DNA of 62,790 bases, the filler included, from Hausera hauseri (lineage: Eukaryota): NCBI GenBank assembly GCA_046269625.1. It is 10 parts of 10 records of this genome, joined end to end, with 100 filler letters (N's around TTAATTAATTAA, not from the genome) between each part and the next. Parts side by side here need not be neighbours in the genome. Positions count along the whole stretch, not along the records: positions 6,649 to 15,279 come from JBJURY010577671.1; positions 15,380 to 20,016 come from JBJURY010493909.1; 8 more parts are not named here. One strand, given 5' to 3'. Under the pieces are notes generated by a model. It did not search any database. It was given only the letters and a program-made list of their open reading frames with translations, and was not told the origin of the DNA. Shown piece after piece: positions 1 to 62,790 of the stretch (the first letter of the stretch is position 1; every line of letters starts with the position of its first letter). A program made the position numbers and the translations under genes.

Positions 1-2600
1 CAATTCTTTACGTCAATGTAAATGCTTGGCCAATAGTATTTGTTTAATATTCTTTCCAATGTCTTTTTCCACGACATATGTCCAGCTAAGTATGAATCAT
101 GTTCAGCCATGAGCACTTCTGCTCTTAATCCTTTTGGTATGACGATTAGTTTTCGTCCCTTTCGTTCGTAATACAATACACTTTCTTGATTTGAATCTCC
201 AGTGACGCAATATTTGTGACCATATCTTCGCAGGTGCTTTCGCAACTGATGTCCTCTTGGTGTCTTATCATCATTAACGAATTCCACAATTTGTCGTATA
301 ACATTGTCTTTTCTCTGTTCAATAGTAATCTTTAATGCCTTGTCTAAGGTGAGAGTCCGTTGTCTCTCTACTAAATTTTCAAGGTGCGCCTTCCTCATTA
401 CTGTTACTGCGCTAGTTTTGGTTTTAAGTCTAGATAATGCGTCAGCATCAACATGTTTACTTCCAGGTTTGTATTGAAATTCGATATTGTATCGTGAGAT
501 CTCTTCAATCCATCGGTTAAATCTACAAGTTGGGTTATTTGCTCTCCCTTTTAAAGTTGTGACTGCTTTATGATCAGTGACGATTATAATCTTTTGTCCG
601 TAGACATACACATTGAAATGCCGCAATGCTTCTTTTACCGCCAACGTTTCCAATTCGGTTATGGAATAATTCTTTTCCGCTTTCTTTAATAAGCGTCCTC
701 CATATGCAATCGGGTGTTCCAATCCCTCGTCTTCTCGTTTTTGTGCTTGTTCATATCCAATACCTTCCTTACTGGCGTCTGTTTTGATTATGAATGGTAG
801 GTTGAAGTCGGGATATCTTAAAACAGGTTCGCTAGTTAGAATTTTCTTCATTTTGTCAAAAGCCTTTTGTTCAACATTGGTCCATTTCCATTTGATCCCT
901 CTGTTTAATAAGCGATACATGGGTGCATTTATCTTTGTGTTTTCTGGCACGTAGGTAGCGTAATATCCACATAATCCTAGCCAATGCCTCAATTCTTTTT
1001 GATTTTTTGGGCTCTATGCAATCCGATATTTTACTTAATAGTGATTTATCCGGTTTTGATCCTTCTTCTCCAACTATATGTCCGAGGTAAGATACAGCAT
1101 TCTGAGCCCATTTACATTTTTGAGGATTCAGCTTTAATCCAGCTTGCTCTAATCTCATGAGCGTACCTTCAATACCTTTTATATGATCCTCTTCCGTTTT
1201 CGATGCAATCATGACATCGTCCAAATAAGCGAACGCGTGTTCTAGCTCCATTAGCATTTTGTTCATTATCCGGGTGAAGATGGCTGGTTCGGCAGTTATC
1301 CCAAATGGCATGACATTAAATTCGTATATACCGTTGTGTGTCTTAAATGTTGTTTTATAGCGGTGTTCCTCTTCTATCTGTACTTGCCAATATCCATACT
1401 GTAGATCGAGCGTGGTAAACCATTTAGTTCCCGAAAATCTGTCTAAAGCTTCCTTTACTGATGGTAACGGAAAAAAGTCCTTCATCATAAGTGTATTTAA
1501 TGCTCGATAGTCGATACAAAACTGGTGTTTACTGGTACCTTTCTTCTTAACCATAAGTATAGGCGAGTACCAAGATCGGTAGCTTCGTCTAATTATGTCC
1601 GCCTTTAACATTCATTCAACTTCCTTAGTTATCTCTGGCCTTAGCTAGTGTGGAGGAGGATACCATTTCGGCATCTTTTGATCCTCAAAGTCTATTTCAT
1701 CGCCAGATCCCGGCTTTTTCTTAAGCGGAATCGTGAGCCTTAAAGTTTTGACTCGACCAATATCTTCTTCGTCTCTCGCGATAATTGAACTATAACGACA
1801 GAGCAATTCGTAAAATCGACAATGTGATTCTGGCGAGAACTTAGTTTCCACGTTGGGCGGAAATTCTGCACCCTTATATGGTTTCTCTTCAGCAGTGATT
1901 GATGATACTCTACACGTGTGTCTCAAAGTGGTATTGGCGTACAATTTAGTCGGGGTTGGTGCATTATTGGCTATCCTGATTCGCAGACGGCCTGTCGATA
2001 CTCTTGTCAAAACATTACTGAGTACGAGGTTTGCTTCGAGTGATTTTTTTGGTTCGAAATATACTGGCTGATCGACATCTTTATGTATCTGAGGATATAT
2101 TAGGATTTCAGTTCTGGGTGGTATAATTTCATCCACTGGAATCCACACTTCTCCAAATTTTTTGTCTTTCGTGGTTTTAACACCTTTTATTGGGCCAAGT
2201 TCTATCAACTTGCCTGCATTGAAATCGATTGCTATATTGGGTAATTGTCTAAGTAAGTCACATCCTAACACTAAATCATCTGTTAATTGCTTCATTACCG
2301 AGAATTTATGACGAAAAGATTGTCCTATTATGTGAATTTCTGGTTTCCATCGGAATTTACTCTTCGAAGATCGTCCGAAAGCTCCGATGCTTCCTGGGTC
2401 TGTCGTATGAAGTGGATATCATTGTTTCCGTAAGAATTGTGGAATCGAATCATATTTTATCAGTGATATTTCAGATTCTGTATCTATTAGTGCATAAACC
2501 TCGCAATCTTCCAACTGAATCTTTGCGAAGGGCCTGCCTTCGATTACTGTACCGTAATGGCTTGGTGCTATCTTGGGTTGTCGTATGGTAGAGACTTTGT
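1..2600 (-). pseudogene. pol: Gypsy pol: aspartic protease, RT, RNase H, integrase N-terminus
   Basis: PR reads YALIDTESEISLI near 2460-2500 (DTG changed to DTE). RT ORF 871-1611 has FCIDYRALN, MPFG, YLDD. RNase H has TDASKEGIG, ELETLA, TDHKAV, DALSR (about 430-800). IN has HDSYLAGH...YYWP (1-110). Confidence 0.95.
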
Positions 2601-2699
2601 AACCGTTGATGGTAACTTTAGTGGTTCCAACTTGCTGCTCGACTAACTGTCTTAACTCTCCAATTGGATATAGTGCATTATTCGTTTCATTCGCCTTTT

Positions 2700-3038
2700 C
2701 TACTCTCTGGTTTCTAACTGGCGGCTGAACATCTGAAGTGCGGAGATTTCGTGCTTTATGGCTTCGAGTAAATATCGATGGTGTTTAGGTATTGGCTTAG
2801 GTATTCTGGGCGAATAAGTTCTACCGTGGTCGTCGACTGCTGATCTATGGTGTGGCACCGAGGTTTTCGCTGTTTCGTGGATCTTACGCAATATCCCATA
2901 GCGTTTTGTTCCTTCGTAACGATCCTCTAGACTAAACGGCTTGCGATAGATGTCTGTCTGGCACGAACTCATAGACTGTATCTCGCAATCTTCATATATA
3001 GGCGCTGTTGGCGGCAATATTGGTAATGGTAGTTTCAT
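2700..3038 (-). pseudogene. PTAP-containing linker preceding the protease
   Basis: LPPTAPIYED...YEGTKRYGILRK is homologous to LPPTAPVYED...YEGTKRYGILRK in ORF 7901. Confidence 0.8.
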
Positions 3039-3133
3039 AACGGAGGCATGTTGCTATCAATCGGTACTACGTTTTTATCATATTGCTCATTTTCTTCATC
3101 CGTTTGTAAATACTCAAAATACACTGCTGCATC

Positions 3134-6100
3134 TCAGACTCCTATTATTCGTCCTACCTGTTGTTCTGCTTTGGCCTTTCTTATAGTCTCTTCCTTTGTT
3201 TCATCGATAGCGGTGGTTACCACCAACCGGTTTACTTCACCTGGGATAATTCCAACTTCTATTAATATTTCCGTATCGTCTAGTATCTTTCCTCGGAAAT
3301 AAAGCCTGTAGTTTAACTCATTAGCGTACCCGTTGTGCTTTATCCACAGTAATACATCACTTACAAGGGAGCGCGTAGTGAACTTTTGTTCTTTCTCGTC
3401 CATCCAATCTGATGCTATTTTTACTAGAATCGTCTCTTCTGCCTTTGCCTTTAGAATTTTGGCACATTCTTTGCGTAGAAGCTTAGGTATTGTACTGAAG
3501 ATCGTACCTTCACTAGCTAATTTAGTTAGAGTGGAGACTAGCTGTCTTAATTGAATTTCAGTAAGATTTATTTTAATCAGCTGAGTTAAATCCTTCTCGG
3601 TTTGCGCTGGGTCCAGAAGCATTTCTACGTTGAACCTTTGTTTCGGAGAATACATTTCCATTTCGCTTAAGTGTATTGGGGTTTTCGGATTTTCCGCAAT
3701 CATTGCATCTAAATAGGCTTCCCAATCTGGTTCATTTTCACTATCTGGCAGTTGACAGTTTTTCAACGGTGTATCGGCTGGCCTGCCCACCACTGTGGGC
3801 CACGTAGTTGCTCGGAGTTCTTGTAATTTCTGTTGCATCTGGACCATTTTCGTCGTTCGGATACATCGCCCATTAGCGGACGTTTGGTGGAGCAGTGTTA
3901 ACAACAAACATAATTCTTCGGGTGGAATTAGACTCTTTTCTTGATATTTCGTTAGCTCGGACGTGAAATCTCTTTGCCATCTTTGAATGAATTGTGACTT
4001 GTCAGCCTTTTCGACTTCTGTGAGAACATATTTGTTTTTGTAGACTTCAAGTTCTCTAGCTAGTTCGTCTAACCTTATCGCTCTCTGTTTTGTCTTAATG
4101 CAAGTTTCTTCGACTTGCTGTATCTGCTGCAACAATTGCCTTAGTTCTTCGTCACTAATTTCTGCCATTTCTACCATCAATAGCGTTAGTTCGTACATCT
4201 CATTAATGTTCTTTGAATCCGGATCTATCGCACATAATAATCTTTTACGAACTTGATCTCTTTGAAGTTAAGATGGAGGTCGTTCTTTATTTTAGTTAAT
4301 TCAGTATGAAGTCTTTGATCCGTTCCATCTCTCCACTCTTGGGGACGATGTAAGAACTTAACTGCTTCTTTAACTTGTGACCGGTATTCGGGACAAAAGT
4401 TCAAAGTTTTAAGATCTCGGATCGAGATTTTTTCAATAGGTTTGGCTGTCAACCAGCGTATTCCCTTCAGGCGGACGTCTGTTAATCGTGAGTAGAAATC
4501 GCAAGTCGCATTCCGCTTTCGAGTGAAGTTTGTTTCTTCAATCATTTTATATATATCGTTTAACACCATCATCTCTTCTTTCCTTTCGATAAAGTTTAAT
4601 TGACGTAGTGCCTCGAGTTGGGTTCGGATGTCGATCTCTGCTTTCATCGTATCTAGGTTTCGAGCGTCTTCTTCCAGCTGCTTCTTAAGGGTAGGTTCGC
4701 TTTCTGGGAATTCCTTTTTCCGATCGGCCACTAATTCATTCAACCTCGTTATCACTCCTGACCATTCTTTCCACTGGTTAGCGATTTTTGGCTTTGCCAG
4801 TATTGCTTTATTTAACATTTAGCGGGAGTCGTCTAGCTGGTCATCTGGACCTCTAATAAAATCGATGATCCGGTAGGCATAGTCAAACTCATCTTTATAT
4901 TCATCGAATTCTAGGGTACAAGTTAAAATTATTTTCTGTGTTTCATTATCCGATGGGTGCATGATCCTATTCCTTAGACTATATATCTGCGACCGCTTTT
5001 CAACTTCTATTTTAAGACGGTTTTCCAGACTAGTATATTGCCTTATCGCAGTAGAAGCGATTTTTATCATTTCCATTTAGGGCAAAATATCCAATACATC
5101 TATGCCCAACATCTCTAAGTCGTTTGCATCTCGTTCCTTGACCGGCTTCTTTTTCAGTTGCTCAATTACGATGAATCTAATTTCGTCCATGACACGCTCC
5201 AAATTAAGTGCTGCTCTTTTTAATTTCCGTTTGAGATCTAATGTAGCTAATAACGACTAAGCCCAGTTGACTCTAGTTTTAATGTTTTGGGTAGTTTTAT
5301 CCCATGTCTCCGGAAATTTCGTTTTGCTTTCGATCCACCGTTCTAATTCACGTTTCCACTGAACTAGGGTTTCTTTTGCCACCTCTTCTGGCTGATCCGA
5401 ATCTATAACTTCACTTAGTTTTCCTTCGCAACACAGTTTCATATTTTTATATAATCTTGCTAGAAACTGCTGTTCCTTTCCAGAAATATCCACTTGTTCG
5501 CTCATTGCTTTGAGCTTCTCTAGATTCTGTCGTAATGTTTCTGGGTTGCGACAATTCATCCTCATTCTCTTTAACTCCTCTGCATTTTTCTACGAGCGCC
5601 TGATTTTCTTCATTTTAGGGTCGAGTTTTTCTTCTCGTTCTGTTTCCTCTTCTCTCGTAGGTAAGGGACATACATCATTTATTTCATCTATAGATTTTAT
5701 CAGCTAACCCATCTCGCTGGGCGTAACTAAATTAATTTTCGAAATGTCGGAGGCACAATCCGTTTTACTGTCTAATGCGAATTCCGTATCTTTCTTTGTC
5801 TTTGATTTTTCTTTGATTATTTGGGATCTCGAATAATCCTTACGTTTCCTTCTAAGTGATGGGCTACGGCCTCTATTCTTGGTGATTTTAAGTATAAGCG
5901 GTTCGAGAAATTCTTCTCTTTCGTCGGCCTCTGCCTCTTTGGTTACCTTCTCTGCAGTATACTCAGGTCCTAAATCCGCTTTATCCGGAGTGTCAGGCTT
6001 CCATGATTCGGTTGGTTCTTTGTTTAACGCAGGAGCGGTCTTTTTCCGAGTCATATCACTTAGCCTTGGTGGGCCTATGGAATGTTCATATTCCGTTTTG

Positions 6101-6330
6101 GGTTCACGCAGGCCACGGTAAACTTCCATTAGTCGTAATTTGTGCACATATTCATTTCTAGCCACTAAAACTTTGGGGTCCTTAGTCTCAGGCTGGGCTT
6201 TTAGAAAACGTCGTAAATCCTGTATTTCGATAATCATTCCTGTGTCTCTACAAACACCGTAAATGGCTTCTAAATTTTCGTTTTTAATTACATTTGTTTT
6301 ACTAGGTTCCACAAACGATACACTTCGCGA
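3134..6330 (-). pseudogene. Cargo region between Gag NC and PR: charged, probably coiled-coil segments and a C-terminal ubiquitin-like domain
   Basis: ORFs 5704-6366, 5257-5565, 4819-5076 and 4225-4818 share one frame; 3134-4198 follows after a frameshift. Ubl-like motif RLYFRGKILDDTEILIEVGI at 3218-3436. Confidence 0.7.
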
Positions 6331-6336
6331 ATTCGG

Positions 6337-6548
6337 ACAGGACTTCGCTGTGTCCTTCTTGTCCACATGTGAAGCAGACTAAATTGCCATTTCTTCCAAC
6401 TCTTTGTCGACCATCTTTGTTTAACGGAGATTTCGATCTACTCGGATTTCTATTATAACCTTGCTGCGGTGGAGTCTGTCTAGGGTCTCCATATTGGCGA
6501 TTATTATCACTCCGGTTTTCATTGTATCGACTCAGGTTTTTAGAGCCA
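6337..6548 (-). pseudogene. gag: Gag C-terminus with CCHC zinc knuckle (frameshifted)
   Basis: Manual translation gives ...RSKSPLNKDGRQRVGRNGNLVCFTCGQEGH/(fs)/AKSCPNSRSVSF, i.e. CX2CX4HX4C after an R/S/N-rich region. Confidence 0.85.
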
Positions 6549-6648
6549 NNNNNNNNNNNNNNNNNNNNNNNNNNNNNNNNNNNNNNNNNNNNTTAATTAA
6601 TTAANNNNNNNNNNNNNNNNNNNNNNNNNNNNNNNNNNNNNNNNNNNN
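6549..6648. other. Artificial contig spacer (first of nine identical spacers)
   Basis: N-run, TTAATTAATTAA (stops in all six frames), N-run; 100 nt; repeated at eight other positions. Confidence 0.99.
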
Positions 6649-6649
6649 T

Positions 6650-7813
6650 TTTATTAAAATTAAAGAACTAAAGTTCAATGAGACTACAGGAAAGAGATAT
6701 GTGGACAAATCAGAAACCAATTCGAGAACACGTGAGGATGTATCAGAACACTCTACACCTATTATGTTAATTTCGGATCAGCATGGATTGAAATTTATTA
6801 AAAAAGAGATGATTTCTCGCTGTGATGTAGTGATGTTTGCTACAAACTATGAAGCGTTTTTCGTCGCAGAAACGGTGATAAGTGCGAAAACTTATAAGCT
6901 AGAAACATAGGACGTCCGTATTGAAGATTGCCTGAAAAATATGGATGATTACTTCTACTTTAAAGGGCAAGTCGGAATAACGGAATTATATAATAAAATA
7001 ATAATGAATGACTGCAAATTAAATACGGAAATCATGAGAACTAAAATGGCTCTGATATATGAAAAACCAGATTTGGCTTCTCTAATAATTCCCATGAGAG
7101 AAGGAATTTTCGGTCGGGTAACAGGCGAAGCATTGCTAACCTATGAATGCGAAAAGAGGGACGTACCCATCAACGTGGAAGAAAAACGTTGCATTCAGGA
7201 ACATCCTGTTATTTACCAAAGTATTCCTAGGTTAGCTACACCGCTGACAAGAGTGTTATTGGATAATGCTACCCAGCCAACCATCCCTAAAAATTGTAAA
7301 GCAAGCTTAGGAAAACCCATATTTAGACGTAGTGAAACAGACTGGGTAAGCTTGCCAAACGGAGATATTATTGCCGTTCCAAATTAACTGACAGAAACAA
7401 ATCTTGAGAAAGGAATTACAAACGAAAAATTTCAAGATACCTCATCAAAAGGTATATATAGGCCAAAAGAGATTGAACCATTCAGACAATTCCTCGCTTT
7501 TCCGCGACAGCGAACGCACGAATTGAACCGAGCCATGGCCTCAGTAGTAGACGATACATGATATAAAGCTAAATGGGAATCATTACTTAGCGTAAACCAT
7601 TATCTATTAGTACCCACGGAAATACTCTACAAAATTTGGGGAAGATTTTTGATTTTCGGACAAGCCGCATCCGGATTCTTAGTGATATATTTTATGATAC
7701 AAATGATTGAGGCAGTCATCCAAGCAGTAATAAATGGGTACAAAATATTTACACTGATTGGATTTTCATGTAAAATACTGATGGTGATCATAATGCCCTT
7801 TGGAAAATTCTAA
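6650..7813 (+). pseudogene. Chuvirus (Jingchuvirales)-like class III fusion glycoprotein, C-terminal half with membrane anchor
   Basis: GIFGRVTGEALLTYEC..CIQEHPV..PLTRVLL..NC..P.F..W, then KGIY..FLAFP..KIWGRFLIFGQAASGFLVIYFMIQMIEAVIQAVINGYKIFTLIGFS. This matches the recalled chuvirus G pattern (G..AGEV..C..CY.ELPV..P.TRIL; GIY..FP; W..F..FG..SAG..GY). One frame, with stops at 6908, 7385, 7559 and 7811. Confidence 0.85.
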
Positions 7814-7900
7814 AAGGCATACGAAGAAAACAGATGGAAATCGGACGTAGAACGCCATGTCGGTTATTATAATCGTAAACAAAGAGGAAGGCCTATATTC

Positions 7901-9247
7901 TTGCGGAAGGGGAAATTTACAAAAACCAATATGCACAGAAATAACTCACATGATGACGATCCTAAGGGAGGAGACGTACTTCCTGGGATAAACAGACATA
8001 AGACATACTCTGTCATTAAAGCGCTATTGCCTATGCTACCGCCCACCGCTCCGGTCTACGAAGACTGGGATAAATGGTCAATGAGTTCATATCAGGCGGA
8101 AATTTATAAAAAAACAATTAATGAAGAAGGCCCTTATGAAGGAACGAAACGTTATGGAATCCTACGGAAAATGTGTTACCGACAATCCACAGATGGTCCC
8201 AAGATGTTGTATTTTCCGAGAGAACCACAGAATATAGAAACTAGATCAACAGTTTGGGACAACCCAAGGTTAAAAACCTTCCAGAATACCGAACTACACA
8301 CTAACAATGAAGAACCATTAATTAGTACGCACAAAACGGCAGAATTGCATATAAAAAACACCGAGCTATATCCAAACGAAGAATTAAGACAATTGTCGGA
8401 GAATATAGTATCCTTCCCCGAAATCCGAATCAACGGACATAAAATATCGGCGCTGAAACGCTCGAAGGATACATCGAACTGCTTTGGAACAGTAATAGAA
8501 GGAAGACCTTTCGCCAAGATCACTATCGAAAATTGGGAAGCATATGCCTTAATCGATACAGGATCTGAGATGTCTTACATTAAAAATGATTCAATACCTC
8601 AAAAATTGGGAGGTCAGTTATATCCGCCGTTTACGAAAGATCCAGGAAGTACAGGAGCTTTCGGTCAAATGTCAAAACCAATGTTTAAATGGAACCCAGA
8701 AGTTCAAATAGTTGGACAATTTTTCCATCATGAATTTTCAGTTATGGAGCAATTAACCGACGACGTAGTCTTAGGATGTAATTTACTGTTCAGGCCAAAT
8801 AAAGGCGTAAAAAACGCTAAGGATAAAAAATTAGGAGAAGTGTGGATATCATTTGACGAAAACATCTCACCAAGAACAGAAATGATAATTTATGCCCAGA
8901 TACAGCAAGATGACGATCAACCAGTATATTTTGAACCAAGAGATACGTTGGATCCGAATATATTACTCAGCAATGTATTAACAAGAGTACATTCCGGTCG
9001 AGTACCAATCAGAATAGCTAATAACGCGCAAACTCCTGTCAAGCTCCATGCTTATACTATGTTAGGAGACACCTATAGAGTATCATCCATAACCATCGAA
9101 GAAAAGCCCTATAAATATGCTGAATTTCCACCCCATGTCGAAACTAAATTCTCAACCGAATCTTATTGTAGATTTTACGAATTATTATCCGCTACAAATC
9201 TATTATCGCTATGGACGAAGAAGATATTGGTAGAGCAAAAGCATTAA
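7901..9247 (+). pseudogene. pol: PTAP linker, retropepsin protease and degenerate beta-rich spacer domain
   Basis: LPPTAPVY, ALIDTGSEMSYI, DVVLGCNLL. Frameshift near 9190 relative to the contig 1 homologue. Confidence 0.9.
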
Positions 9248-10560
9248 AACAAACCATTCCACTCAAGGAAAAGCCTGGTTCAAACGAAGAAATAGATTTA
9301 GAAGACCAGAAGATGCCAAAATAATACCCTCCACCACATTCGCTAAGACCTGAGATAACGAAGGAAGTTGAACAAATGCTTAAGGCCGATATAATTAGGC
9401 TTAACTATAGATTTTGGTATTCACCAATCCTCATGTTTAAGAAGAAAGGTACCACAAAACATCGATTTTGTATTGATTACAGAGCCTTGAATAATCTTAT
9501 GATGAAAGATTCTTTTCCATTACCATCAGTAAAAGAGGCTTTGGATAGGTTCTCAGGAGCAAAATGGTTTACCACCCTCGACTTACAATCCGGATATGGG
9601 CAAGTAGAAATAGAGGAAGAAGACCGCTATAAAAAGGCATTTAAAACACACCATGGCGTTTATGAATTTAATGTCATGCCGTTCGGTATTACTAGTGGAC
9701 CAGCCATATTTACGAGAATGATGAATAAAATGCTAATGGGACTGGATCATGCTTTTGCGTACTTAGATGACGTAATGATAACATCAAGGACCGAAGAGGA
9801 ACACTTAAAGAACATCGAACATACGCTGATGAGATTGGAACAAGCCGGATTGAAGTTAAATCCGACGAAATGCTAATGGGCTCAAAAAGCAGTATCCTAT
9901 CTTGGCCATATAGTTGTAGAAGGAGGATCGAAACTGGATAAATCGTTACTAAACAAAATATCGGATTGCATAAAACCACAAAACCAGAAGAAGCTAAGGC
10001 ACTGGTTAGGACTTTGCGGATATTATGCAACCTATGTGCCAGGCAATTCAAAAATTAATGCACCTTTATACCGTCTACTTAAAAAAGGAATTAAATGGAA
10101 ATGCAGAGACGTCGAACAGAAAGCCTTCGACGAAATGAAGAAGATATTAACAAGCGAACCTGTATTACGATATCCAGAATTTAACTTGCCCTTTATAATC
10201 AAGACAGACACCAGAAAAGAAGGCATTGGTTATGAATTTGCGCAGAAAAGAGAAGATGAAGAATTAGAACACCCAATTGCTTATGGAAGACGATCTTTGA
10301 AAAAGGCTGAGAAAAACTATTCTGTTACCGAATTAGAAACTCTAGCTTTAAAAGAAGCACTTCGACACTTCAATGTTTACGTATATGGGCAGAAAATTAT
10401 AATTATTACCAATGACAAGGCCGTTATGACCTTAAAAGGATGAGCAAACAACCCGACATGCAGACTTAACAGATGGATCGAAGAAATATCAAGATACAAT
10501 ATTGAATTTCAATATAAACCAGGGAATAAACATATACACGCGGATGCACTATCGAGATTA
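9190..10560 (+). pseudogene. pol: Reverse transcriptase and RNase H
   Basis: FCIDYRALN, MPFG, YLDD; RNase H TDTRKEGIG, ELETLA, ADALSR; internal stops at 9874 and 10441. Confidence 0.95.
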
Positions 10561-10859
10561 AAGACGAAAACAAGCGCAATCACTATAATGAAAAAGAGTC
10601 AACTTGAGGAAATAATAGACCGCCAACGCGCTTTAACGATGGATAAAGCCATCAAAATCTCAACAGAACAAAGAAAGGTTAAGTCATCCATCAGATTATA
10701 GAATTTGCTAAAAAGGATATCATACCAAAGGGACGACAGTTAAAGAAACATGTACACCGACACGGACATAAATACTGCGTCTTAAATGACAAAAGCAATG
10801 AGGATATTTTATATTACGAAAGGAAAGGAAGAAAATTGGTAGTTATTCCAAAAGGACTA

Positions 10860-11940
10860 CGTACCGAAGTGCTGATGTCAGAACATGATTCTTAATTAGC
10901 CGGACACATGTCCTGGAAGAAGACATTAGAAAGAATAATGAATAAATACTTTTGGCCCAGTATCCATATTGGTGTAAAAAATTGGGTGAACGCTTGTGAA
11001 GTATGTTCAACTAAGCAAAAAAAAACGAAAAATTACATGGCCGAATTAAAACCAATTGATGTATCCGATATGCCCATGCAAGCCATGTCGATGGATATAG
11101 TAGGACCTCTTCCTACGATTCACAAGAACAATAAGTACATCTTAACTTCTATCGATCGATTAACTCATTTTGTCGAATTGATAGCATTAATTGATCAAAA
11201 GGTAGAAACCTTGGCAGAAGCCGTAGTAAGAAAAATCATTTGTCGATATGTACCCCCAGACCAGATACTCACAGATCGAGGAAGAAATTTTACCGGTGAA
11301 CTTTTCGAGAAGATTTCCAAAATATTTAAAATCGAACAGTTGACGACTACTGCGTATCATCCTCACTGTAATGAGATGGTAGAACGAATGAACGCAACCG
11401 TCATACGTATATTATCGGCAGTGGTTGCAAAGGACCAGAAAGATTGGGATGAATTTCTAGAAGGAACCCAATTTGCAAATAATACTACACCACATCCAGC
11501 GACAGGATTCACCCCATTTTTCATGATGTATGGACGTTAAGCCGTGTTACCTACGGATTTAGGAATGACGCCATACACGGTTAATCCCGAGTATTTGGAG
11601 CAAAACTTTGCAGAGGTGCTACAAACGCGATTGCGGAAGTGTTGGAAAATCGCCAAAGAATTATCCCAAGAATATTAAGAGCAGTTTAAAAAGCAGTATT
11701 ATAAGAAAGCGAAACCGCATGATATAGAATATGGAAATTGGGTTTATGTGCATTATCCAGTAGCCAAAAAAGGCACATCATTAAAATTAACTAATACAGG
11801 CAGAAGACCGTACGAAGTTACCAGAATTACGCCGACCACAGTATACATTAACAAAAACGGAAAGGAAAAAGTCGTGTCAATACAAAGAGTTGCCAAAACA
11901 GACATACGGCCAAATAAACGTTACAACTTACGCCAACCCG
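10860..11940 (+). pseudogene. pol: Integrase (HHCC, DDE core, GPY/F-like C-terminus)
   Basis: EHDS*LAGH...CEVC, MDIVGPLP, TDRGRNF, NEMVERMN, TGFTPF, GRRPYEV, RYNLR. Confidence 0.93.
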
Positions 11941-11949
11941 ACACAAAAA

Positions 11950-13379
11950 CTTCTTCAATAGTTGCTAGACCGATATTGCACGTTCAGATAGTTTTAGAAC
12001 TATCGTTAACTGCTTCGTACATTCGGAAAACACAAACTCAATGGTGGCACGATTATTCTACACTAGGAGATATACATGGAATTCAGAAAAGTGGATCAAA
12101 ATTGGAAGCTGTTGAAACGGAAAAGAAACCAACAGCCGAAGAAATCCAAAGACAAGAAGACATTAAATTATTACAATCAATGACAATTCATTATTATTCA
12201 CCAAACTCCGTATGTGTTGGATTTAAAGCTTGGAAACCGCATCACGATTTCGATGATTTCAAATTGTCTTACTTGACGTAACCACAAAATAAGCGAGAAA
12301 TTGTGATTTTGAGCCTGCAGACTATATGCAGTGTTGCGACATAGACTTTGGACGCACTTATAACCTCACCTATCGTCCATACTTACCTTACTCATCCGAA
12401 GTTTATATTGAAACAAAGTTACAAATTCAATTAGTCATTTCTGCATGGAATAGATATCATGGAATAAAACCGAACGAAATGTTGCGATCTGTTGACCCAG
12501 ATATAAGAATATTAGACGAAAATATCCGGAGAATCTCCGTAAATAAGGAAAAACAATGCATTCAAGTCGATGCTCGAACAGGATTAACTCTTAGTCAGGG
12601 AATTAATATCCATTTGAAGCAGCAGTTAGACCGACCCCGAAAATAGGATACTGTTCTATTCGTACAGGCGTGCAACATCCATGTTGTAAAGTACCCGTGA
12701 ACCAAGAGTTCAAAATAAAGTTCGACTTATATGAGGTACGGCAAATAAACTAAACATACAATTACGAACTTACTATCCAGAAAATAGAATTTGGAATATT
12801 TCAGTAGAAACAACCACCAAAAGACCGACTACTCAAGTTGGTGCCATTAAGAATACCATTACATCGGGCAGCATGCCTAAGAGAAAATTAGAAAGCATAC
12901 CTATTAAATATTCGGCGCATCAACTTAAAATTGTTTTTCATGGAGTAAAAACAAAATTACGATATACACATAAGTTGTCGAACGACATATAATAATCAAA
13001 TTGTAACATTATTTAAAATCATTTACCAAACGGAGTGCAATTTACTAAAACCACAATTCAAATACTTAGTACAGGTGCATGCAGAAAACAAACAATCCCA
13101 AACAATTACATTGCATATCTTAGACAAAATTCACGCGGAGTAGCATACGCATGAAAATATAGACGACGAAACTACAACGTCATTTACTACTCGAGCGCCA
13201 CTAGGATCAACTGCCTTACCGATTGCATCTATTGCGTACTGTCAACGTCTGTTCTCATTATATTAATTGCGATTTTTCGACTAGTTACCAAAAACTGTTA
13301 TTCTAAGCGTCATAAAAATTCGGAATGGGATTTAAGGGAGTTGGAAAACCCCGTAGACCTATATGATAAAATAAACTGA
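11950..13379 (+). pseudogene. Putative type I membrane protein with fibronectin type III-like repeats, continuing from the integrase frame
   Basis: Hydrophobic ILHVQIVLELSLTAS after RYNLR. FN3-like SPNSVCVGFKAW..FKLSY..DIDFGRTYNLTYRPY..SSEVYIETK and NLLKPQFKYLVQVHAENK. Thr-rich stalk, TM-like PIASIA/(fs)/VLSTSVLIILIAIFRLV, tail ending LYDKIN* at 13379. Confidence 0.6.
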
Positions 13380-13451
13380 CAATTACAGATCAGGTTATAC
13401 TGTCATCAAACAAAGAATTGGTTTTGGTTTAAGACCATCCTTTGTTTTAAG

Positions 13452-13477
13452 ATTAACCTTTATGTTTTCATTTTTAG
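13452..13477 (+). promoter_or_regulatory. Putative 3' splice acceptor
   Basis: ATTAAC branch-like motif, T-rich tract, TTTTTAG, immediately before an ORF with no ATG. Confidence 0.5.
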
Positions 13478-13478
13478 A

Positions 13479-14003
13479 TTGGTAGGTAATCAGATCCATA
13501 TAGACCCAAGCCGAATTAGAATCGACGCCAAGGGAGTCACGAGCCGACTTAGCATCGACAATGAGGAAAACACAAGTCGACTGAGTATCGACGAATTTTT
13601 ACAGCGATACGTAACAGTGCGAATTCCGAATTTAAAGGCCATCTATAGGCAAATCAATAGGGAGTTACAAGGAAAGAGCTTCGTGCAGTATGTGAAAGCT
13701 GGCGAGATACCAAATGGGTTAAAAGGGACAACCGAGGAGGCCAGAGAGGTATACTTGTACATATGGAGAGAGGACAAAGATTCTAGGGCATACCCCTTCA
13801 AACAGATCACTCAATATTAAGTGGATAAAGAGCAGAAGATATATGTACACTTGGCCGACGGGGAAATTTACTATCGGATGAAAGATCAGAAATGGGACTC
13901 TTTCCAAGAAAGGCAAAGCCGATTTAGTACGTTTGTAGTTGATAGTAGGAACTTCCGTAACTATGAGTTGGAATTTCGTGTGTCTGCCTTACCTGTAAAA
14001 TGA
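13479..14003 (+). pseudogene. Accessory ORF of unknown function (two same-frame pieces split by a TAA at 13818)
   Basis: ORFs 13479-13820 and 13821-14003 are contiguous and in frame. Confidence 0.5.
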
Positions 14004-14636
14004 TGATCGAAGTAACGGAAGAGAAAACAATACCCATCTCGTTGCCGTTCTTAGAGTTTAGACAAAGGCCCACGGAAGAAGAACATGACGCACATCTACA
14101 TTCGTTTAGATTGGTAGCAGATGAAAGGAATCTCAGGATTGCCGCAATAAACTATGGGGAAGGAGAAGACGGAAATTATATTCCGATCGAAATATCCATC
14201 CGGGTCGAAAACTGGGCCGAGGTCTATTCGAGAATCATTAACCCGAGAAAGAAAGTATTAGAGACTTATGCAGATGTTACCGGGATTAACAGAGCAATTA
14301 AATCATGGGAAGGATACCAAGTTAGTGGAACAAGAAGTAGCACAATGCCTCTATGGATACGTCTTAGTGGGGTATCAAGTAGAGAGGATGATAAAGAAAT
14401 TAGCCATACCGGTAACGCATATAGCCGGAGTGAGAGATATAGAAACCCACCCGACTGTTATTAGACAAATGGAGATTAATGTTGAAGAGAAAAAGGGTCA
14501 ACTACCACCGACCGTGGAAGGCCGTTTTAAGTTAATGGTAGAGACCATGACCGGAGGAAATATAAAAATAAGCAGACTGTTGACTGCTAATCAAAGATCC
14601 AAATATCTAAGGGATATAAATGCTGGATTAAAATAG
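14000..14636 (+). pseudogene. Accessory ORF of unknown function, probably frameshifted
   Basis: Overlapping ORFs 14000-14464 and 14268-14636; ATG overlaps the previous stop (ATGA). Confidence 0.45.
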
Positions 14637-14795
14637 GAACACGAATGGATTCCAAATAACCCCGGACAGAACCTTCGGAGTTTTCCCAAGCTAGAAGGAA
14701 TCAGCTCACGTTTTAGAAAAAACTTTCGTTCTTACTCAGCACCAAAAAATGTCGAAATTACACCGAAATGGAACTATCAAATAACCATTCAGGGA

Positions 14796-15251
14796 TTGAA
14801 AACTGAGAAAACAGATAATCAGTGGCAAACCAACGAGAAACCAGTCCAAAGCTATGACACCTCAAGCAATAATAATCCATTTAAAGTACCCGAAATTGTT
14901 CAGAAATACTTAGAAGAAAAAGATAAGAGTTCAGAAATCGAGAGTGAAAAGACAACTAAAAGAGAAACATCCTTCTTCGATTACTTATTTAAGAAGAGAA
15001 GTAAAGAAGAAGAAAAGGGATCAAAAGAAGGACGCAGACCAGACAGAAAGGATTTAAAACCAACACGACCAGATAAACCAAGAACACCAGCAGAAGAACT
15101 CTCAAAAACAGACATGCAGCCCCGTATCGAGAAGTCCACGGAAAAACCAAGCAAACAGAAAGAACAAATAACAGAAATAAACGTCCTACGGAAGAAGACA
15201 TCCACGGAAGATGTTCACTACGCCACTGCAGCAGATTATCCCAGGATGTAA
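14796..15251 (+). CDS. Charged low-complexity accessory ORF fragment
   Basis: K/E/P/T-rich 151-aa ORF on the element strand. Confidence 0.35.
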   Translation: MKTEKTDNQWQTNEKPVQSYDTSSNNNPFKVPEIVQKYLEEKDKSSEIESEKTTKRETSFFDYLFKKRSKEEEKGSKEGRRPDRKDLKPTRPDKPRTPAEELSKTDMQPRIEKSTEKPSKQKEQITEINVLRKKTSTEDVHYATAADYPRM

Positions 15252-16211
15252 ATAGCCACAGAATATTATAGCAAACAAANNNNNNNNNNNNNNNNNNNNN
15301 NNNNNNNNNNNNNNNNNNNNNNNTTAATTAATTAANNNNNNNNNNNNNNNNNNNNNNNNNNNNNNNNNNNNNNNNNNNNCCGCTACCCCAAAGAACGCGC
15401 CCGCTTCGACCGCGAATACTACTCCTCCCTCGCACACCACCGCCATGACGCTCCCAACGGAACCACTTGATATACCCCCGCCAGACCCACGCACCCGCCC
15501 AACCCAATCCATCCCCTCCTCACCTCAGATCACCAACCCGAAAGCCCTCTCCCACCGTACGCCTCAATCCCCGCTCCCCCGCCTCAGCCCGTGTCCGTCC
15601 GTGTCCGTCCGTCCGCACTGTCTTCTTGTTTATTATTCTAATATGTTCCCCTTTCATTTAAACGCCGTTTTGTTTTATTGCACGTCTATATGATTTACAT
15701 TAGAATTATTGTGTAAGTAATCAGAAGAATCTCGCAGCCAGACAATTTTCACTGTTGATTTTACGTAACTGGTAGACCATTTCTTGAATGCGTCATCACT
15801 TTAACCATCCTAGATGTGCCCCATGGAACGATTTCCATAAGTGCTTCAATGATACGCTGTCGCCGGTGACAAAATTAGTGATTTGTTCGCCGCTGAGGTT
15901 TTGTAGCTAATAGCTCATTCTACATCTGCCGAGGGAGGTCAAACCAAGCTGCCTACATAACTAGTGACCACATTCTGTAAAGAGGTTGCGTCAATAAATA
16001 GTCGGTTTCATATTCGTACACCGGCCATGGTGGAATAAGGGGAAATAAAGAGGAGACAAATTAGAGAGCATGACTGCTACAGCAAACAGTAGAGCAATGG
16101 ACGGGGTAGATGTACTGAACACTTTCACGTGTATAGATCGAACAGGGGATTCAAATGGTGCCTTGGAGTCAAACGAAGTGAAAAATGTTGTTGGGCACGA
16201 GTGTTACGCCG

Positions 16212-16284
<73 letters not shown>
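16212..16284. repeat. (TAG)n microsatellite
   Basis: Perfect trinucleotide run of about 24 units. Confidence 0.98.
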
Positions 16285-17940
16285 ATGCCTCTGTGACTAC
16301 GAGGATCACCTTTTGACGGTAGGTTCGTCCATCACTTTTCTGTACTTGTGCAGATGACGAAATCACCTTTGTTTATAATGAAACGCGGTTGCGATAGCTT
16401 TGACGCATGCCTGTCCTCATATAAGTGTCACGCAGAGAACATAAGATATTTCATAAGCCAACAAAGAACTGTAACTGTCAGCGCTGTATGCTGACGATAT
16501 TCTGAAGATGAAATTGAAACACAGAGAGACTTATCCAATGTGAAATAATGATGATCTGCTGACTACTAACCGACCATCCAGCTAGCCCACCATACACCAA
16601 ATCAACCAATTAACAGCCTACCTAAATGCCCCCAGACCTGTCTGCCTGCCTACCTTACAATGGTCTACTGATACTGAACATAGATGCATGGGCCTTTCAC
16701 TATTCACTGTCTCCAAGGTTTATTTGTCATTGGTATCAAAACCCCATGTCTTACTTCCTACCCTTTGTGTTCTAGTTAAAATGATAGAAAGATCACAAAG
16801 TGCAGCGTTTTTCTTATTTGTCGTTCTCTATACCTCGAGGTCAATTTCTCTTACATATGCGGCAGTCTGAGTTAGTGTTTCACTAGCACCATATAACGTC
16901 TCTTGTACTGTGCTTTGGGATTCACCTTTGCTTCATGTAGTTACTGTTTGTGGAGAACACGCTGTGCTATATGTTGATCACAACTCTTTTTTTATTTTCA
17001 ACTGCCAAGGGATTTTTTATGTTCAGGACACAGTACACAGGCGTCCGATCTCACTACCTAGAAATAAGACTAGAAATTCCAGAAGGAAAATATGCCAAGT
17101 GCTTCCACAGGGATTGGAACCACATACCTCTATCACTCGGGGCTGACGTCTTGCCTCAAGACCACTTAGTCTTGGTCTGTTTTATTCAGTTCATACATTG
17201 CGTCATTCCGATTGTCTATTGGGTGTTGTTTTGTCCACATCTCTTTGTACACGTATTTATGTTATTTAACTCCTTGAAGGTTGGTTGCATATTCCCTCCC
17301 TCTTTTTCTAATCTGCCAGCCTCCCCACTGTCCAATATATAGCATTAGGTATGACCAGTTTGAGGGTATCACCTGAATGGCTATTTTACTGAACTCTGTT
17401 CTGAGCTGTAATATGACTTTTCTTAAGCTGTTCATGTCTTGGTGCTTTTGCTTCTTGATGGCGTGATACTGACAGTTCAAGAAAAACGGAATATAATGCA
17501 TAAAGGAAAAAACAAAATTCAAATATTTTGTAAGCAACGAGAATCTTACAGCCAGTAGCTCTCCATTGCAAAAGGGAAACAAGTTAGCACTTTCCGCCTC
17601 GCCCCAAAACCCAACGTTAGCACGCTACCATAGCCGTGCAGTGCTGGTGGGGTATTATTGTGATGATCCGTAACTCCCGTGACGTGTTTCTTTTGAAAAT
17701 TTACCGCACAAAGTCGATTCGAATGTTAGCGGCTTGAGAAATGCAGACAAGGTCAAACTTTAGTTAAAAATTATCTTGAGACGAAAGTGTTGTTTCTGTA
17801 CGGCTTCATAGGAGCTTCGTAGTCAATATTTCCTTCAAGAGCTTTAGACCAGACGAGTACAGAGGTAAACTCTTTTTAATTTAAGTAATATACTTAAATA
17901 ATTTCAAGTCCTGGTGAAATCATTGGAAATTTGTTCTTCC

Positions 17941-18235
17941 GTTCGCCTCTAGTGCTAGAGGTACGTTGTTCAAATCCCGGTGGAAGCACTTGGGATCTTC
18001 TAGTAATAAATTCCCCTGATCTCTGGATAATGAGATCGGATACCCGCGTATACTGGCGTGCACGTTGAATATCCCCTGGCAGCTGGAAATCGAAAAAGAG
18101 TAGCCCTAACGGCCGCTGTCCATAAAAAATTCTAGGAAAAAATCTACCCTCTGGGCAGAAATGTAAAACTGCAGTACTACCTGTTTATTAACCCTGGTTA
18201 AATAAAGATCGTATCTTATCTATCTTATCTTATCT
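17941..18235 (+). mobile_element. tRNA-derived SINE with Deu/Nin-like core and L2-type 3' end
   Basis: B-box GTTCAAATCCC; core GCACGTTGAATATCCCCTGGCA...GAAAAAGAG; 3' CCTGGTTAAATAAAG followed by a (TATCT)n tail. Confidence 0.65.
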
Positions 18236-19694
18236 AGTAAAAACCTTCCTTAATGCCTTAATCTAAGGGTAAACAGTAGTGAGTAGTGACATTGGACAAA
18301 TAATACAATGTGCTAACACTTTGAACAATTACACGCTTCACCATTGAAAATACGTTTATGTTTTCCTGTCGTTTTAGTGATTCTATTTCCTATATTGACT
18401 TGTGTAACAGGCATGACGATGTTCTCCGAAAATGAATGTTTTACTTGTTAAATTCAGACACCTGTTCCATCCCTATGACTGTACCCCGATAGTTCAGCGT
18501 TTCTTGTGGCTTACAGAAAAGAAAAAAAACCAGGTACATTGTTCCACGTACGCAGATTAGAAACAAAAGTTATTATTTCATTATTTTTCACAAGTAGTTA
18601 ATTTTCTTTCTTTTTCTTCTTGTTCGTCTTTTCTGTCGTGTCCACATTGTACCTTTCGGTGCCGTGGTTTAAGCATTCGTTTGTCTCGGGTCCCCTGCTT
18701 TATCTCTTGTATTGGATGTTCTGTTTTCTCGCAGGCCTTCTTCACTCTTTCCATCTCTCCGCATCCAGATATTATTCTGTAGAAAGCACAACATTGTATC
18801 TGGTCCAGATGATCAAACTATTTTAGTCTTTTTTTTTAAAGTATACTTTAGGCACGGTCTTGTCTCACTCAGAACTTTCTCTCTGATACCACTATTTGGT
18901 ATACGTCTTTTAGCTTGTTGCCTGTTACTTTGGGCATTGCACCCTACATTTTGCTGTATTTCTTGGGTGTGTTGTAGTCAGTGTCTAGATTTGTCTCGTA
19001 TAACATAAGACTGGGACGCATACACTGTTTATCATATATCGCTCAGCGCATTAAAAATGTCTGGATGCCTGTGACGTTTTCGTGATTCATGAATGTTGCA
19101 ACATTTATAGGAAGAGACATAACGGAATCATCAGATAAATATTACTGTTAAGTAATCACGACAGGGTGAACGGGAACTTGGCAACAGAAAGAAATGCTAA
19201 CAATGTTTACAACTTTTACTCGTTGTATCTCTGAACAGTTAATATTATGCCACCTCCTTGTTCGACATTTAATATGTATGTACATTAAAAAAACAAAAAA
19301 CACTTCCAAGTTGAACATAAATATTAAGACCACGAGACAAAAGCTGCTCGATGATGAGACAAAAAGCAGCCAGAGTTAACGGCTCAACGGAACTTTAGCC
19401 AGGGGAATAACCAACAAATGCAGTTATCTAATTCAATTATCTGATACTTTCATTTCTCCACAGTTAAATTATCTGACAGATTTTTGTCCTGTGTTTCGAA
19501 CAGTTTTACTGTGGTACTTGCAGTAATGGTGGTTCATAAAGAGATTACATAAATGTTATGCGCTGCAGTGTTGAGTGTAATGAATTCCTAACACCCTCCC
19601 TTCAACTTCTGTTATCCTAAATGTATTGCTCCCTCCTACTGTCTTTGTATTGATAATTCAGCTGATATAACATCTACTTAATATATTTACGACA

Positions 19695-19910
19695 GCCGTG
19701 AAAGTGTAGTGGTACGTGATCTCGCTTTCGATCGTATGGTCGGAGGTTCAATCCCAGCTCTAACGGGATATATTTTTCTGACCAAAACTGTTCCAGGGGC
19801 CCCTCTACCGTGTATCAGTTCGATATCTCTAACGTATTAGACAAGCACTAATCCGGCTAATAGCCACACACATAGAAGTTTGTATGAAAGGCGTATATCT
19901 TACGCAAATA
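19695..19910 (+). mobile_element. tRNA-derived SINE (head clear, 3' limit uncertain)
   Basis: A-box-like GTGTAGTGG and B-box GGTTCAATCCC at tRNA-like spacing, without a clean acceptor stem. Confidence 0.5.
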
Positions 19911-20116
19911 TTGAAACTGCAGATAGTAAATGAGTGAAGGGAGATAAATGTATGAACAGGGCACTCGATAAGAACAAACCAGACAACAGAAAAAAACAGA
20001 GAGGAAATTGGTCAACNNNNNNNNNNNNNNNNNNNNNNNNNNNNNNNNNNNNNNNNNNNNTTAATTAATTAANNNNNNNNNNNNNNNNNNNNNNNNNNNN
20101 NNNNNNNNNNNNNNNN

Positions 20117-23100
20117 TTCGTTCGTTCCTTCATTCTTTCCTTCTTTCTTTCGTTCGTTCGTTCGTTCTTTCGTTCGCTCCTCTGTTCGTTCCTTCGTTCG
20201 TCCGTTCGTTCGTTCGTTCCTTCCTTCGATCCTTCATTCGTTCTTTCGTTTTCTTTTTCGCTCGTTCCTTCGTTCCTTCGTTCCTTCGTTCGTTCGTTCG
20301 TTCGTACGTTCGGTCGTTCGTTCGTTTGTTTCTTTATTCCTTCCTTCCTTCCTTCCTTCTTTCCTTCCTTCCTTCGATCGTTCGTTCTTTCGTTCGCTCC
20401 TTCGTTCTTTCGTTCGTTCCTTCGTTCCTTCTTTCTTTCTATCTTTCTTTCGTTCGTTCCTCCGTTCATTCCATCGTTCTTTTGTTCGTTCTTCCGTTCT
20501 TTCTTTCTTTCTTTCGTTCGGTATTTCTTTCTTTCGTTCGTTCGTTCATTCCTTGGTTCGGTCCTTCGTTCGTTCTTTCGTTCCTTCGTTAGATCGTTCG
20601 TTCCGTCGTTCCTTCCTTCCTCCCTTCCTTACTTTGATCTTTCCTTCTTTCTATCTTTCGTTCCTTCGTTCATTTCTTCGTCCTTTCGTTCGTTCGTTCC
20701 CTCCTTCCTTCCAACCTTTTTTCCTTCGTTCGTTCCTTCCTTTCTTCATTCCTTCCTTCCTTCATTCCTTCGATCGCTCGTTTTTTCTTTCGTTCCTTCG
20801 TTCATNNNNNNNNNNNNNNNNNNNNNNNNNNNNNNNNNNNNNNNNNNNNNNNNNNNNNNNNNNNNNNNNNNNNNNNNNNNNNNNNNNNNNNNNNNNNNNN
20901 NNNNNNNNNNNNNNNNNNNNNNNNNNNNNNNNNNNNNNNNNNNNNNNNNNNNNNNNNNNNNNNNNNNNNNNNNNNNNNNNNNNNNNNNNNNNNNNNNTCG
21001 TTCGTTCCTTCGTTCTTTCCTTCGTTCTTTCCTTCTTTCTTTCGTTCGTTCGTTCGTTCTTTCGTTCAGTTTTTTGTTCGTTTCTTCGTTTGTCCGTTCG
21101 ATCGTTCGTTCGTTCGTTTCTTCATTCGTTCGTTCTTTCGTTTCTTCCTTCCTTCCTTCCTTCCTTCCTTCCTTCCTTCCTTCCTTCCGTCTTTCTTTAT
21201 TTCCTTCCTTCGATCGTTCCTTCTTTCGATCGTTCGTTCGTTTCTTCGTTCTTTCGTTCGTTCCTTCGTTCTTTCCTTCGTTCTTTCGTTCGTTCGTTCG
21301 TTCTTTCTTTCCTTCCTTCTGTCGTTCTTTCGTTCGTTCTTTCCTTCTTTCTTTCGTTCTTTCGTTCTATCGCTCGGTCCTTTGTTCGTTCCTTTGTTCC
21401 TCCGTTCGGTCGTTCGTTCGTTCGTTCCTTCATTCTTTCTTTTGTTCTTTCTTTCGCTCGTTCCTTCCTTCCTTCCTTCCTTCCTTTCTTCCTTCCTTCC
21501 TTCTTTTCGTCGTTCTTTCTTTCGTTCTCTCCATCGTTCGTTCCTTCGTTCATTCGTTGGATCTCTCTTTCGTTCGGTCCTTCCTTCTTTCCATCGTTCT
21601 TTCGTTCTTTCTTNNNNNNNNNNNNNNNNNNNNNNNNNNNNNNNNNNNNNNNNNNNNNNNNNNNNNNNNNNNNNNNNNNNNNNNNNNNNNNNNNNNNNNN
21701 NNNNNNNNNNNNNNNNNNNNNNNNNNNNNNNNNNNNNNNNNNNNNNNNNNNNNNNNNNNNNNNNNNNNNNNNNNNNNNNNNNNNNNNNNNNNNNNNNNNN
21801 NNNNNNNNNNNNNNNNNNNNNNNNNNNNNNNNNNNNNNCGTTCGCTCCTTTGTTCGTTCCTTCGTTCCTTCATTCGTTTGTTCGATCTTTCTTTCTTTCG
21901 TTCCTTCGTTCATTCCTTCGTTCGATCGTTCTTTCGTTCGTTCCTTCGTTCGTTCGGTCGTTCGGTCGGTCGTTATATGGTTCTTTTATTCTATCCTGCG
22001 TTCTCTCGTTCGTTCGTTCTTTCCTACTTTCTTTCCTTCGTTCGTTCTTTCTTTCTTTCGTTTGTTCTTTCCTTCAAACATTCCTCCGTTCGTTCCTTCG
22101 TTCGATCCGTCGTTCGGAGGAGGAGGAGGATCTTTTTGCCTATCGTGCGTTTTTCCGTTCGTTCTTTCCTTTGTTCGTTCAATCTTTCGTTCGTTCTTTG
22201 CTTCCTTCATTCCTTTCTTCCTTCCTTCCTTCTTTCGTTTGTTCTTTCGTTCGTTCGTTCGTTCTCTCCTTCCATCCTTCATTCGTTCCTTCCTTCCTTA
22301 CTTCCTTCGTTCCTTTGTTCCTTCGATCGTTCGATCTTTTGTTCTTTCCATCGTTCTTTCGTTCGTTCTTTCGTTCTTTCTTTCGTTCGTTCATTCCTTC
22401 GTTCTATCGTTCTTTCGTTTGTTCCTTCGTTCGTTCGTTTGGTCGGTCGTTATATGGTTCTTTTTTTCTATCGTGCGTTCTCTCGTTCGTTCGTTCTTTC
22501 CTACTTTCTTTCCTTCGTTGGTTCTTTCTTTCTTTCGTTTGTTCTTTCCTTCAAACATTCCTCCGTTCGTTCATTTGTTCGATCCGTCGTTCGGAGGAGG
22601 AGGAGGATCTTTTTTTCTACCGTGAGTTCTTCCGTTCGTTCTTTCCTTTGTTCGTTCAATCTTTCGTTCGTTCATTGCTTCCTTCATTCCTTTCTTCCTT
22701 CCTTCCTTCTTTCGTTCATTCGTTCCTTCCTTTGTTCTTTCTTTCCTTCCTTCGTTCGTTCGTTCTTCCCTTTGTACTTTCGTTCGTTTTTTCCTTCTTT
22801 ACTTCCTTTCTTATTTCCTTCCTTCCTTCCTTCATTTANNNNNNNNNNNNNNNNNNNNNNNNNNNNNNNNNNNNNNNNNNNNNNNNNNNNNNNNNNNNNN
22901 NNNNNNNNNNNNNNNNNNNNNNNNNNNNNNNNNNNNNNNNNNNNNNNNNNNNNNNNNNNNNNNNNNNNNNNNNNNNNNNNTCTTTGTTCTTTCTTTCTTT
23001 CGTTCCTTTCTTTCTTCCTATCTTCCTTCCTTCCTTCCTTCCTTCATTCCTTCGTTTGTTCGATCGTTCGATCAATCGTTCGATCGTTCGTTCGTTATTT

Positions 23101-25890
23101 CCTTCCTTCCTTCCTTCCTTCGATGGTTCTTTCTTTCTTTCCTTATTTCGTCCTTTCCTTCGTTTTTTCTTTCTTTCGTTCTTTCGTTCTTCCTTTCGTT
23201 CGTTCGTTCGATCATTCTTTAGTTGCTTCGTTCTTTCTTTCGTTCGTTCTTTTGTTCTTCCTTTCGTTCGTTCGTACTTTCATTCTTTCGTACGTTCGTT
23301 CGTACTTTCTTTCGTTCGTTCCTCCGTTCATTCCATCGTTCTTTCGTTCGTTCTTCCGTTCTTTCTTTCTTTCTTTCGTTCGGTATTTCTTTCTTTCGTT
23401 CGTTCGTTCTTTCGTTCATTCCTTCGTTCGTTCCTTCGTTCTTTCGTTCGTTCCTTCGTTAGATCGTTCGTTCAGTCGTTCCTTCCTTCCTTCCTTCCTT
23501 ACTTCGATCTTTCGTTCTTTCTATCTTTCGTTCCTTCGTTCATTTCTTTGTCCTTTCTTTCGTTCTTTCCTTCCTTCCTTCCTTCCATCCTTCCTTCCTT
23601 CTTTCGTTCGTTCGTTCCTTCCTTCCTTCATTCGTTCCTTCGATCGCTCGTTCTTTCGTTCGTTCCTTCGTTCGTTCTTTCGTTCGTTCTTTCCTTCGTT
23701 CTTTTGTTTGTTCTTTCGTTCGTTCGTTCGTTCGTTCGTTCCTTCTCTTGTTCTTTATTTAATTCTTTCGTTTGTTCGTACTTAATTTGTTCGATCCTTC
23801 CTTCATTCCTTCCTTCCTTCCTTTCATCTTTCGTTCGTTCCTTCGTTCATTCCTTTGTTCTTTCTTTCCTTTGTTCGTTCATTCGTTCTTCCATTTGTTC
23901 TTTTTTTCCTTCTTTCGTTCTTTCCTTCGTTCTTTCAAAAGTTCCTTCGTTCGAACGTTCGTTCCTTCGTTCGTTCGTTCATTCGTTCTTTCGTTCGGTC
24001 CTTTGTTCGTTCCTTCATTCGTACGTTCGTTCGTTCGTTCGTTCCTTCGATCCTTCATTCTTTCTTCCCTTATTTCTTTCGCTCGTTCCTTCGTTCTTTC
24101 GTTCGTTCCTTCGTTCGTACGTTCGTTCCTTCGTTCGTACGTTCGGTCTTTCGTTCGTTCGTTCGTTCGTCCGTTCCTTCGTTCGTTCATTCGATCTTTC
24201 TTTCCTTCGTTCCTTCGTTCCTTCGTTCCTTCCTTCGTTCATNNNNNNNNNNNNNNNNNNNNNNNNNNNNNNNNNNNNNNNNNNNNNNNNNNNNNNNNNN
24301 NNNNNNNNNNNNNNNNNNNNNNNNNNNNNNNNNNNNNNNNNNNNNNNNNNNNNNNNNNNNNNNNNNNNNNNNNNNNNNNNNNNNNNNNNNNNNNNNNNTT
24401 TTTCCTTCGTTGGTTCGATCGTTCGTCCGTTCTTTCGTTCCTTCTCTCGTTCCTTCTTTCATTCGTTTTTTCTTTCGTTCTTTAGTTCAATCGGTCCTTC
24501 CTTCTATACTTCCTTCATTCTTTCCTTCCTTCCTTCGTTCTTTCAATCTTTCGTTCTTTATTTCTTTCGTTCGTTCGTTAGTTCATTCGTTCCTTCTTTC
24601 GTTCGCTCCTTCTTTCCTCCGTTCGTTCCTTCCTTCGTTCCTTCGTTTCTTCGATCTTTCTTTCTTTCGTTCCGCCCTTCGCTCGTTCCTTCATTCCTGT
24701 TTTCCTTCCTTCCTTCCTTCCTTCCTTCGTTCCTTCGTTTCTTCGATCGTTCGTTCTTTCGTTTGTTCTTTATTTCGTTCATTCCTTCGTTCACTACTTC
24801 GTTCAATCGTTCGTTCGTTCGTTCGTTCGTTCCTTCCATCTTTCCTTCATTGCTTCCTTCCTTCCTCCCTTCCTTCTTTCATTCTTTCGTTCGTTTGTTC
24901 GTTCGTTCTTTCTTTCTTTGCTGCGTTCGTTCGTTCCTTCTTTCGTTCGTTCGTTCTTTCTTTCGTTCCATCCTTCGTTCATTCCTTCGTTCATTCGTTC
25001 GTTCCTTCGTTTCTTCGATTATTCGTTCTTTCGTTCGTTCTTTCTTTCGTTCCTTCCATCGTTTGTTCCTTCGTTCAATCGTTCCTTCACTCTTTCCTTC
25101 CTTCCTTCCTTCCTTCCTTCCTTCCTTCCTTCCTACCTTCGTTCGCTCCTTCTTTCCTTCGTTCCTTCCTTCTTTCGTTCCTTCGTTCCTAAGTTATTTC
25201 ATTCGTTCATTCGTTTGTTTCTTCATTCGTTCGTTCGTTCGTTCGTTCCTTCCTTCCTTCCTTCTTTTTTTCCTTCCTTCGTCCGTTCGTTAGTTCGTTT
25301 TTTTATTCCTTCTTTCGTTCCTTCCGTCGTTCCTTCCTTCGTTCGTTCGTTCTTTCGTTCCTTTTTTCTTTCGGTGGTTCGTTTTTTCTATATTGCATTC
25401 GATCGTTCATTCGTTCGTTCATTCCATCGTTCCTTCCTTCGTTCGTTCGGTCTTTCGTTCGTTCTTTCTTTCCGTGATTCTATTTTTCTATACTGCATTC
25501 GTTCGTACGTTCGCTCGTTAATTTTTACGTTCGTTGTTTCCTTCGTTCCATCGGTCGATCATTCTTTCGATCGTTCCTCCGTTCTTTCTATCGATCATTT
25601 TTCGGTTCGTTCGTTCGTTCGTTCTTTCGTTCGTTCCTTCCTTCGTTCGTTTCTTCCTTTGTTCGTTCGTTCGTTCCTTCCTTCCATCCTTCCTTCATTC
25701 CTTATTTTATTGCTTCGTTCATTCGTTCGTTCTTTCCTTCTTTCCTTCCTTCCTTCCTTCCTTCATTCATTCATTCCTTCCTTTTTTCCTACCTTCCTTC
25801 CTTCGTTCCTTCGTTCCATCGTTCGTTCCTTCTTTCGTTGGCTCCTTCTTTCTTTCATTCGTTCATTCGTTTTTTGCTTCATTCGTTCGT
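20117..25890. repeat. Degenerate (TTCG/TTCC/TTCT)n tetranucleotide satellite with assembly gaps
   Basis: The whole contig is a pyrimidine-rich 4-mer repeat with four internal N gaps. Confidence 0.98.
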
Positions 25891-25990
25891 NNNNNNNNNN
25901 NNNNNNNNNNNNNNNNNNNNNNNNNNNNNNNNNNTTAATTAATTAANNNNNNNNNNNNNNNNNNNNNNNNNNNNNNNNNNNNNNNNNNNN

Positions 25991-26817
25991 TTGGTTTCAT
26001 CTGACCATATGACATTCTCCCAATACTCTTCTGGAACATCCAAATGCTCTCTAGCAAACTTCAGACGCCCGGATCTGTACTGGCTTAAGCAGGGGGACAC
26101 GTCTGGCACTGCAAGATCTGAGTCCCTGGTGGCGTAGTGTGTTACTGACGGTAGCCTTTGTAACTTTGATCCCAGCTTTCTGCAGGTCATTCACTAGGTC
26201 CCCCGTGTGGTTCTGGGATTTTTGCTCACCATTCTTGTGATCATTCTGACCCCACGGGCTGAGATCTTGGTGGAGCCCCTGATGGAGGGAGATTAGCAGT
26301 GGTCTTGTAGGTCTTCCATTTTCTGATTATCGCTCCCACAGTAGATTTCTTCACACCAAGCTGCTTGCCTATTGCAGATTCAGTCTTCCCAGCCTGGTGC
26401 AGGTCTACAATTCTGTTTCTGGTGTCCTTCCACAGCTCTTTGGTCTTCACCATAGTGGAACTTGGAGTGTGACTGTTTGAGGTTGTGGGCAGGTGTCTTT
26501 TATACTGTTAACGAGTTCAAACAGGTGCCATTGATACAGGTAATGAGTGGAGGACAGAGGAGCCTCTTAAGGAAGAAGTTACAGGTCTGTGACAGCCAGA
26601 AATCTTGCTTGTTTGTAGGTGACCAAATACTTATTTTCCACCTTTATTTGCAAATAAATTCTTTAAAAATCAGACAATGTGATTTTCTGAATTTTTTTCT
26701 CATTTTGTCTCTCATAGTTGAGGTCTACCTATGATGTCAATTACAGGCCTCTCTCATCTATTTAAGTGGGAGAACTTGCACAATTGGTGACTGACTAAAT
26801 ACTTATTTTCCCCACTG
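25991..26817 (-). mobile_element. Tc1-like DNA transposon, 5' part, internally deleted (fish IR/DR type)
   Basis: MVKTKELWKDTRNRIVDLHQAG..IGKQLGVKKSTVGAIIRKWK (paired HTH), RLKFAREHL..WENVIWSDET. Terminus CAGTGGGGAAAATAAGTATTTAGTCA flanked by TA at 26818-26819, with an inner direct repeat near 26620-26640. Confidence 0.92.
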
Positions 26818-28069
26818 TAAATTGTCATTTTTTTCTCCAAAAGGTTTTTAGGTTTTAAAAAACTCAGTATAAAGAGCACACCATATATTACATGCATAAA
26901 ATCTGATTAAATTTAGTTTGTTTTTATGCAATCAGAGGAATTCTGGACAGCAGGGAGAAGTGCATTTGTGTTTCACATTTCATCTTACAAGATGGATCCA
27001 TTAACCCTTATTAAAAATTGATACAGTGCTATTGAGAATCCATAGTGTCAGGAACTGAAATATCATGATATTTTAGTGTAACAATATATTCTTACACCCC
27101 TACAACATGTGTAAAGTAATTTTGCCGATAACGATTTTTGCTTAACTCCCCCCTCCTCCTCTACCACTATTTGAACTGTACCCACCCTGTGCACCCCCTT
27201 GCCTAAATGCTCCGGTGCTCACGTGAGCCCAAAATGTGTGAATAATGCCTAAACAAAGATGGAAGAAAAGGCATGTATAGGAAGGAAAACATGACAGAGA
27301 TGCAGAAAGACAACACGTAAGTTGGACTGATAAAGGTTTGCTGATCAATAAACAGCATAGGTACTTTTTAACACCAGCTGATCTGAAGCAGTCTGAGCTG
27401 TGATGAAAACTAATACTGTAGAAAACTCCACCATACATTTCTGAGGGAAGACTTTAAAAATTAAATGTATTCAGCCAACCCATTCTCACTCCCAACTCAT
27501 CACATATTTACACTTTTCAAGGGTCCTTATTTGTCCTTCTGCGTCAAAGGCTGACAGTGGACATCCTGAGTTAGTTCTGGGGTAACTTGGTGCAAATGAA
27601 TGCCTCAGATCGATTCTGCCCATGAACACAACAAGCAGGATCTGAGAACAGGGGCAGTCCTGCAGAGTCCAACTGTGCCTGCTTAATTTTGTGCTAACTT
27701 AACACAGCGTTTCGACCACACCCTAATCCAAGATGGCAGCATTGTTTGGTCTAACTGTACCAGATTGACTACGTGGGACAAAATTATTCATTGCTGATGG
27801 ATTGATGTGCCTGAGCCCTTCATGACAAAGGCAAGTTATCTATCTTTCTCATTTCTCTGCATTAATTGATTTTTTTCATTTTGGGATTAGGTTTGGTGTT
27901 GATTTTAGCCTGCTTTGTTCACAGCACCATTTCTACTGGTCTTCTTCCTGTTAATAAGTGGTGTGTCTGAACGAGCTGTCAGTAAAAGCAGGAAGTAAAC
28001 TCTGGACTAGAAACCTACAGCATTGGATTTTATTTAAAAGCTCTCCATAAACTGACATAAACTGAGAGA

Positions 28070-31000
28070 ATGAAGTCTATAATGCTATTGCTGCTTGCAG
28101 TACTCTATTCAGGAGTCTGGTGCTGTTGCTGGACAATGGTAGATCCTCTTCGCAATGTCAATCAACAGAGCAATTTCACCCTTCATCTGGAGAAAGATAA
28201 AGATTCAAGTGACATTTATCCTGGAATGTTTTTTCATCCTACTCTTCTGTTCTTCAAAAATTGTGTGAACTTAAATAATTTGGTTAGTATTATGACACTT
28301 CAGGATCATTTTATGGTTTCTGTAAATCACCTGGCCTCTTTTACATCAACTCTTTGCATAAAAAGAAAAATATCCTTTAAAACATCAAAACATAGAGGAT
28401 TGATCATTTTACTGTTAATAATGGCTGGCAATGTTGAATCAAATCCTGGGCCTGATGTAAATACCACCTTTGCTACACCTGCTGATTTTAAAGAAAGAAA
28501 CGGCCTTGGTTTTATTCATCTAAATGTCCGGAGCTTATTAACAAAAATGGATATGATACGTGTTTGGGCATTATCTACAGATGCTGATGTCATTGTGCTG
28601 TCTGAATCATGGTTATCCAAATCTGTACTAAATAAGGAGGTCTCAATCAATGGATACAATATTTTCAGAACCGATAGACCAAAAAGAGGTGGTGGTGTTG
28701 TGATCTATGTAAAGACCAAGTTCCAATCAAACCTGATTCTGTCCAAAACTGTGACAAAACAGTTTGAATTTCTAGCAGTTGATTTGCAAATCTCTGAAGT
28801 TCAACACATGTCAGTGGTTGGCTGCTATAGAACACCTTCAGCCCCCACTGAAACTCTTCCGTCTTTGGTACAGCTCATCTCTGGATTGAATCCAAAGGAA
28901 ATAAAAATCTTGGCTGATCTGAATTGGGACTGGTTACAACCAGTTTCGGATGAATTTAAAGCTAAGTGTGATGCTTTAAATTTGTTTCAGTTAGTTAGTA
29001 GTCCTACCAGACCTAGCATCAAAACCCCCCATAAATCATCACTCATTGATCTTATATTGACAAATGTTCCACACAAATATACTTCTGCTTCTGTGTTTGT
29101 TAATGACATCAACGATCACTGTGTCATCGCTACAATGAGGAGTGCCATAATTCCTAAATCTAAACCCCGTATTATCATAAAACGTGATCTGAAACATTTT
29201 TCTGAACAAGGTTTTATTCATGATCTGTATCATTTCAACTGGGACAGAATCTATGTAATCCCCGATGTTGAACATGCTTGGAACTTCTTTCAAGATAGCT
29301 TTTCTAAAATAGTAAATAAACATGCTCCGTTTAAAAAAACTAGGGTAAGAGGTAGAAATAATGCTTGGTTTACACCTCAGCTTTCAAATATGCTTCATGA
29401 GCGTAATTTAGCATTGGCAAAACCAAGGAAATCTAATCTAACTCTGATTGGCTCAGCTTTGGAAAACTGCGAAATGCTTCAACAGTTGCTGTAAGGAATG
29501 CAAAAGCCCAATATTTTTTGTCCGAAACATCAAAAAACCTAAATAATCCCCAGAAGTTCTGGAAGACCATCAAATCTTTAAATGGAGATTTAAATCACCC
29601 AGAGTTCCCTTCATGTATTATGAAAGATTCTCATTTTATCTCTGACAGATTGAAGATGCTTGATTGCTTTAACAAGCATTTTATTGCTTCAAGTTCTATT
29701 TTTGAATCTCTTAATACTTCACAAAACTCTTTCACCTCCACCAGTTCTGGCATTCAGTCATCTTTGGCACAATCCTTTTGTTTTTCCCCTCTAACATTCT
29801 CAGAGGTACATAATGCCATCAAAAGTCTAGATTCTAAAAAATCAGCAGGTCCAGATCAGTTGGATGCACTTTTCTTAAAACAAGCTGTTGATTTCATTTC
29901 ATCCCCTCTGACATACATTTTTAATCTTTCCCTTAGTTCAGGGCAAATCCCGTTGGTTTGGAAGTCTGCCTTTGTACTTCCTCTCTTTAAAGATGGGGAC
30001 CCAACTGATATGAATAACTACAGGCCCATCTCTAAGTTGTCTGTACTGGCCAAAGTTCTGGAGTCTTTAGTCAGTGAACAATTAAAAGACTTTTTAACCT
30101 CTAATAGTATTTTAACTGACTCACAGTCTGGTTTTAGAGCAATGCATAGTACTACTACAGCAACTTTAAAAGTATTAAATGATGTCATTGGTATTTTGGA
30201 TAAAAAACAACATTGTGCAGCCCTATTTCTGGATTTATCAAAAGCCTTTGATACAGTTGATCATGAAATATTGTTGAGAAGGCTCTCTGACATTGGACTC
30301 TCTCAGCAGGCACTCAAGTGGTTTACAAACTACTTGTCCAACAGATCACAATGTGTGCAGGTGGAAGGTCTTTCTTCCTCTTGTCTTCAAACACTCAAGG
30401 GTGTTCCTCAAGGCTCTATCCTAGGTCCGCTTCTTTTTATAATCTATATTAACAGTTTAGATAACAATGTGCCACATGCTCATTTTCATTTTTATGCTGA
30501 TGACACCATCTTGTATTGTGCAGCTAACTCAGTACAGCGTGCTTTTGAAAAACTACAAGCTGCTTTTAATGTGGTTCAGTCAAATCTATGTAATCTAAAA
30601 CTTGTTTTGAATTCTCAGAAATCTAAAGTAATGCTGTTTTCTAACACTAAACCAAAGTCTAAACCAAATCTGTTGCCACCCATCATCACATCTCAGGGCT
30701 CTCAGATTGAAATGGTTTCTCAGTATAAATACTTAGGTTTTGTTATTGATGAATCGCTGACTTTTGTTCCCCACATTCAGCAACTGATAAAAAAGCTAAA
30801 GATAAAGCTGGGTTTTTATTTCAGAATCAGAGCTTGTCTATCTTTTGAGGCTAGAAAACGTCTTGTTGCTGCTACATTTTTACCCATCTTAGATTATGGA
30901 GATGTGATTTACATGCACGCATCTTCTCACTGGTTGCATTTGTTGGACTCTGTATATCATGGAGCCTTGCGTTTTATCACTGGTCTCAGAGCTCTTACCC

Positions 31001-31573
31001 ACCACTGTCATCTGTATACCAGTGTTGGATGGACTGCCTTATCCACCCGCAGATTTGTTCATTGGCATATTCTTGTTTACAAAGCAATCTTGGGTTTACT
31101 TCCCCCTTACCTCCTGTCCCATATCAATAAGAAAAACATTGGAAGTCATTTTCTCCGCTCGGATGAACTCATTTTATTAACAGTACCTAAGGTTCGCACT
31201 GACTTTGGCAAAAGATCCTTCCACTTTGCTGCTCCCTCAGCCTGGAATCTACTGCAGAAAGATTTGAAGTTGAAGGAGTCGGTTTCTTTGAATGTTTTTA
31301 GGGTCATTCTTAATCAGTTTGTACTCAAGACATTTGTTTGTAAATGTTTTAACTGATTTTGTTTTCTGTTTTAGTCCTGTCTTATCTTTTATGAGTGTTT
31401 CTTGTTTTACTGTTATTTATCATGAAATGTTTTTAATGTAGTTTAATACCTGTAGTGTTGCATTTTGTAATATTTGTGTGCTGCTGCCATTCTTGGCCAG
31501 GTCTCTCTTGAAAAAGAGATTTTTAATCTCAATGAGTTCTACCTGGTTAAATAAAGGTTTAATAATAATAAAA
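28070..31573 (+). mobile_element. L2-clade LINE, near full length ORF2 (APE endonuclease + RT) with one frameshift near 29440
   Basis: HLNVRSL, LSESWL, DLNWD, NDHC (EN); NYRPIS, QSGFR, LDLSKAFDTV, GVPQGSILGP, YADDT (RT); 3' stem-loop then CCTGGTTAAATAAAG and an (AAT)n tail. Confidence 0.93.
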
Positions 31574-31789
31574 CACACTTTGCATTTTGCCAGTCTCTTG
31601 TCATTGCGTTGAATAAGGTCTCAGTAAGCAAAGCTTATAATGAATGGTAGCAGAGCTGCCTACTGCAACACACCGCCATTCTGAAGCTGTTTGTCACGTA
31701 GGGTACAGGTCATTAACACTGGATGGTGCTGGCCCCTCCTGTTCTCAGGTGAGGGGTGCGGAGCATGGATGTGTATTGAGGGATTGAGC

Positions 31790-31934
31790 ATCGTGAGTCA
31801 GGCAGTGAAAAGACTTGCATTGTTCGCGAGTCTCAGATCACGAGTCCAAGTCAAGTCCAAGTCAAGTCCAACTCTAATAGTAGGGACTTAAGTGCGACTC
31901 AAGTCCAATTCCGAGTCACGACTCCCCATCTCTG
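31790..31934. mobile_element. Probable non-autonomous DNA transposon end
   Basis: Clustered GAGTC/CAAGT subterminal repeats ending in GACTCCCCATCTCTG, resembling a hAT-type CAG terminus. Confidence 0.4.
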
Positions 31935-32408
31935 ATATGTGTGTAATTAATGTGTTAAATAGTGAAGCATGGAGTCATAATATGAATATGACTTGTTAAT
32001 CAGAATATGATCAACAGTTTGTGACGAAGAGAATCAATATAATATAGTGTTAACAGTCATAATTTTTTAGAGATTCACAGTGGTGGAGTGTGTTTTGATT
32101 AGGAAAATTTTTAATTTGTTATTGCTCATGCAAATATAGAAGCCTTTCATGCGTGCATTCTAGTATATTACAGGAGATTGTACAGATTTTATATTGAAGT
32201 GAAACTTTGGAAACAAAAAGGGAGGAATGAGATCACACACGTTGACACGTATTCCCACACAGTTTAAGGAAGAGATTCTAAAACTGGGGTCCCAGGACCC
32301 CCAGGTNNNNNNNNNNNNNNNNNNNNNNNNNNNNNNNNNNNNNNNNNNNNTTAATTAATTAANNNNNNNNNNNNNNNNNNNNNNNNNNNNNNNNNNNNNN
32401 NNNNNNCA

Positions 32409-33758
32409 GCAGAAAGTGTAGGGTGGGAGAGGGATTACGTCTGGTTTATTTGGAACACATTCTCCATTATTTCTATGATGAACTTCATCAGGAAATGTGT
32501 AAGGAGGAATTTTCGAGTGGATCAGGGGATAACCAGGACCTTTCCTGCAGAACCCAGAGTTGCAGAAGTCCTGCTACCTGATGTTGCTACTATGCACCAC
32601 TTTTATGCGAAATGTGTTCAAATCTCATCTGAGAAGAAGTGGAGGGAGGGTGAGTTTCTGGAAGGTTTTGCAAATGATCTCTTAGACGCCATGAGGAGCA
32701 TCTGTGACGACGTGGACAGCGTGGTGATCGAAGACTTTCAAGTGGTGAATCCGGGCGATGTCGTCGTTCACCTCACCCCACCCGAGCCGTACAGATTTCA
32801 GTGTCGGCTCGGAAACGACCGGCCGAGCGACCCGCTGTCGGACATGCGAGTCTGTGGTCAAATTAAAGTGGTGGAAGAAAAGAAAATCCAAAATGGCTGC
32901 CCCTGCCAGTCCTCTGATGTGGATGAAGACATGGTTTGTTTGCTGCACTGCGAGGGTGAGAAGGTAAAAACAAAAACGGTGGATGTTTCCGATGGTCTGT
33001 GCTCCAAAAACTCTCCTTTCCTGTCTAAAGCCAAAGTTTCCCGGTGGTTTCAGAACACCATCAAACAAGCGTGGGCGCAAATTTCCCATAAGTACGAATT
33101 TGAGCTCAACATCCGCTACATGGAGGCTCCAGGCTCGCTGGTCATTCGGTTCAGATCAGGGAGGAAGATTTTATTCAACATGAATCCAGTGATTAAATTC
33201 AATGCCGATGCTCATTTTTCCATTAATCCTTGGTCCTCCAGTAATTCGGACATCTTCTGGCCGCTCTCCCTGACCAACTATGAGGACCGCTTTTTGGAAC
33301 ACCTCTCCAAACTCCTCCCTGAAAACTCCTGCCATAATCAAACTCTTGAGATTGCTTGTTTTCTTCACAAGAGACAGACAGCGTTGTCGGGAAGTACTGG
33401 ACTGAAAGAAAGTCATTTCAAAATGGCACTGATGCACCTTCTGTTGACCAAAAAATCCTCTCAGTGGAACCCAGACTTTGTGGCTCGCAGGCTGCAGGAC
33501 TTGCTGGAGTTCATAGAGAAAAGTCTAGAGAAGAAGCTGCTGACCCACGTTCTCATCGGTAACCCTTTAGCCAAGGTCATCAAACTTCCCAGAGAGGTCA
33601 CCAGAGCAAAACCAGTGAACCTCTTCCATCCCTTCGTGGTTCATAGCTGCATTTACAGAAACGCTGTCCATCATTTCCAGGAGATGCTTCGAAACACACA
33701 CATGCTGATAGACGAATACGTTGCCCAGCATACAAACGATACCGGCTTCCCTGTTTGA
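32409..33758 (+). CDS. ITPRIP-like (Mab-21/cGAS-DncV-like nucleotidyltransferase fold) protein, 5' end cut by the contig edge
   Basis: FLEGFANDLL, CPC..DMVCLLH, LCSKNSPFL, AWAQISHKYEFEL, FRSGRKI, LPENSCH, HFKMALMHLLL, LIGN, PVNLF are ITPRIP-family motifs. The frame is open back to 32409 and includes a hydrophobic W/F/I-rich stretch. Confidence 0.85.
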   Translation, partial: AESVGWERDYVWFIWNTFSIISMMNFIRKCVRRNFRVDQGITRTFPAEPRVAEVLLPDVATMHHFYAKCVQISSEKKWREGEFLEGFANDLLDAMRSICDDVDSVVIEDFQVVNPGDVVVHLTPPEPYRFQCRLGNDRPSDPLSDMRVCGQIKVVEEKKIQNGCPCQSSDVDEDMVCLLHCEGEKVKTKTVDVSDGLCSKNSPFLSKAKVSRWFQNTIKQAWAQISHKYEFELNIRYMEAPGSLVIRFRSGRKILFNMNPVIKFNADAHFSINPWSSSNSDIFWPLSLTNYEDRFLEHLSKLLPENSCHNQTLEIACFLHKRQTALSGSTGLKESHFKMALMHLLLTKKSSQWNPDFVARRLQDLLEFIEKSLEKKLLTHVLIGNPLAKVIKLPREVTRAKPVNLFHPFVVHSCIYRNAVHHFQEMLRNTHMLIDEYVAQHTNDTGFPV

Positions 33759-33920
33759 GAAAGGCTTTAAAGTCACAAATAGTTCATAAACTCATGCAAT
33801 AAGTGCGTCACCAACATTTATTTAAAATAAAACTTCCAACTTTTTAGTCTTGCTCAGTCACAAACAACTGAGCTTGTATCTGTGTGACCTCTGCTTAGTT
33901 CATAGGACCCGTTTATGTTG

Positions 33921-34151
33921 TCAATGCAGGAATGTTTCACTGAGGCACTGAAGACTCCAATGTGGGCATTTTATTTTCAAAACACCACTGCCACAGCAGG
34001 TGCAGGAGAGCAGAGCGTCCGGAGAAGCTCTGAGGTCTGGCCAGCTACAGTTGATGTGTAGTCTGGAGTCACAAGCTCTCAGGTCCTGATGCTGCGGTCC
34101 AGCGATGGCTTCATAGGTCTGGCTGGATGTTGTCACATCCCCATCTGACAA
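33921..34151 (-). pseudogene. YqaJ-like PD-(D/E)XK exonuclease fragment of a DNA transposon (ISL2EU/Kolobok type)
   Basis: LHINCSWPDLRASPDALLSCTCCGSGVLKIKCP matches the GASPDG..C.CC..G..EIKCP motif. Confidence 0.75.
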
Positions 34152-34981
34152 ACAACAAAAAATTATTGTTATAATCTCCTCTAAACATCATTATCATTTG
34201 CTTTTATCTGTAATTTTCAAGTTTTGAATGTTTGTGTCATACTTGCTTTAAAGTGCAGTGACCACACATTACTGTCCCATCCTTCTCCAAGGACACCCAT
34301 GGCTTTAGAGGATCTTCAGACAGGAACTGACTGATTAACCTGAAATGATACATATTACAAGTTAATACAGAACTATTTATTTAGTGTTGACGATCATATG
34401 TTTCACTATTGTGGACATCTGCTGGTGTTTACTGACTGTGAGAACAGTCAGATGTTAGATACAGTCAGGATGTGCAATATGACATAAATACCCTGATGCA
34501 TGCTCAATAATCCAGGTAGATTTTTTTTTTGTATGTCCAGAGGACCAGACTTAGCTTTTTTAAATATGGCATAAAATTCATATCCTGGTGATATTGTCTA
34601 TTGTGATGAAAAGCTACACAAAGCTACACACTAATTACGTCAGTTTTTTTTTTTTTTGCCGGTGTTCTGTCCATTCAGCATACATGTTATGGTAGCAAAC
34701 ATTTAGTTAATACGCATGCACGCTCATTTTGCAATAAGCCTGTGACGTTCAGAGGAGCCGTCTGATCATCCTACACTGCAAGATACAACAAAAAGTATGT
34801 CAGTAAATTGTTTTGGTTCAAAGTACACAATTTAAAGTGTGCGATGCGTTTACTGAACCGTAAGGAAATCGTTTTTAAAAACAAAAACTCTGTTTATGTG
34901 CGAACAGTGCAAGTGAAGTTAGTCCGAGCTTTGTGAATTTAATTTAAACAATATAAGGACAATATAATCATTCTGCTGCCT

Positions 34982-35262
34982 TAACTGTTAACTCAGGTTG
35001 TCATACAGCTGTTCAACTGCCAAGTCAGGGCAGACTGAGGCGTCAGGGTGTAATACAGCTGTTAATAACAAAGTATATGATGATCTGAGAGGTTAACTGT
35101 TAACTCAGGGTGTCATACAGCTGTTATTCAGGGCAAATTGAGGCGTCAGGGTGTCATACAGTGGTTAAACTGCTAATTCAAGGCGGATTGATGAGTCAGG
35201 GTGTCATACAGCTGTTAATAACAAATTATATGATGATCTGACTGGTTAACTGCTATGTCATG
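34982..35262. repeat. Irregular minisatellite built from TCAGGGTGTCATACAGCTGTT units
   Basis: Five imperfect copies visible, with AATAACAAA.TATATGATGATCTGA occurring twice. Confidence 0.8.
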
Positions 35263-36087
35263 TGTGGTATAGCTAATAAAAAAGAAGCATATGATGATCT
35301 CACAGCGGAGAGACGCAGTCGTCAGTTTGCGCTACGCGTATGGCCATCAGTGCTACGCGTATGGCGATCTGACGATCTGCGCTTTTTTTTTTTTTTTTTT
35401 GCCGGCCGGGCAGCCTGTTGCACATTCCTACTGTATCTAACATTTGACTGGGATGTGTGATGACATAAAATTCACATCCCAGCGATATCTACCGGTAGTA
35501 TATTGTGATGAGAAGCTACACGAAGCTACATGCTAGCTACGGCCAGCTAGCTTCTCTACTACTTAGCTCTCAAAGAAAACAGACTTTTAACACCATCTAC
35601 GCACAGTTTTCAACAAAAAAAAAAGGTGAGGGTAAATATCGCTTTTACTTACTTCCACAGATAACTTTTAGCTCGAGGAGATGACGCCCTGCTCGGCTCC
35701 GAGGCTCCGGTGGAGAGGATCGGGTAGACCGGCGGAGCTCCATCTAGCTCGCTCTGAATTTTCTCGTCGGCCAGCAAGCACAAAAAAAATGCCAGCGCTT
35801 CAGCATTAAACACGGTGTTGTTCTTATTGTTTTTAAAATCTTTAAAATAGGTTCAGCCGCTACTCCGAGTCCGAGAAATTGCAAATGGCGGATCGGTGTT
35901 TTGAAAAGTTTCTGAAAGATCCAGTGACTCCTCCCCCTGACCAATCAGTGACCGACAGTGCGCTGATGTCATAACTGGACCCAACAAGAACCAGACCTAG
36001 TACCCCAGCGAAGCAGGTCCCAAAAATGGGTCGGGTTCCACCGCTAGAGGCACTGTGGGATAAGCGACACAATCGGCCCGAACTAGT

Positions 36088-39000
36088 TATCATCATCATC
36101 ATCATCATCACTTTTATTGTCCCCTTAGGGAAATTTTCCTTGCAGCAAGGTGGCAATAAAATTAAAACATACATAACCATCACACCACAAATTTGACCAA
36201 CAATAAAAAATCCATGTACAAATATCAATAACACATCAATAAAACTGTCTGAACAACAACATCACGCCTGGTTATATTTAAAATTTATCTGAATAATGGC
36301 CTGGCTGATAAAAGAGTTTTTCAATCTGTTTGTTCTAGATTTGGGCTGCCTGAATCTCTTCCCAGATGGAAGGAGCTCAAATTCGTCATGGAGAGGGTGA
36401 TTTGGAGAGTTAATTATGTGTTCGGCCTTTTGTAGGACTCTTTTTAAAAAGGTGTCTTTTACATCAGGTAATCTAACTCCTATAATTTTGCCTGCTACTT
36501 TTACAATTTGTTGCATCCTGTTTTTGTCTCCTATTGATAGACTGCCAAACCAGGTGATAAAAGCAAAAGTGAGTACAGATTCAATCAGAGAGTTGTAGAA
36601 AATAATCATCAGCTTTTTACACACTCCAAACTTATTCAGTTTGCGGAGGAAGTGAAGTCTTTGGTGAGCTTTCTTACTAACCTTATCTGTGTTTTCACTG
36701 AATGTCAGCTTCTTGTCAATGACAACTCCCAGATATTTATAGCATGAAACACTCTCCACAGTTTCATTTTTTATGAGAAGTGAAGGTGCTGGACTGGACT
36801 TCTTTCTAAAATCTATACACATACCTTTGGTTTTTGAGACATTTAATTTCAGATAGGAATTATCACACCACATAATAAAATCCTCCACTACCTGACCAGG
36901 TGAGTCATCCTCTCCCTGTAACAGGCTGACAATGACAGTGTCATCTGCAAATTTCAGAATGTGTCTGTTTATGTACTGACTCCTGCAATCATTGGTGTAC
37001 AGGATGTACAGCAGGGGAGAAAGAACGCAGCCTTGAGGAGAACCAGTGGAAGAAAATGCCTCATATGACATAGAACCATTTACCCTGACACACTGAGATC
37101 TATCAACAAGGAAATCTAAAACCCATCCAGCAACACTAGGACACAGGTTAAAATCGTTCAGTAATTTACGAGTTAAAATGTGAGGCTGAATGGTATTAAA
37201 AGCCGAGGAAAAATCTACAAAAAGTAAATGAACGGAAGAGCCGAGGCCATCGATGTGCTTAAAAATTAGGTTAAGAAGTGTTAAGATGGCATCGTCAACC
37301 CCTCTATCACATCTGTAAGCAAATTGTAAAGGATCTAGTTTATCCTCAACAGATTCGACCAACTTCTTCTTCATTAGTTTTTCAAAAGCTTTCATGACTA
37401 GAGATGTGAGGGCCACAGGTCTAAAATCACTTATGACCTTGGGGGATTTGTTCTTTGGCACAGGAACAATTGTGGATTTTTTCCACAATGCTGGAACCTT
37501 TTGTTGCTCTAAAGACTGACTAAAAATATGATTAAAAACACCAGAGAGTTGGTCTGCACAGTGCTTAAGGATACACCCTGAAATATTATCTGGACCAGGG
37601 CTCTTGGTGATTTTAGTTCTGCTAAGCACACTTTTAACATCCTGAACATTAAACGTACAACCGGAAAATGGGTAAGAAGAAATCTCCTGTTTAATTTGTT
37701 TAATTTGATCTCTAAAATCCTTACTATCAAACCTAAGATAGTAATTATTAAAATTATTTGCTAGATCATTATCTGAATTAAACCCATTTAATTTGATGTA
37801 TGAATTACGAACTTTCTGAGTTCCAGTCATGGCTGACATGCCATTCCACACTGTTTTTAAATTACTACTCTTAAAATGTTGTTCAAGTTTTTCCTTATAA
37901 TTAAGTTTAGCTTTTTTAATTTCTGTTCTCACCAGTTTCTTGGCTTCTTTTCTCCTCTCAGCATTTCCCTCTTTAAAACATGTACGTTTCTCTATTATTA
38001 AATTTTTCAGTGACTTATTAATCCATGACTTATTGTTAGGGTAAACTTTCACATGAGAAACAGGAATACATGATTCTTCACAAAAGTTGATGTAACTACA
38101 TACAGTTGAGGTGAGTTCATTAAGGTCCACTTCACCTGCAAGGAGATCTTGCTGTCCTTCTGGATGAGTAAACACAGACCAGTCAGTGCAGTCCAAACTG
38201 CTCTGCAGATGCTGGATGGCATCCTTAGTCCACCGTTTCACAGTTTTTATTTGGGCAGCCTCTCTTTTTAAAACAGACTTGTAAATGGGTACCAAATGAA
38301 CAGTGCTGTGATCAGAGGAACCCAAAGGAGGAAGCAAGAAGGATCTATATGCATCCTTAATGGATCCGTAGCAGAGATCAAGAGTTTTGTTAAAACGAGT
38401 AGGGCAGGTAACATACTGATAAAAATGAGTTAGAGAAGACTTCAATTTGCAATGGTTAAAATCGCCCAAAATAAAAACAGGTGCGTCAGGGGACAGAAGC
38501 TGTAGTTTCTCAGTGGATTGGTTTATCAAGTGAGCTGCGTTTTTGATGTTGGCTTTGGGATGAATGTAGACCACGGTGATAAATATCTGAGGGAACTCCC
38601 TGGGGAGGTAAAAAGGTCGGACTGACACAGACAACAGTTCTACATCAGGGGTACATATAATATCTCGAACTTTGACATTGTTGCTCCACCGTTTGTTGAT
38701 ATATATGCAAACCCCGCCTCCATGGGATTTCCCTGTTGCGCCATTGTCTCTATCCAGCCGCACGGGAACCCCAAAGCCATCAAGCTCTATGTCCAAATCA
38801 CTGTCGTTGTTAGAAAGCCAAGTTTCGGTTAGGGCCAACAAACAAGCATTCCTGTATTCATGAAGATGGAGGACGTTTGCCTGGAGCTCATCCGTTTTGT
38901 TACGAAGTGACTGAACGTTCGAAAGAATCATGGTGGGAAGTGGTGTACGGTTTATTCCCAGCCGCCGCTTCCTCAATCGGACCCCGCCCCTCTTGCCCCG

Positions 39001-39426
39001 CTTCCGTATATTATTATTTTTAAAACCTCCATTATGCCTGTAAATTAAATTATTATCCAAGTGAAGGACCAGAGAGTCTGACAGATGTGAGTACGTATTG
39101 TATTGCAGTAAAAGTTCTCTGGAGTACTGAAGCCTGGTGACGTGGGGATGTCCATGGCAGACGTTGTAGACGCCGAGTTCAAGAGCAATTATAATCCACA
39201 AAACAAATACAAGAAGCAGATCCATGATCATATCCTCTTCAATGTGATCTTCAGTAGTTCAGACAATAAAAAATGTTAAATGCGACTTCCAAAAACTTAA
39301 AAAACTTAAAAAAAAAAACTCAATTCAATTCAGTCAGAACACTCATACTTTCCACCTGCTGCTGGTCGCTACAAGAGCAGGTAGAGCAGGAGAGGGAGGT
39401 GGGTGATGAGGAGTTGGTGAGTGGAG
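36088..39426 (-). mobile_element. Rex1/Babar-clade LINE, apparently full length
   Basis: Single EN-RT ORF; 3' end CCCTAAGGGGACAATAAAAG followed by a (TGA)n tail at 36088-36110. Confidence 0.88.
36262..39231 (-). CDS. Intact 989-aa APE endonuclease-reverse transcriptase
   Basis: RKRGKRGG, LSNVQSL, LTETWL, GDFN, SDH; DFRPVALTS, QFAY, DFSSAFNTI, GSPQGCVLSP, FADD, YKYLG; no stops. Confidence 0.95.
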   Translation of the reverse strand: MIMDLLLVFVLWIIIALELGVYNVCHGHPHVTRLQYSRELLLQYNTYSHLSDSLVLHLDNNLIYRHNGGFKNNNIRKRGKRGGVRLRKRRLGINRTPLPTMILSNVQSLRNKTDELQANVLHLHEYRNACLLALTETWLSNNDSDLDIELDGFGVPVRLDRDNGATGKSHGGGVCIYINKRWSNNVKVRDIICTPDVELLSVSVRPFYLPREFPQIFITVVYIHPKANIKNAAHLINQSTEKLQLLSPDAPVFILGDFNHCKLKSSLTHFYQYVTCPTRFNKTLDLCYGSIKDAYRSFLLPPLGSSDHSTVHLVPIYKSVLKREAAQIKTVKRWTKDAIQHLQSSLDCTDWSVFTHPEGQQDLLAGEVDLNELTSTVCSYINFCEESCIPVSHVKVYPNNKSWINKSLKNLIIEKRTCFKEGNAERRKEAKKLVRTEIKKAKLNYKEKLEQHFKSSNLKTVWNGMSAMTGTQKVRNSYIKLNGFNSDNDLANNFNNYYLRFDSKDFRDQIKQIKQEISSYPFSGCTFNVQDVKSVLSRTKITKSPGPDNISGCILKHCADQLSGVFNHIFSQSLEQQKVPALWKKSTIVPVPKNKSPKVISDFRPVALTSLVMKAFEKLMKKKLVESVEDKLDPLQFAYRCDRGVDDAILTLLNLIFKHIDGLGSSVHLLFVDFSSAFNTIQPHILTRKLLNDFNLCPSVAGWVLDFLVDRSQCVRVNGSMSYEAFSSTGSPQGCVLSPLLYILYTNDCRSQYINRHILKFADDTVIVSLLQGEDDSPGQVVEDFIMWCDNSYLKLNVSKTKGMCIDFRKKSSPAPSLLIKNETVESVSCYKYLGVVIDKKLTFSENTDKVSKKAHQRLHFLRKLNKFGVCKKLMIIFYNSLIESVLTFAFITWFGSLSIGDKNRMQQIVKVAGKIIGVRLPDVKDTFLKRVLQKAEHIINSPNHPLHDEFELLPSGKRFRQPKSRTNRLKNSFISQAIIQINFKYNQA

Positions 39427-39903
39427 NNNNNNNNNNNNNNNNNNNNNNNNNNNNNNNNNNNNNNNNNNNNTTAATTAATTAANNNNNNNNNNNNNNNNNN
39501 NNNNNNNNNNNNNNNNNNNNNNNNNNCATCACGTACCGATACCCATCGTTGATGCTGGCGTACGGAATCATTTCCATCAGATCCATTGGCAGCACGATAT
39601 GCACGAGTTGGAAACCACCTTCTTATCGGTTTGTTTAGGCTGTATGCTGACTGTTTCCCGAGCCAACGTTGGGTCTGTTGCCGAATCTGTTTGACAGTCT
39701 TTGCCTATTTGTCGACGCCAGTATACCCGACGGGATGTCACAGATCGAACCACACGTCACCTATCGTTGTCGTCGATGGTGTCGGTTTTGCTTGCATTAC
39801 AATTTGAACAAAACGTAAATGCAAGATTCGGTAAACTGGGGCAAAATGATGAAAACCGTGCGCACATCGCCGAATCATCATATACTTACCGTCATTGTTT
39901 ATA

Positions 39904-40227
39904 CTATGCTGCTGAAGAACCAATGAGTTTACACAGTAATAACGTGACAATCGGTAGAATTGCACCAAGGAATCCGCCATATTGCTGGCACATGACCTCT
40001 CGTTTCAGTCATTTACTACGGGTGTTGGCGAGGTCAATGAGTCGTTTTCGATACTTTAGTAAATTCCGCTTTTTACTACCAATGTCAACGTGACCCACAA
40101 CGATATTGTATAAAATTTCCATCAAATTGTCTACAAATTTCGGGAATGATCGCAGAATGTTTCGCTTATGTTTCGTAGGTGCCTTGGGCAAAGCGATAAA
40201 GTACGGCTGACTGCATTTGAATAGCAT
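39904..40227 (-). pseudogene. Conserved small Polinton virion/core protein ending in a QxGGFL motif
   Basis: LMEILYNIVVGHVDI..KYRKRLIDLA..*LKREVMCQQYGGFLGAILPIV; one internal stop at 40009. Confidence 0.7.
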
Positions 40228-40438
40228 TTTTTGGACGTATTGATGCTGAGACGTAGTTGTTTATAACCGTTGCCACTGTGACGGTAATTTGCATCTAGTT
40301 GCTGCTGCTGTTGCTGTTCGAAGCATAGAATTGATTAATCGCTTGACTGTAGCGGTTAATTTTGATACACGTTTCTTGCCGGCCACCTGCTTGGTAGGTT
40401 TACGTTTAACAATTTTTCGGAAATTTTTTATTTTATCA

Positions 40439-41075
40439 CTATCGTGTCGTAGATTTCTGAATTTGTTTATAGGCACCTTTCTGATTGAAAATATCTGTTC
40501 GTACACGCATGTTATCGGGACACTGTTGTGTAAAGTCGATGAACAAGTATCCGTGTATCTCGGTCGTGGCATCATGATATGCATCTATCAAGTAGTCTCG
40601 GTTGTGAGGAAATGTTTTTCGTGCAACATAATCAATGATAGTTTAATCTCGGGGATTTTTGAACAACGCTAAATAGTGTACGTTTAGATTTGTTTGATAC
40701 TGTCCGCCCCGGTGGAACATGTTTTGCGTAATGAAAATAACCGTCACACCACAGTATCGCGCAATCTTCGTGAACAGGTTGTTGAAGTCCGGTTGTTTCG
40801 CGGCTTCCTGAAATAAATCGTCGATGACAATAACGTCACCGTTGCGTAATCCCTCAGACCAGTTCTCATCAAACCCATCAATTACCGTTATCGATTTCAG
40901 TTTACAAAATTCCCGATGTGTCAAATCGGACTCACCATCATCACCAACACCCTGATGCCAGTATGTGGTTGTACCGCGGTGAATGGAATGTCACGGTAGT
41001 TCTGCAATAGTTTGCACAGTGCTTTGCCACTTCCACTGGGTCCTACAATCTGGAAAATGGCATAATTCTGAAGCT
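40439..41075 (-). pseudogene. A32/FtsK-like genome packaging ATPase
   Basis: Walker A IVGPSGSGK, Walker B VIVIDD, FITQNMF, LFKNPRD, then after a stop ARKTFP..AYHDAT..GYLFIDF..RVRTDIF. Confidence 0.88.
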
Positions 41076-41169
41076 TCGTCTAATAATAGTAATAATAATA
41101 CAACCTTTCCTCACATGATTTGTTTATAACACGCATATAAATAGCTATAGTGTAAACACTGTTTCCATA

Positions 41170-41630
41170 ATGTTAGCTAATATCAACTATCGCGCACATG
41201 TTACCGAGTGTGACATTAACACAACCTTTTAATCAATGGAAGTCGAGGCAGTATGTCCTCAAGTGTTTACCGGATTTTATATGCATCATATTTCAATCGG
41301 GAAAGTGTCGTATTATGGGTTGTCGCAAACCAATCACAGCTGACAACAATCACAGTAAACTACTACCATTCGGAATTGTCATTGACCAAATCCAATAAAT
41401 AACGGTAACGACTCAGACTACCATCAAACAATCAATCTGTACAAATTAGCAATGGCCACTGAATGTACGTATGAACCCGAACTTTTTTCTGCACTGAGAC
41501 TGACATTGTTTTACCCACTTTGTGTTAGTGTGTTTAGCAGTGGAAAAATTGTTGTACTCTGTATTCGGACAGTGGACTATGAACCGATTATTAATAAAAT
41601 TAAAAACCACATAAATGTTTTAGTGAACCA
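41170..41630 (+). pseudogene. TATA-binding-protein-like gene
   Basis: Two TBP half-repeats: IIFQSGKCRIMG and YEPELFSALRL..VSVFSSGKIVVL (TBP: LIFSSGKMVCTG; YEPELFPGLIY..LIFVSGKVVLTG). Frameshifted, with a stop at 41396. Confidence 0.75.
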
Positions 41631-41697
41631 AAATAATGTAGTCTGTACAACAACAAACTACAAATACCATTCCCATGCTCATTCAGACATTACTACC

Positions 41698-42081
41698 ATG
41701 GAATACGACGATAAAACGAGTTTACTCAATGATAGTGATGGTGGTGGTGGTGACAGTGATGAAAGTTCAGATTGGTCGTGGTTGTTTGGCTATAAAAAGG
41801 ACAATTCTAATATCAAATTGCTGGAAAGGAAAACAGAACCTGTCCAACAATTACAAAAACCGTGTGATAATTCTAATGGAGATTGCTTGCAGGGCGATTG
41901 TCTGGAAAAGAAAAAGGAACTTGCTCAGAAATTAGCAGCAGCAAAACCGACGTTAAAAAGGCAAAATGCAATGATTGGAATATGTAAAGTAAAATCAAAA
42001 CCGTCGACGCGCCAAACACATTTTTACCGAAACGAATTTTTCGCAAATATGAAATGCATTTTTTGCAAACACCCGTACTGA
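41698..42081 (+). CDS. Hypothetical viral protein, Cys-rich C-terminus
   Basis: ACCATGG start context (MEYDDK...), composition distinct from the TBP-like part of ORF 41452. Confidence 0.4.
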   Translation: MEYDDKTSLLNDSDGGGGDSDESSDWSWLFGYKKDNSNIKLLERKTEPVQQLQKPCDNSNGDCLQGDCLEKKKELAQKLAAAKPTLKRQNAMIGICKVKSKPSTRQTHFYRNEFFANMKCIFCKHPY

Positions 42082-42390
42082 TTTCATTGATTTTTGTGGT
42101 GAAATTAAGGTGTTGCTGGAAAACAAATCCTGGGAACCGTATGCTTTTTAGAAAGGCAGTGCAATCGCACAAATCGTTTTTCTTTGCTGTGAAGAGGCTT
42201 AATTCATTGTAATGTCGCCGGAACAACTGGGATTGTTTTGCGTCAATGAATCGGCAACACGAAATGAAAGCAAAGAATTTGGCTTTGGTGATATGGACAA
42301 AACCACCTTGTTTAATGATTGTGATAATAATATTAGTTAGTTGTTTTGCTCGTGTTAGAAACAAAAAAATGATTTTGTACATGATAAGTA

Positions 42391-42880
42391 ATGGCGACAG
42401 GATTTATAGATATTGAAGCTTTCCAAAATGATAATGCCCGGTACATAATAAAGGAATTATGCATTATGGACATCAGTAACGTTTTCGAACCGCTTGTGTA
42501 CATATTCAAGCCCGGTATTGTGTGGAAAGACCTGACGGAAAAAGCAAAAATTACAAACGGATTTCTCCTTCGACATCGTAATGAACTTAATTGGTATGAA
42601 GGCAATTCAATTTTCTGTGCGACGTGTATTATGGGAGATTTGTTATCGTTTTGACATTGAAAATAGAATATTTTACATTAAAAATCAAATTGACGGAAAA
42701 AAGTTTACATAACGCCAGTCACAGTTTCCATAGTTGCGAATGATAACGTATTTAACAACATCAAACAAATCTCTCGCGATGGTACCTAATAATATCGGAT
42801 GTCCGTATCGTGATCATTGACCAAATTGTGCTTACAAAAAATGTCTACGGCTTTGTATTAACTATATTTCATGCAAATAA
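42391..42880 (+). pseudogene. DEDD/RNase H-fold exonuclease-like protein of the type seen in Mavericks
   Basis: IDIEAF..YIIKEL..IFKP..W..L..N..L..LNWYEG; degraded downstream part with CPY..H..C. Confidence 0.6.
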
Positions 42881-43199
42881 ATAAATGTATTTCTGTTTCT
42901 TTTTTCTTTCCGTATTGGTCAGTTAAATAATTCAGAAACCATAAATACGGGTAGGAAATAATATTAGTCATCATGAAAATAGTTAATCAACTGAAGCAGT
43001 TGCAAAATTTTGATGGATTATCAATTTCAGATGGTACGATGGTGGCAAGTATTTGATAGTGAGCTGCTTGCGAAAGCAGCAGGTGATTTTGGATTTAAAG
43101 AAGATTTAGAGTCAATAGCATTGATGACAGCAACAACAGATTGCAGCTCTATAGAAAATCTAATTATTCTATTAAATCAAATATACATTCGCCGATTGT

Positions 43200-43421
43200 A
43201 TGACACAAATTACTTTAATACTGTTGAAAAGATACGCGGTACGAGACTGTCAATTTATGTGTGTACTATGTAAACAAAGAAAAGTTGATACGGTATTCTT
43301 AATGTGCGGCCATCTCGTTGTTTGTCAAATGTGTTCCACCACCACCACCATAAAAGTAATCCGACAATGTCCAGAATGTAAATGTGCTATAGTGGAAATT
43401 GTACACATTTACTATGAATAA
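43200..43421 (+). CDS. C3HC4 RING protein (IAP/MDM2 type)
   Basis: CVLC..VFLMCGHLVVCQMC..CPEC..I; probably joined by frameshift to ORF 43010-43273. Confidence 0.8.
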   Translation: MTQITLILLKRYAVRDCQFMCVLCKQRKVDTVFLMCGHLVVCQMCSTTTTIKVIRQCPECKCAIVEIVHIYYE

Positions 43422-44024
43422 ATGAATACATTGACTTTTCTGTAATGTGTAACTCAACAGCTTCGTGGTGGAGTTTATAGGGACAATTTGTTGCACTGAC
43501 TCTCTATGTAAATACTCAATGTTGACACATTTATAATATAAACAAAACAGTGAGTTTCTACCACCATGGAAACAGTCAGAAACAACAACAACAATAATCA
43601 AACGACCGGAAAAAGCACTGAAACAACGACTTTGGAATCTTATAGAACAATTCAATGACTTAAGCACTCGTCAAATGCATGTTATTGCTGCCATGCGTGA
43701 AATTGCAGACGAACATTTGTAATGTCATACGTTAATAAATATGTGTATTCTTTAGTGTCTTTTTATTAGAACTACGTTTTGTAATGTCAACATCTGATGC
43801 TTACACTAGTGCAATATAAACAAAACAATTTGGTTCATGTGCACATATATATAGAGGCGTATTTTCACTTCATTTCTGTCTCTCTTTCTCTGCCTCTACA
43901 AAACAACAACAACAACAACAACAANNNNNNNNNNNNNNNNNNNNNNNNNNNNNNNNNNNNNNNNNNNNTTAATTAATTAANNNNNNNNNNNNNNNNNNNN
44001 NNNNNNNNNNNNNNNNNNNNNNNN

Positions 44025-47000
44025 CGAAGAAATGAAAGCCGTGTCTCGCGTAATCGTAGCCTTTCCAGGCATTCCTTTCGATCCAAATATCGAGATGAAA
44101 GAATAATTTGCTTTTGTCATAACAAATTCCACAGAGATGCAAGAAAATGTCTTTTGGGCTGTACATTTTACGACGAACGTTATGCAGTAGACAACCCAAT
44201 CTGCATTTATTACACAAAGCATGAGTCCAAGGCTAGGTCGTGTGTGCCAGGATGCAAACATTATAAAAAGAATTCTAGTTTTTCTCCATCTTCTTCGCCT
44301 CCTCGTACTCATCATTTCTCTTCTTTTTCCCAACAAACCTCAAAAAATTAATAACGCCGCAAAATGCCACTGCACATTCTGGTATAGGCGATATCGCTCA
44401 GTGTTTTGGCTGTTTCAACACCGCCTCTGCAGTCTTTCTGTTGAAATCTGAACTGTTATTTGGAGGCACCTCACATATAGACTTCCTTATCGATTTAGGA
44501 TCTGCCTTTTCACTTGTTCCTTTCTCCTTCGCTCCTACATCTTACACAATTTTCTCTTCTTCACTCTTCAATGCCTGTGGTCAACCCTTGAACATTGTAG
44601 GTACCACAAAACTGTCCTTCACATCCTCCAACCTACCAGGAAAATTCTCTTGGAAATTTCACATAGCCAATATTAGATCGCCAATAATAAGCTCCGATTT
44701 CCTGCCTGCATACGATTTGTTAGTCGACTGTAAGCCTAGATGTATCCTGCGTAGAAACTCCGCTGCAAATACCAACAAATGCTCACCAGACGACCAGTCG
44801 TACACCTTCTTGTCTTCCTCTGTTCATTCAAATGTCAATTTGACATGCTGTTCATCGGCTGATAACAATACGCTTAATAATTCATCCACGTTTTCAATTT
44901 TGTCAAGTGTGAACAAATCAATCGTGAAACAATCGGTCAAACCGAATGTCATTAATAAAGTGTTCAGTCATTCTGCATCAATTACAGCCACTGACTCTTC
45001 TAATAATATGCCTTCATCATTCTTATCGTTGGAATCAATCTTAAATCCTACATCAAAACAACTTCTTTCCACACTCTCAAGAAGGACGTCAATTTCAAGC
45101 CGCATTCTACAACTTATTACCACATACTCACCGAACACCAATGACCTATCAGAAAAAAGGTCAGACCACTGTCACCTCGTAGGCGAAAAGCCATTGAATC
45201 AGAGTTCAATGAACTCGAAAAGGCCGGCATTATTCGAAGATCCAAATCTCCATGGGCTTTCCCTTTGCATGTAGTGACAAAGAAAGATGGCACTTACAGA
45301 CCATGTGGTGACTATCGCAGTTAAACTACCTAACAGCCCTGGATGCTTACCCTTTACCTCTCATAAACGACATCCTACACAGTCTTACCAACACTAACAC
45401 GTACTCCACAATTGACTTGCACAAAGCTTATCATTAAATTTCGGTTGCATTTGACGATATTCCAAAAACTGCTGTTATTACTCCATTTGGCCTCAATGAA
45501 TATATCTTTATGCCATTTGGTTTACGTAGTGTTTCCAAAACTTTTCAACGACACATTGATACCGTCCTCTCAAGCCTTGATTTTGCTCATTCATACATTG
45601 ATGACATATTAGTTCCTTCTATTTGTGTTAAACAGCATCAAGAACACCTTCGTATTATCTTTCACAGACTACATCACAGCAATTTGCAAGTCAACTTTTC
45701 CAAGTGTCATTTCTTTCAAAAACGTTTAAATTTACTGGGTCATGTCATCACTCCTCACGGCCATTCTCCACAACCGGATCGACTACAACAATTGAAAAAC
45801 ATAACGCTACCAACGACTAATATACGGATATGAGGAGTTTCTTAGGCACACTCCACTTCATCCACAAATACGTACCTCATTGTTCTGAGCTCACAGCACC
45901 TATCGCATATTCATCTTCAGGGAAAGAGGCCGTTAGTCCACTGGACTCCTGATTTAGTCGCCAAATTTGATCACTTACGCGAAGGCCTAAAATCGTAGAA
46001 ATACTGGCCTATCCGAAGTCCAAGGCAGACCTTATACTCACAAACGATGCCTCAACCACAGCTACCGGTGCAATACTACACCATATTTCCAACGGCGATG
46101 ATGAGCCATTAGAATTTTACTCTAGGAAGCTTACACAACCTGAAAGCCCTTACTCAACATTTGATCGTCAGTTACTCGCCATAGTTCTGGCAGTAAGACA
46201 TTGCAAACACCTCCTTTTTTCTCGTCCATTTGTTATTCAAACTGACCACAAGCCGCTCCTGCATATCATGTCGTTAAACCAATTATCGCCGAGATAAGAG
46301 CGACATATATCATATCTGTCTACGTTCAGTTTTGTTTTAAAATACAATTCAGACACAGACAATTGGTAGCAGATTTTCTATCGAGGTCGATTGGCTCCAT
46401 AACAGTTGAGACGATTTTCTTATCCGAAGACTTAAAGGCCAATCATCCGTCTGTTGACCTCCTTAGCTGTATCAAATCCTTCGAAATCATTGATGGCGTT
46501 GCTTTTGATACGTCGAATTCCGGTAAGAAAAAGATCATTCTAGATCCACGTTTACAAAAGCCAGCCTTCCTTCATACGCATTCACTCCATCATCCGGGTT
46601 CGAAAGCAACCTTTCGCCTGCTTCAACGTCATGTAGTTTGGCCATCAATGCGCGAAGATGTACAGGGCTGGGTTAAGGAATGCGTAGTCTGTCAAAAATA
46701 CAAAATCAAGAAACATCTGAAACCGCCGCTTTACCATTTCCCCTGTACATCACGTTTTAATACAGTTCATCTTGATCTCTTTGGCCCTTTACCTGCTGAC
46801 AACGGATATCAATATATCCTTACTTTAATGGATCGTGCTACTTTCTGGCCTGAAGCCGTTCCTCTTCGTTCAACAAACACTGATTCAGCAGCCGACGCCT
46901 TTGTAAATAGTTAAATCAGCCGTTTTGGTTCCCCACGTTACATAATAACAGATCAAGGTCCACTGTTTGAATCGGAACTCTTTAAATCGCTTGTAAAACG

Positions 47001-48019
47001 CTTGGAGATATCCCATTTCCATACAACTCCATATCATCCTCAAACAAATGGCTTTTTTAAAAGGTTCCATCAAACAATGAAAGTATCTTTAAAAATCTTG
47101 GCTGACACTCATCGTAATTGGATGTCCATTCAACAATTTTTTCTACTAGGGTGGTGCAACACACCCTCTACTACTACCGGTTATGTTCCAGCCGAGGCAC
47201 TCTTTGGGACTCCAATTCGGGCCTTATTTGAACTTTCTGATCTCGACGACAACCCCAGATACGAAAATATTCGTGCAGTACAATCTCACTTCATCGAAGT
47301 CAGCTCAAATTCATTCTGTCGTCTGTTTAACAACAATAAATCCTATATTCTGAAGGATTTATACACCGCCAAGTTTGTATGGCTGAAGGATCAATCATCT
47401 TCGGGTTTTAGACCACAATATGTTGGCCCATACAAACTGTTGAATCTTTCATCTCACACAGCTACCATCTTATGCCAAAATAAACCATACAACGTGCATA
47501 TTTCGAATCTGAAACCCGCTTTCTTCATTGACAAAAATTTGGATGCCAATTCTACCTCCAATTCAGACTCTACTCCTACGCCTTCCGATCTTCTAAATGA
47601 CTTTGCGCCCTCGCAGCAATCACTTTTCTGACTCTCCCTTTTATCATCTTCACCACTCTTTTCATCTCCATTATCGTCATCGCTTTCCATTGCATCGTCC
47701 CTTTTGCTTGACTTATTCTCCTCAGCACACTCATCCGTTTCATCACAAGCATCACCACACATTGAACCATATAATCTGACAAAACTTCCCTCACAAAATG
47801 TCACTCAACAGCCAAACACATATAAGTCAAGTAAGGCACGCAGAGTGACATATGGCACTTACAGGCAAGAAAATTTTTTTGATAATACACAACGCCTAAC
47901 ACATACCAAAATCGAATAGGCACTGAACATTGCTCCTTGTTATTTTATTGTTTTCATCGCCATTATCCTGTCCTTTTTATCTTACATAGTTTCTCTTCTG
48001 CCACGAGGGGGGGGGGCGG
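44025..48019 (+). mobile_element. Ty3/Gypsy retrotransposon (CsRN1/Kabuki-like), decayed: Gag end, PR, RT, RH, IN, PPT
   Basis: Gag C-terminus CIYYTKHESKARSCVPGC; PR FLIDLGS; RT RPCGDYR, MPFGL, YIDD; RH TDHKPL, VADFLSR; IN H..HHPG, CVVC, DLFGPLP, TDQG, YHPQTNG, GPY. Confidence 0.92.
48005..48019 (+). promoter_or_regulatory. Polypurine tract preceding the 3' LTR (LTR probably starts TG at about 48020)
   Basis: GAGGGGGGGGGGCGG followed by TGATGTGG downstream of integrase. Confidence 0.7.
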
Positions 48020-49471
48020 TGATGTGGTGCTGCGGTGGCGGGCGCAAATTGTGTCCCCATATCAAAAATGCAGCAGATTACGAGGATTTTTGATTTGACG
48101 AGGTCGGTGTTCAAGAGAGAAAATCAGTTGCTCAAAATTGATCATACACTTGGCGGATACATGTCGCGCAGTTCGTTTCAAATCAAAATTTACGTCATTT
48201 CACACCTTGTTAATGTTCTCTTCTAACAGGCAGAAGAATATAGACAAGAATGTAAACAGTTGCACTTGTTCTTGATCGCAGCTTTTATTCTATGATTTGA
48301 CTATATACAAATTTTATAAATAATATTGTATAAAAAATTGATTGTACAGAATTAATGATTACAAAATTTTGAACTGAAAATTTAAAATAAAACTTATTTA
48401 TTAGCCCGTAACTTGTGGATTTATTTCACCTGCAATATGGATTTAAATTTGTGTCAAAAATTCTTGACAGGCCAAAAAGTTAGACCAAAACCGTCAGCAT
48501 ACAATTACAAAATACACAAGCGAAGCCAAACAAAAACCAGTGACAGACAAGAAATGTCTTTCACAAGAAAACTACATTAGAAGAAACAACATCACAGATT
48601 AGTCGTCATCGACTAAATTCTCTCAACACAAACTTTAACTTCAGTCCGTACAAAAGTGCAACAGCCAATTCTAATAAATTAACGCGAAAGTCGTACGTTC
48701 AGGACTCATCGACAAATAAGGACATCCATATTCATTTGCCGGAACATTTGGATATTAAAAATTCAAATGGTGTTTCTCAGCTTTCTTTTATTGATTTACC
48801 AGTTGAACCTTGTACAAATTCAGACAATACACCCACTGTAATGATTCGGTATGAATTAATGGAACTTTATCGCCATGTATTTTACTCCATCATGAAAATG
48901 ATACGCACGTTCATCAGAAATCCAGAAAACGCCGCTCTGGATCAAAATAATAAAGACAATTTGGTGAAAATCAAACAGGACATTGTCAGTCACGGTCANN
49001 NNNNNNNNNNNNNNNNNNNNNNNNNNNNNNNNNNNNNNNNNNTTAATTAATTAANNNNNNNNNNNNNNNNNNNNNNNNNNNNNNNNNNNNNNNNNNNNTA
49101 TCATTCAAAATTTATGTTTCGACTATTATGTATTTTATTTGATATTTGATATTTTATCGCTATTTTTTCTAAAATATATTAAGAAGAAGCTTCCGATTTA
49201 TCAAAGGACATTCAGTAAATTAAAAGTTATACTACACAGAATAGTCGATATTTTCGTGTTCTTTCGAAATTTTAGGAACTGCCAGTGGTATGATTTTCTT
49301 GCTATCTCAATAATCCATCCAACGTTGATTTGTAGGTGCCACAAATGACATGAGGTTCTCAGTACTTGTCTTGGTCTCCAATTGGCGTTCCATAATACTT
49401 GTCATAAGCGTGGTAAAACGTTTGCAATGTTTAGAACAAAAAAAGCAAAAACAACGTAATTTGCGTATATA

Positions 49472-50722
49472 CCGGGTGCGCCAACAAAAATGCTAGTCTT
49501 TTAAATTTAAATGTGTGTGCGTCATATTTAGTGTTGTGTTTAAGGAAAGCTTATTTTTTGTATTTTAGCGTGGTATATTTAAAACGAACAAAGAAGCTTT
49601 ATTTACAAAAATGTCTTCAACAAATCAGGTGATTATGAATTTGCTGAGTGCCAGAATGAAGCCGAAGGAAGTAGCAAAAGCCTGTAATATTCACCGTGTT
49701 TCGTGTCAAGGCCAAACTTCGAGACACTGGAACGGTACAACAAAAAGAAGGAAGTGGTTTGACTCGGAAAATACGAACACACCAACTTATTAATGCTGTT
49801 AAGAATCAATTTTCACGGAATCCTGTCCAATCACTAAGAAAGATGGCTAAGACCATGAAAGAGAGTGCTACGACAATGAGAAGGGTCATCAAAGAGGATC
49901 TTGGGGCTCAATCATTAGCTAGAATTTGTCACCCATTGCTCACTATGGCAAACCGAGAATTTAGACGCCAAAGATGTCAACAAATTTTATCATTTTTAAA
50001 ACACAGCAATCATGTCATTTGTTCTCAGATGAGAAAATTTTTACCGTGGACAAAGTTTCACATTCCCGAAATGACCGATTTATTTGTTATGGTGACCAGA
50101 GTGATGTACCAGAACACATCCAACATCGGTTCAAGAAGAAGCACTTGTTGCCTCTGATGGCCAGAGAATACCCCTTGTTTTTATAAAATATGGTGATCGT
50201 CTAAACACAGAAAAATACATCCACATCCTAAGTGATCTTGTTAAGCTCTGGATTATTAAAATTTACGGTTTAGCTGACAATGCTGTCTTTCCTCAAGATT
50301 GTGCACCGTCTCATACATAGAAACGCACTCAAAATGGCTTGCTGATAATTTTACAAACTTCTGGCCTAAAGACATGTGGCCACCTAACTCCACAGATGTC
50401 ACCCATCTTGACGACAGTATTTAAGGGAAGTTACAGAAGGATGCATGAAGCATGGCTCACAAAAGCATCGCAGCCCTCAAATCCTCCCTCATTGACGCTT
50501 GGTCAAAAATCCAAAAGGACTATATCCAGAGAACTTGTCGGAGCTTCCGAACCTCAGTTGAAAAAGTTAGAGACAGAAGGCGGGTTTTTCGAGTGAAATG
50601 GTAAATAAAACATTTGCCACTATTTTTTGTTAGTTGATCTTTAAAAATAAATTCGCATAACCTTCGTAGTATAAAAGTTTTCTTTTGATTCAGTAAAGTA
50701 GAATTTTTGTTTGCGCGCCCGA
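49472..50722 (+). mobile_element. Tc1/mariner transposon (DD37D/maT-like), full length but inactivated
   Basis: Imperfect TIRs CCGGGTGCGCCAACAAAAATGCTA and TAGAATTTTTGTTTGCGCGCCCGA, each flanked by TA. Transposase pieces: RNPVQSLRKMA, FSDEKIFTVD, QDCAPSH, WPPNSTDVTHLD. Confidence 0.88.
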
Positions 50723-51859
50723 TACATTTATTTATTCTGTCTAATTATAAGTACAGAAAATTGAATCTAATACAATCTATCCGAAACCATAATAGTAGGG
50801 TAAAAAAGAAGATTCAGACACAAGAATAGGGATCCGCATACGCGAATCACTTGACCAATCGCGTTCGAGTAACGTAGATTCCGGTCAACTAGCACACGCC
50901 GAGTTCGATGGTACAGAGTATGTCGCCGCAGCACTAAAAGCAAATCAGGAAATGCAAAAGAAAAAATAAACTTATTCCAGAAGCAAAATCTGAGCAGACA
51001 TAGATGAGTGGAATTGTAGTTTAAAGTACGGACGTTTGAAATATATACATAACGTCTTAGTTGGGTGAATAGGTAAGGCGGGAAATTAGGTCAAAAAGAA
51101 GAGATCGGACCTGTGTGACCGTATGAAATGTGTTCGAACAAAGGCGTTCATGGTTTTGCGAGTCACGTGACAATCACGTCCTGCGCGTGAGGCGTGGGGG
51201 TATCATGCGACTACCACGTGTTATCAAATCACGTCGTATGCATGCCATTTTATAACATGAGAGCATTTCTAACAATTGTAAGCATAACACGTTTTGATAT
51301 TCTGAACATTAATAACTGCATATTAAATCTGACCTAAATACAAGAAAGATCATACTGAATTGTTCTACCGATTATATTGACAAAATCCAAAATGATAGAT
51401 AGATAGATAGGCTAGCAGTATTCTGATTGTTTTTTTTTCGCCGGTAAATAAACATCAATAATTCACGGACCACATTTTAACTCTTCTAATGTGTTTGTTT
51501 AAGCTTGATGATATAAATTTAAGTAATATTGGATAGCCTGTCATTCGAAGTCGTTTATTTGTCGCAGGATTACAGTTTAAAAAGTTGGTTAGTGTTTGTT
51601 TCATTCTTCAATATTTTTCTTTTTTAATGTTTAATTTTTATAGCCTTTTTATTACATAGTTATAGAGGTGATGATATTAAAAATATCCATAATGTGCATA
51701 TATACATATTATGAATTAAACCACCATTCCAAACCTGTTGTACAATAGGATATCCGATCCGAACGTCTGATAAATTAAGATCACAAAACCATAACAAATA
51801 ATATATTTCAAATTCACCACAACAAAAGAGTTCAAAAACAGAAATCATTTAGTCCTTGT

Positions 51860-52227
51860 TCATAAAAGTGTTTTTAAAGGAGGCCGTAATAAACAGCAAT
51901 GTCCACATAGTATAGTCATCGGATGTTGATAATGAAGTCTGTTATATTCAATATGGTATGACTGTCTTTCCATTTGAGAAACTAACGATGACGGATATTA
52001 AAATCCGAGCGGATCGAATACTCTGGCGACGTTGGTCGGATGGATGTACACAACAATCCTATGTTCGCCCGGCAACGATGAAGTGTGTGTATTGACAATG
52101 AAACCGCCACCACTAGTTTGTCGTAAATCACGCGGCACACAGCCCATTGGAAACACACCACGAAATTTCGCACCCAACAGCAGTTTTTTGTAGTGACTGA
52201 GCTCGGTGGAGCTAAATGTAAAAATAT
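51860..52227 (-). pseudogene. Adenain-like cysteine protease (not in the ORF track)
   Basis: Manual translation: FRGVFPMGCVP..FIVNTHTSSLPGEHRIVVY..VFDPLGF*..YNRLHYQHPMTILCGHCCL, giving the H/D/Q/C catalytic set. Confidence 0.85.
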
Positions 52228-52319
52228 AATTTAAGTATAATAGAAATAGTAATAAATTACTTCATAGTACTACGAAGTAAAGGTGAGACACAGCGGATTT
52301 TATTTATTTATACAATGTT

Positions 52320-53550
52320 TGTTCCGTTTTTCTTTATTTCGACCTCGGCATCAAATACACCGTTAAATGTACATCACGGTAGATTGCGCCAACGCTTTAG
52401 CAAAGTGAACCTCCAGTCGTAGGTTTCCCTGCTGAGGTATTTGAGTCTTTTCAACGTCATAATCCGGATCCAAGACAAACGTAAAGAATGGGTAGGTAAA
52501 TTTGAATAAATCCATCGATATGCCATTGTTGACACTTTTGTTCAGCAAGCCCATGTTGCGCACGATAGATTGCATATATGTGCAAACATAATCATCAGAC
52601 TCAAAGTTTTGTTTGTACGTCTCAACAAAATCCGCATTCCGACCCAAACTGATGTAATTCACATTGCTGTAGGTAAACGTTTCTGAATCGGTTGTATAAC
52701 TGCCCGTTTGTTGAAAAGTCGTTTGAATTGTAACAAGCACAAATTTCGGCAATCGCATTTCGCTAAACAGTGCATCTTTGTAAAATGTAGTTGAACCTTT
52801 CGGTATGGTGTAAAAGATGAGTTCTGTGCGTTGTAATGGATAACAGGAATTTTGTGTTTCCAAGTCCAATCGATGTCCCATGAGCACGGATGGTTCTACC
52901 TTTACACGACGTACGTATAATCGTGCTTTTGTAATTTTCAGTATGTGTTTGAGATTTGCAACTGCGGTTTTCAAGAAAAAGGACATTGTCGCTTCGTTTG
53001 AGCCGAATTATGGCTTTAACACCGGGCAGTAGGTATTTCGGCTAATCGAAAAAGTCAAAGTACAGCGGTCCACACATGGTAAGCACTTTTGATTTTGCCA
53101 CCAATGCCTGACGGTTTGATGAAGTAGTGTCATATCCGAAGATTTTTGTCAATAGTCGTTTTCGCATCTGCACTGTAATTCAGATCCGTTTCAATGAATG
53201 CTTTGATACTGTATAAACTGGTGTTGCCTCCAATTTTCACGCTGTTTAGAGTTAGTGAAGCCTCCTGGAACAGTGTGAGGAAAAGGTAATTTGCCTGTGT
53301 GACAGTGTCTATTGCAGCAAGAATCCTTGGCAAATCCTTTTTAACAATGATCTTTACACAGAGTAGCGTATCGTTCAAATCGAGATATTCACTGTCCGAT
53401 GCCATAATGTTAAATTGATTGTAGATGTTATTATCCGTTAAAACAAAATTAACGGGGTAGATTTCTTCAAATGCTGCATTGTCAATAACAATTTGTGGCG
53501 CGGCTTTGTCAAATATACTCAATTCAGATTTTGCATATGCTATTTGTTTC
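52320..53550 (-). pseudogene. Polinton double-jelly-roll major capsid protein (internal deletion and frameshifts)
   Basis: KSELSIF..PQ..EEIYPV..YLDLNDTLL; GPLYFDFFD..YLLPGVK; ARLYVRRVKV; GNLRLEVHFAKAL. Confidence 0.88.
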
Positions 53551-53904
53551 TCAATCGAAAATCGTACGCCGATGACGTTTGTTTATAGTTGATGATCTCA
53601 ATGATGCTATACGGCGTTTTCTCAATCCTCTACCAGCGAATTGTTTTTTGACTGATTCAATGACTCCCGGTGAAGCGCTTTTTATTTCTGTCAAGGCGTG
53701 TTTTTTCAGTGATGGTAAAATGGATTTGTTTTCATATAGTGCATCCTGTGCTGTTTTTGCTGCCACGGCTTCAATACGTTTCGACACCGGAAATGCTAAG
53801 CGTGCCAATGTACGCAACCATCCATACAGTTTACCAACGAAATACGGCCGTTCACCGCCCTGCTGAGGTTTACTGTAAATGGAAACGATTTCAGAATCAA
53901 TCAT
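53551..53904 (-). CDS. Polinton basic core protein (pVII-like) with adenain-type GG/GxG sites
   Basis: QQGG..YFVG..WLRTLARLAFPV.K..TAQDAL..GRGLRKRR, located between the minor and major capsid genes. Confidence 0.7.
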   Translation of the reverse strand: MIDSEIVSIYSKPQQGGERPYFVGKLYGWLRTLARLAFPVSKRIEAVAAKTAQDALYENKSILPSLKKHALTEIKSASPGVIESVKKQFAGRGLRKRRIASLRSSTINKRHRRTIFD

Positions 53905-54634
53905 GTTGTTGGATTAGACGGAAATGAAGAGTTAGAGAGGTTGTGGTACCGTACGGAAATTCAATAAGGTAGCCCGCGTCACATCGGATATTGACCTCAA
54001 CATTGTTTATAGATGTAGATGCCACAAGTAGGTACATTGGACCATCGAGCTTGACAGTTACATTGTCGCCAGCAGTATACTTGCTGCTTTCCAGATAAAT
54101 TGCACGGAGTAGCGGTACACGTACTCCACCGACCAAAATCAGTTCGGTGACGTTCACGTAAATATACATTTGACTTAGTCCAGTTTTCAGTTTGGGTTTA
54201 AGTGTTGCAACATGTGCCGCCGCCGTCTTCGTACTTGGTGCCTCAAACCCCTGTTTTTCAAAACCCAATACCATAGCCAAAGCTTTGTCCAATGAAATGA
54301 CGGCAATATCTTTAGCCAGGTCAAATTTAATGTACCAATTTGCATCTGACTCGAAACCTTTAAATATCTCCTTGTACTCTTGATTTGAAGAAAAGTGTTG
54401 ACACAGATGTTCCACAGTTTCGCAATAGACATTGTCCCCAATCGACACGTATAATGTTGACACCCTTTCTGCTGTATAGGTAAATTTCATCGTTGTCTGG
54501 TAATATACGGGACTTAATCTTGGACCAACTATATATTCATTTTTAATATGTTTATTGTACTCTGTATTTTTGAATCCAAATTTCTGCGCTATTTCAGAGG
54601 ACTCAAAGGTAACAGTAAATTCAAAATCTGCCAT
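53897..54634 (-). CDS. Polinton minor capsid (penton) protein, probably 5' truncated
   Basis: LAMVLGF; MYIYVNV..LVGGVRVPLLRAI; PMYLLV..INNVEVNIRCDAG; TLHFR. Confidence 0.85.
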   Translation of the reverse strand: MADFEFTVTFESSEIAQKFGFKNTEYNKHIKNEYIVGPRLSPVYYQTTMKFTYTAERVSTLYVSIGDNVYCETVEHLCQHFSSNQEYKEIFKGFESDANWYIKFDLAKDIAVISLDKALAMVLGFEKQGFEAPSTKTAAAHVATLKPKLKTGLSQMYIYVNVTELILVGGVRVPLLRAIYLESSKYTAGDNVTVKLDGPMYLLVASTSINNVEVNIRCDAGYLIEFPYGTTTSLTLHFRLIQQHD

Positions 54635-57600
54635 AAAATGTAAGTTTTGATCTAAAATAAAAACACCGATNNNNNNNNNNNNNNNNNNNNNNNNNNNNNN
54701 NNNNNNNNNNNNNNTTAATTAATTAANNNNNNNNNNNNNNNNNNNNNNNNNNNNNNNNNNNNNNNNNNNNGAAACGGTGGCTCTGCTGACGCCCCTACGC
54801 ACCTCATGGTGTATGGGACAATTTTTCAATTTTTTTTTAGTCAAAGGGGCAAAAATAAGCAGCCGTGTTCCTAAAAATGTGAGGAAATAAATTTGTATAA
54901 AACCAGAAAAAGTTGCCCATTCTACGCACTCTGTTTCTATGCCAACGACAGTGATGACATGTGACCTGTTGGAACATGGCAGATGCTGAATGAGTTCAGC
55001 TGTGTGCCATGATAAAGGTCGTGTCCCTCTGTTTTGGCATTTTGGCCAGCAGAGGGGGCACAGAGGCACGGATCATCGATGTCTTAGATTCTCCTCATTG
55101 ATGATCACCTGTGTCTAATGAATGTCAATTTGCCAGCTCCTCATATCTTAAAGCTTCTATTTTGCTCTTGTCTGGTCTTCCACTGGTGTTATTTCTTTAT
55201 GGAACAACATCATGTGTCAAGGCAATTGTGGGCCTCCTGGTGGAAGCACGCTGACATAATATAATATTGTTTATTAGATATTGCTCATAAGAACATTGCA
55301 GACATTTCAGAACGCTTCACGGCCCACATATCAAATCTGACGTACTGAACCTACACGATTACAAAGATCGTATTTATTTTATAAAGCTTTAAAAACCATT
55401 ACTTAAAAACATTTTAAATTTCCTCTTTGACCAGAGTATTTAGATTATTTAGGTTAGTCTAATGATGAATCGAATGATTAACATGATGTTTTATAAGGTT
55501 TTATGTTGAAAAAAATTATTTCTAATACTTCACCCTTGTAAGAATGTATGTGAAAAAAGAACGACTTATTTTCTGATACTGGGTAATGAGTAGCAGAAGA
55601 CAAGTAAACTGAAATGAGCACAGAAGTATTTACTTATACAAAGAGGGTTATAAATAAAAATCAATCCGAGTTGTGAGAAACCTAATCGAACTAGAAAGAG
55701 TTCGCAAAAGCGCATTGGTAGATTTGTACTTGTTGTTTCTGAAGGGGAAGGGAACCTCGAAATGTGGGGAGAGTAAATTAAAAAGGGATTACGGTTCTTC
55801 AGCTTCATATCATGACAGAAATGTTATAGGAGAAATTAACTACACTATATATTGACAGTGTTAGTAGATCGCGTATCTACCATTCCGACATCAACGTCAT
55901 TCGATGATTGTAAGATTGAATTCTGCATAAGAAATTTATTATAAAAGTTGGTATAACAATTATCTTCTTTACTCATTAAATGAATCTTATTTTCATCCTT
56001 TTTTGAATTTCCTGACTTTATATTGGCTATTTATTGAATTGACTTTGAATTGAATTTAAACATTAATATTCCATTGTTGGATACAGGGGTTTCTTCCAAC
56101 CTTTAATACGTATCCACATATAAATTATAGGACACTCATAATTTCTTACTAAGATAAAATCCGGTATTCGTGAGTCCTTCATTCAACCTGCCTTTAGCAA
56201 TTACAAGGTCAAATAATTTAAATATTACCCTCTTCGTTCTAATCAATCAATCAGTAAGATTTACATAGGATTAGTGATTTTTCAATGTCTGTTAGGGTAC
56301 TTTGACATTTTGTATGCTATTCAGCGTTTATATCCTTGTTATTCCCAATGCATTTACGTGATTGAAATGACAATATTCGTTAAGATACCCATGTCTCGAT
56401 TTACGGTTTTAAAAAACTATTAATGTTTCTTTATTAGGGGAATTATTAGTGTTTATGCTTCATAGCTCATTTCGACATCAACTTTTGGCAGCAATAGTGT
56501 AATACACGTATATGCATTTAGGAATTTTCTCAATTGTTATTTAAAACAAATACCTGATAGTATTAATAATTTACTATCCAGTTTAACCATACAATGGCTG
56601 AGTCAACCTCATTGATCTCAAATAACCATTCATTCGTAGATTATACGAGGATCATCGTTTCTTCATAATGTAAGACCTGTTTCCAATTCTGAAATCTATA
56701 TTGATAAATTGCTGACACGACTTATTATTTCCATTCCATTAATACAGTTCATAAATTTATTAGAAGTTTATCATCATCATAAAAATATTACTTAAAGATA
56801 ATTAAAATGATGGATTTATGAATTTGGCGCTTATCATTTTATACTTTTACCAATCATATCATTATCTATCAGTACTCCAATCATGAGTTTAGCATGTCGG
56901 ATATCTAAACGGTGGCCTTAACTCCGATCAATAAGAATTACATAGAAAGGTTTCATTTTGAGTATCTCACTGCACATACCTGATATTTACTAAACAATTA
57001 CGTGGTCCCTAATAGTCAATTATCAAAACTTCCAGTTGCGATATCCATTCAGATGTACGTGCTATTTATTTCTGATAATCTATTAGTATTTTCAACTGTA
57101 GGATCGACGGTTGCCTCACGTATTCAACAAAATAACGACAATCGTCGTCAGATTTACGAAGTATCAATATTAGTATAATTTAAATATACTATGAAGTATA
57201 AATAGTATTCATAATTGAGATAAACCCTTCCTCAGTAAGATAAACCCTTCCTCAGTAATGCAAATCAACTCTCGTGAATCACGTACGACATTCCATTTCC
57301 GTTCTCTGCATTGGCAAATGGATATCATTAATAGGAAGTCGATCACAATACCACAATAAGACCCATGAATTGTCATCGGATTTGATCAGAATGAATCCTT
57401 TGTTTGTTCTAAACAATTGAACGGCATTGGTCTGTCAGGTCATCTATTCTTTAGATTGTATAATCATTTCTCCACTCCATTTATAAGATGATCTTGCACT
57501 CCCAGCACTTGTCATAAAGTATTCTAGTATCAGCTGTACCACAGACTCACCAAATCAACTCAATCTGACACTAAACTTGTAGTGCTCCATATTTAATATA

Positions 57601-58039
57601 AAATAACATTTATTAAATAACAAAATGTACATATAACAAAAATTGAAATTCTCGCGGCATTCGAATAATTATTTATATAAAAACAAATAATAGGATTTTC
57701 CTTACTCATTTCTGATTCATTGCACATGTTATCACTACGTGCATCAGCCATTATATCGACAAGAATGGTTATATTTTTAAAATCAAGAAGGATATGGATC
57801 TGTACTGTTCAAAGATTTCTTGTTATTCGTAGTCCTTTGGATAAGATATGTTCGTATTCTTCTACTGTAAGATAGCTAATGAAGAGCAAGTAAAATTTTT
57901 ACACTCAATAACTTACTTATAAGTAAGTTCAATGGTCTTTGGAATAAATGTAGCAGAGAGACTAGGCTAATTGTAAATCGTAAATTGCGTTGTTGTTTGT
58001 GTAAGTTTTATCGAGTTTATATACCGTGTATCATTTTAT

Positions 58040-58260
58040 TTTTAGAATCTATTTTCAAAATGCGTCACTATTCTATTTTCAAAATGCGTCACTATTTCGA
58101 AATATTATTTTTAGAAATCACTGTTTACTGTATTCTGAATTGTACGTCATTTCTATTTTTCAAAATGAATGTTACTGTTTAGTGCGTTCTGGAATTGTGC
58201 GTCATTTCATTTTAGAAAATGCGTCACTATTTAGAAAGTGCGTCATTGTTTATTATTAGG
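58040..58260. promoter_or_regulatory. AT-rich block of repeated AAATGCGTCACTAT (TGACGCA, CRE/AP-1-like) motifs next to a minus-strand TATA box
   Basis: At least five TGCGTCA copies; TATATAAA on the minus strand near 58016-58023. Confidence 0.55.
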
Positions 58261-58580
58261 CATTCTTAGAATTATGAATCATCTCTGCGTTACCTTTTAT
58301 TTAATGAAATTAATCAATTTATTTAATTAACCAGCCGCTATTATATTGAGCTTTGGAGGACACAATTATTGTACATTTGTCAGTGAAAATAAAAGGAATG
58401 CCCATCAGCGGGGCTTAACAAAATGAAAGTAAGATGTCCAGATGATGTTAAAAAGTCGTTAATCATAAAATGCATCGTTAAACGTCGTGTCATAAAGCAT
58501 GTAAAGTTAAGTTAATCTGGAGTCCCAATAAAACATGTAAAGTTAATCTTCTGGATCTAGAGTCTAATTTTCTGGATCTT

Positions 58581-59883
58581 CTAATTTTCTGGAGCTGAAT
58601 CTGGGGTCCTAACATTTCTCCCCCCTTTGAAAAAGATTCGGTCCTCCGGATCAGTCTGAGTATCAACATCGATAAAACTGAGGTTTCTGGGTCTGATTGT
58701 CAAAATCGCGTCATTCACTGGGTTCATCCAATGGCATAATTGCTGAGTACGGTTGTCGTAAGTATAGGAGAAGTGGTAGTAGATTGATGGTTGTCGACAG
58801 TATGGACACGAAATGCCATTTTGAAATGTCATTTGGAGTGCATCTTATGGGTTGATTGATTTGAGAGATTGAGAACGAAGTTTGTTGAAACAAGTGGCAC
58901 ACAATTTGTGGTTGCATTGAATCTGAACTACTGTTATTCTTTCGGTAAGACATATTGTACATTCGTAGGTGGGAAGTTGATCGTAGTAGAGAGAGACTGT
59001 AATGTTGCCCATAGATCAGGAGGGGCTAAGTCAGAAATAAGGTCGATTGGACATTTATTGAAAACAGGAAACCAATCTTCTTGTAAAGATATTGGTAGTG
59101 GTGGACTATACGAAATAGTTGGTGTAGGTATTATTGTGGGCACCTGCACTGGTAATTCAGGTAATGGTCTAGTAATTCGTTCAGGTTGATAACGTGGATG
59201 CGGTATTGAAGACGGCTGTCGTAGAAGAGTCATAACATTTATATGGGGTAAAGGTACTTGAAAGGTAATTGGTGGTGGTCTAGTTATCGTAGAAGGATCG
59301 AATCGATGAATTGGAAATTTGATTCGAATTGATGATTGTTGTTCTAGTCGGAAGTATCTTGTTGGAAGTATTTGAGGAATTGGCGTATTGGTTATAGTAA
59401 GGAGAGCTCTTCTGGGATGGTGGAAATATGAGTAAATAAATTGAGGGCAGAAATTGCATATGCTACAGATTAAGTATTGATGGTGAGATTCTAGTTGATA
59501 ACAATGGGCACAGTACTCAGCATTACAACAACTAAATTGGTAGGCTATTCTATTAGGTTTTTGACATAGACAACACATGTGTAATTGAAAACATGAAATG
59601 GAGAAAGGGGTGGATATATTCCAGGTGTAGTAATAGGTAGTATGGTCTGTAGGTTCAATGATATCGAAGGTCTGGGCATCTAGTAATGATTGGTCAGCGT
59701 CAGATGGGTATGCATCATGGTGAATACAATATTTGATTTCATATGTACAAACAGGACAATAAGGTGTAGGATGGGCCTGTAATCGAATTCGTTCTATACA
59801 GAATAGACAAACCATATGTAGGCATGGTGTTAATCTATACACCTCGCTGAGGATTACTCTGCAGAACATACATTCTGGAAGAT
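58581..59883 (-). pseudogene. Triple-RING-finger protein, copy 1 (frameshift and stop)
   Basis: RING1 CMFC..CLHMVCLFC..CPVC; RING2 CCLC..CCNAEYCAHC..CSIC; RING3 CTIC..CNHKLCATC..CPYC. A CT-repeat slip near 58990 and a TAA near 58845 break it relative to copy 2. Confidence 0.8.
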
Positions 59884-59899
59884 CTAAATATAAATGAAG

Positions 59900-60976
59900 T
59901 TAATTAAATTTTAACTCAATGATATTATGATTCATATTATCAGTGTCTTCAATGTACAATGAATCTGTCAAGAGATTATACAACTGTCTAAGTAAATGGG
60001 CTTGTACTAGTGGTGAAGTATATGTAGGGATAATGGTGGTATGTAATAATTGTTCACTTAAGCGAATTATAAGCATTGGGTCTGTTGGAAATTTGTTGGC
60101 AATAGGGTGGTGGCTAAGATTGAAGAAACCATTAGTAAGGGTGATAGGTAATTTCAACAAGCATAAGAGTAAATCGAGTTGTGTTGTTATAATAAATTTA
60201 TGTTTCAACATATCCTGTATGAAAGGTAAGAAGTCTTTGTTGTCTATTTTATTTAAAGTGAGGTCGTCAGTTATTCCTGTAAAAGGTGTTCTCCAATCGA
60301 TGACTTTATGTCGTGGGTACATTTGTAGCTGTAATAGTGTTTCGCCTTTGTAGTCTAATATAGCGATATCAATAATGGTCTGGTGGATGGTTGTCAAATT
60401 AGGTTGAGTAGAAACGTAATTATATGCTACAAAGGTGAATAAAGGGTCTAAATCTGGTAAAAGTGATTTTTCTGGTATTGAAAAATATTCATTTGCTGGT
60501 ACAAGTGGTTTAGGTATAGGAATTAATCGGTCATAGTCTTCATTACAGGTGTATATGAGTTTGGGTTGAGTTATTTCCACGGAATATATACAATTATTTG
60601 AGGAAGTGATAGTAAAGGATAATAATTCAATATAGGGAATTGTAATAATCACACTAGAATTATTGAGTAGTTCGTAACTAATGTCGAAAACAGGATCATT
60701 AAAATTGATATTGACAGTTAACTTGCCAGTGATGAGATGAATGGCAATAATATCAAATTTCTGTGGTGGATCAGTAAGAATCAATTGAGATAATGTATTG
60801 GTAACGTCAGTTATTGTCTGCTGTATACACATCTGTCTGGGATAAAGTTGTAATTTCTCAGATTTTAAATCATTTGGGATAGCTGTCTGGTTGGAAAAAA
60901 TATGATGGAATTGATCTACACTCAGATAGGACGCCACTGCGTCATAGAAATGTTGCGAATCAATATAAAGCTCCAT
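59900..60976 (-). CDS. Protein with C-terminal REX4/ISG20-like DEDDh exonuclease fold, catalytic residues apparently lost
   Basis: IAILDYKGETLL..YPRHKVIDWRTPFTGIT..IQDMLKHKFII..DL..LKL resembles REX4/ISG20; ExoI reads FVAYNYV and ExoIII reads SPLVQA. Confidence 0.65.
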   Translation of the reverse strand: MELYIDSQHFYDAVASYLSVDQFHHIFSNQTAIPNDLKSEKLQLYPRQMCIQQTITDVTNTLSQLILTDPPQKFDIIAIHLITGKLTVNINFNDPVFDISYELLNNSSVIITIPYIELLSFTITSSNNCIYSVEITQPKLIYTCNEDYDRLIPIPKPLVPANEYFSIPEKSLLPDLDPLFTFVAYNYVSTQPNLTTIHQTIIDIAILDYKGETLLQLQMYPRHKVIDWRTPFTGITDDLTLNKIDNKDFLPFIQDMLKHKFIITTQLDLLLCLLKLPITLTNGFFNLSHHPIANKFPTDPMLIIRLSEQLLHTTIIPTYTSPLVQAHLLRQLYNLLTDSLYIEDTDNMNHNIIELKFN

Positions 60977-61319
60977 TTTTAGTCTATTCCTGAGTTTTCG
61001 TCCATATGATTATCATGTGAATTAGCCATGTTGGGTTAATGTATCGTGCTTTAGTTAACTGTAAGATTCCACTAGAGTAACAATACTATTCGTAGGTTTT
61101 CTCGGATCCGAATTTTATTAAATTGGATATTTACGTTGTCTTGTATTAACTAGTCGACGTCAAATCAAAAGCAATACCAAATTAACTGATTTACCTTGAA
61201 GTAGGCTTAATATTCTCCTCAAAGGAACAAATTCGTTTAAATTTCGTCCGAATCAAATCGAAGGTAGGTGAATAAGATTGTGAGATTGAAATTATGTGTT
61301 GTTGTGTACGAATGGTTTC

Positions 61320-61500
61320 GCCTATTTATACCCATTCAATTTCTAAATTGATGCCATGACGTCAATTTCTAAATTTATGTACTGACGTCAATTCGTGTAA
61401 ATAATGATTTCCGAATTCAATTACTAAATTCATGTAATGACGTGAATCTGACGATCTTTGAATTAAAATGACGTCAATGCGACGATTTTAAAATGTAATT
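61320..61500 (-). promoter_or_regulatory. Promoter-like block: repeated TGACGTCA (CRE) motifs and TATAAATAG upstream of the exonuclease-like gene
   Basis: TGACGTCA near 61357, 61383 and 61469 plus variants; TATA on the minus strand at about 61322-61330. Confidence 0.55.
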
Positions 61501-61844
61501 TTCTAAAACAAATAAATTGCACTTTTCAACATATGATTTGCACTTTTTAAATTCAAATTTCATTTTCAATAATTTACAATTCTCAAATTTCAAATTAATT
61601 TATTGGTGGGTTCACAAATGGGTTCACAAACGACTCACAATTAACAGGGAAATAAAAACGCCTATCATGGAGGCTTAACATTAATATTGAAGATTCGTTA
61701 AGACAGAAAATGTCTATTCAAAAGTTTGTTAAAGTTATCAAAAGTTGCTCAAGAGTTGTTAAAATCATTGTTGTTCCAAAATTTAAAAATCCAAAGTTAA
61801 AAGTCTTAAAGTGTCTCAACATGTTAAAAGTCTGTTAAAGTGTC

Positions 61845-62789
61845 TCAACATTTCTCCCCCTTTTGAAAAAGGATTCGGTCCTCCGGATCACTCTGGGTAC
61901 TGACATCAATAAAACTGAGATTTCGGGGTCTGATTGTCATTGTCGCATCGTATATCGGATTCATCCAATGGCATAATCGTTGGGTTCGGTTGTCGTAGGT
62001 ATAGGAGAAATGGTAGTATACTGATGGTTGTCGGCAGTATGGGCAGGAGATGCCATTTTGAAAAGTCATCTGTAGAGCGTCTTCTGGATCGATTGATTTG
62101 AGGGATTGGGATCGAAGTTTGTTGAAACAGGTTGCACATAGTTTGTGATTACATTGAAATTGAACTACTGTTATTCTTTCGGTAAGACATATAGTACATT
62201 CATAGGTGGGAAACTGGTCATAGTAGTGAGATTGTAGTGTTGCCCAAAGGTCAGGAGGGGCTAGATCAGCAATAAGGTCAATAGGGCATTTGCTAAAGAC
62301 GGGGAACCAATCCTCTTGTAAGGATATTGGTAATGGTGGACTATAGGAAATAGTTGGTGTGGGTATTATTGTAGGTACTGGTGCCGGTAATTCGGGTAAA
62401 TGTATAGTAACTTGTTCAGGATGATAACGCGGGTGCGGTATTGAAGATGGTTGTCGTAATAGTGTCATAACATTAATGTGAGGTAAAGGTGTTTGAAGAA
62501 CAGTCAGTGGTAGTTGATCTATTATAGAGGGGTTAAATTTATGTATTGGAAATTCTATTCTAATTGATGCTTGTTGCTCGAGCCGAAAGTATCTTGTTGG
62601 GAGTATTTGTGGAATTGGTGTATTAGTGATGGTAAGGAGGGCTCTCCTTGGATGGTGGAAATACGCGTAAATGAATTGGGGGCAAAAGTTACATATGCTA
62701 CAGATTAAATATCGGTGATGGGATTCTAGTTGATAGCAATGAGCACAGTACTCGGCATTACAACAGCTAAACTGATAGGATATTCTATT
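61845..62789 (-). CDS. Multi-RING protein, copy 2 (open over the visible part, 5' end cut by the window edge)
   Basis: Frame is open from 62789 through RING2, the Pro-rich linker and RING3; near-identical protein to copy 1. Confidence 0.85.
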   Translation of the reverse strand, partial: NRISYQFSCCNAEYCAHCYQLESHHRYLICSICNFCPQFIYAYFHHPRRALLTITNTPIPQILPTRYFRLEQQASIRIEFPIHKFNPSIIDQLPLTVLQTPLPHINVMTLLRQPSSIPHPRYHPEQVTIHLPELPAPVPTIIPTPTISYSPPLPISLQEDWFPVFSKCPIDLIADLAPPDLWATLQSHYYDQFPTYECTICLTERITVVQFQCNHKLCATCFNKLRSQSLKSIDPEDALQMTFQNGISCPYCRQPSVYYHFSYTYDNRTQRLCHWMNPIYDATMTIRPRNLSFIDVSTQSDPEDRILFQKGEKC

Positions 62790-62790
62790 A

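Follow-up and report, generated by a model that had tools for sequence, protein, structure and literature searches.

A decayed Burro-like Ty3/gypsy element in Hausera hauseri with intact relatives that encode a fusion glycoprotein, Pol and a predicted FN3-fold membrane protein in one reading frame

The contig at positions 6649-15279 of the window (the whole stretch of DNA analysed, 62,790 nucleotides with filler) holds what remains of a Burro-like Ty3/gypsy element, a genomic copy that has decayed. On the plus strand it carries, in order, the C-terminal part of a putative viral fusion glycoprotein (G), a linker with a PTAP motif, protease (PR), reverse transcriptase (RT), RNase H (RH), integrase (IN), a predicted membrane protein, a splice-acceptor-like site and a 3' gene. 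The copy is dead, with no evident host function. Intact relatives encode Gag, G, Pol and the FN3 protein in one frame, and we consider it reasonably probable that they spread from cell to cell as enveloped particles, with G used for entry and the FN3 protein for attachment. An earlier note on this DNA had taken a fusogen before Pol, or a chuvirus-type G in Gypsy, to be new, but both are already published (PMC6431247, PMC13524379). The layout with a fusion protein ahead of Pol is therefore known, and the part undescribed in the literature found is the FN3-fold membrane protein after IN.

The stretch 6649-15279 is one entire contig between assembly spacers, so it is cut at both its 5' and 3' ends. 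No Gag, LTRs, PBS or PPT were seen on it, and long direct repeats are absent from the contig and from L001 and L002, two loci of intact relatives, all of which are cut before the element ends. As the earlier note had stated, the copy is inactivated, since stops and frameshifts break G, PR, RT, RH and IN. Its parts list of G, PTAP, PR, RT, RH and IN is likewise confirmed, by PF24664, other Pfam matches past their cut-offs and the motif itself.

The C-terminal ~60% of G lies at 6650-7810 (plus strand), as judged from PF24664, hydropathy and the G tree, and the 5' part is lost at the contig end. Its match to the Pfam family Monjiviricetes_fusion (PF24664) has E 5.5e-38 and covers positions 245-591 of a profile of 653; it ends in a hydrophobic C-terminal membrane anchor at about 7643-7810 and has stops at 6908, 7385, 7559 and 7811. 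G is probably a chuvirus/mononegavirus-type fusion glycoprotein, for which the label class III, gB-like is taken from the literature. A PDB sequence search did not confirm gB identity and returned protease matches only. With the contig G as query, a word index gave 0 relatives among 1,605 candidate longer proteins, and none were found in the viral contigs or prokaryote genomes searched. In the G tree the G proteins of polyproteins group in a starred clade of 19 rows, and stand-alone and downstream G proteins fall apart from it. The predicted cytoplasmic linker (7814-8500, plus strand) is in the same frame as G and PR. Its PTAP motif at 8042-8053, which may serve as a late domain, is shared by a sister element on contig 1, and G, the motif and PR occupy one frame when four stops are read through.

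Pol follows the Ty3/gypsy (Metaviridae) order PR-RT-RH-IN in the domain scan of both the contig and the relatives. The retropepsin with its D-T-G motif is at 8501-8788 (plus strand, as are the other Pol features; PF00077, E 1.1e-4, above cut-off). A PR-RT spacer, defined by alignment at 8810-9097, is common to the clade and stands at the position of the dUTPase-like domain of Burro; a PDB profile search gave no dUTPase match to it. RT and RNase H span 9181-10680, with RT at 9439-9915 (YLDD) and RNase H at 10108-10497 (PF00078, E 6e-37; PF17919, E 2.7e-29; PF17917, E 2.4e-25; all past Pfam cut-offs). This region has frame changes near 9.2 kb and near 10680 and stops at 9322, 9874 and 10441. The integrase, with H2C2 zinc finger, core and C-terminal part, is at 10686-11950 (PF17921, E 1.1e-16; PF00665, E 1.6e-12), with stops at 10893, 11538 and 11676. 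All of these RT, RH and IN profiles are Gypsy-type, the nearest named proteins to the contig Pol are Gypsy-type Pol, and Pfam detects no BEL/Pao or Copia domain on the contig (no DUF5641 or peptidase A17 match). Clade members make up the best 17 of 87 matches to a query of PR plus spacer and the best 24 of 116 matches to IN.

The intact relatives show how these parts belong together. When G plus PR was compared with 1.84 billion proteins by phmmer, the best matches were long polyproteins, and G is followed by PR in 12 of the 18 long matches scanned. Among 11 further giants, nine have G, PR, RT, RH and IN in order and two end before RT. The intact relatives are 2,600-4,800 amino acids long, and every one comes from metagenome assemblies. 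Their single ORF runs through Gag, a ubiquitin-like domain, sometimes a Bcl-2-like domain, G, one or more PRs, RT, RH and IN to a signal, an ectodomain and a transmembrane segment (TM). In L002 it has 3,703 codons, from a Gag with two CCHC knuckles through the TM tail; in L001 it has 3,426 codons and an open 5' end. Because the intact relatives hold G, Pol and the FN3-like protein in a single ORF, these belong to one element. This bears out the earlier note on a point it had left to be checked, and its view of one Metaviridae-type element stands, since the single ORFs contradict nested insertions. A single ORF also implies equal amounts of Gag, Env and Pol, unlike in retroviruses.

Further modules vary among the relatives. 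Gag with two CCHC knuckles is also found in P0168, P0169 and P0170. A ubiquitin-like profile built from three proteins picks up 11 of 22 other relatives, and its match to the sister element is weak (E 0.006); in P0169, Pfam ubiquitin (E 4e-5) and PF11976 (E 0.0015) are both under cut-off. Pfam Bcl-2 reaches E of about 0.001 in P0017 and P0168, also under cut-off, and a helical domain that is a Bcl-2-like candidate is common to 7-8 of 27 relatives, with no Bcl-2 match in a PDB search. Ankyrin occurs in P0162, P0168 and P0169, and extra protease domains sit between modules. Two hydrophobic segments flank G and two flank the post-IN ectodomain. Subgroups agree between the G and RT trees, so G has travelled with Pol. 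The placement of the contig RT itself is unstable. One tree groups it with the clade members (SH-aLRT 93), and a more careful tree puts it outside the starred clade, on a branch of 2.15; an AU test leaves clade membership unrejected (p 0.38) without showing it. These RT trees contain search hits only, with 5 of 139 rows dropped in the first tree and 2 of 45 in the careful one.

The second membrane protein, at 11958-13379 (plus strand), is predicted to be a type I membrane protein from hydropathy, a module profile, the fold of a relative and bridging contigs. Its layout is a weak signal-like stretch (11958-12014), an ectodomain where at least one module is FN3-like in fold (12922-13104), a Thr-rich stretch, a TM at about 13206-13295 and a short tail, with stops and frame changes near 12250, near 12610, between 12700 and 12950 and near 13234. 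The earlier note had named an FN3-like membrane protein here; the module and TM are upheld, but the internal signal of the contig copy falls under the hydropathy threshold used. The profile was built from eight modules of intact relatives (five seed proteins). Across the six frames of the 62.8-kb window it scores best at 12922-13104 (E 8e-6); on the contig alone this match reaches 17.6 bits, and 40 codon shuffles gave no more than 6.7. Leave-one-protein-out profiles find the module again in all five seed proteins. Contigs of two runs, X1 (record 7) and X2 (record 13), bridge the end of IN to the membrane-protein ORF; one X1 contig, whose short side is 29 letters, skips 11906-13266. Only profiles linked the post-IN and 3' pieces of the contig to the relatives: pairwise phmmer and tblastn gave no link, Pfam gave no match in these pieces, and a protein atlas search of 12293-12643 gave no usable match.

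At least two hydrophobic segments after a complete IN are present in 18 of 23 clade proteins versus 1 of 53 other Gypsy proteins, and an FN3-fold module in 16 of 23 (profile-seed proteins included) versus 0 of 53, counts that omit the proteins with no complete IN (3 of 26 in the clade, 54 of 107 others). The module of L002 is predicted to have seven strands (pLDDT 65), and the contig module aligns to this model. FN3 domains are nearly all of its top 50 structural matches (VIA), with Z 7.7-6.2, all below 8, and rmsd of about 3 A over 70-87 residues. Weak PDB sequence matches of the module are FN3 proteins in 14 of 14 cases (best E 0.019). With moderate confidence, we suggest that the module is a seven-strand beta sandwich of FN3 fold. 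The ectodomain varies among members from zero to three modules, three members have an unrelated Cys-rich ectodomain, and L001 has a second signal-module-TM unit between two proteases upstream of RT. A variable ectodomain of this kind would suit a decoy no less than an adhesin.

Downstream, a T-rich splice-acceptor-like site lies at 13459-13477 (plus strand); it is one of two AG sites on the contig that have 15 or more pyrimidines among the 18 letters upstream. Similar sites sit directly ahead of the 3' ORFs in loci L001 and L002, the only two relatives for which 3' ORFs are known: in 4 of 4, the first ATG has a T-rich tract and AG at it or 2 nt ahead of it. The 3' accessory gene of the contig (13476-15251, plus strand) would encode an unknown N-terminal domain, an ISG20/REX4-like exonuclease-related domain and a charged tail. 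Where the earlier note saw three unknown ORFs, the pieces match consecutive parts of one family in order, and they are likely a single frameshifted gene related to the exonuclease-like ORF of L001 and L002. Its frame changes are near 13996 and 14290, where other copies carry short indels, and its stops are at 13818 and 14634. The N-terminal profile matches 13641-13874 (E 0.04) and the exonuclease stretch 14280-14471 (E 8e-7); a weak piece in the neighbouring frame adjoins the latter at 14177-14287. In the relatives this ORF matches PF00929 and the DEDDh proteins ISG20L2, ISG20 and SDN1; that of L001 aligns to ISG20L2 (E 2.4e-8) and retains the first motif and the last. In the contig the match is limited to the middle stretch of the exonuclease, and catalytic residues are not evident. 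Relatives of the start of the 3' ORF were not found in viral contigs, and a protein atlas search of 14000-14461 gave no usable match.

The sister element lies on a separate contig (1-6548, minus strand) and is 72% identical in nucleotides across 2,557 nt of pol. Its order is a Gag end with a broken zinc knuckle, a long charged helical region, a ubiquitin-like domain (Ubl), a PTAP linker, PR, RT, RH and the start of IN; it has no G, and the Ubl is joined to the linker. Twenty-three X1 contigs depart from it at 3045 and pieces bridge 3076-3294, but none of the contigs listed bridges 3045.

Of the known systems, the closest in description is planarian Burro/GYPSM1, in which an in-frame env between gag and pol has been reported (Arkhipova and Yushenova 2019, PMC6431247). 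The comparison is with the descriptions of Burro, not its sequences, and is limited to part of that text. Shared traits are a single giant ORF, a Gag that carries 2-3 CCHC, ubiquitin/SUMO-like PF11976, a candidate BCL2-like domain, env in the gag-pol frame with mononegavirus fusion-protein matches, a PR-RT spacer, ankyrin repeats and accessory ORFs (PMC6431247). As for the env position, G of the contig is in the PR frame and the relatives have all in one ORF, though the Gag side of the contig is missing. Burro/GYPSM1 also has a triclad host, a size of >25 kb, BIR, MATH and RING cargo and the dUTPase-like domain between PR and RT; no BIR or MATH match was seen in the relatives scanned, and no sequence from Burro turned up among the hits. 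The accessible text names no post-IN membrane or FN3 protein and no exonuclease ORF, unlike the relatives here, and 'fibronectin' has 0 occurrences in it (PMC6431247). Chary and Hayashi (PMC13524379), in the part of the paper available, describe GAG-ENV-POL order and chuvirus-like G in Ty3/gypsy: 'ancient errantiviruses' of Nematoda, Bryozoa and Platyhelminthes whose Env is of HSV/gB type, and chuvirus-like G beside gypsy pol in 114 arthropod elements. These errantiviruses share a Ty3/gypsy pol with a gB/chuvirus-like Env ahead of it, but are given as ordered ORFs, in listed elements of about 12-18 kb including flanks, and 'polyprotein', 'fibronectin', 'exonuclease' and 'accessory' have 0 occurrences in the main text as accessible (PMC13524379). 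The bdelloid rotifer LTR elements Juno and Vesta (Rodriguez et al. 2017, PMC5408684, consulted in part) also have extra ORFs 3' of pol, including DEDD exonuclease, coiled-coil and TM proteins. However, their exonuclease is DEDDy (RNase D-like), whereas that of the relatives here matches DEDDh, a fusogen before pol is absent, and the TM ORFs are separate and out of the Pol frame. Anakin (Dezordi et al., available in part) has a G of the same Pfam family as the contig, but its pol is BEL/Pao and its G is downstream of pol. In the literature searched, we found no description of a type I membrane protein with an FN3-fold module after IN in Gypsy, nor of an exonuclease ORF in such elements; several key Burro and nematode papers, Repbase and GyDB lie outside that scope.

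In the mechanism that we favor, the polyprotein chain would thread the ER membrane four times, by a signal, the G anchor, a second signal and the FN3 anchor, so that Gag and Pol would remain cytosolic and both ectodomains would be lumenal. Release of the parts would fall to signal peptidase and to the proteases that the element itself encodes. G would act as a class III fusogen and the FN3 protein would bind a host surface molecule; its role may be attachment or receptor mimicry. The 3' gene would be read from spliced RNA, and its product may trim or bind RNA, countering host RNA defence or processing the element's own RNA.

It is also conceivable, though rather unlikely, that G acts as proposed while the FN3 protein remains at the producer cell's surface and serves there as receptor mimic, decoy or superinfection block, not in attachment of the particle. 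The FN3 matches in the structural search are cytokine and adhesion receptors, module number and ectodomain type differ between members, and the clade bears other host-modulating cargo (ubiquitin-like, Bcl-2-like, ankyrin). The IAP cargo of Burro1 is reported, in the accessible part of PMC13465017, to act on host stem cells, which also counts for a decoy. However, nearly every member whose C-terminus is complete retains the protein, which is made one-to-one with G. A stalk with membrane-distal beta domains is also a common attachment layout, which counts against a decoy too. Quite improbable, in our judgement, is that no free particles form and that the membrane modules serve to anchor Gag and Pol at the ER or to aid local cell-cell contact, with G dispensable. 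The sister element, with its Ubl joined to the linker and no G, would fit this, and equal Gag:Env:Pol is odd for budding, but full-length intact G tracks the Pol subgroups across 15 giants, and individual lineages often lose env. That the contig is a chimera or a heap of nested insertions is largely refuted and very improbable. Its short length and truncation at either end count for this reading, as does the joining of unrelated contigs in the window, and none of the X1 and X2 contigs listed spans the whole stretch, the G-linker joint or the TM-acceptor joint. Against this, the same order recurs in single ORFs of many independent relatives, internal repeats >32 nt are absent from the contig, 30 of 30 bins are covered in each of the two runs, and the nearest relatives of every module fall in one clade.

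Among class III fusogens, the herpesvirus gB type needs partner proteins and others act alone. A conserved membrane protein with a variable ectodomain, made one-to-one with G, would be a concrete candidate partner of G. For most Ty3/gypsy elements that bear an Env outside Drosophila, the accessible text of PMC13524379 calls the mechanism of transmission unknown. The relatives indicate that Burro-like elements form a sizeable family outside the planarians sequenced to date, concealed in metagenomes, where P0012 and P0221 were mis-binned into bacterial MAGs, and that cassettes (signal-ectodomain-TM, extra proteases, Ubl, ankyrin) move inside one reading frame. Tentatively, as a possibility that we consider less likely than not, these elements may be widespread invertebrate reverse-transcribing viruses with a flavivirus-style membrane-threaded polyprotein of capsid, class III fusogen, Pol and FN3-fold attachment protein, and with spliced 3' genes including an ISG20-like exonuclease. 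Two-glycoprotein entry and a complex genome would then have evolved in Metaviridae independently of retroviruses.

The window consists of ten contigs separated by spacers; the element fills one entire contig (6649-15279) and is truncated at both ends. A chuvirus-type fusion glycoprotein (G) lies at 6650-7810, where the translation, with stops written as X, matches positions 245-591 of the 653-position profile PF24664 (Monjiviricetes fusion glycoprotein; E 5.5e-38). Since the match starts at position 245, the front 40% of G lies off the contig. Downstream are a hydrophobic anchor, an in-frame linker with PTAP and a retropepsin (PR), and then reverse transcriptase (RT), RNase H (RH) and integrase (IN), all three above Pfam cut-offs and in Gypsy order. 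Thus, the one-strand arrangement proposed in an earlier note, G-PTAP linker-PR-RT-RH-IN, is borne out. The feature is real; the copy is dead, as that note had also held, because 10 stops and two frame changes interrupt the stretch from G to IN. The family is present in two public runs, with 27,213 and 1,812 matching contigs, mostly 80-95% alike, and contigs of each run cover 30 of 30 bins of the element. The listed run contigs read across three joints: from IN into the post-IN ORF, from the FN3-like ectodomain unit (the module) into its own TM, and from the acceptor into the 3' ORF. The G-linker and TM-acceptor joints are not bridged by any of those listed, nor does any of them span the whole stretch.

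Intact relatives show the complete architecture. With G+PR as query against 1.84 billion representatives, phmmer returned 384 matches at E <=0.001, the top ones being long polyproteins; G was followed by PR in 12 of 18 long matches scanned, and onward by RT in 5. A metagenome scan yielded two loci, L001 and L002. L002 has a single ORF of 3,703 codons, which starts with a Gag carrying two CCHC knuckles, followed by two ubiquitin-like stretches and a helical Bcl-2-like stretch, continues with a signal, G, an anchor, two proteases, RT, RH and IN, and ends with a signal, two beta modules, a stalk, a TM and a tail. Two further ORFs lie 3' of it, one coiled-coil and one for an exonuclease, and the architecture of L001 is similar. 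When the L002 G was searched among proteins >2,000 aa, 11 of the 15 matches were new (G-PR-RT-RH-IN in 9; the other 2 stop short of RT). All these relatives were drawn from ENA or JGI assemblies or from a mis-binned MAG, and none found bears a eukaryote name. Two members of the Burro-like polyprotein clade, P0012 (HBK71150.1) and P0221, are filed under bacterial MAGs (Flavobacteriaceae, Turicibacter) and are probably mis-binned eukaryote contigs. Several clade polyproteins (P0162, P0013, P0170-P0175) have 2 to 7 retropepsin-like stretches, including one after IN, and C2H2 fingers or ankyrin repeats also occur among them. In the 1,000-aa protein P0113, three Ig domains stand immediately N-terminal to a chuvirus-type G, a further pairing of Ig-like ectodomain and fusogen.

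In a quick tree, the window G sits on a long branch inside a starred clade of 19 polyprotein G rows (SH-aLRT 99). For IN, 24 clade members outscore all other 92 matches, and for PR plus spacer 17 clade members rank above every other match among 87, in a comparison set that came from searches with G and L002's RT. The position of RT is less stable: a quick tree places the window RT within a 30-row clade together with a related element in contig 1, the sister (SH-aLRT 93). In a careful tree RT-RH lies outside the starred clade on a branch of 2.15, and the AU test does not reject clade membership of RT (p 0.38). We take the element to be a fast-evolving clade member. The G tree and the RT tree share subgroups, which speaks against G being a nested insertion. 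Close kin can nevertheless miss G: in the sister (1-6548, minus strand), which shares 72% identity with the element across 2,557 nt of pol, the last part of Gag and a long charged region are followed by a weak match to a ubiquitin-like domain (E 0.006), which leads into the PTAP linker with no G in between. The zinc knuckle and ubiquitin-like domain of the sister are ~3 kb apart, and this interval encodes charged helical sequence that no Pfam family matches. A second G-before-Pol group, consisting of P0027 and P0030, is distinct from the main clade in the G tree and the RT tree alike; after IN, P0027 has three hydrophobic segments and lacks the FN3 module.

IN is complete in 23 of 26 clade proteins. 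At least two hydrophobic segments follow it in 18 of these 23, against 1 of 53 other Gypsy proteins, and the module profile, which was iterated on clade members, matches 16/23 (3-4 of the 23 seem to end early) against 0/53. Leave-one-protein-out profiles recovered the module in 5/5 seed proteins. The best match across the window is at 12922-13104 (E 8e-6; 17.6 bits on the contig alone, where 40 shuffled versions reach no more than 6.7), in agreement with the FN3-like membrane protein that had been proposed after IN. The L002 module is modelled with seven strands (pLDDT 65). Among 48,161 chains, its best 50 structural matches are nearly all FN3 domains (Z 7.7 to 6.2), and the weak PDB sequence matches are to FN3 proteins in 14 of 14 cases. 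Though Z <8 alone is not decisive, the agreement of structural and sequence matches is, and the predicted fold is FN3. Modules number 0 to 3 per protein; in P0177, P0178 and P0200 the same slot holds a different Cys-rich ectodomain with a PPxY tail, and L001 and P0182 have an additional module N-terminal to RT. The topology of the post-IN protein is conserved and its ectodomain is variable.

The three unknown 3' ORFs of the earlier note are probably one gene, related to a family of ISG20-like ORFs in the intact relatives. In L001, the first 3' ORF is matched by PF00929 at E 1.4e-5, and its protein matches are ISG20L2 (E 2.4e-8), ISG20 and SDN1. A profile from three ORFs (L001, L002 and window contig 10) matches three pieces that follow the order of the profile and run across the three ORFs: 13641-13874 (E 0.04), 14177-14287 (E 2) and 14280-14471 (E 8e-7), with 17.1 bits on the contig, against <=0.9 in 40 shuffles. 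Other copies have a short indel where pieces 2 and 3 meet and another at the first frame change, so a single gene is likely. Its catalytic residues are not evident in the window copy, which is compatible with decay as well as with family-wide loss. In L001 and L002, a T-rich tract and AG precede the first ATG in 4/4 3' ORFs (directly in 3, 2 nt away in 1). The proposed splice acceptor holds as a strong acceptor-like site at 13477, among the 2 strongest in the contig. Together these sites suggest that the 3' genes may be expressed from spliced accessory mRNAs. Contig 10 (58584-62790, minus strand) carries an intact 369-codon ORF of the N-terminal-domain plus exonuclease family (E 5e-8, L001/L002 profile), flanked by two RING-finger ORFs 83% identical to each other. 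No pol was found on this contig, which may hold the 3' end of a related element or a common accessory cassette.

Elsewhere in the window are two near-intact LINE-type elements with endonuclease and RT (28061-31356 and 36262-39258) and a Mab-21-like ORF (32355-33758), which look fish-like; thus, the assembly may mix host and invertebrate DNA. At 44279-47631 lies another decayed Gypsy element, unrelated to the first, with PR, RT, RH and IN. Three ORF pieces at 52363-54718 (minus strand), without a Pfam match, look similar to the major and minor capsid proteins of Maverick/adintovirus elements. The ORF at 41386-42081, in AT-rich, virus-like surroundings, has just one TBP-like half, a divergent one (PF00352 E 1.4e-7), and the 5.8-kb contig at 20117-25890 consists of degenerate TTC-rich tetranucleotide repeats.

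From the domain order, the single ORF, the paired hydrophobic segments and the extra proteases beside modules, we suggest that the polyprotein would cross the membrane four times, so that Gag and Pol stay in the cytosol while the two ectodomains face the lumen, and be cut by signal peptidase and the element's own proteases. G would act as a class III fusogen, chuvirus-like G being structurally gB-like according to PMC13524379, with the FN3 protein as its attachment partner, and the 3' gene product would act on RNA. We favor this whole scheme, attachment role included, with moderate confidence; that the FN3 protein is a cell-surface decoy seems to us rather unlikely.

A fusogen before Pol in Gypsy, put forward earlier as new, is already in print: according to PMC13524379, nematodes, bryozoans and flatworms have Ty3/gypsy elements of GAG-ENV-POL order whose Env is gB-type, and gypsy pol is also reported next to chuvirus-like G. 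PMC5408684 reports that LTR elements of rotifers have ORFs for DEDDy exonucleases. Going by published descriptions, the window element would work like Burro, the giant planarian elements with env in frame between gag and pol. In the passages compared on Burro, errantivirus and rotifer elements and in the literature searches made, neither an FN3 membrane protein after IN nor an ISG20-like ORF is described. The overall layout is known, and the post-IN FN3 protein and the 3' exonuclease-like ORF appear to be two added, undescribed modules. The scheme above also gives a testable hypothesis for entry.

Follow-up and report, generated by a model that had tools for sequence, protein, structure and literature searches.

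A fusion glycoprotein (G) of viral type that lies directly upstream of a retroelement protease, and in the same reading frame, raises the question of whether the two were once made as one protein. The original prediction held that the ancestral product was a G-Pol, possibly a Gag-G-Pol, polyprotein in which Pol formed the cytoplasmic tail of a class III fusogen. We examined this in a stretch of 62,790 nucleotides from Hausera hauseri, called the window below, and in homologous proteins, loci and contigs. The window is made of short, unrelated contigs of 4-9 kb, possibly of mixed origin as to organism, joined by nine identical 100-nt linkers (e.g. 6549-6648, composed of N44, 12 nt and N44, and 15280-15379), and adjoining contigs are not necessarily genomic neighbours. 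G is encoded on the contig at 6649-15279 (8.6 kb). As this contig begins inside G behind the artificial linker, G is visible from its C-terminal part only, and gag, the LTRs and the beginning of G are unseen for the window copy. A reading of 1-6548 and 6649-15279 as a single head-to-head locus was rejected, since the gap between them is the artificial linker. A repeat search for LTRs found none inside the 8.6-kb contig or in the homologous locus L002, both of which are possibly cut short.

A class III glycoprotein in frame with a decayed pol

Translation of 6650-9247 on the plus strand yielded a single frame with internal stops at 6908, 7385, 7559 and 7811 only, the next stop being at 9245. 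About 62 stops are expected from base composition as against the four observed (P for four or fewer about 1e-22), and the remaining two plus-strand frames contain 69 stops each over the same region. The claim that the ORFs here share one frame interrupted by point stops was thus borne out. Along this frame follow the G ectodomain, a hydrophobic stretch (7637-7804), the segment KAYEENRW...PIFLRK, the PPTAP linker (8039-8053) and the protease motif, in the order that had been predicted. A single BLASTP alignment to an intact homologue covers residues 1-467 and crosses all four stops. That no capsid domain separates G from the protease also held, as the Pfam scan matched no capsid family between them.

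The first 388 codons of this region encode the C-terminal part of a fusion glycoprotein of the mononegavirus/chuvirus family. Residues 32-380 of G, with X at the stops, match PF24664 (Monjiviricetes_fusion; E 5.5e-38, 130.8 bits, cut-off 27) over profile positions 245-591 of 653. G alone had no phmmer matches in the PDB at E≤1; with a profile of 133 G sequences, herpes gB accounted for 34 of the 36 PDB matches at this level, the best of them weak (E 0.0045). The AlphaFold model of the partial G monomer reached a pLDDT of 84, and all 16 Foldseek matches at E≤0.001 were herpes gB; their TM-scores were low (0.29-0.36) and their rmsd values high. Together, the family match and the Foldseek result bear out the prediction that 6650-7813 (+), with its premature stops, belongs to a class III (gB-type) fusogen; what is present is its C-terminal part, and domain I lies off the contig. 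A search of viral and metagenome contigs with one G ORF as query returned no related loci.

The tail of G and the linker carrying PPTAP, a possible ESCRT late motif, occupy 7814-8500 (+), as seen from translation and from the alignment to the homologue. The aspartyl protease follows at 8501-8788 (+; PF00077, E 7e-4, 20.2 bits, slightly below the cut-off of 20.7), and next comes a spacer between protease and reverse transcriptase (8795-9190, +) that our own HMM found homologous to the spacer of G-Pol polyproteins (E 1e-15). The spacer has the position of the dUTPase-like domain of the planarian element Burro and may be its counterpart; no dUTPase match to it was obtained in the PDB or Pfam. Reverse transcriptase (RT) and RNase H (9193-10701, +; PF00078, E 1e-33; PF17919, E 5e-30) are read in another frame and integrase (10686-11950, +; PF17921 and PF00665) in a third, both with stops. 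Pol is therefore broken as well, with frame changes near 9193-9247 and 10686-10701 and further stops. The Pfam matches give the Ty3/gypsy-type domain order PR-RT-RH-IN, and the integrase of one homologue had Ty3 Gag-Pol as its best PDB match. The window copy is dead, and very probably is a decayed member of a multi-copy Ty3/gypsy retrotransposon of the Burro-like Gag-Env-Pol type. By eye, an apparent short remnant of a second protease start precedes the protease (about 8410-8460), in this copy as in the sister element described below.

Homologues, the stop at 7811 and the origin of G

A search of 1.84 billion representative proteins gave 415 matches, of which 150 are listed, and 19 were included in a Pfam scan. 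Nine of the ten best of the 415 continue, C-terminal to G, into a Pfam aspartyl protease on the same polypeptide; for one of the nine the protease match is weak (E 0.002). Among the best 21 of the 415, 12 run into a protease motif, five are fragments too short to reach the junction and four end without a protease; P0006 and P0015 terminate 10 and 3 residues beyond the junction, and no protease is present in P0012 or P0019. Six proteins (P0002, P0004, P0017, P0021, P0152 and P0155) contain G, protease, RT, RNase H and integrase in one chain, and the loci L001 and L002 encode the same domains in stop-free ORFs of 3426 and 3703 aa. In L002 the order is zinc knuckles, a ubiquitin-like match, G, two proteases, RT, RNase H and integrase. 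Gag domains lie N-terminal to G in P0009, P0011 and P0021, and a zinc-knuckle gag precedes env in the same ORF in L002, P0009 and P0021. Sub-threshold accessory matches ahead of env were to ubiquitin-like (L002, E 0.018) and Bcl-2-like (P0006, E 1e-3) domains, and P0152 has an ankyrin match. The proposed single-chain product thereby found its counterpart in intact homologues, including the Gag portion that had been considered possible, and the ancestral product was very probably a Gag-G-Pol polyprotein of a Burro-like Gag-Env-Pol Ty3/gypsy element.

Several homologues depart from this layout or show peculiarities of their own. In P0055 and P0119 G comes after integrase-region domains instead. 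Tandem aspartyl protease motifs follow G in P0152, P0009, P0003 and L001, with up to eight in P0152. In P0114 immunoglobulin domains are fused N-terminal to a complete PF24664 glycoprotein, a possible host fusion or gene-call artefact, and P0002, a full G-Pol polyprotein, is listed under a bacterial MAG as a hypothetical protein and is likely eukaryotic contamination.

The stop at 7811-7813 (+) comes directly after the anchor and is followed by an open frame of 477 codons, and in two close homologues the chain likewise ends no more than 10 residues away; from these points one might take G for a separate gene ending at 7811, with Pol made alone from its own start or by programmed read-through. 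We compared copies using X1, the only public run containing the stretch, which is one run of contigs and possibly derives from the window's own organism or sample. In X1, 27,213 contigs align to the G-bearing contig. At codon 7811-7813, 72 of them, with 5820 of 5850 summed depth (which does not equal copy number), differ from the window and read non-stop. At 7385, 22 contigs with all of the depth do the same; among the contigs listed, the codon comparison spans these two stops, with 6908 and 7559 outside it. Of 137 homologues aligned over the C-terminus of G, 133 continue beyond 7811, the stand-alone G proteins by about 60 residues, so the stop truncates even G's own tail. It is a copy-specific decay, as the prediction required, and the window copy has many further stops and frame changes. 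We regard a separate G gene as extremely improbable.

Whether G was an old part of the element or a recent acquisition was approached through trees. The quick G tree comprised 60 sequences, of which 45 were taken from the 114 stand-alone proteins; the others were window G and every one of the 14 proteins in which a protease-like motif follows G. In this tree, in which named chuvirus G was not among the rows, window G fell on a long branch within a set of 10 rows that includes eight G-Pol proteins (SH-aLRT 97), apart from the stand-alone glycoproteins of about 650 aa. For nine homologues, the main groups of the G tree recur in the RT tree. Among the homologues, window RT forms a long branch by itself and thus possibly represents a separate lineage or host. 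The term 'chuvirus-like' in the original prediction therefore stands at the level of the family profile and fails beyond it, as G groups in the quick tree with retroelement G-Pol polyproteins and not with stand-alone glycoproteins.

A sister element on a separate contig (1-6548, minus strand) bears on the same issue. It has 72% DNA identity to the window copy over pol, with RT 82% identical, and contains a zinc knuckle, about 1000 codons of helical sequence, a weak ubiquitin-like stretch (about 3200-3400, E 0.018, sub-threshold) almost abutting the PPTAP linker at about 3045, and then protease, RT and RNase H. No G was found in it with 13 homologues as queries. At its position 3045, 29 X1 contigs depart from the sister sequence, and none of the eight pieces listed bridges 3045-3072, where depth is non-zero. 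The sister likely lost env by deletion. One could instead suppose that a chuvirus G was recently inserted into a retrotransposon copy as an endogenous viral element and came to be in frame by chance. The match to the Monjiviricetes fusion protein family would agree with such an insertion, as would the sister that is without G at the corresponding place, but the proteins nearest to window G are G-Pol polyproteins, at about 30% identity, rather than stand-alone glycoproteins, the G and RT trees broadly agree, X1 contigs cover G as well as pol, and the 29 contigs leaving the sister at its junction fit a deletion there. A recent insertion thus has an almost negligible probability in our estimation. 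Since G groups with G-Pol polyproteins and its tree broadly agrees with that of RT, these sequence comparisons suggest that G is likely an old resident env, long co-inherited with RT.

Other contigs of the window carry further sequences. Two non-LTR retrotransposons, whose frames stay open over long distances, and a decayed gypsy element of unrelated kind occupy 28061-31356 (+), 36262-39258 (-) and 44279-47631 (+). There are also an ORF with a weak Mab-21-like match (32409-33758, +), a TBP-like ORF (41386-42081, +; E 1e-7) and a long T-rich simple-repeat array (20117-25890). A cluster of ORFs at 52363-54718 (-) is without Pfam matches; by eye it may resemble capsid-region genes of Polintons/adintoviruses. 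At 58934-61009 (-) a RING-finger ORF neighbours a second ORF, which has a match (E 2e-6) in the exonuclease ORF following the polyprotein of L002, and PF00929 is found in both L001 (10617-12107) and L002 (12085-13473). Possibly 58934-61009 belongs to a related element as its accessory region.

Predicted membrane topology and a probable second membrane module

A G-Pol chain would place Pol on one side or the other of the membrane depending on how many hydrophobic segments cross it. The membrane-proximal and main transmembrane helix of G is predicted at 7637-7735 (+) from hydropathy and corresponds to a continuous helix, residues 315-370, in the model. It is followed by a second hydrophobic patch (7736-7804, +) that is likely membrane-associated without crossing. 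In 66 proteins with the motif, which include near-duplicates and the window copy, the main helix reached KD19≥1.6 in 64 and the second patch in eight; the window copy is one of these eight, its second patch having an anchor-like score of 2.19. An internal signal-like hydrophobic stretch right before mature G was seen in 12 of the 14 homologues tested. Hydropathy thus supports the prediction of Pol as the cytoplasmic tail of G, with a single anchor after the G ectodomain, and one membrane pass would leave Pol in the cytosol, its necessary place of action.

In the mechanism that we propose, Gag and the accessory domains would be made in the cytosol, and the internal signal sequence would then direct G into the ER lumen, where signal peptidase would free its N-terminus. 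The one anchor would bring the chain back to the cytosol with PR-RT-RH-IN tethered to the tail of G, to be cut off later by the element's own protease, and Pol would thereby be loaded at the budding membrane. From a further signal-ectodomain-anchor pair, located after the integrase, a second membrane protein would arise.

The ORF could be continuous and most of the G nevertheless be translated from an mRNA that is spliced or started internally, the full polyprotein serving for Gag and Pol only. Retroviruses normally express env from a spliced mRNA of its own (as described in part of PMC10309623), and Gag, Env and Pol at 1:1:1 would by our own reasoning be awkward. Against this, a polyprotein that runs through a signal and an anchor must thread the membrane for Pol to be cytosolic, and the extra module that L001 carries between two proteases is also a signal-plus-anchor pair, which fits selection on the topology of the whole polyprotein. 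We therefore consider a mainly spliced G very unlikely, and threading of the whole chain is the reading we retain.

The second module is a recurrent feature of the homologues. Beyond the integrase, P0002, P0004, P0152, P0155, L001 and L002 each have another signal-like stretch and another anchor, and in P0017 only the signal is clear. In the loci the modules lie at 9040-10050 of L001, with the additional pair between the proteases at 4740-5340, and at 9990-10950 of L002. In the window a decayed second membrane module occupies 11952-13295 (+), with a weak signal-like stretch (11952-12014), a frame-broken ectodomain and an anchor (13206-13295), and our own HMM of seven homologue modules matched 12934-13119 (E 1.6e-5 in a search of six sequences). 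When the modules that follow integrase in five distant homologues were compared with one another by BLAST, no E value fell below 0.02, and the window had no match to any of the five. Pfam named no family for the module. The model of the L002 module, built from a shallow alignment of four sequences (pLDDT 66), has two beta-rich domains of seven strands each with a helix between them, and the Atlas leads, all under 0.9, are FN3-like. Farther downstream, 13380-15251 (+) holds more broken ORFs, together about 600 codons, which are covered by X1 contigs and had no Pfam or Atlas match.

Relation to known elements

In-frame env between gag and pol is already known, from Burro, published in 2019, and from the GAG-ENV-POL elements surveyed in 2026, and the window copy is one more, divergent lineage. 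In the parts of the accounts covered here, planarian Burro/GYPSM1, a giant Ty3/gypsy element, has env in frame between gag and pol in one ORF (Arkhipova and Yushenova, 2019, PMC6431247), and this env matches mononegavirus fusion glycoproteins, with ubiquitin/SUMO-like and BCL2-like domains ahead of it and a domain between protease and RT (PMC6431247). Burro and the window element both have env directly ahead of PR-RT-RH-IN in frame, and the sub-threshold ubiquitin-like (L002) and Bcl-2-like (P0006) matches of the homologues may correspond to the domains ahead of env in Burro. The likeness is one of description, and the section of PMC6431247 covered here is silent on membrane topology and on a second membrane protein after the integrase.

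GAG-ENV-POL Ty3/gypsy errantiviruses with an HSV/gB-type ENV were reported from Nematoda, Bryozoa and Platyhelminthes (Chary and Hayashi, 2026, PMC13524379); as far as that text describes them, they have Ty3/gypsy pol, a gB-type env ahead of pol and multiple copies in common with the window element. By eye, the Schmidtea sequences of ENV domains I-II (PMC13524379) resemble, at their end, residues about 36-72 of window G and its homologues. The terms 'polyprotein', 'in-frame', 'single ORF' and 'fibronectin' are absent from the main text of PMC13524379 as seen here. Anakin elements of mosquitoes, in the portion of PMC7642597 considered (Dezordi, 2020), carry chuvirus G and thus have the same glycoprotein family in an LTR retrotransposon; they are BEL/Pao, whereas the window element is Ty3/gypsy. 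Cer1, from what part of PMC10309623 states, is without env and was dropped as a comparison.

The endogenous retroviruses of nematodes, a nematode clade, reportedly have a continuous gag-env-pro-pol ORF. As cited in the part of PMC13524379 covered here, these elements (Sacco et al., 2022) have ENV before POL, like the window element. Within the portions of the Burro and GAG-ENV-POL literature considered, we found an env-less sister element described nowhere, and likewise no description of the second membrane module, though Sacco 2022, Grohme 2018 and the figures of PMC13524379 may contain one.

The homologues offer a testable topology rule and a pointer to a second membrane protein. As a tentative proposal, somewhat more apt to be wrong than right, these elements would be enveloped retroviruses organized like alphaviruses or flaviviruses, with a single polyprotein that passes through the ER two times. 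Two surface proteins would result, the gB-type fusogen and a post-integrase membrane protein of two beta-sandwich (FN3/Ig-like) domains that would bind the receptor or mimic a host receptor. The polyprotein would accept an extra module only if signal and anchor came as a pair, and sisters lacking env would be carried along by intact copies. Herpes gB requires a partner, and the topology rule and the second membrane protein bear on how invertebrate retrotransposons gain infectivity and on whether their gB-type fusogens require one too.

Follow-up and report, generated by a model that had tools for sequence, protein, structure and literature searches.

A decayed Ty3/gypsy element in the genome of Hausera hauseri (NCBI GenBank assembly GCA_046269625.1) carries, directly after its integrase, the broken copy of what appears to be a second membrane-protein gene. 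We give a probability of roughly 0.45 to the reading that its product is a type I glycoprotein with three predicted fibronectin type III (FN3) domains, which would work alongside the element's own gB-type fusogen by providing attachment or adhesion. The components of this reading, namely a frame that runs on from the integrase both here and in two intact distant elements, a fusogen upstream of pol, three FN3-like domains, one transmembrane helix and a tyrosine-containing tail, are very probably correct when taken jointly. Enveloped retroelements are thought to use one Env protein for cell entry. If a second surface protein with an adhesion-type fold is conserved, it would imply that retrotransposons either divide attachment from fusion or mimic receptors. 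It would also offer a concrete protein for asking how gB-type errantiviruses choose their target cells, for example stem cells or the germ line, and intact natural counterparts (the protein P0122 and the elements L001 and L003, described below) make the question testable without the broken copy.

Organization of the element

The window, by which we mean the whole stretch of 62,790 nucleotides that was analysed, consists of ten contigs joined by N44-TTAATTAATTAA-N44 linkers (at positions 6549, 15280, 20017, 25891, 32307, 39427, 43925, 48999, and 54671), and adjoining contigs are not genuine neighbours. Contig 6649-15279 is a single decayed Ty3/gypsy element that includes the post-integrase membrane-protein gene; it starts within env and finishes in accessory ORFs. 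Its features are as follows.

6650..7810, plus strand: gB/chuvirus-type (class III) fusion glycoprotein, of which the contig start leaves only the C-terminal part (PF24664, E 5.5e-38, profile positions 245-591 of 653)
7814..11933, plus strand: Ty3/gypsy pol with protease, RT, RNase H, and an integrase ending in RYNLR (Pfam RVP, RVT_1, RT_RNaseH, Integrase_H2C2, and rve)
11958..12035, plus strand: signal-peptide-like stretch in frame with the integrase (alignment to P0122 residues 10-36; 19-residue hydropathy of 1.43)
12170..12440, plus strand: predicted FN3-like domain 1, frame-broken (aligned with P0122 75-162; repeat of domain 2; beta strands at pLDDT of about 52-74)
12520..12785, plus strand: predicted FN3-like domain 2, with two frame changes (P0122 model residues 187-263 match fibronectin FN6)
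12795..12870, plus strand: Thr-rich linker between domains 2 and 3 (from the sequence; P0122 286-307 is 50% Ser/Thr; same place in L003)
12890..13128, plus strand: predicted FN3-like domain 3, with one frame change (P0122 domain 3 model, Foldseek, and VIA)
13129..13232, plus strand: Thr-rich stalk with one stop (from the sequence and the alignment with P0122)
13233..13289, plus strand: predicted transmembrane helix with a frame change at its start (Kyte-Doolittle 2.39; P0122 429-447 scores 2.26)
13290..13379, plus strand: short cytoplasmic tail with the acidic Tyr-x-x-Ile motif YDKI (YDRI in P0122), then a stop (alignment with P0122)
14000..14636, plus strand: degenerate DEDD-exonuclease-like gene whose relative position matches that in L001 and L003

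The env match is to the Monjiviricetes fusion glycoprotein family. The env region shares its frame with the pol/protease ORF, interrupted by three internal stops and by one further stop ahead of pol, at which the copies in a public run (X1) differ from the window copy; it has hydrophobic windows at 7676 and 7745. A gB-type env thus lies directly upstream of pol in frame, as in Burro-like elements and GAG-ENV-POL errantiviruses. The initial annotation had assigned the normal env position to the post-integrase protein. With a fusogen upstream of pol, the latter is a second membrane protein and not a replacement of env. Its further statement that this protein is not a fusogen agrees with our results, as no Pfam fusion family was matched at 11931-13376 and the fold matches are to FN3.

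The pol region contains two frame changes and several stops. The part between protease and RT, which we take to look dUTPase-like, aligns with L003 (E 6e-5) and gave no dUTPase match in Pfam. Word-index searches with the integrase plus tail returned 0 and 176 proteins; among the 120 of the 176 that were listed, identity over pol did not exceed about 39%, and the membrane protein was matched by none of them.

The broken post-integrase gene

The gene occupies 11942-13376 and is broken by five frame changes, with two to three stops on its path. As the initial annotation had described, the integrase frame reads on: it is open from 11679, past RYNLR and into a hydrophobic stretch, up to a stop at 12279, and the protein motifs quoted at that time are all present in the sequence. 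The frame changes lie near 12256-12290, 12612-12646, about 12743-12745, 12942-12990, and 13235-13268. That the frame is broken had been correctly recognized, whereas the count of four was one too low, the first break lies earlier than the proposed 12325, and the one at about 12743-12745 had been missed. The Thr-rich stalk, the helix, and the tail had been seen; to these are added the signal-like nature of the hydrophobic stretch, the division into three beta domains, and the presence of two Thr-rich stretches.

A type I topology, with a signal and one C-terminal transmembrane helix, is suggested by hydropathy and by alignment with P0122, the signal stretch of the window copy being weak (1.43); this is in line with what had been proposed. 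Residues encoded by 13233-13289 form the sole strongly hydrophobic 19-residue window after pol. An ATG scan of 11850-12040 in the window copy found no start codon. Searches of Pfam and PHROGs with single-frame pieces of the gene yielded nothing useful, and a search of Atlas with a window piece gave unrelated leads only, all below 0.9. In this copy, the 1.43 kb of the gene contain five frame changes, compared with two for env and pol over 5.3 kb (P 0.006), and the gene may therefore have turned dispensable before env and pol did.

An intact relative

A phmmer search with one 117-residue window piece against 1.84 billion representatives gave five matches at E<=0.001, four of which are repetitive artefacts. 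The fifth, P0122 (E 6.7e-10), is an intact natural protein of 479 residues, a single-stretch relative that is collinear with the window gene from end to end at 32% identity. In a frameshift-aware alignment with X at the breaks, window 11942-13373 pairs with P0122 3-478 (151 identities in 467 columns) through five frame changes, and all cysteines of the pattern are retained. The alignment scores 591, compared with 38-45 for six shuffles; on this sequence comparison, the likeness is not due to chance.

P0122 begins with a Met and a signal-like stretch, followed by a charged linker, three beta domains, Thr-rich stretches, a hydrophobic helix (429-447), and a tail ending in YDRIT. Its ectodomain of 393 residues has 10 cysteines and four N-glycosylation sequons. 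With its own Met, the gene may be separate from pol in the element from which P0122 comes. Used as a word-index query, P0122 found itself only, and no relative was found in metagenome_contigs or in scans of viral_contigs; sequence searches of the PDB gave 0 matches.

The initial annotation regarded the protein as a captured host receptor or adhesion ectodomain. No host homologue was found with phmmer against the 1.84 billion representatives, in the word index, or in the PDB. In addition, domains 1 and 2 are an internal duplication, so that any capture must be old. The sequence WSxWS is a motif of class I cytokine receptors, and it is absent in P0122 and in the window pieces.

Predicted fold

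The fold was predicted with AlphaFold for P0122, three window pieces being added as rows of the alignment, and not for the broken window copy. The model of whole P0122 has a mean pLDDT of 50, with domains 1 and 2 forming beta-sandwiches at about 52-74. In Foldseek, 41 of the 42 rows listed for this model are FN3 modules or receptors that we take to be built from FN3 (best E 3.4e-3). Domain 2 (187-263) superimposes on fibronectin FN6 with a Z of 5.7 and an rmsd of 2.4 over 69 aligned residues. Domain 3 modelled alone reaches a pLDDT of 72; Foldseek relates it to FN3 chains with a probability of 1.00 and a TM of 0.59-0.66, FN3-type structures making up about 36 of the 40 rows listed. By VIA against 48,161 chains, its best match is fibronectin (Z 9.1, rmsd 3.0, 84 aligned), and FN3 accounts for three of the four chains with Z>=8. 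In sequence, domain 1 repeats domain 2 (score 75, reached by none of 1000 shuffles). Domains 2 and 3 of the model are therefore assigned to the FN3 fold by structure, and domain 1 by its repeat similarity to domain 2 alone.

These matches have their limits. No Foldseek match of the P0122 models reached E <=0.001, Ig-like sandwiches score close behind FN3, and identity to the structurally matched cellular FN3 chains is at most about 20%. Neither the window pieces nor P0122 match Pfam fn3 (PF00041) or related families above cut-off. The FN3-like fold that the initial annotation had proposed is supported by the models. Taken together, three FN3-like domains in a type I topology are predicted.

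Distant elements with a fused membrane protein

A search with RT alone gave 80 loci, 45 of which have an integrase and 14 of which have at least 1,500 bases after it. In two of these 14, L001 and L003, which also rank as the top two of the 80, the Pol ORF reads past the integrase to a C-terminal transmembrane helix; in another, L056, a separate membrane ORF lies downstream. In L001 and L003, Pol ends in frame with a signal-like stretch that is basic and hydrophobic, an ectodomain of 391 residues (11 cysteines, eight to nine sequons), a transmembrane helix, and a Tyr tail. Fusion of Pol to a membrane protein in frame thus occurs in intact relatives, and it is likely in the family of the window element. 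The distance between the integrase and the signal-like stretch is 18 residues in the window versus about 657 in L001 and L003, where a second aspartic-protease-like domain and ankyrin repeats are interposed (L001 3259-6663, L003 3669-7109). Acidic Tyr motifs occur in all four tails (window, P0122, L001, and L003). The proteins of L001 and L003 have a C-terminal T-x-V, which fits the class I PDZ-binding pattern, and the tails of the window and P0122 have no such end.

The third domain of L001 resembles Fn3_Dep-1_1st (E 2.3e-4, 21.6 bits, below the cut-off of 26), and L003 matches Pfam fn3 at E 0.13. Five cysteines and the domain order line up between P0122 and L001/L003. The sequence kinship between them is marginal: hhalign gives a probability of 0.5%, a search with the profile of the L001/L003 tails gave no match, and the global ectodomain scores are reached by 7 and 29 of 500 shuffles. 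When domain 3 was compared with domain 3, in a set of 18 comparisons, 9 and 14 of 1000 shuffles scored as high. The domain-3 piece of the window does not score above shuffles against L001 or L003.

Two independent links connect the window element with L001 and L003. One is the downstream exonuclease-like gene. The window has three decayed accessory ORFs at 13380-15251 (13380-14003, 14000-14636, and 14637-15251), the stop of the first overlapping the ATG of the next at 14000-14003, and a profile of four ORFs from L001 and L003 matches 14274-14480 with E 7.8e-7 among 420 six-frame chunks; ORF3 of L001/L003 matches RNase_T. The other is a tree of RT-RNase H with 57 rows, comprising the window element and its paralogue together with the top 30 of 66 loci and the top 25 of 97 proteins, which unites the window, the paralogue, L001, and L003 with an SH-aLRT of 80, on long branches and with a less careful search.

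Copies of the gene in a public run

Run X1 contains the element family, and 27,213 of its contigs were placed on the element at an 80% threshold. The gene is present in many copies of this high-copy Ty3/gypsy family, as had been anticipated: five listed variable places within it are each covered by 21-97 contigs. Core pol is covered to a mean depth of about 18,300, compared with 15,400 for env, 5,400 for the protease region, about 2,300 for the membrane-protein gene, and 970 downstream, values that cannot separate absence of the gene from divergence because the threshold drops fast-diverging parts. Among the 40 differences shown (of 1,501), five fall in the gene; at four of them the other copies encode the P0122 residue and the fifth is silent, as expected for a gene kept by selection. 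The indel table of the run does not contain the frame changes of pol, and blanks in it therefore carry little meaning. One contig joins 11906 to 13266, skipping the sequence between them.

It is very unlikely that the gene is a passenger, that is, a functionless piece of a host gene gained by one subfamily and fused to the integrase by an accident of decay. The intact relative at 32% identity with all pattern cysteines retained, the family differences that point to P0122 residues, and the intact in-frame counterparts in L001 and L003 speak against this reading; the excess of frame changes, the missing start codon, the lower depth with its one skipping joint, and the chance that a private indel merged two frames in the window copy speak for it.

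At 13273-13560 the depth leaps to 16,660 (86,685 at 13375), compared with about 2,000 over the ectodomain. The end of the tail and the next 100-200 bases are thus common to far more copies in the run than the ectodomain is. A pyrimidine-rich, acceptor-like stretch lies near 13455-13477.

Possible function

An attachment role is favoured because FN3 domains are binding modules, because the protein would be made together with Env in one polyprotein, and because herpesvirus gB requires separate receptor-binding partners. On the other hand, many class III fusogens bind receptors unaided. According to the proposed mechanism, the frame that reads on from the integrase in the window element, L001, and L003 would specify a polyprotein end with three predicted FN3-like domains, one transmembrane helix, and a short Tyr tail, a fusogen gene lying upstream of pol in the window element. 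The internal hydrophobic stretch may serve as a signal sequence by which this end is inserted into the ER; signal peptidase would then free the protein from the Pol polyprotein, and the protein would be glycosylated and arrive at the cell surface. Tyr-x-x-Ile is an endocytic or phosphotyrosine pattern, and it may direct the protein to the membranes of particle budding or cell contact. In the last and least certain step, the ectodomain would bind a surface molecule of the target cell, after which the gB-type Env would fuse the membranes.

We consider it unlikely that the protein instead acts as a receptor mimic in the harbouring cell, where the FN3 ectodomain would trap a host ligand or pair with a host receptor and the Tyr tail would recruit SH2 or scaffold proteins, altering signalling or defence. 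Cytokine-receptor and tissue-factor chains do occur among the fold matches, and the named Atlas clusters nearest to P0122 are FNDC5, the IL-11 receptor, and FNDC9, all below 0.9 and hence leads only. The Tyr motifs of all four tails and the T-x-V ends of L001 and L003 would also suit such a role, as would the precedent of apoptosis and ubiquitin modules described for Burro elements (PMC6431247). However, P0122 does not have the WSxWS motif, the tail comprises only about 30 residues, the searches for a host homologue found none, and the window and P0122 tails do not share the T-x-V end.

Superinfection exclusion, in which the protein would bind the element's own Env or the Env receptor in the producing cell and so block re-entry or cell-cell fusion, is improbable. 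Origin from the same polyprotein as Env, as the frames suggest, would be compatible with it, and such proteins exist in herpes- and poxviruses; the reduced depth over the ectodomain, however, fits fast divergence under any role.

If the attachment role is correct, the elements may form a deep clade of giant enveloped Ty3/gypsy elements with a two-glycoprotein entry, in which a gB-type fusogen encoded before pol would work with a dedicated attachment protein of three FN3 domains, released from the C-terminus of Pol. Such a system would be herpesvirus-like and unlike any described retrovirus or errantivirus; we put it forward tentatively, as a possibility that we lean against.

Relation to known systems

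Env is likewise encoded before pol in the Burro elements of planarians (PMC6431247) and in GAG-ENV-POL errantiviruses with a gB-type env, which occur in nematodes, bryozoans, and flatworms (PMC13524379). Taken by itself, this arrangement makes an invertebrate host likely, perhaps a flatworm. Burro/GYPSM1 resembles the window element in having a mononegavirus-like env in frame upstream of pol and accessory modules, and in having accessory ORFs that may be separate or within the polyprotein (PMC6431247); ankyrin repeats are present in L001 and L003. It differs in that the accessible portions of the review name no FN3 or second membrane protein. The gag, BIR, BCL2, and LTR parts of this comparison fall outside the window contig. 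Expression of Burro is all that the available sections of PMC8532177 provide. The GAG-ENV-POL errantiviruses likewise have a Ty3/gypsy pol preceded by a gB-type env, whereas their annotation, in the portions available, is limited to gag, env, and pol, and 'fibronectin' has 0 occurrences in the accessible text and supplementary file 1 (PMC13524379).

LTR elements of bdelloid rotifers carry cargo other than fusogens downstream of pol, among it DEDDy exonucleases and small transmembrane ORFs, but these transmembrane ORFs have 210-230 residues and, in the available parts of the source, no FN3 assignment, and they are interpreted as env substitutes and not as companions of a fusogen (PMC5408684). 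In reports on OVEX1 (PMC2717909) and the Sparganum genome (PMC8166898), fibronectin appears in the sections at hand as a tissue marker or a host gene family and not as element cargo. A search of the full-text literature, with subscription papers and Repbase outside its scope, found no FN3 protein described as retrotransposon cargo in the portions available. Extra post-pol ORFs (PMC5408684) and the accessory modules of Burro are thus already known, and an FN3-type membrane protein beside a gB-type fusogen was not found described in the parts of the sources that were covered.

Cellular type I proteins built from FN3, such as those with fibronectin modules, Dscam, class I/II cytokine receptors, tissue factor, and DEP-1, are alike in predicted fold and topology. 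Compared with them, the window-type protein has an identity of about 20% at most, reaches no Pfam cut-off, has neither WSxWS nor a catalytic tail, and is intronless and encoded by a retroelement.

Other contigs of the window

An inverted paralogous element occupies 1-6548 on the minus strand, with 72% DNA identity over pol and 83% in RT. A gag-like knuckle lies near 6380, and the protease is preceded by long helical ORFs and by a ubiquitin-like match that is weak (E 0.058); no match to env was found in it, and it stops short of the integrase end. The separate contig 58934-62790, on the minus strand, contains two similar copies of a RING-finger ORF together with an ORF that matches the exonuclease-like genes of L001 and L003 (E 2e-11), and probably represents the accessory end of a further giant element. 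At 44279-47631 there is a decayed gypsy pol unrelated to the main element, to which it has about 30% identity. Some of the other contigs are presumably fish-like (32355-33758 and two non-LTR elements), and 52363-54718 we take to be Polinton-like.
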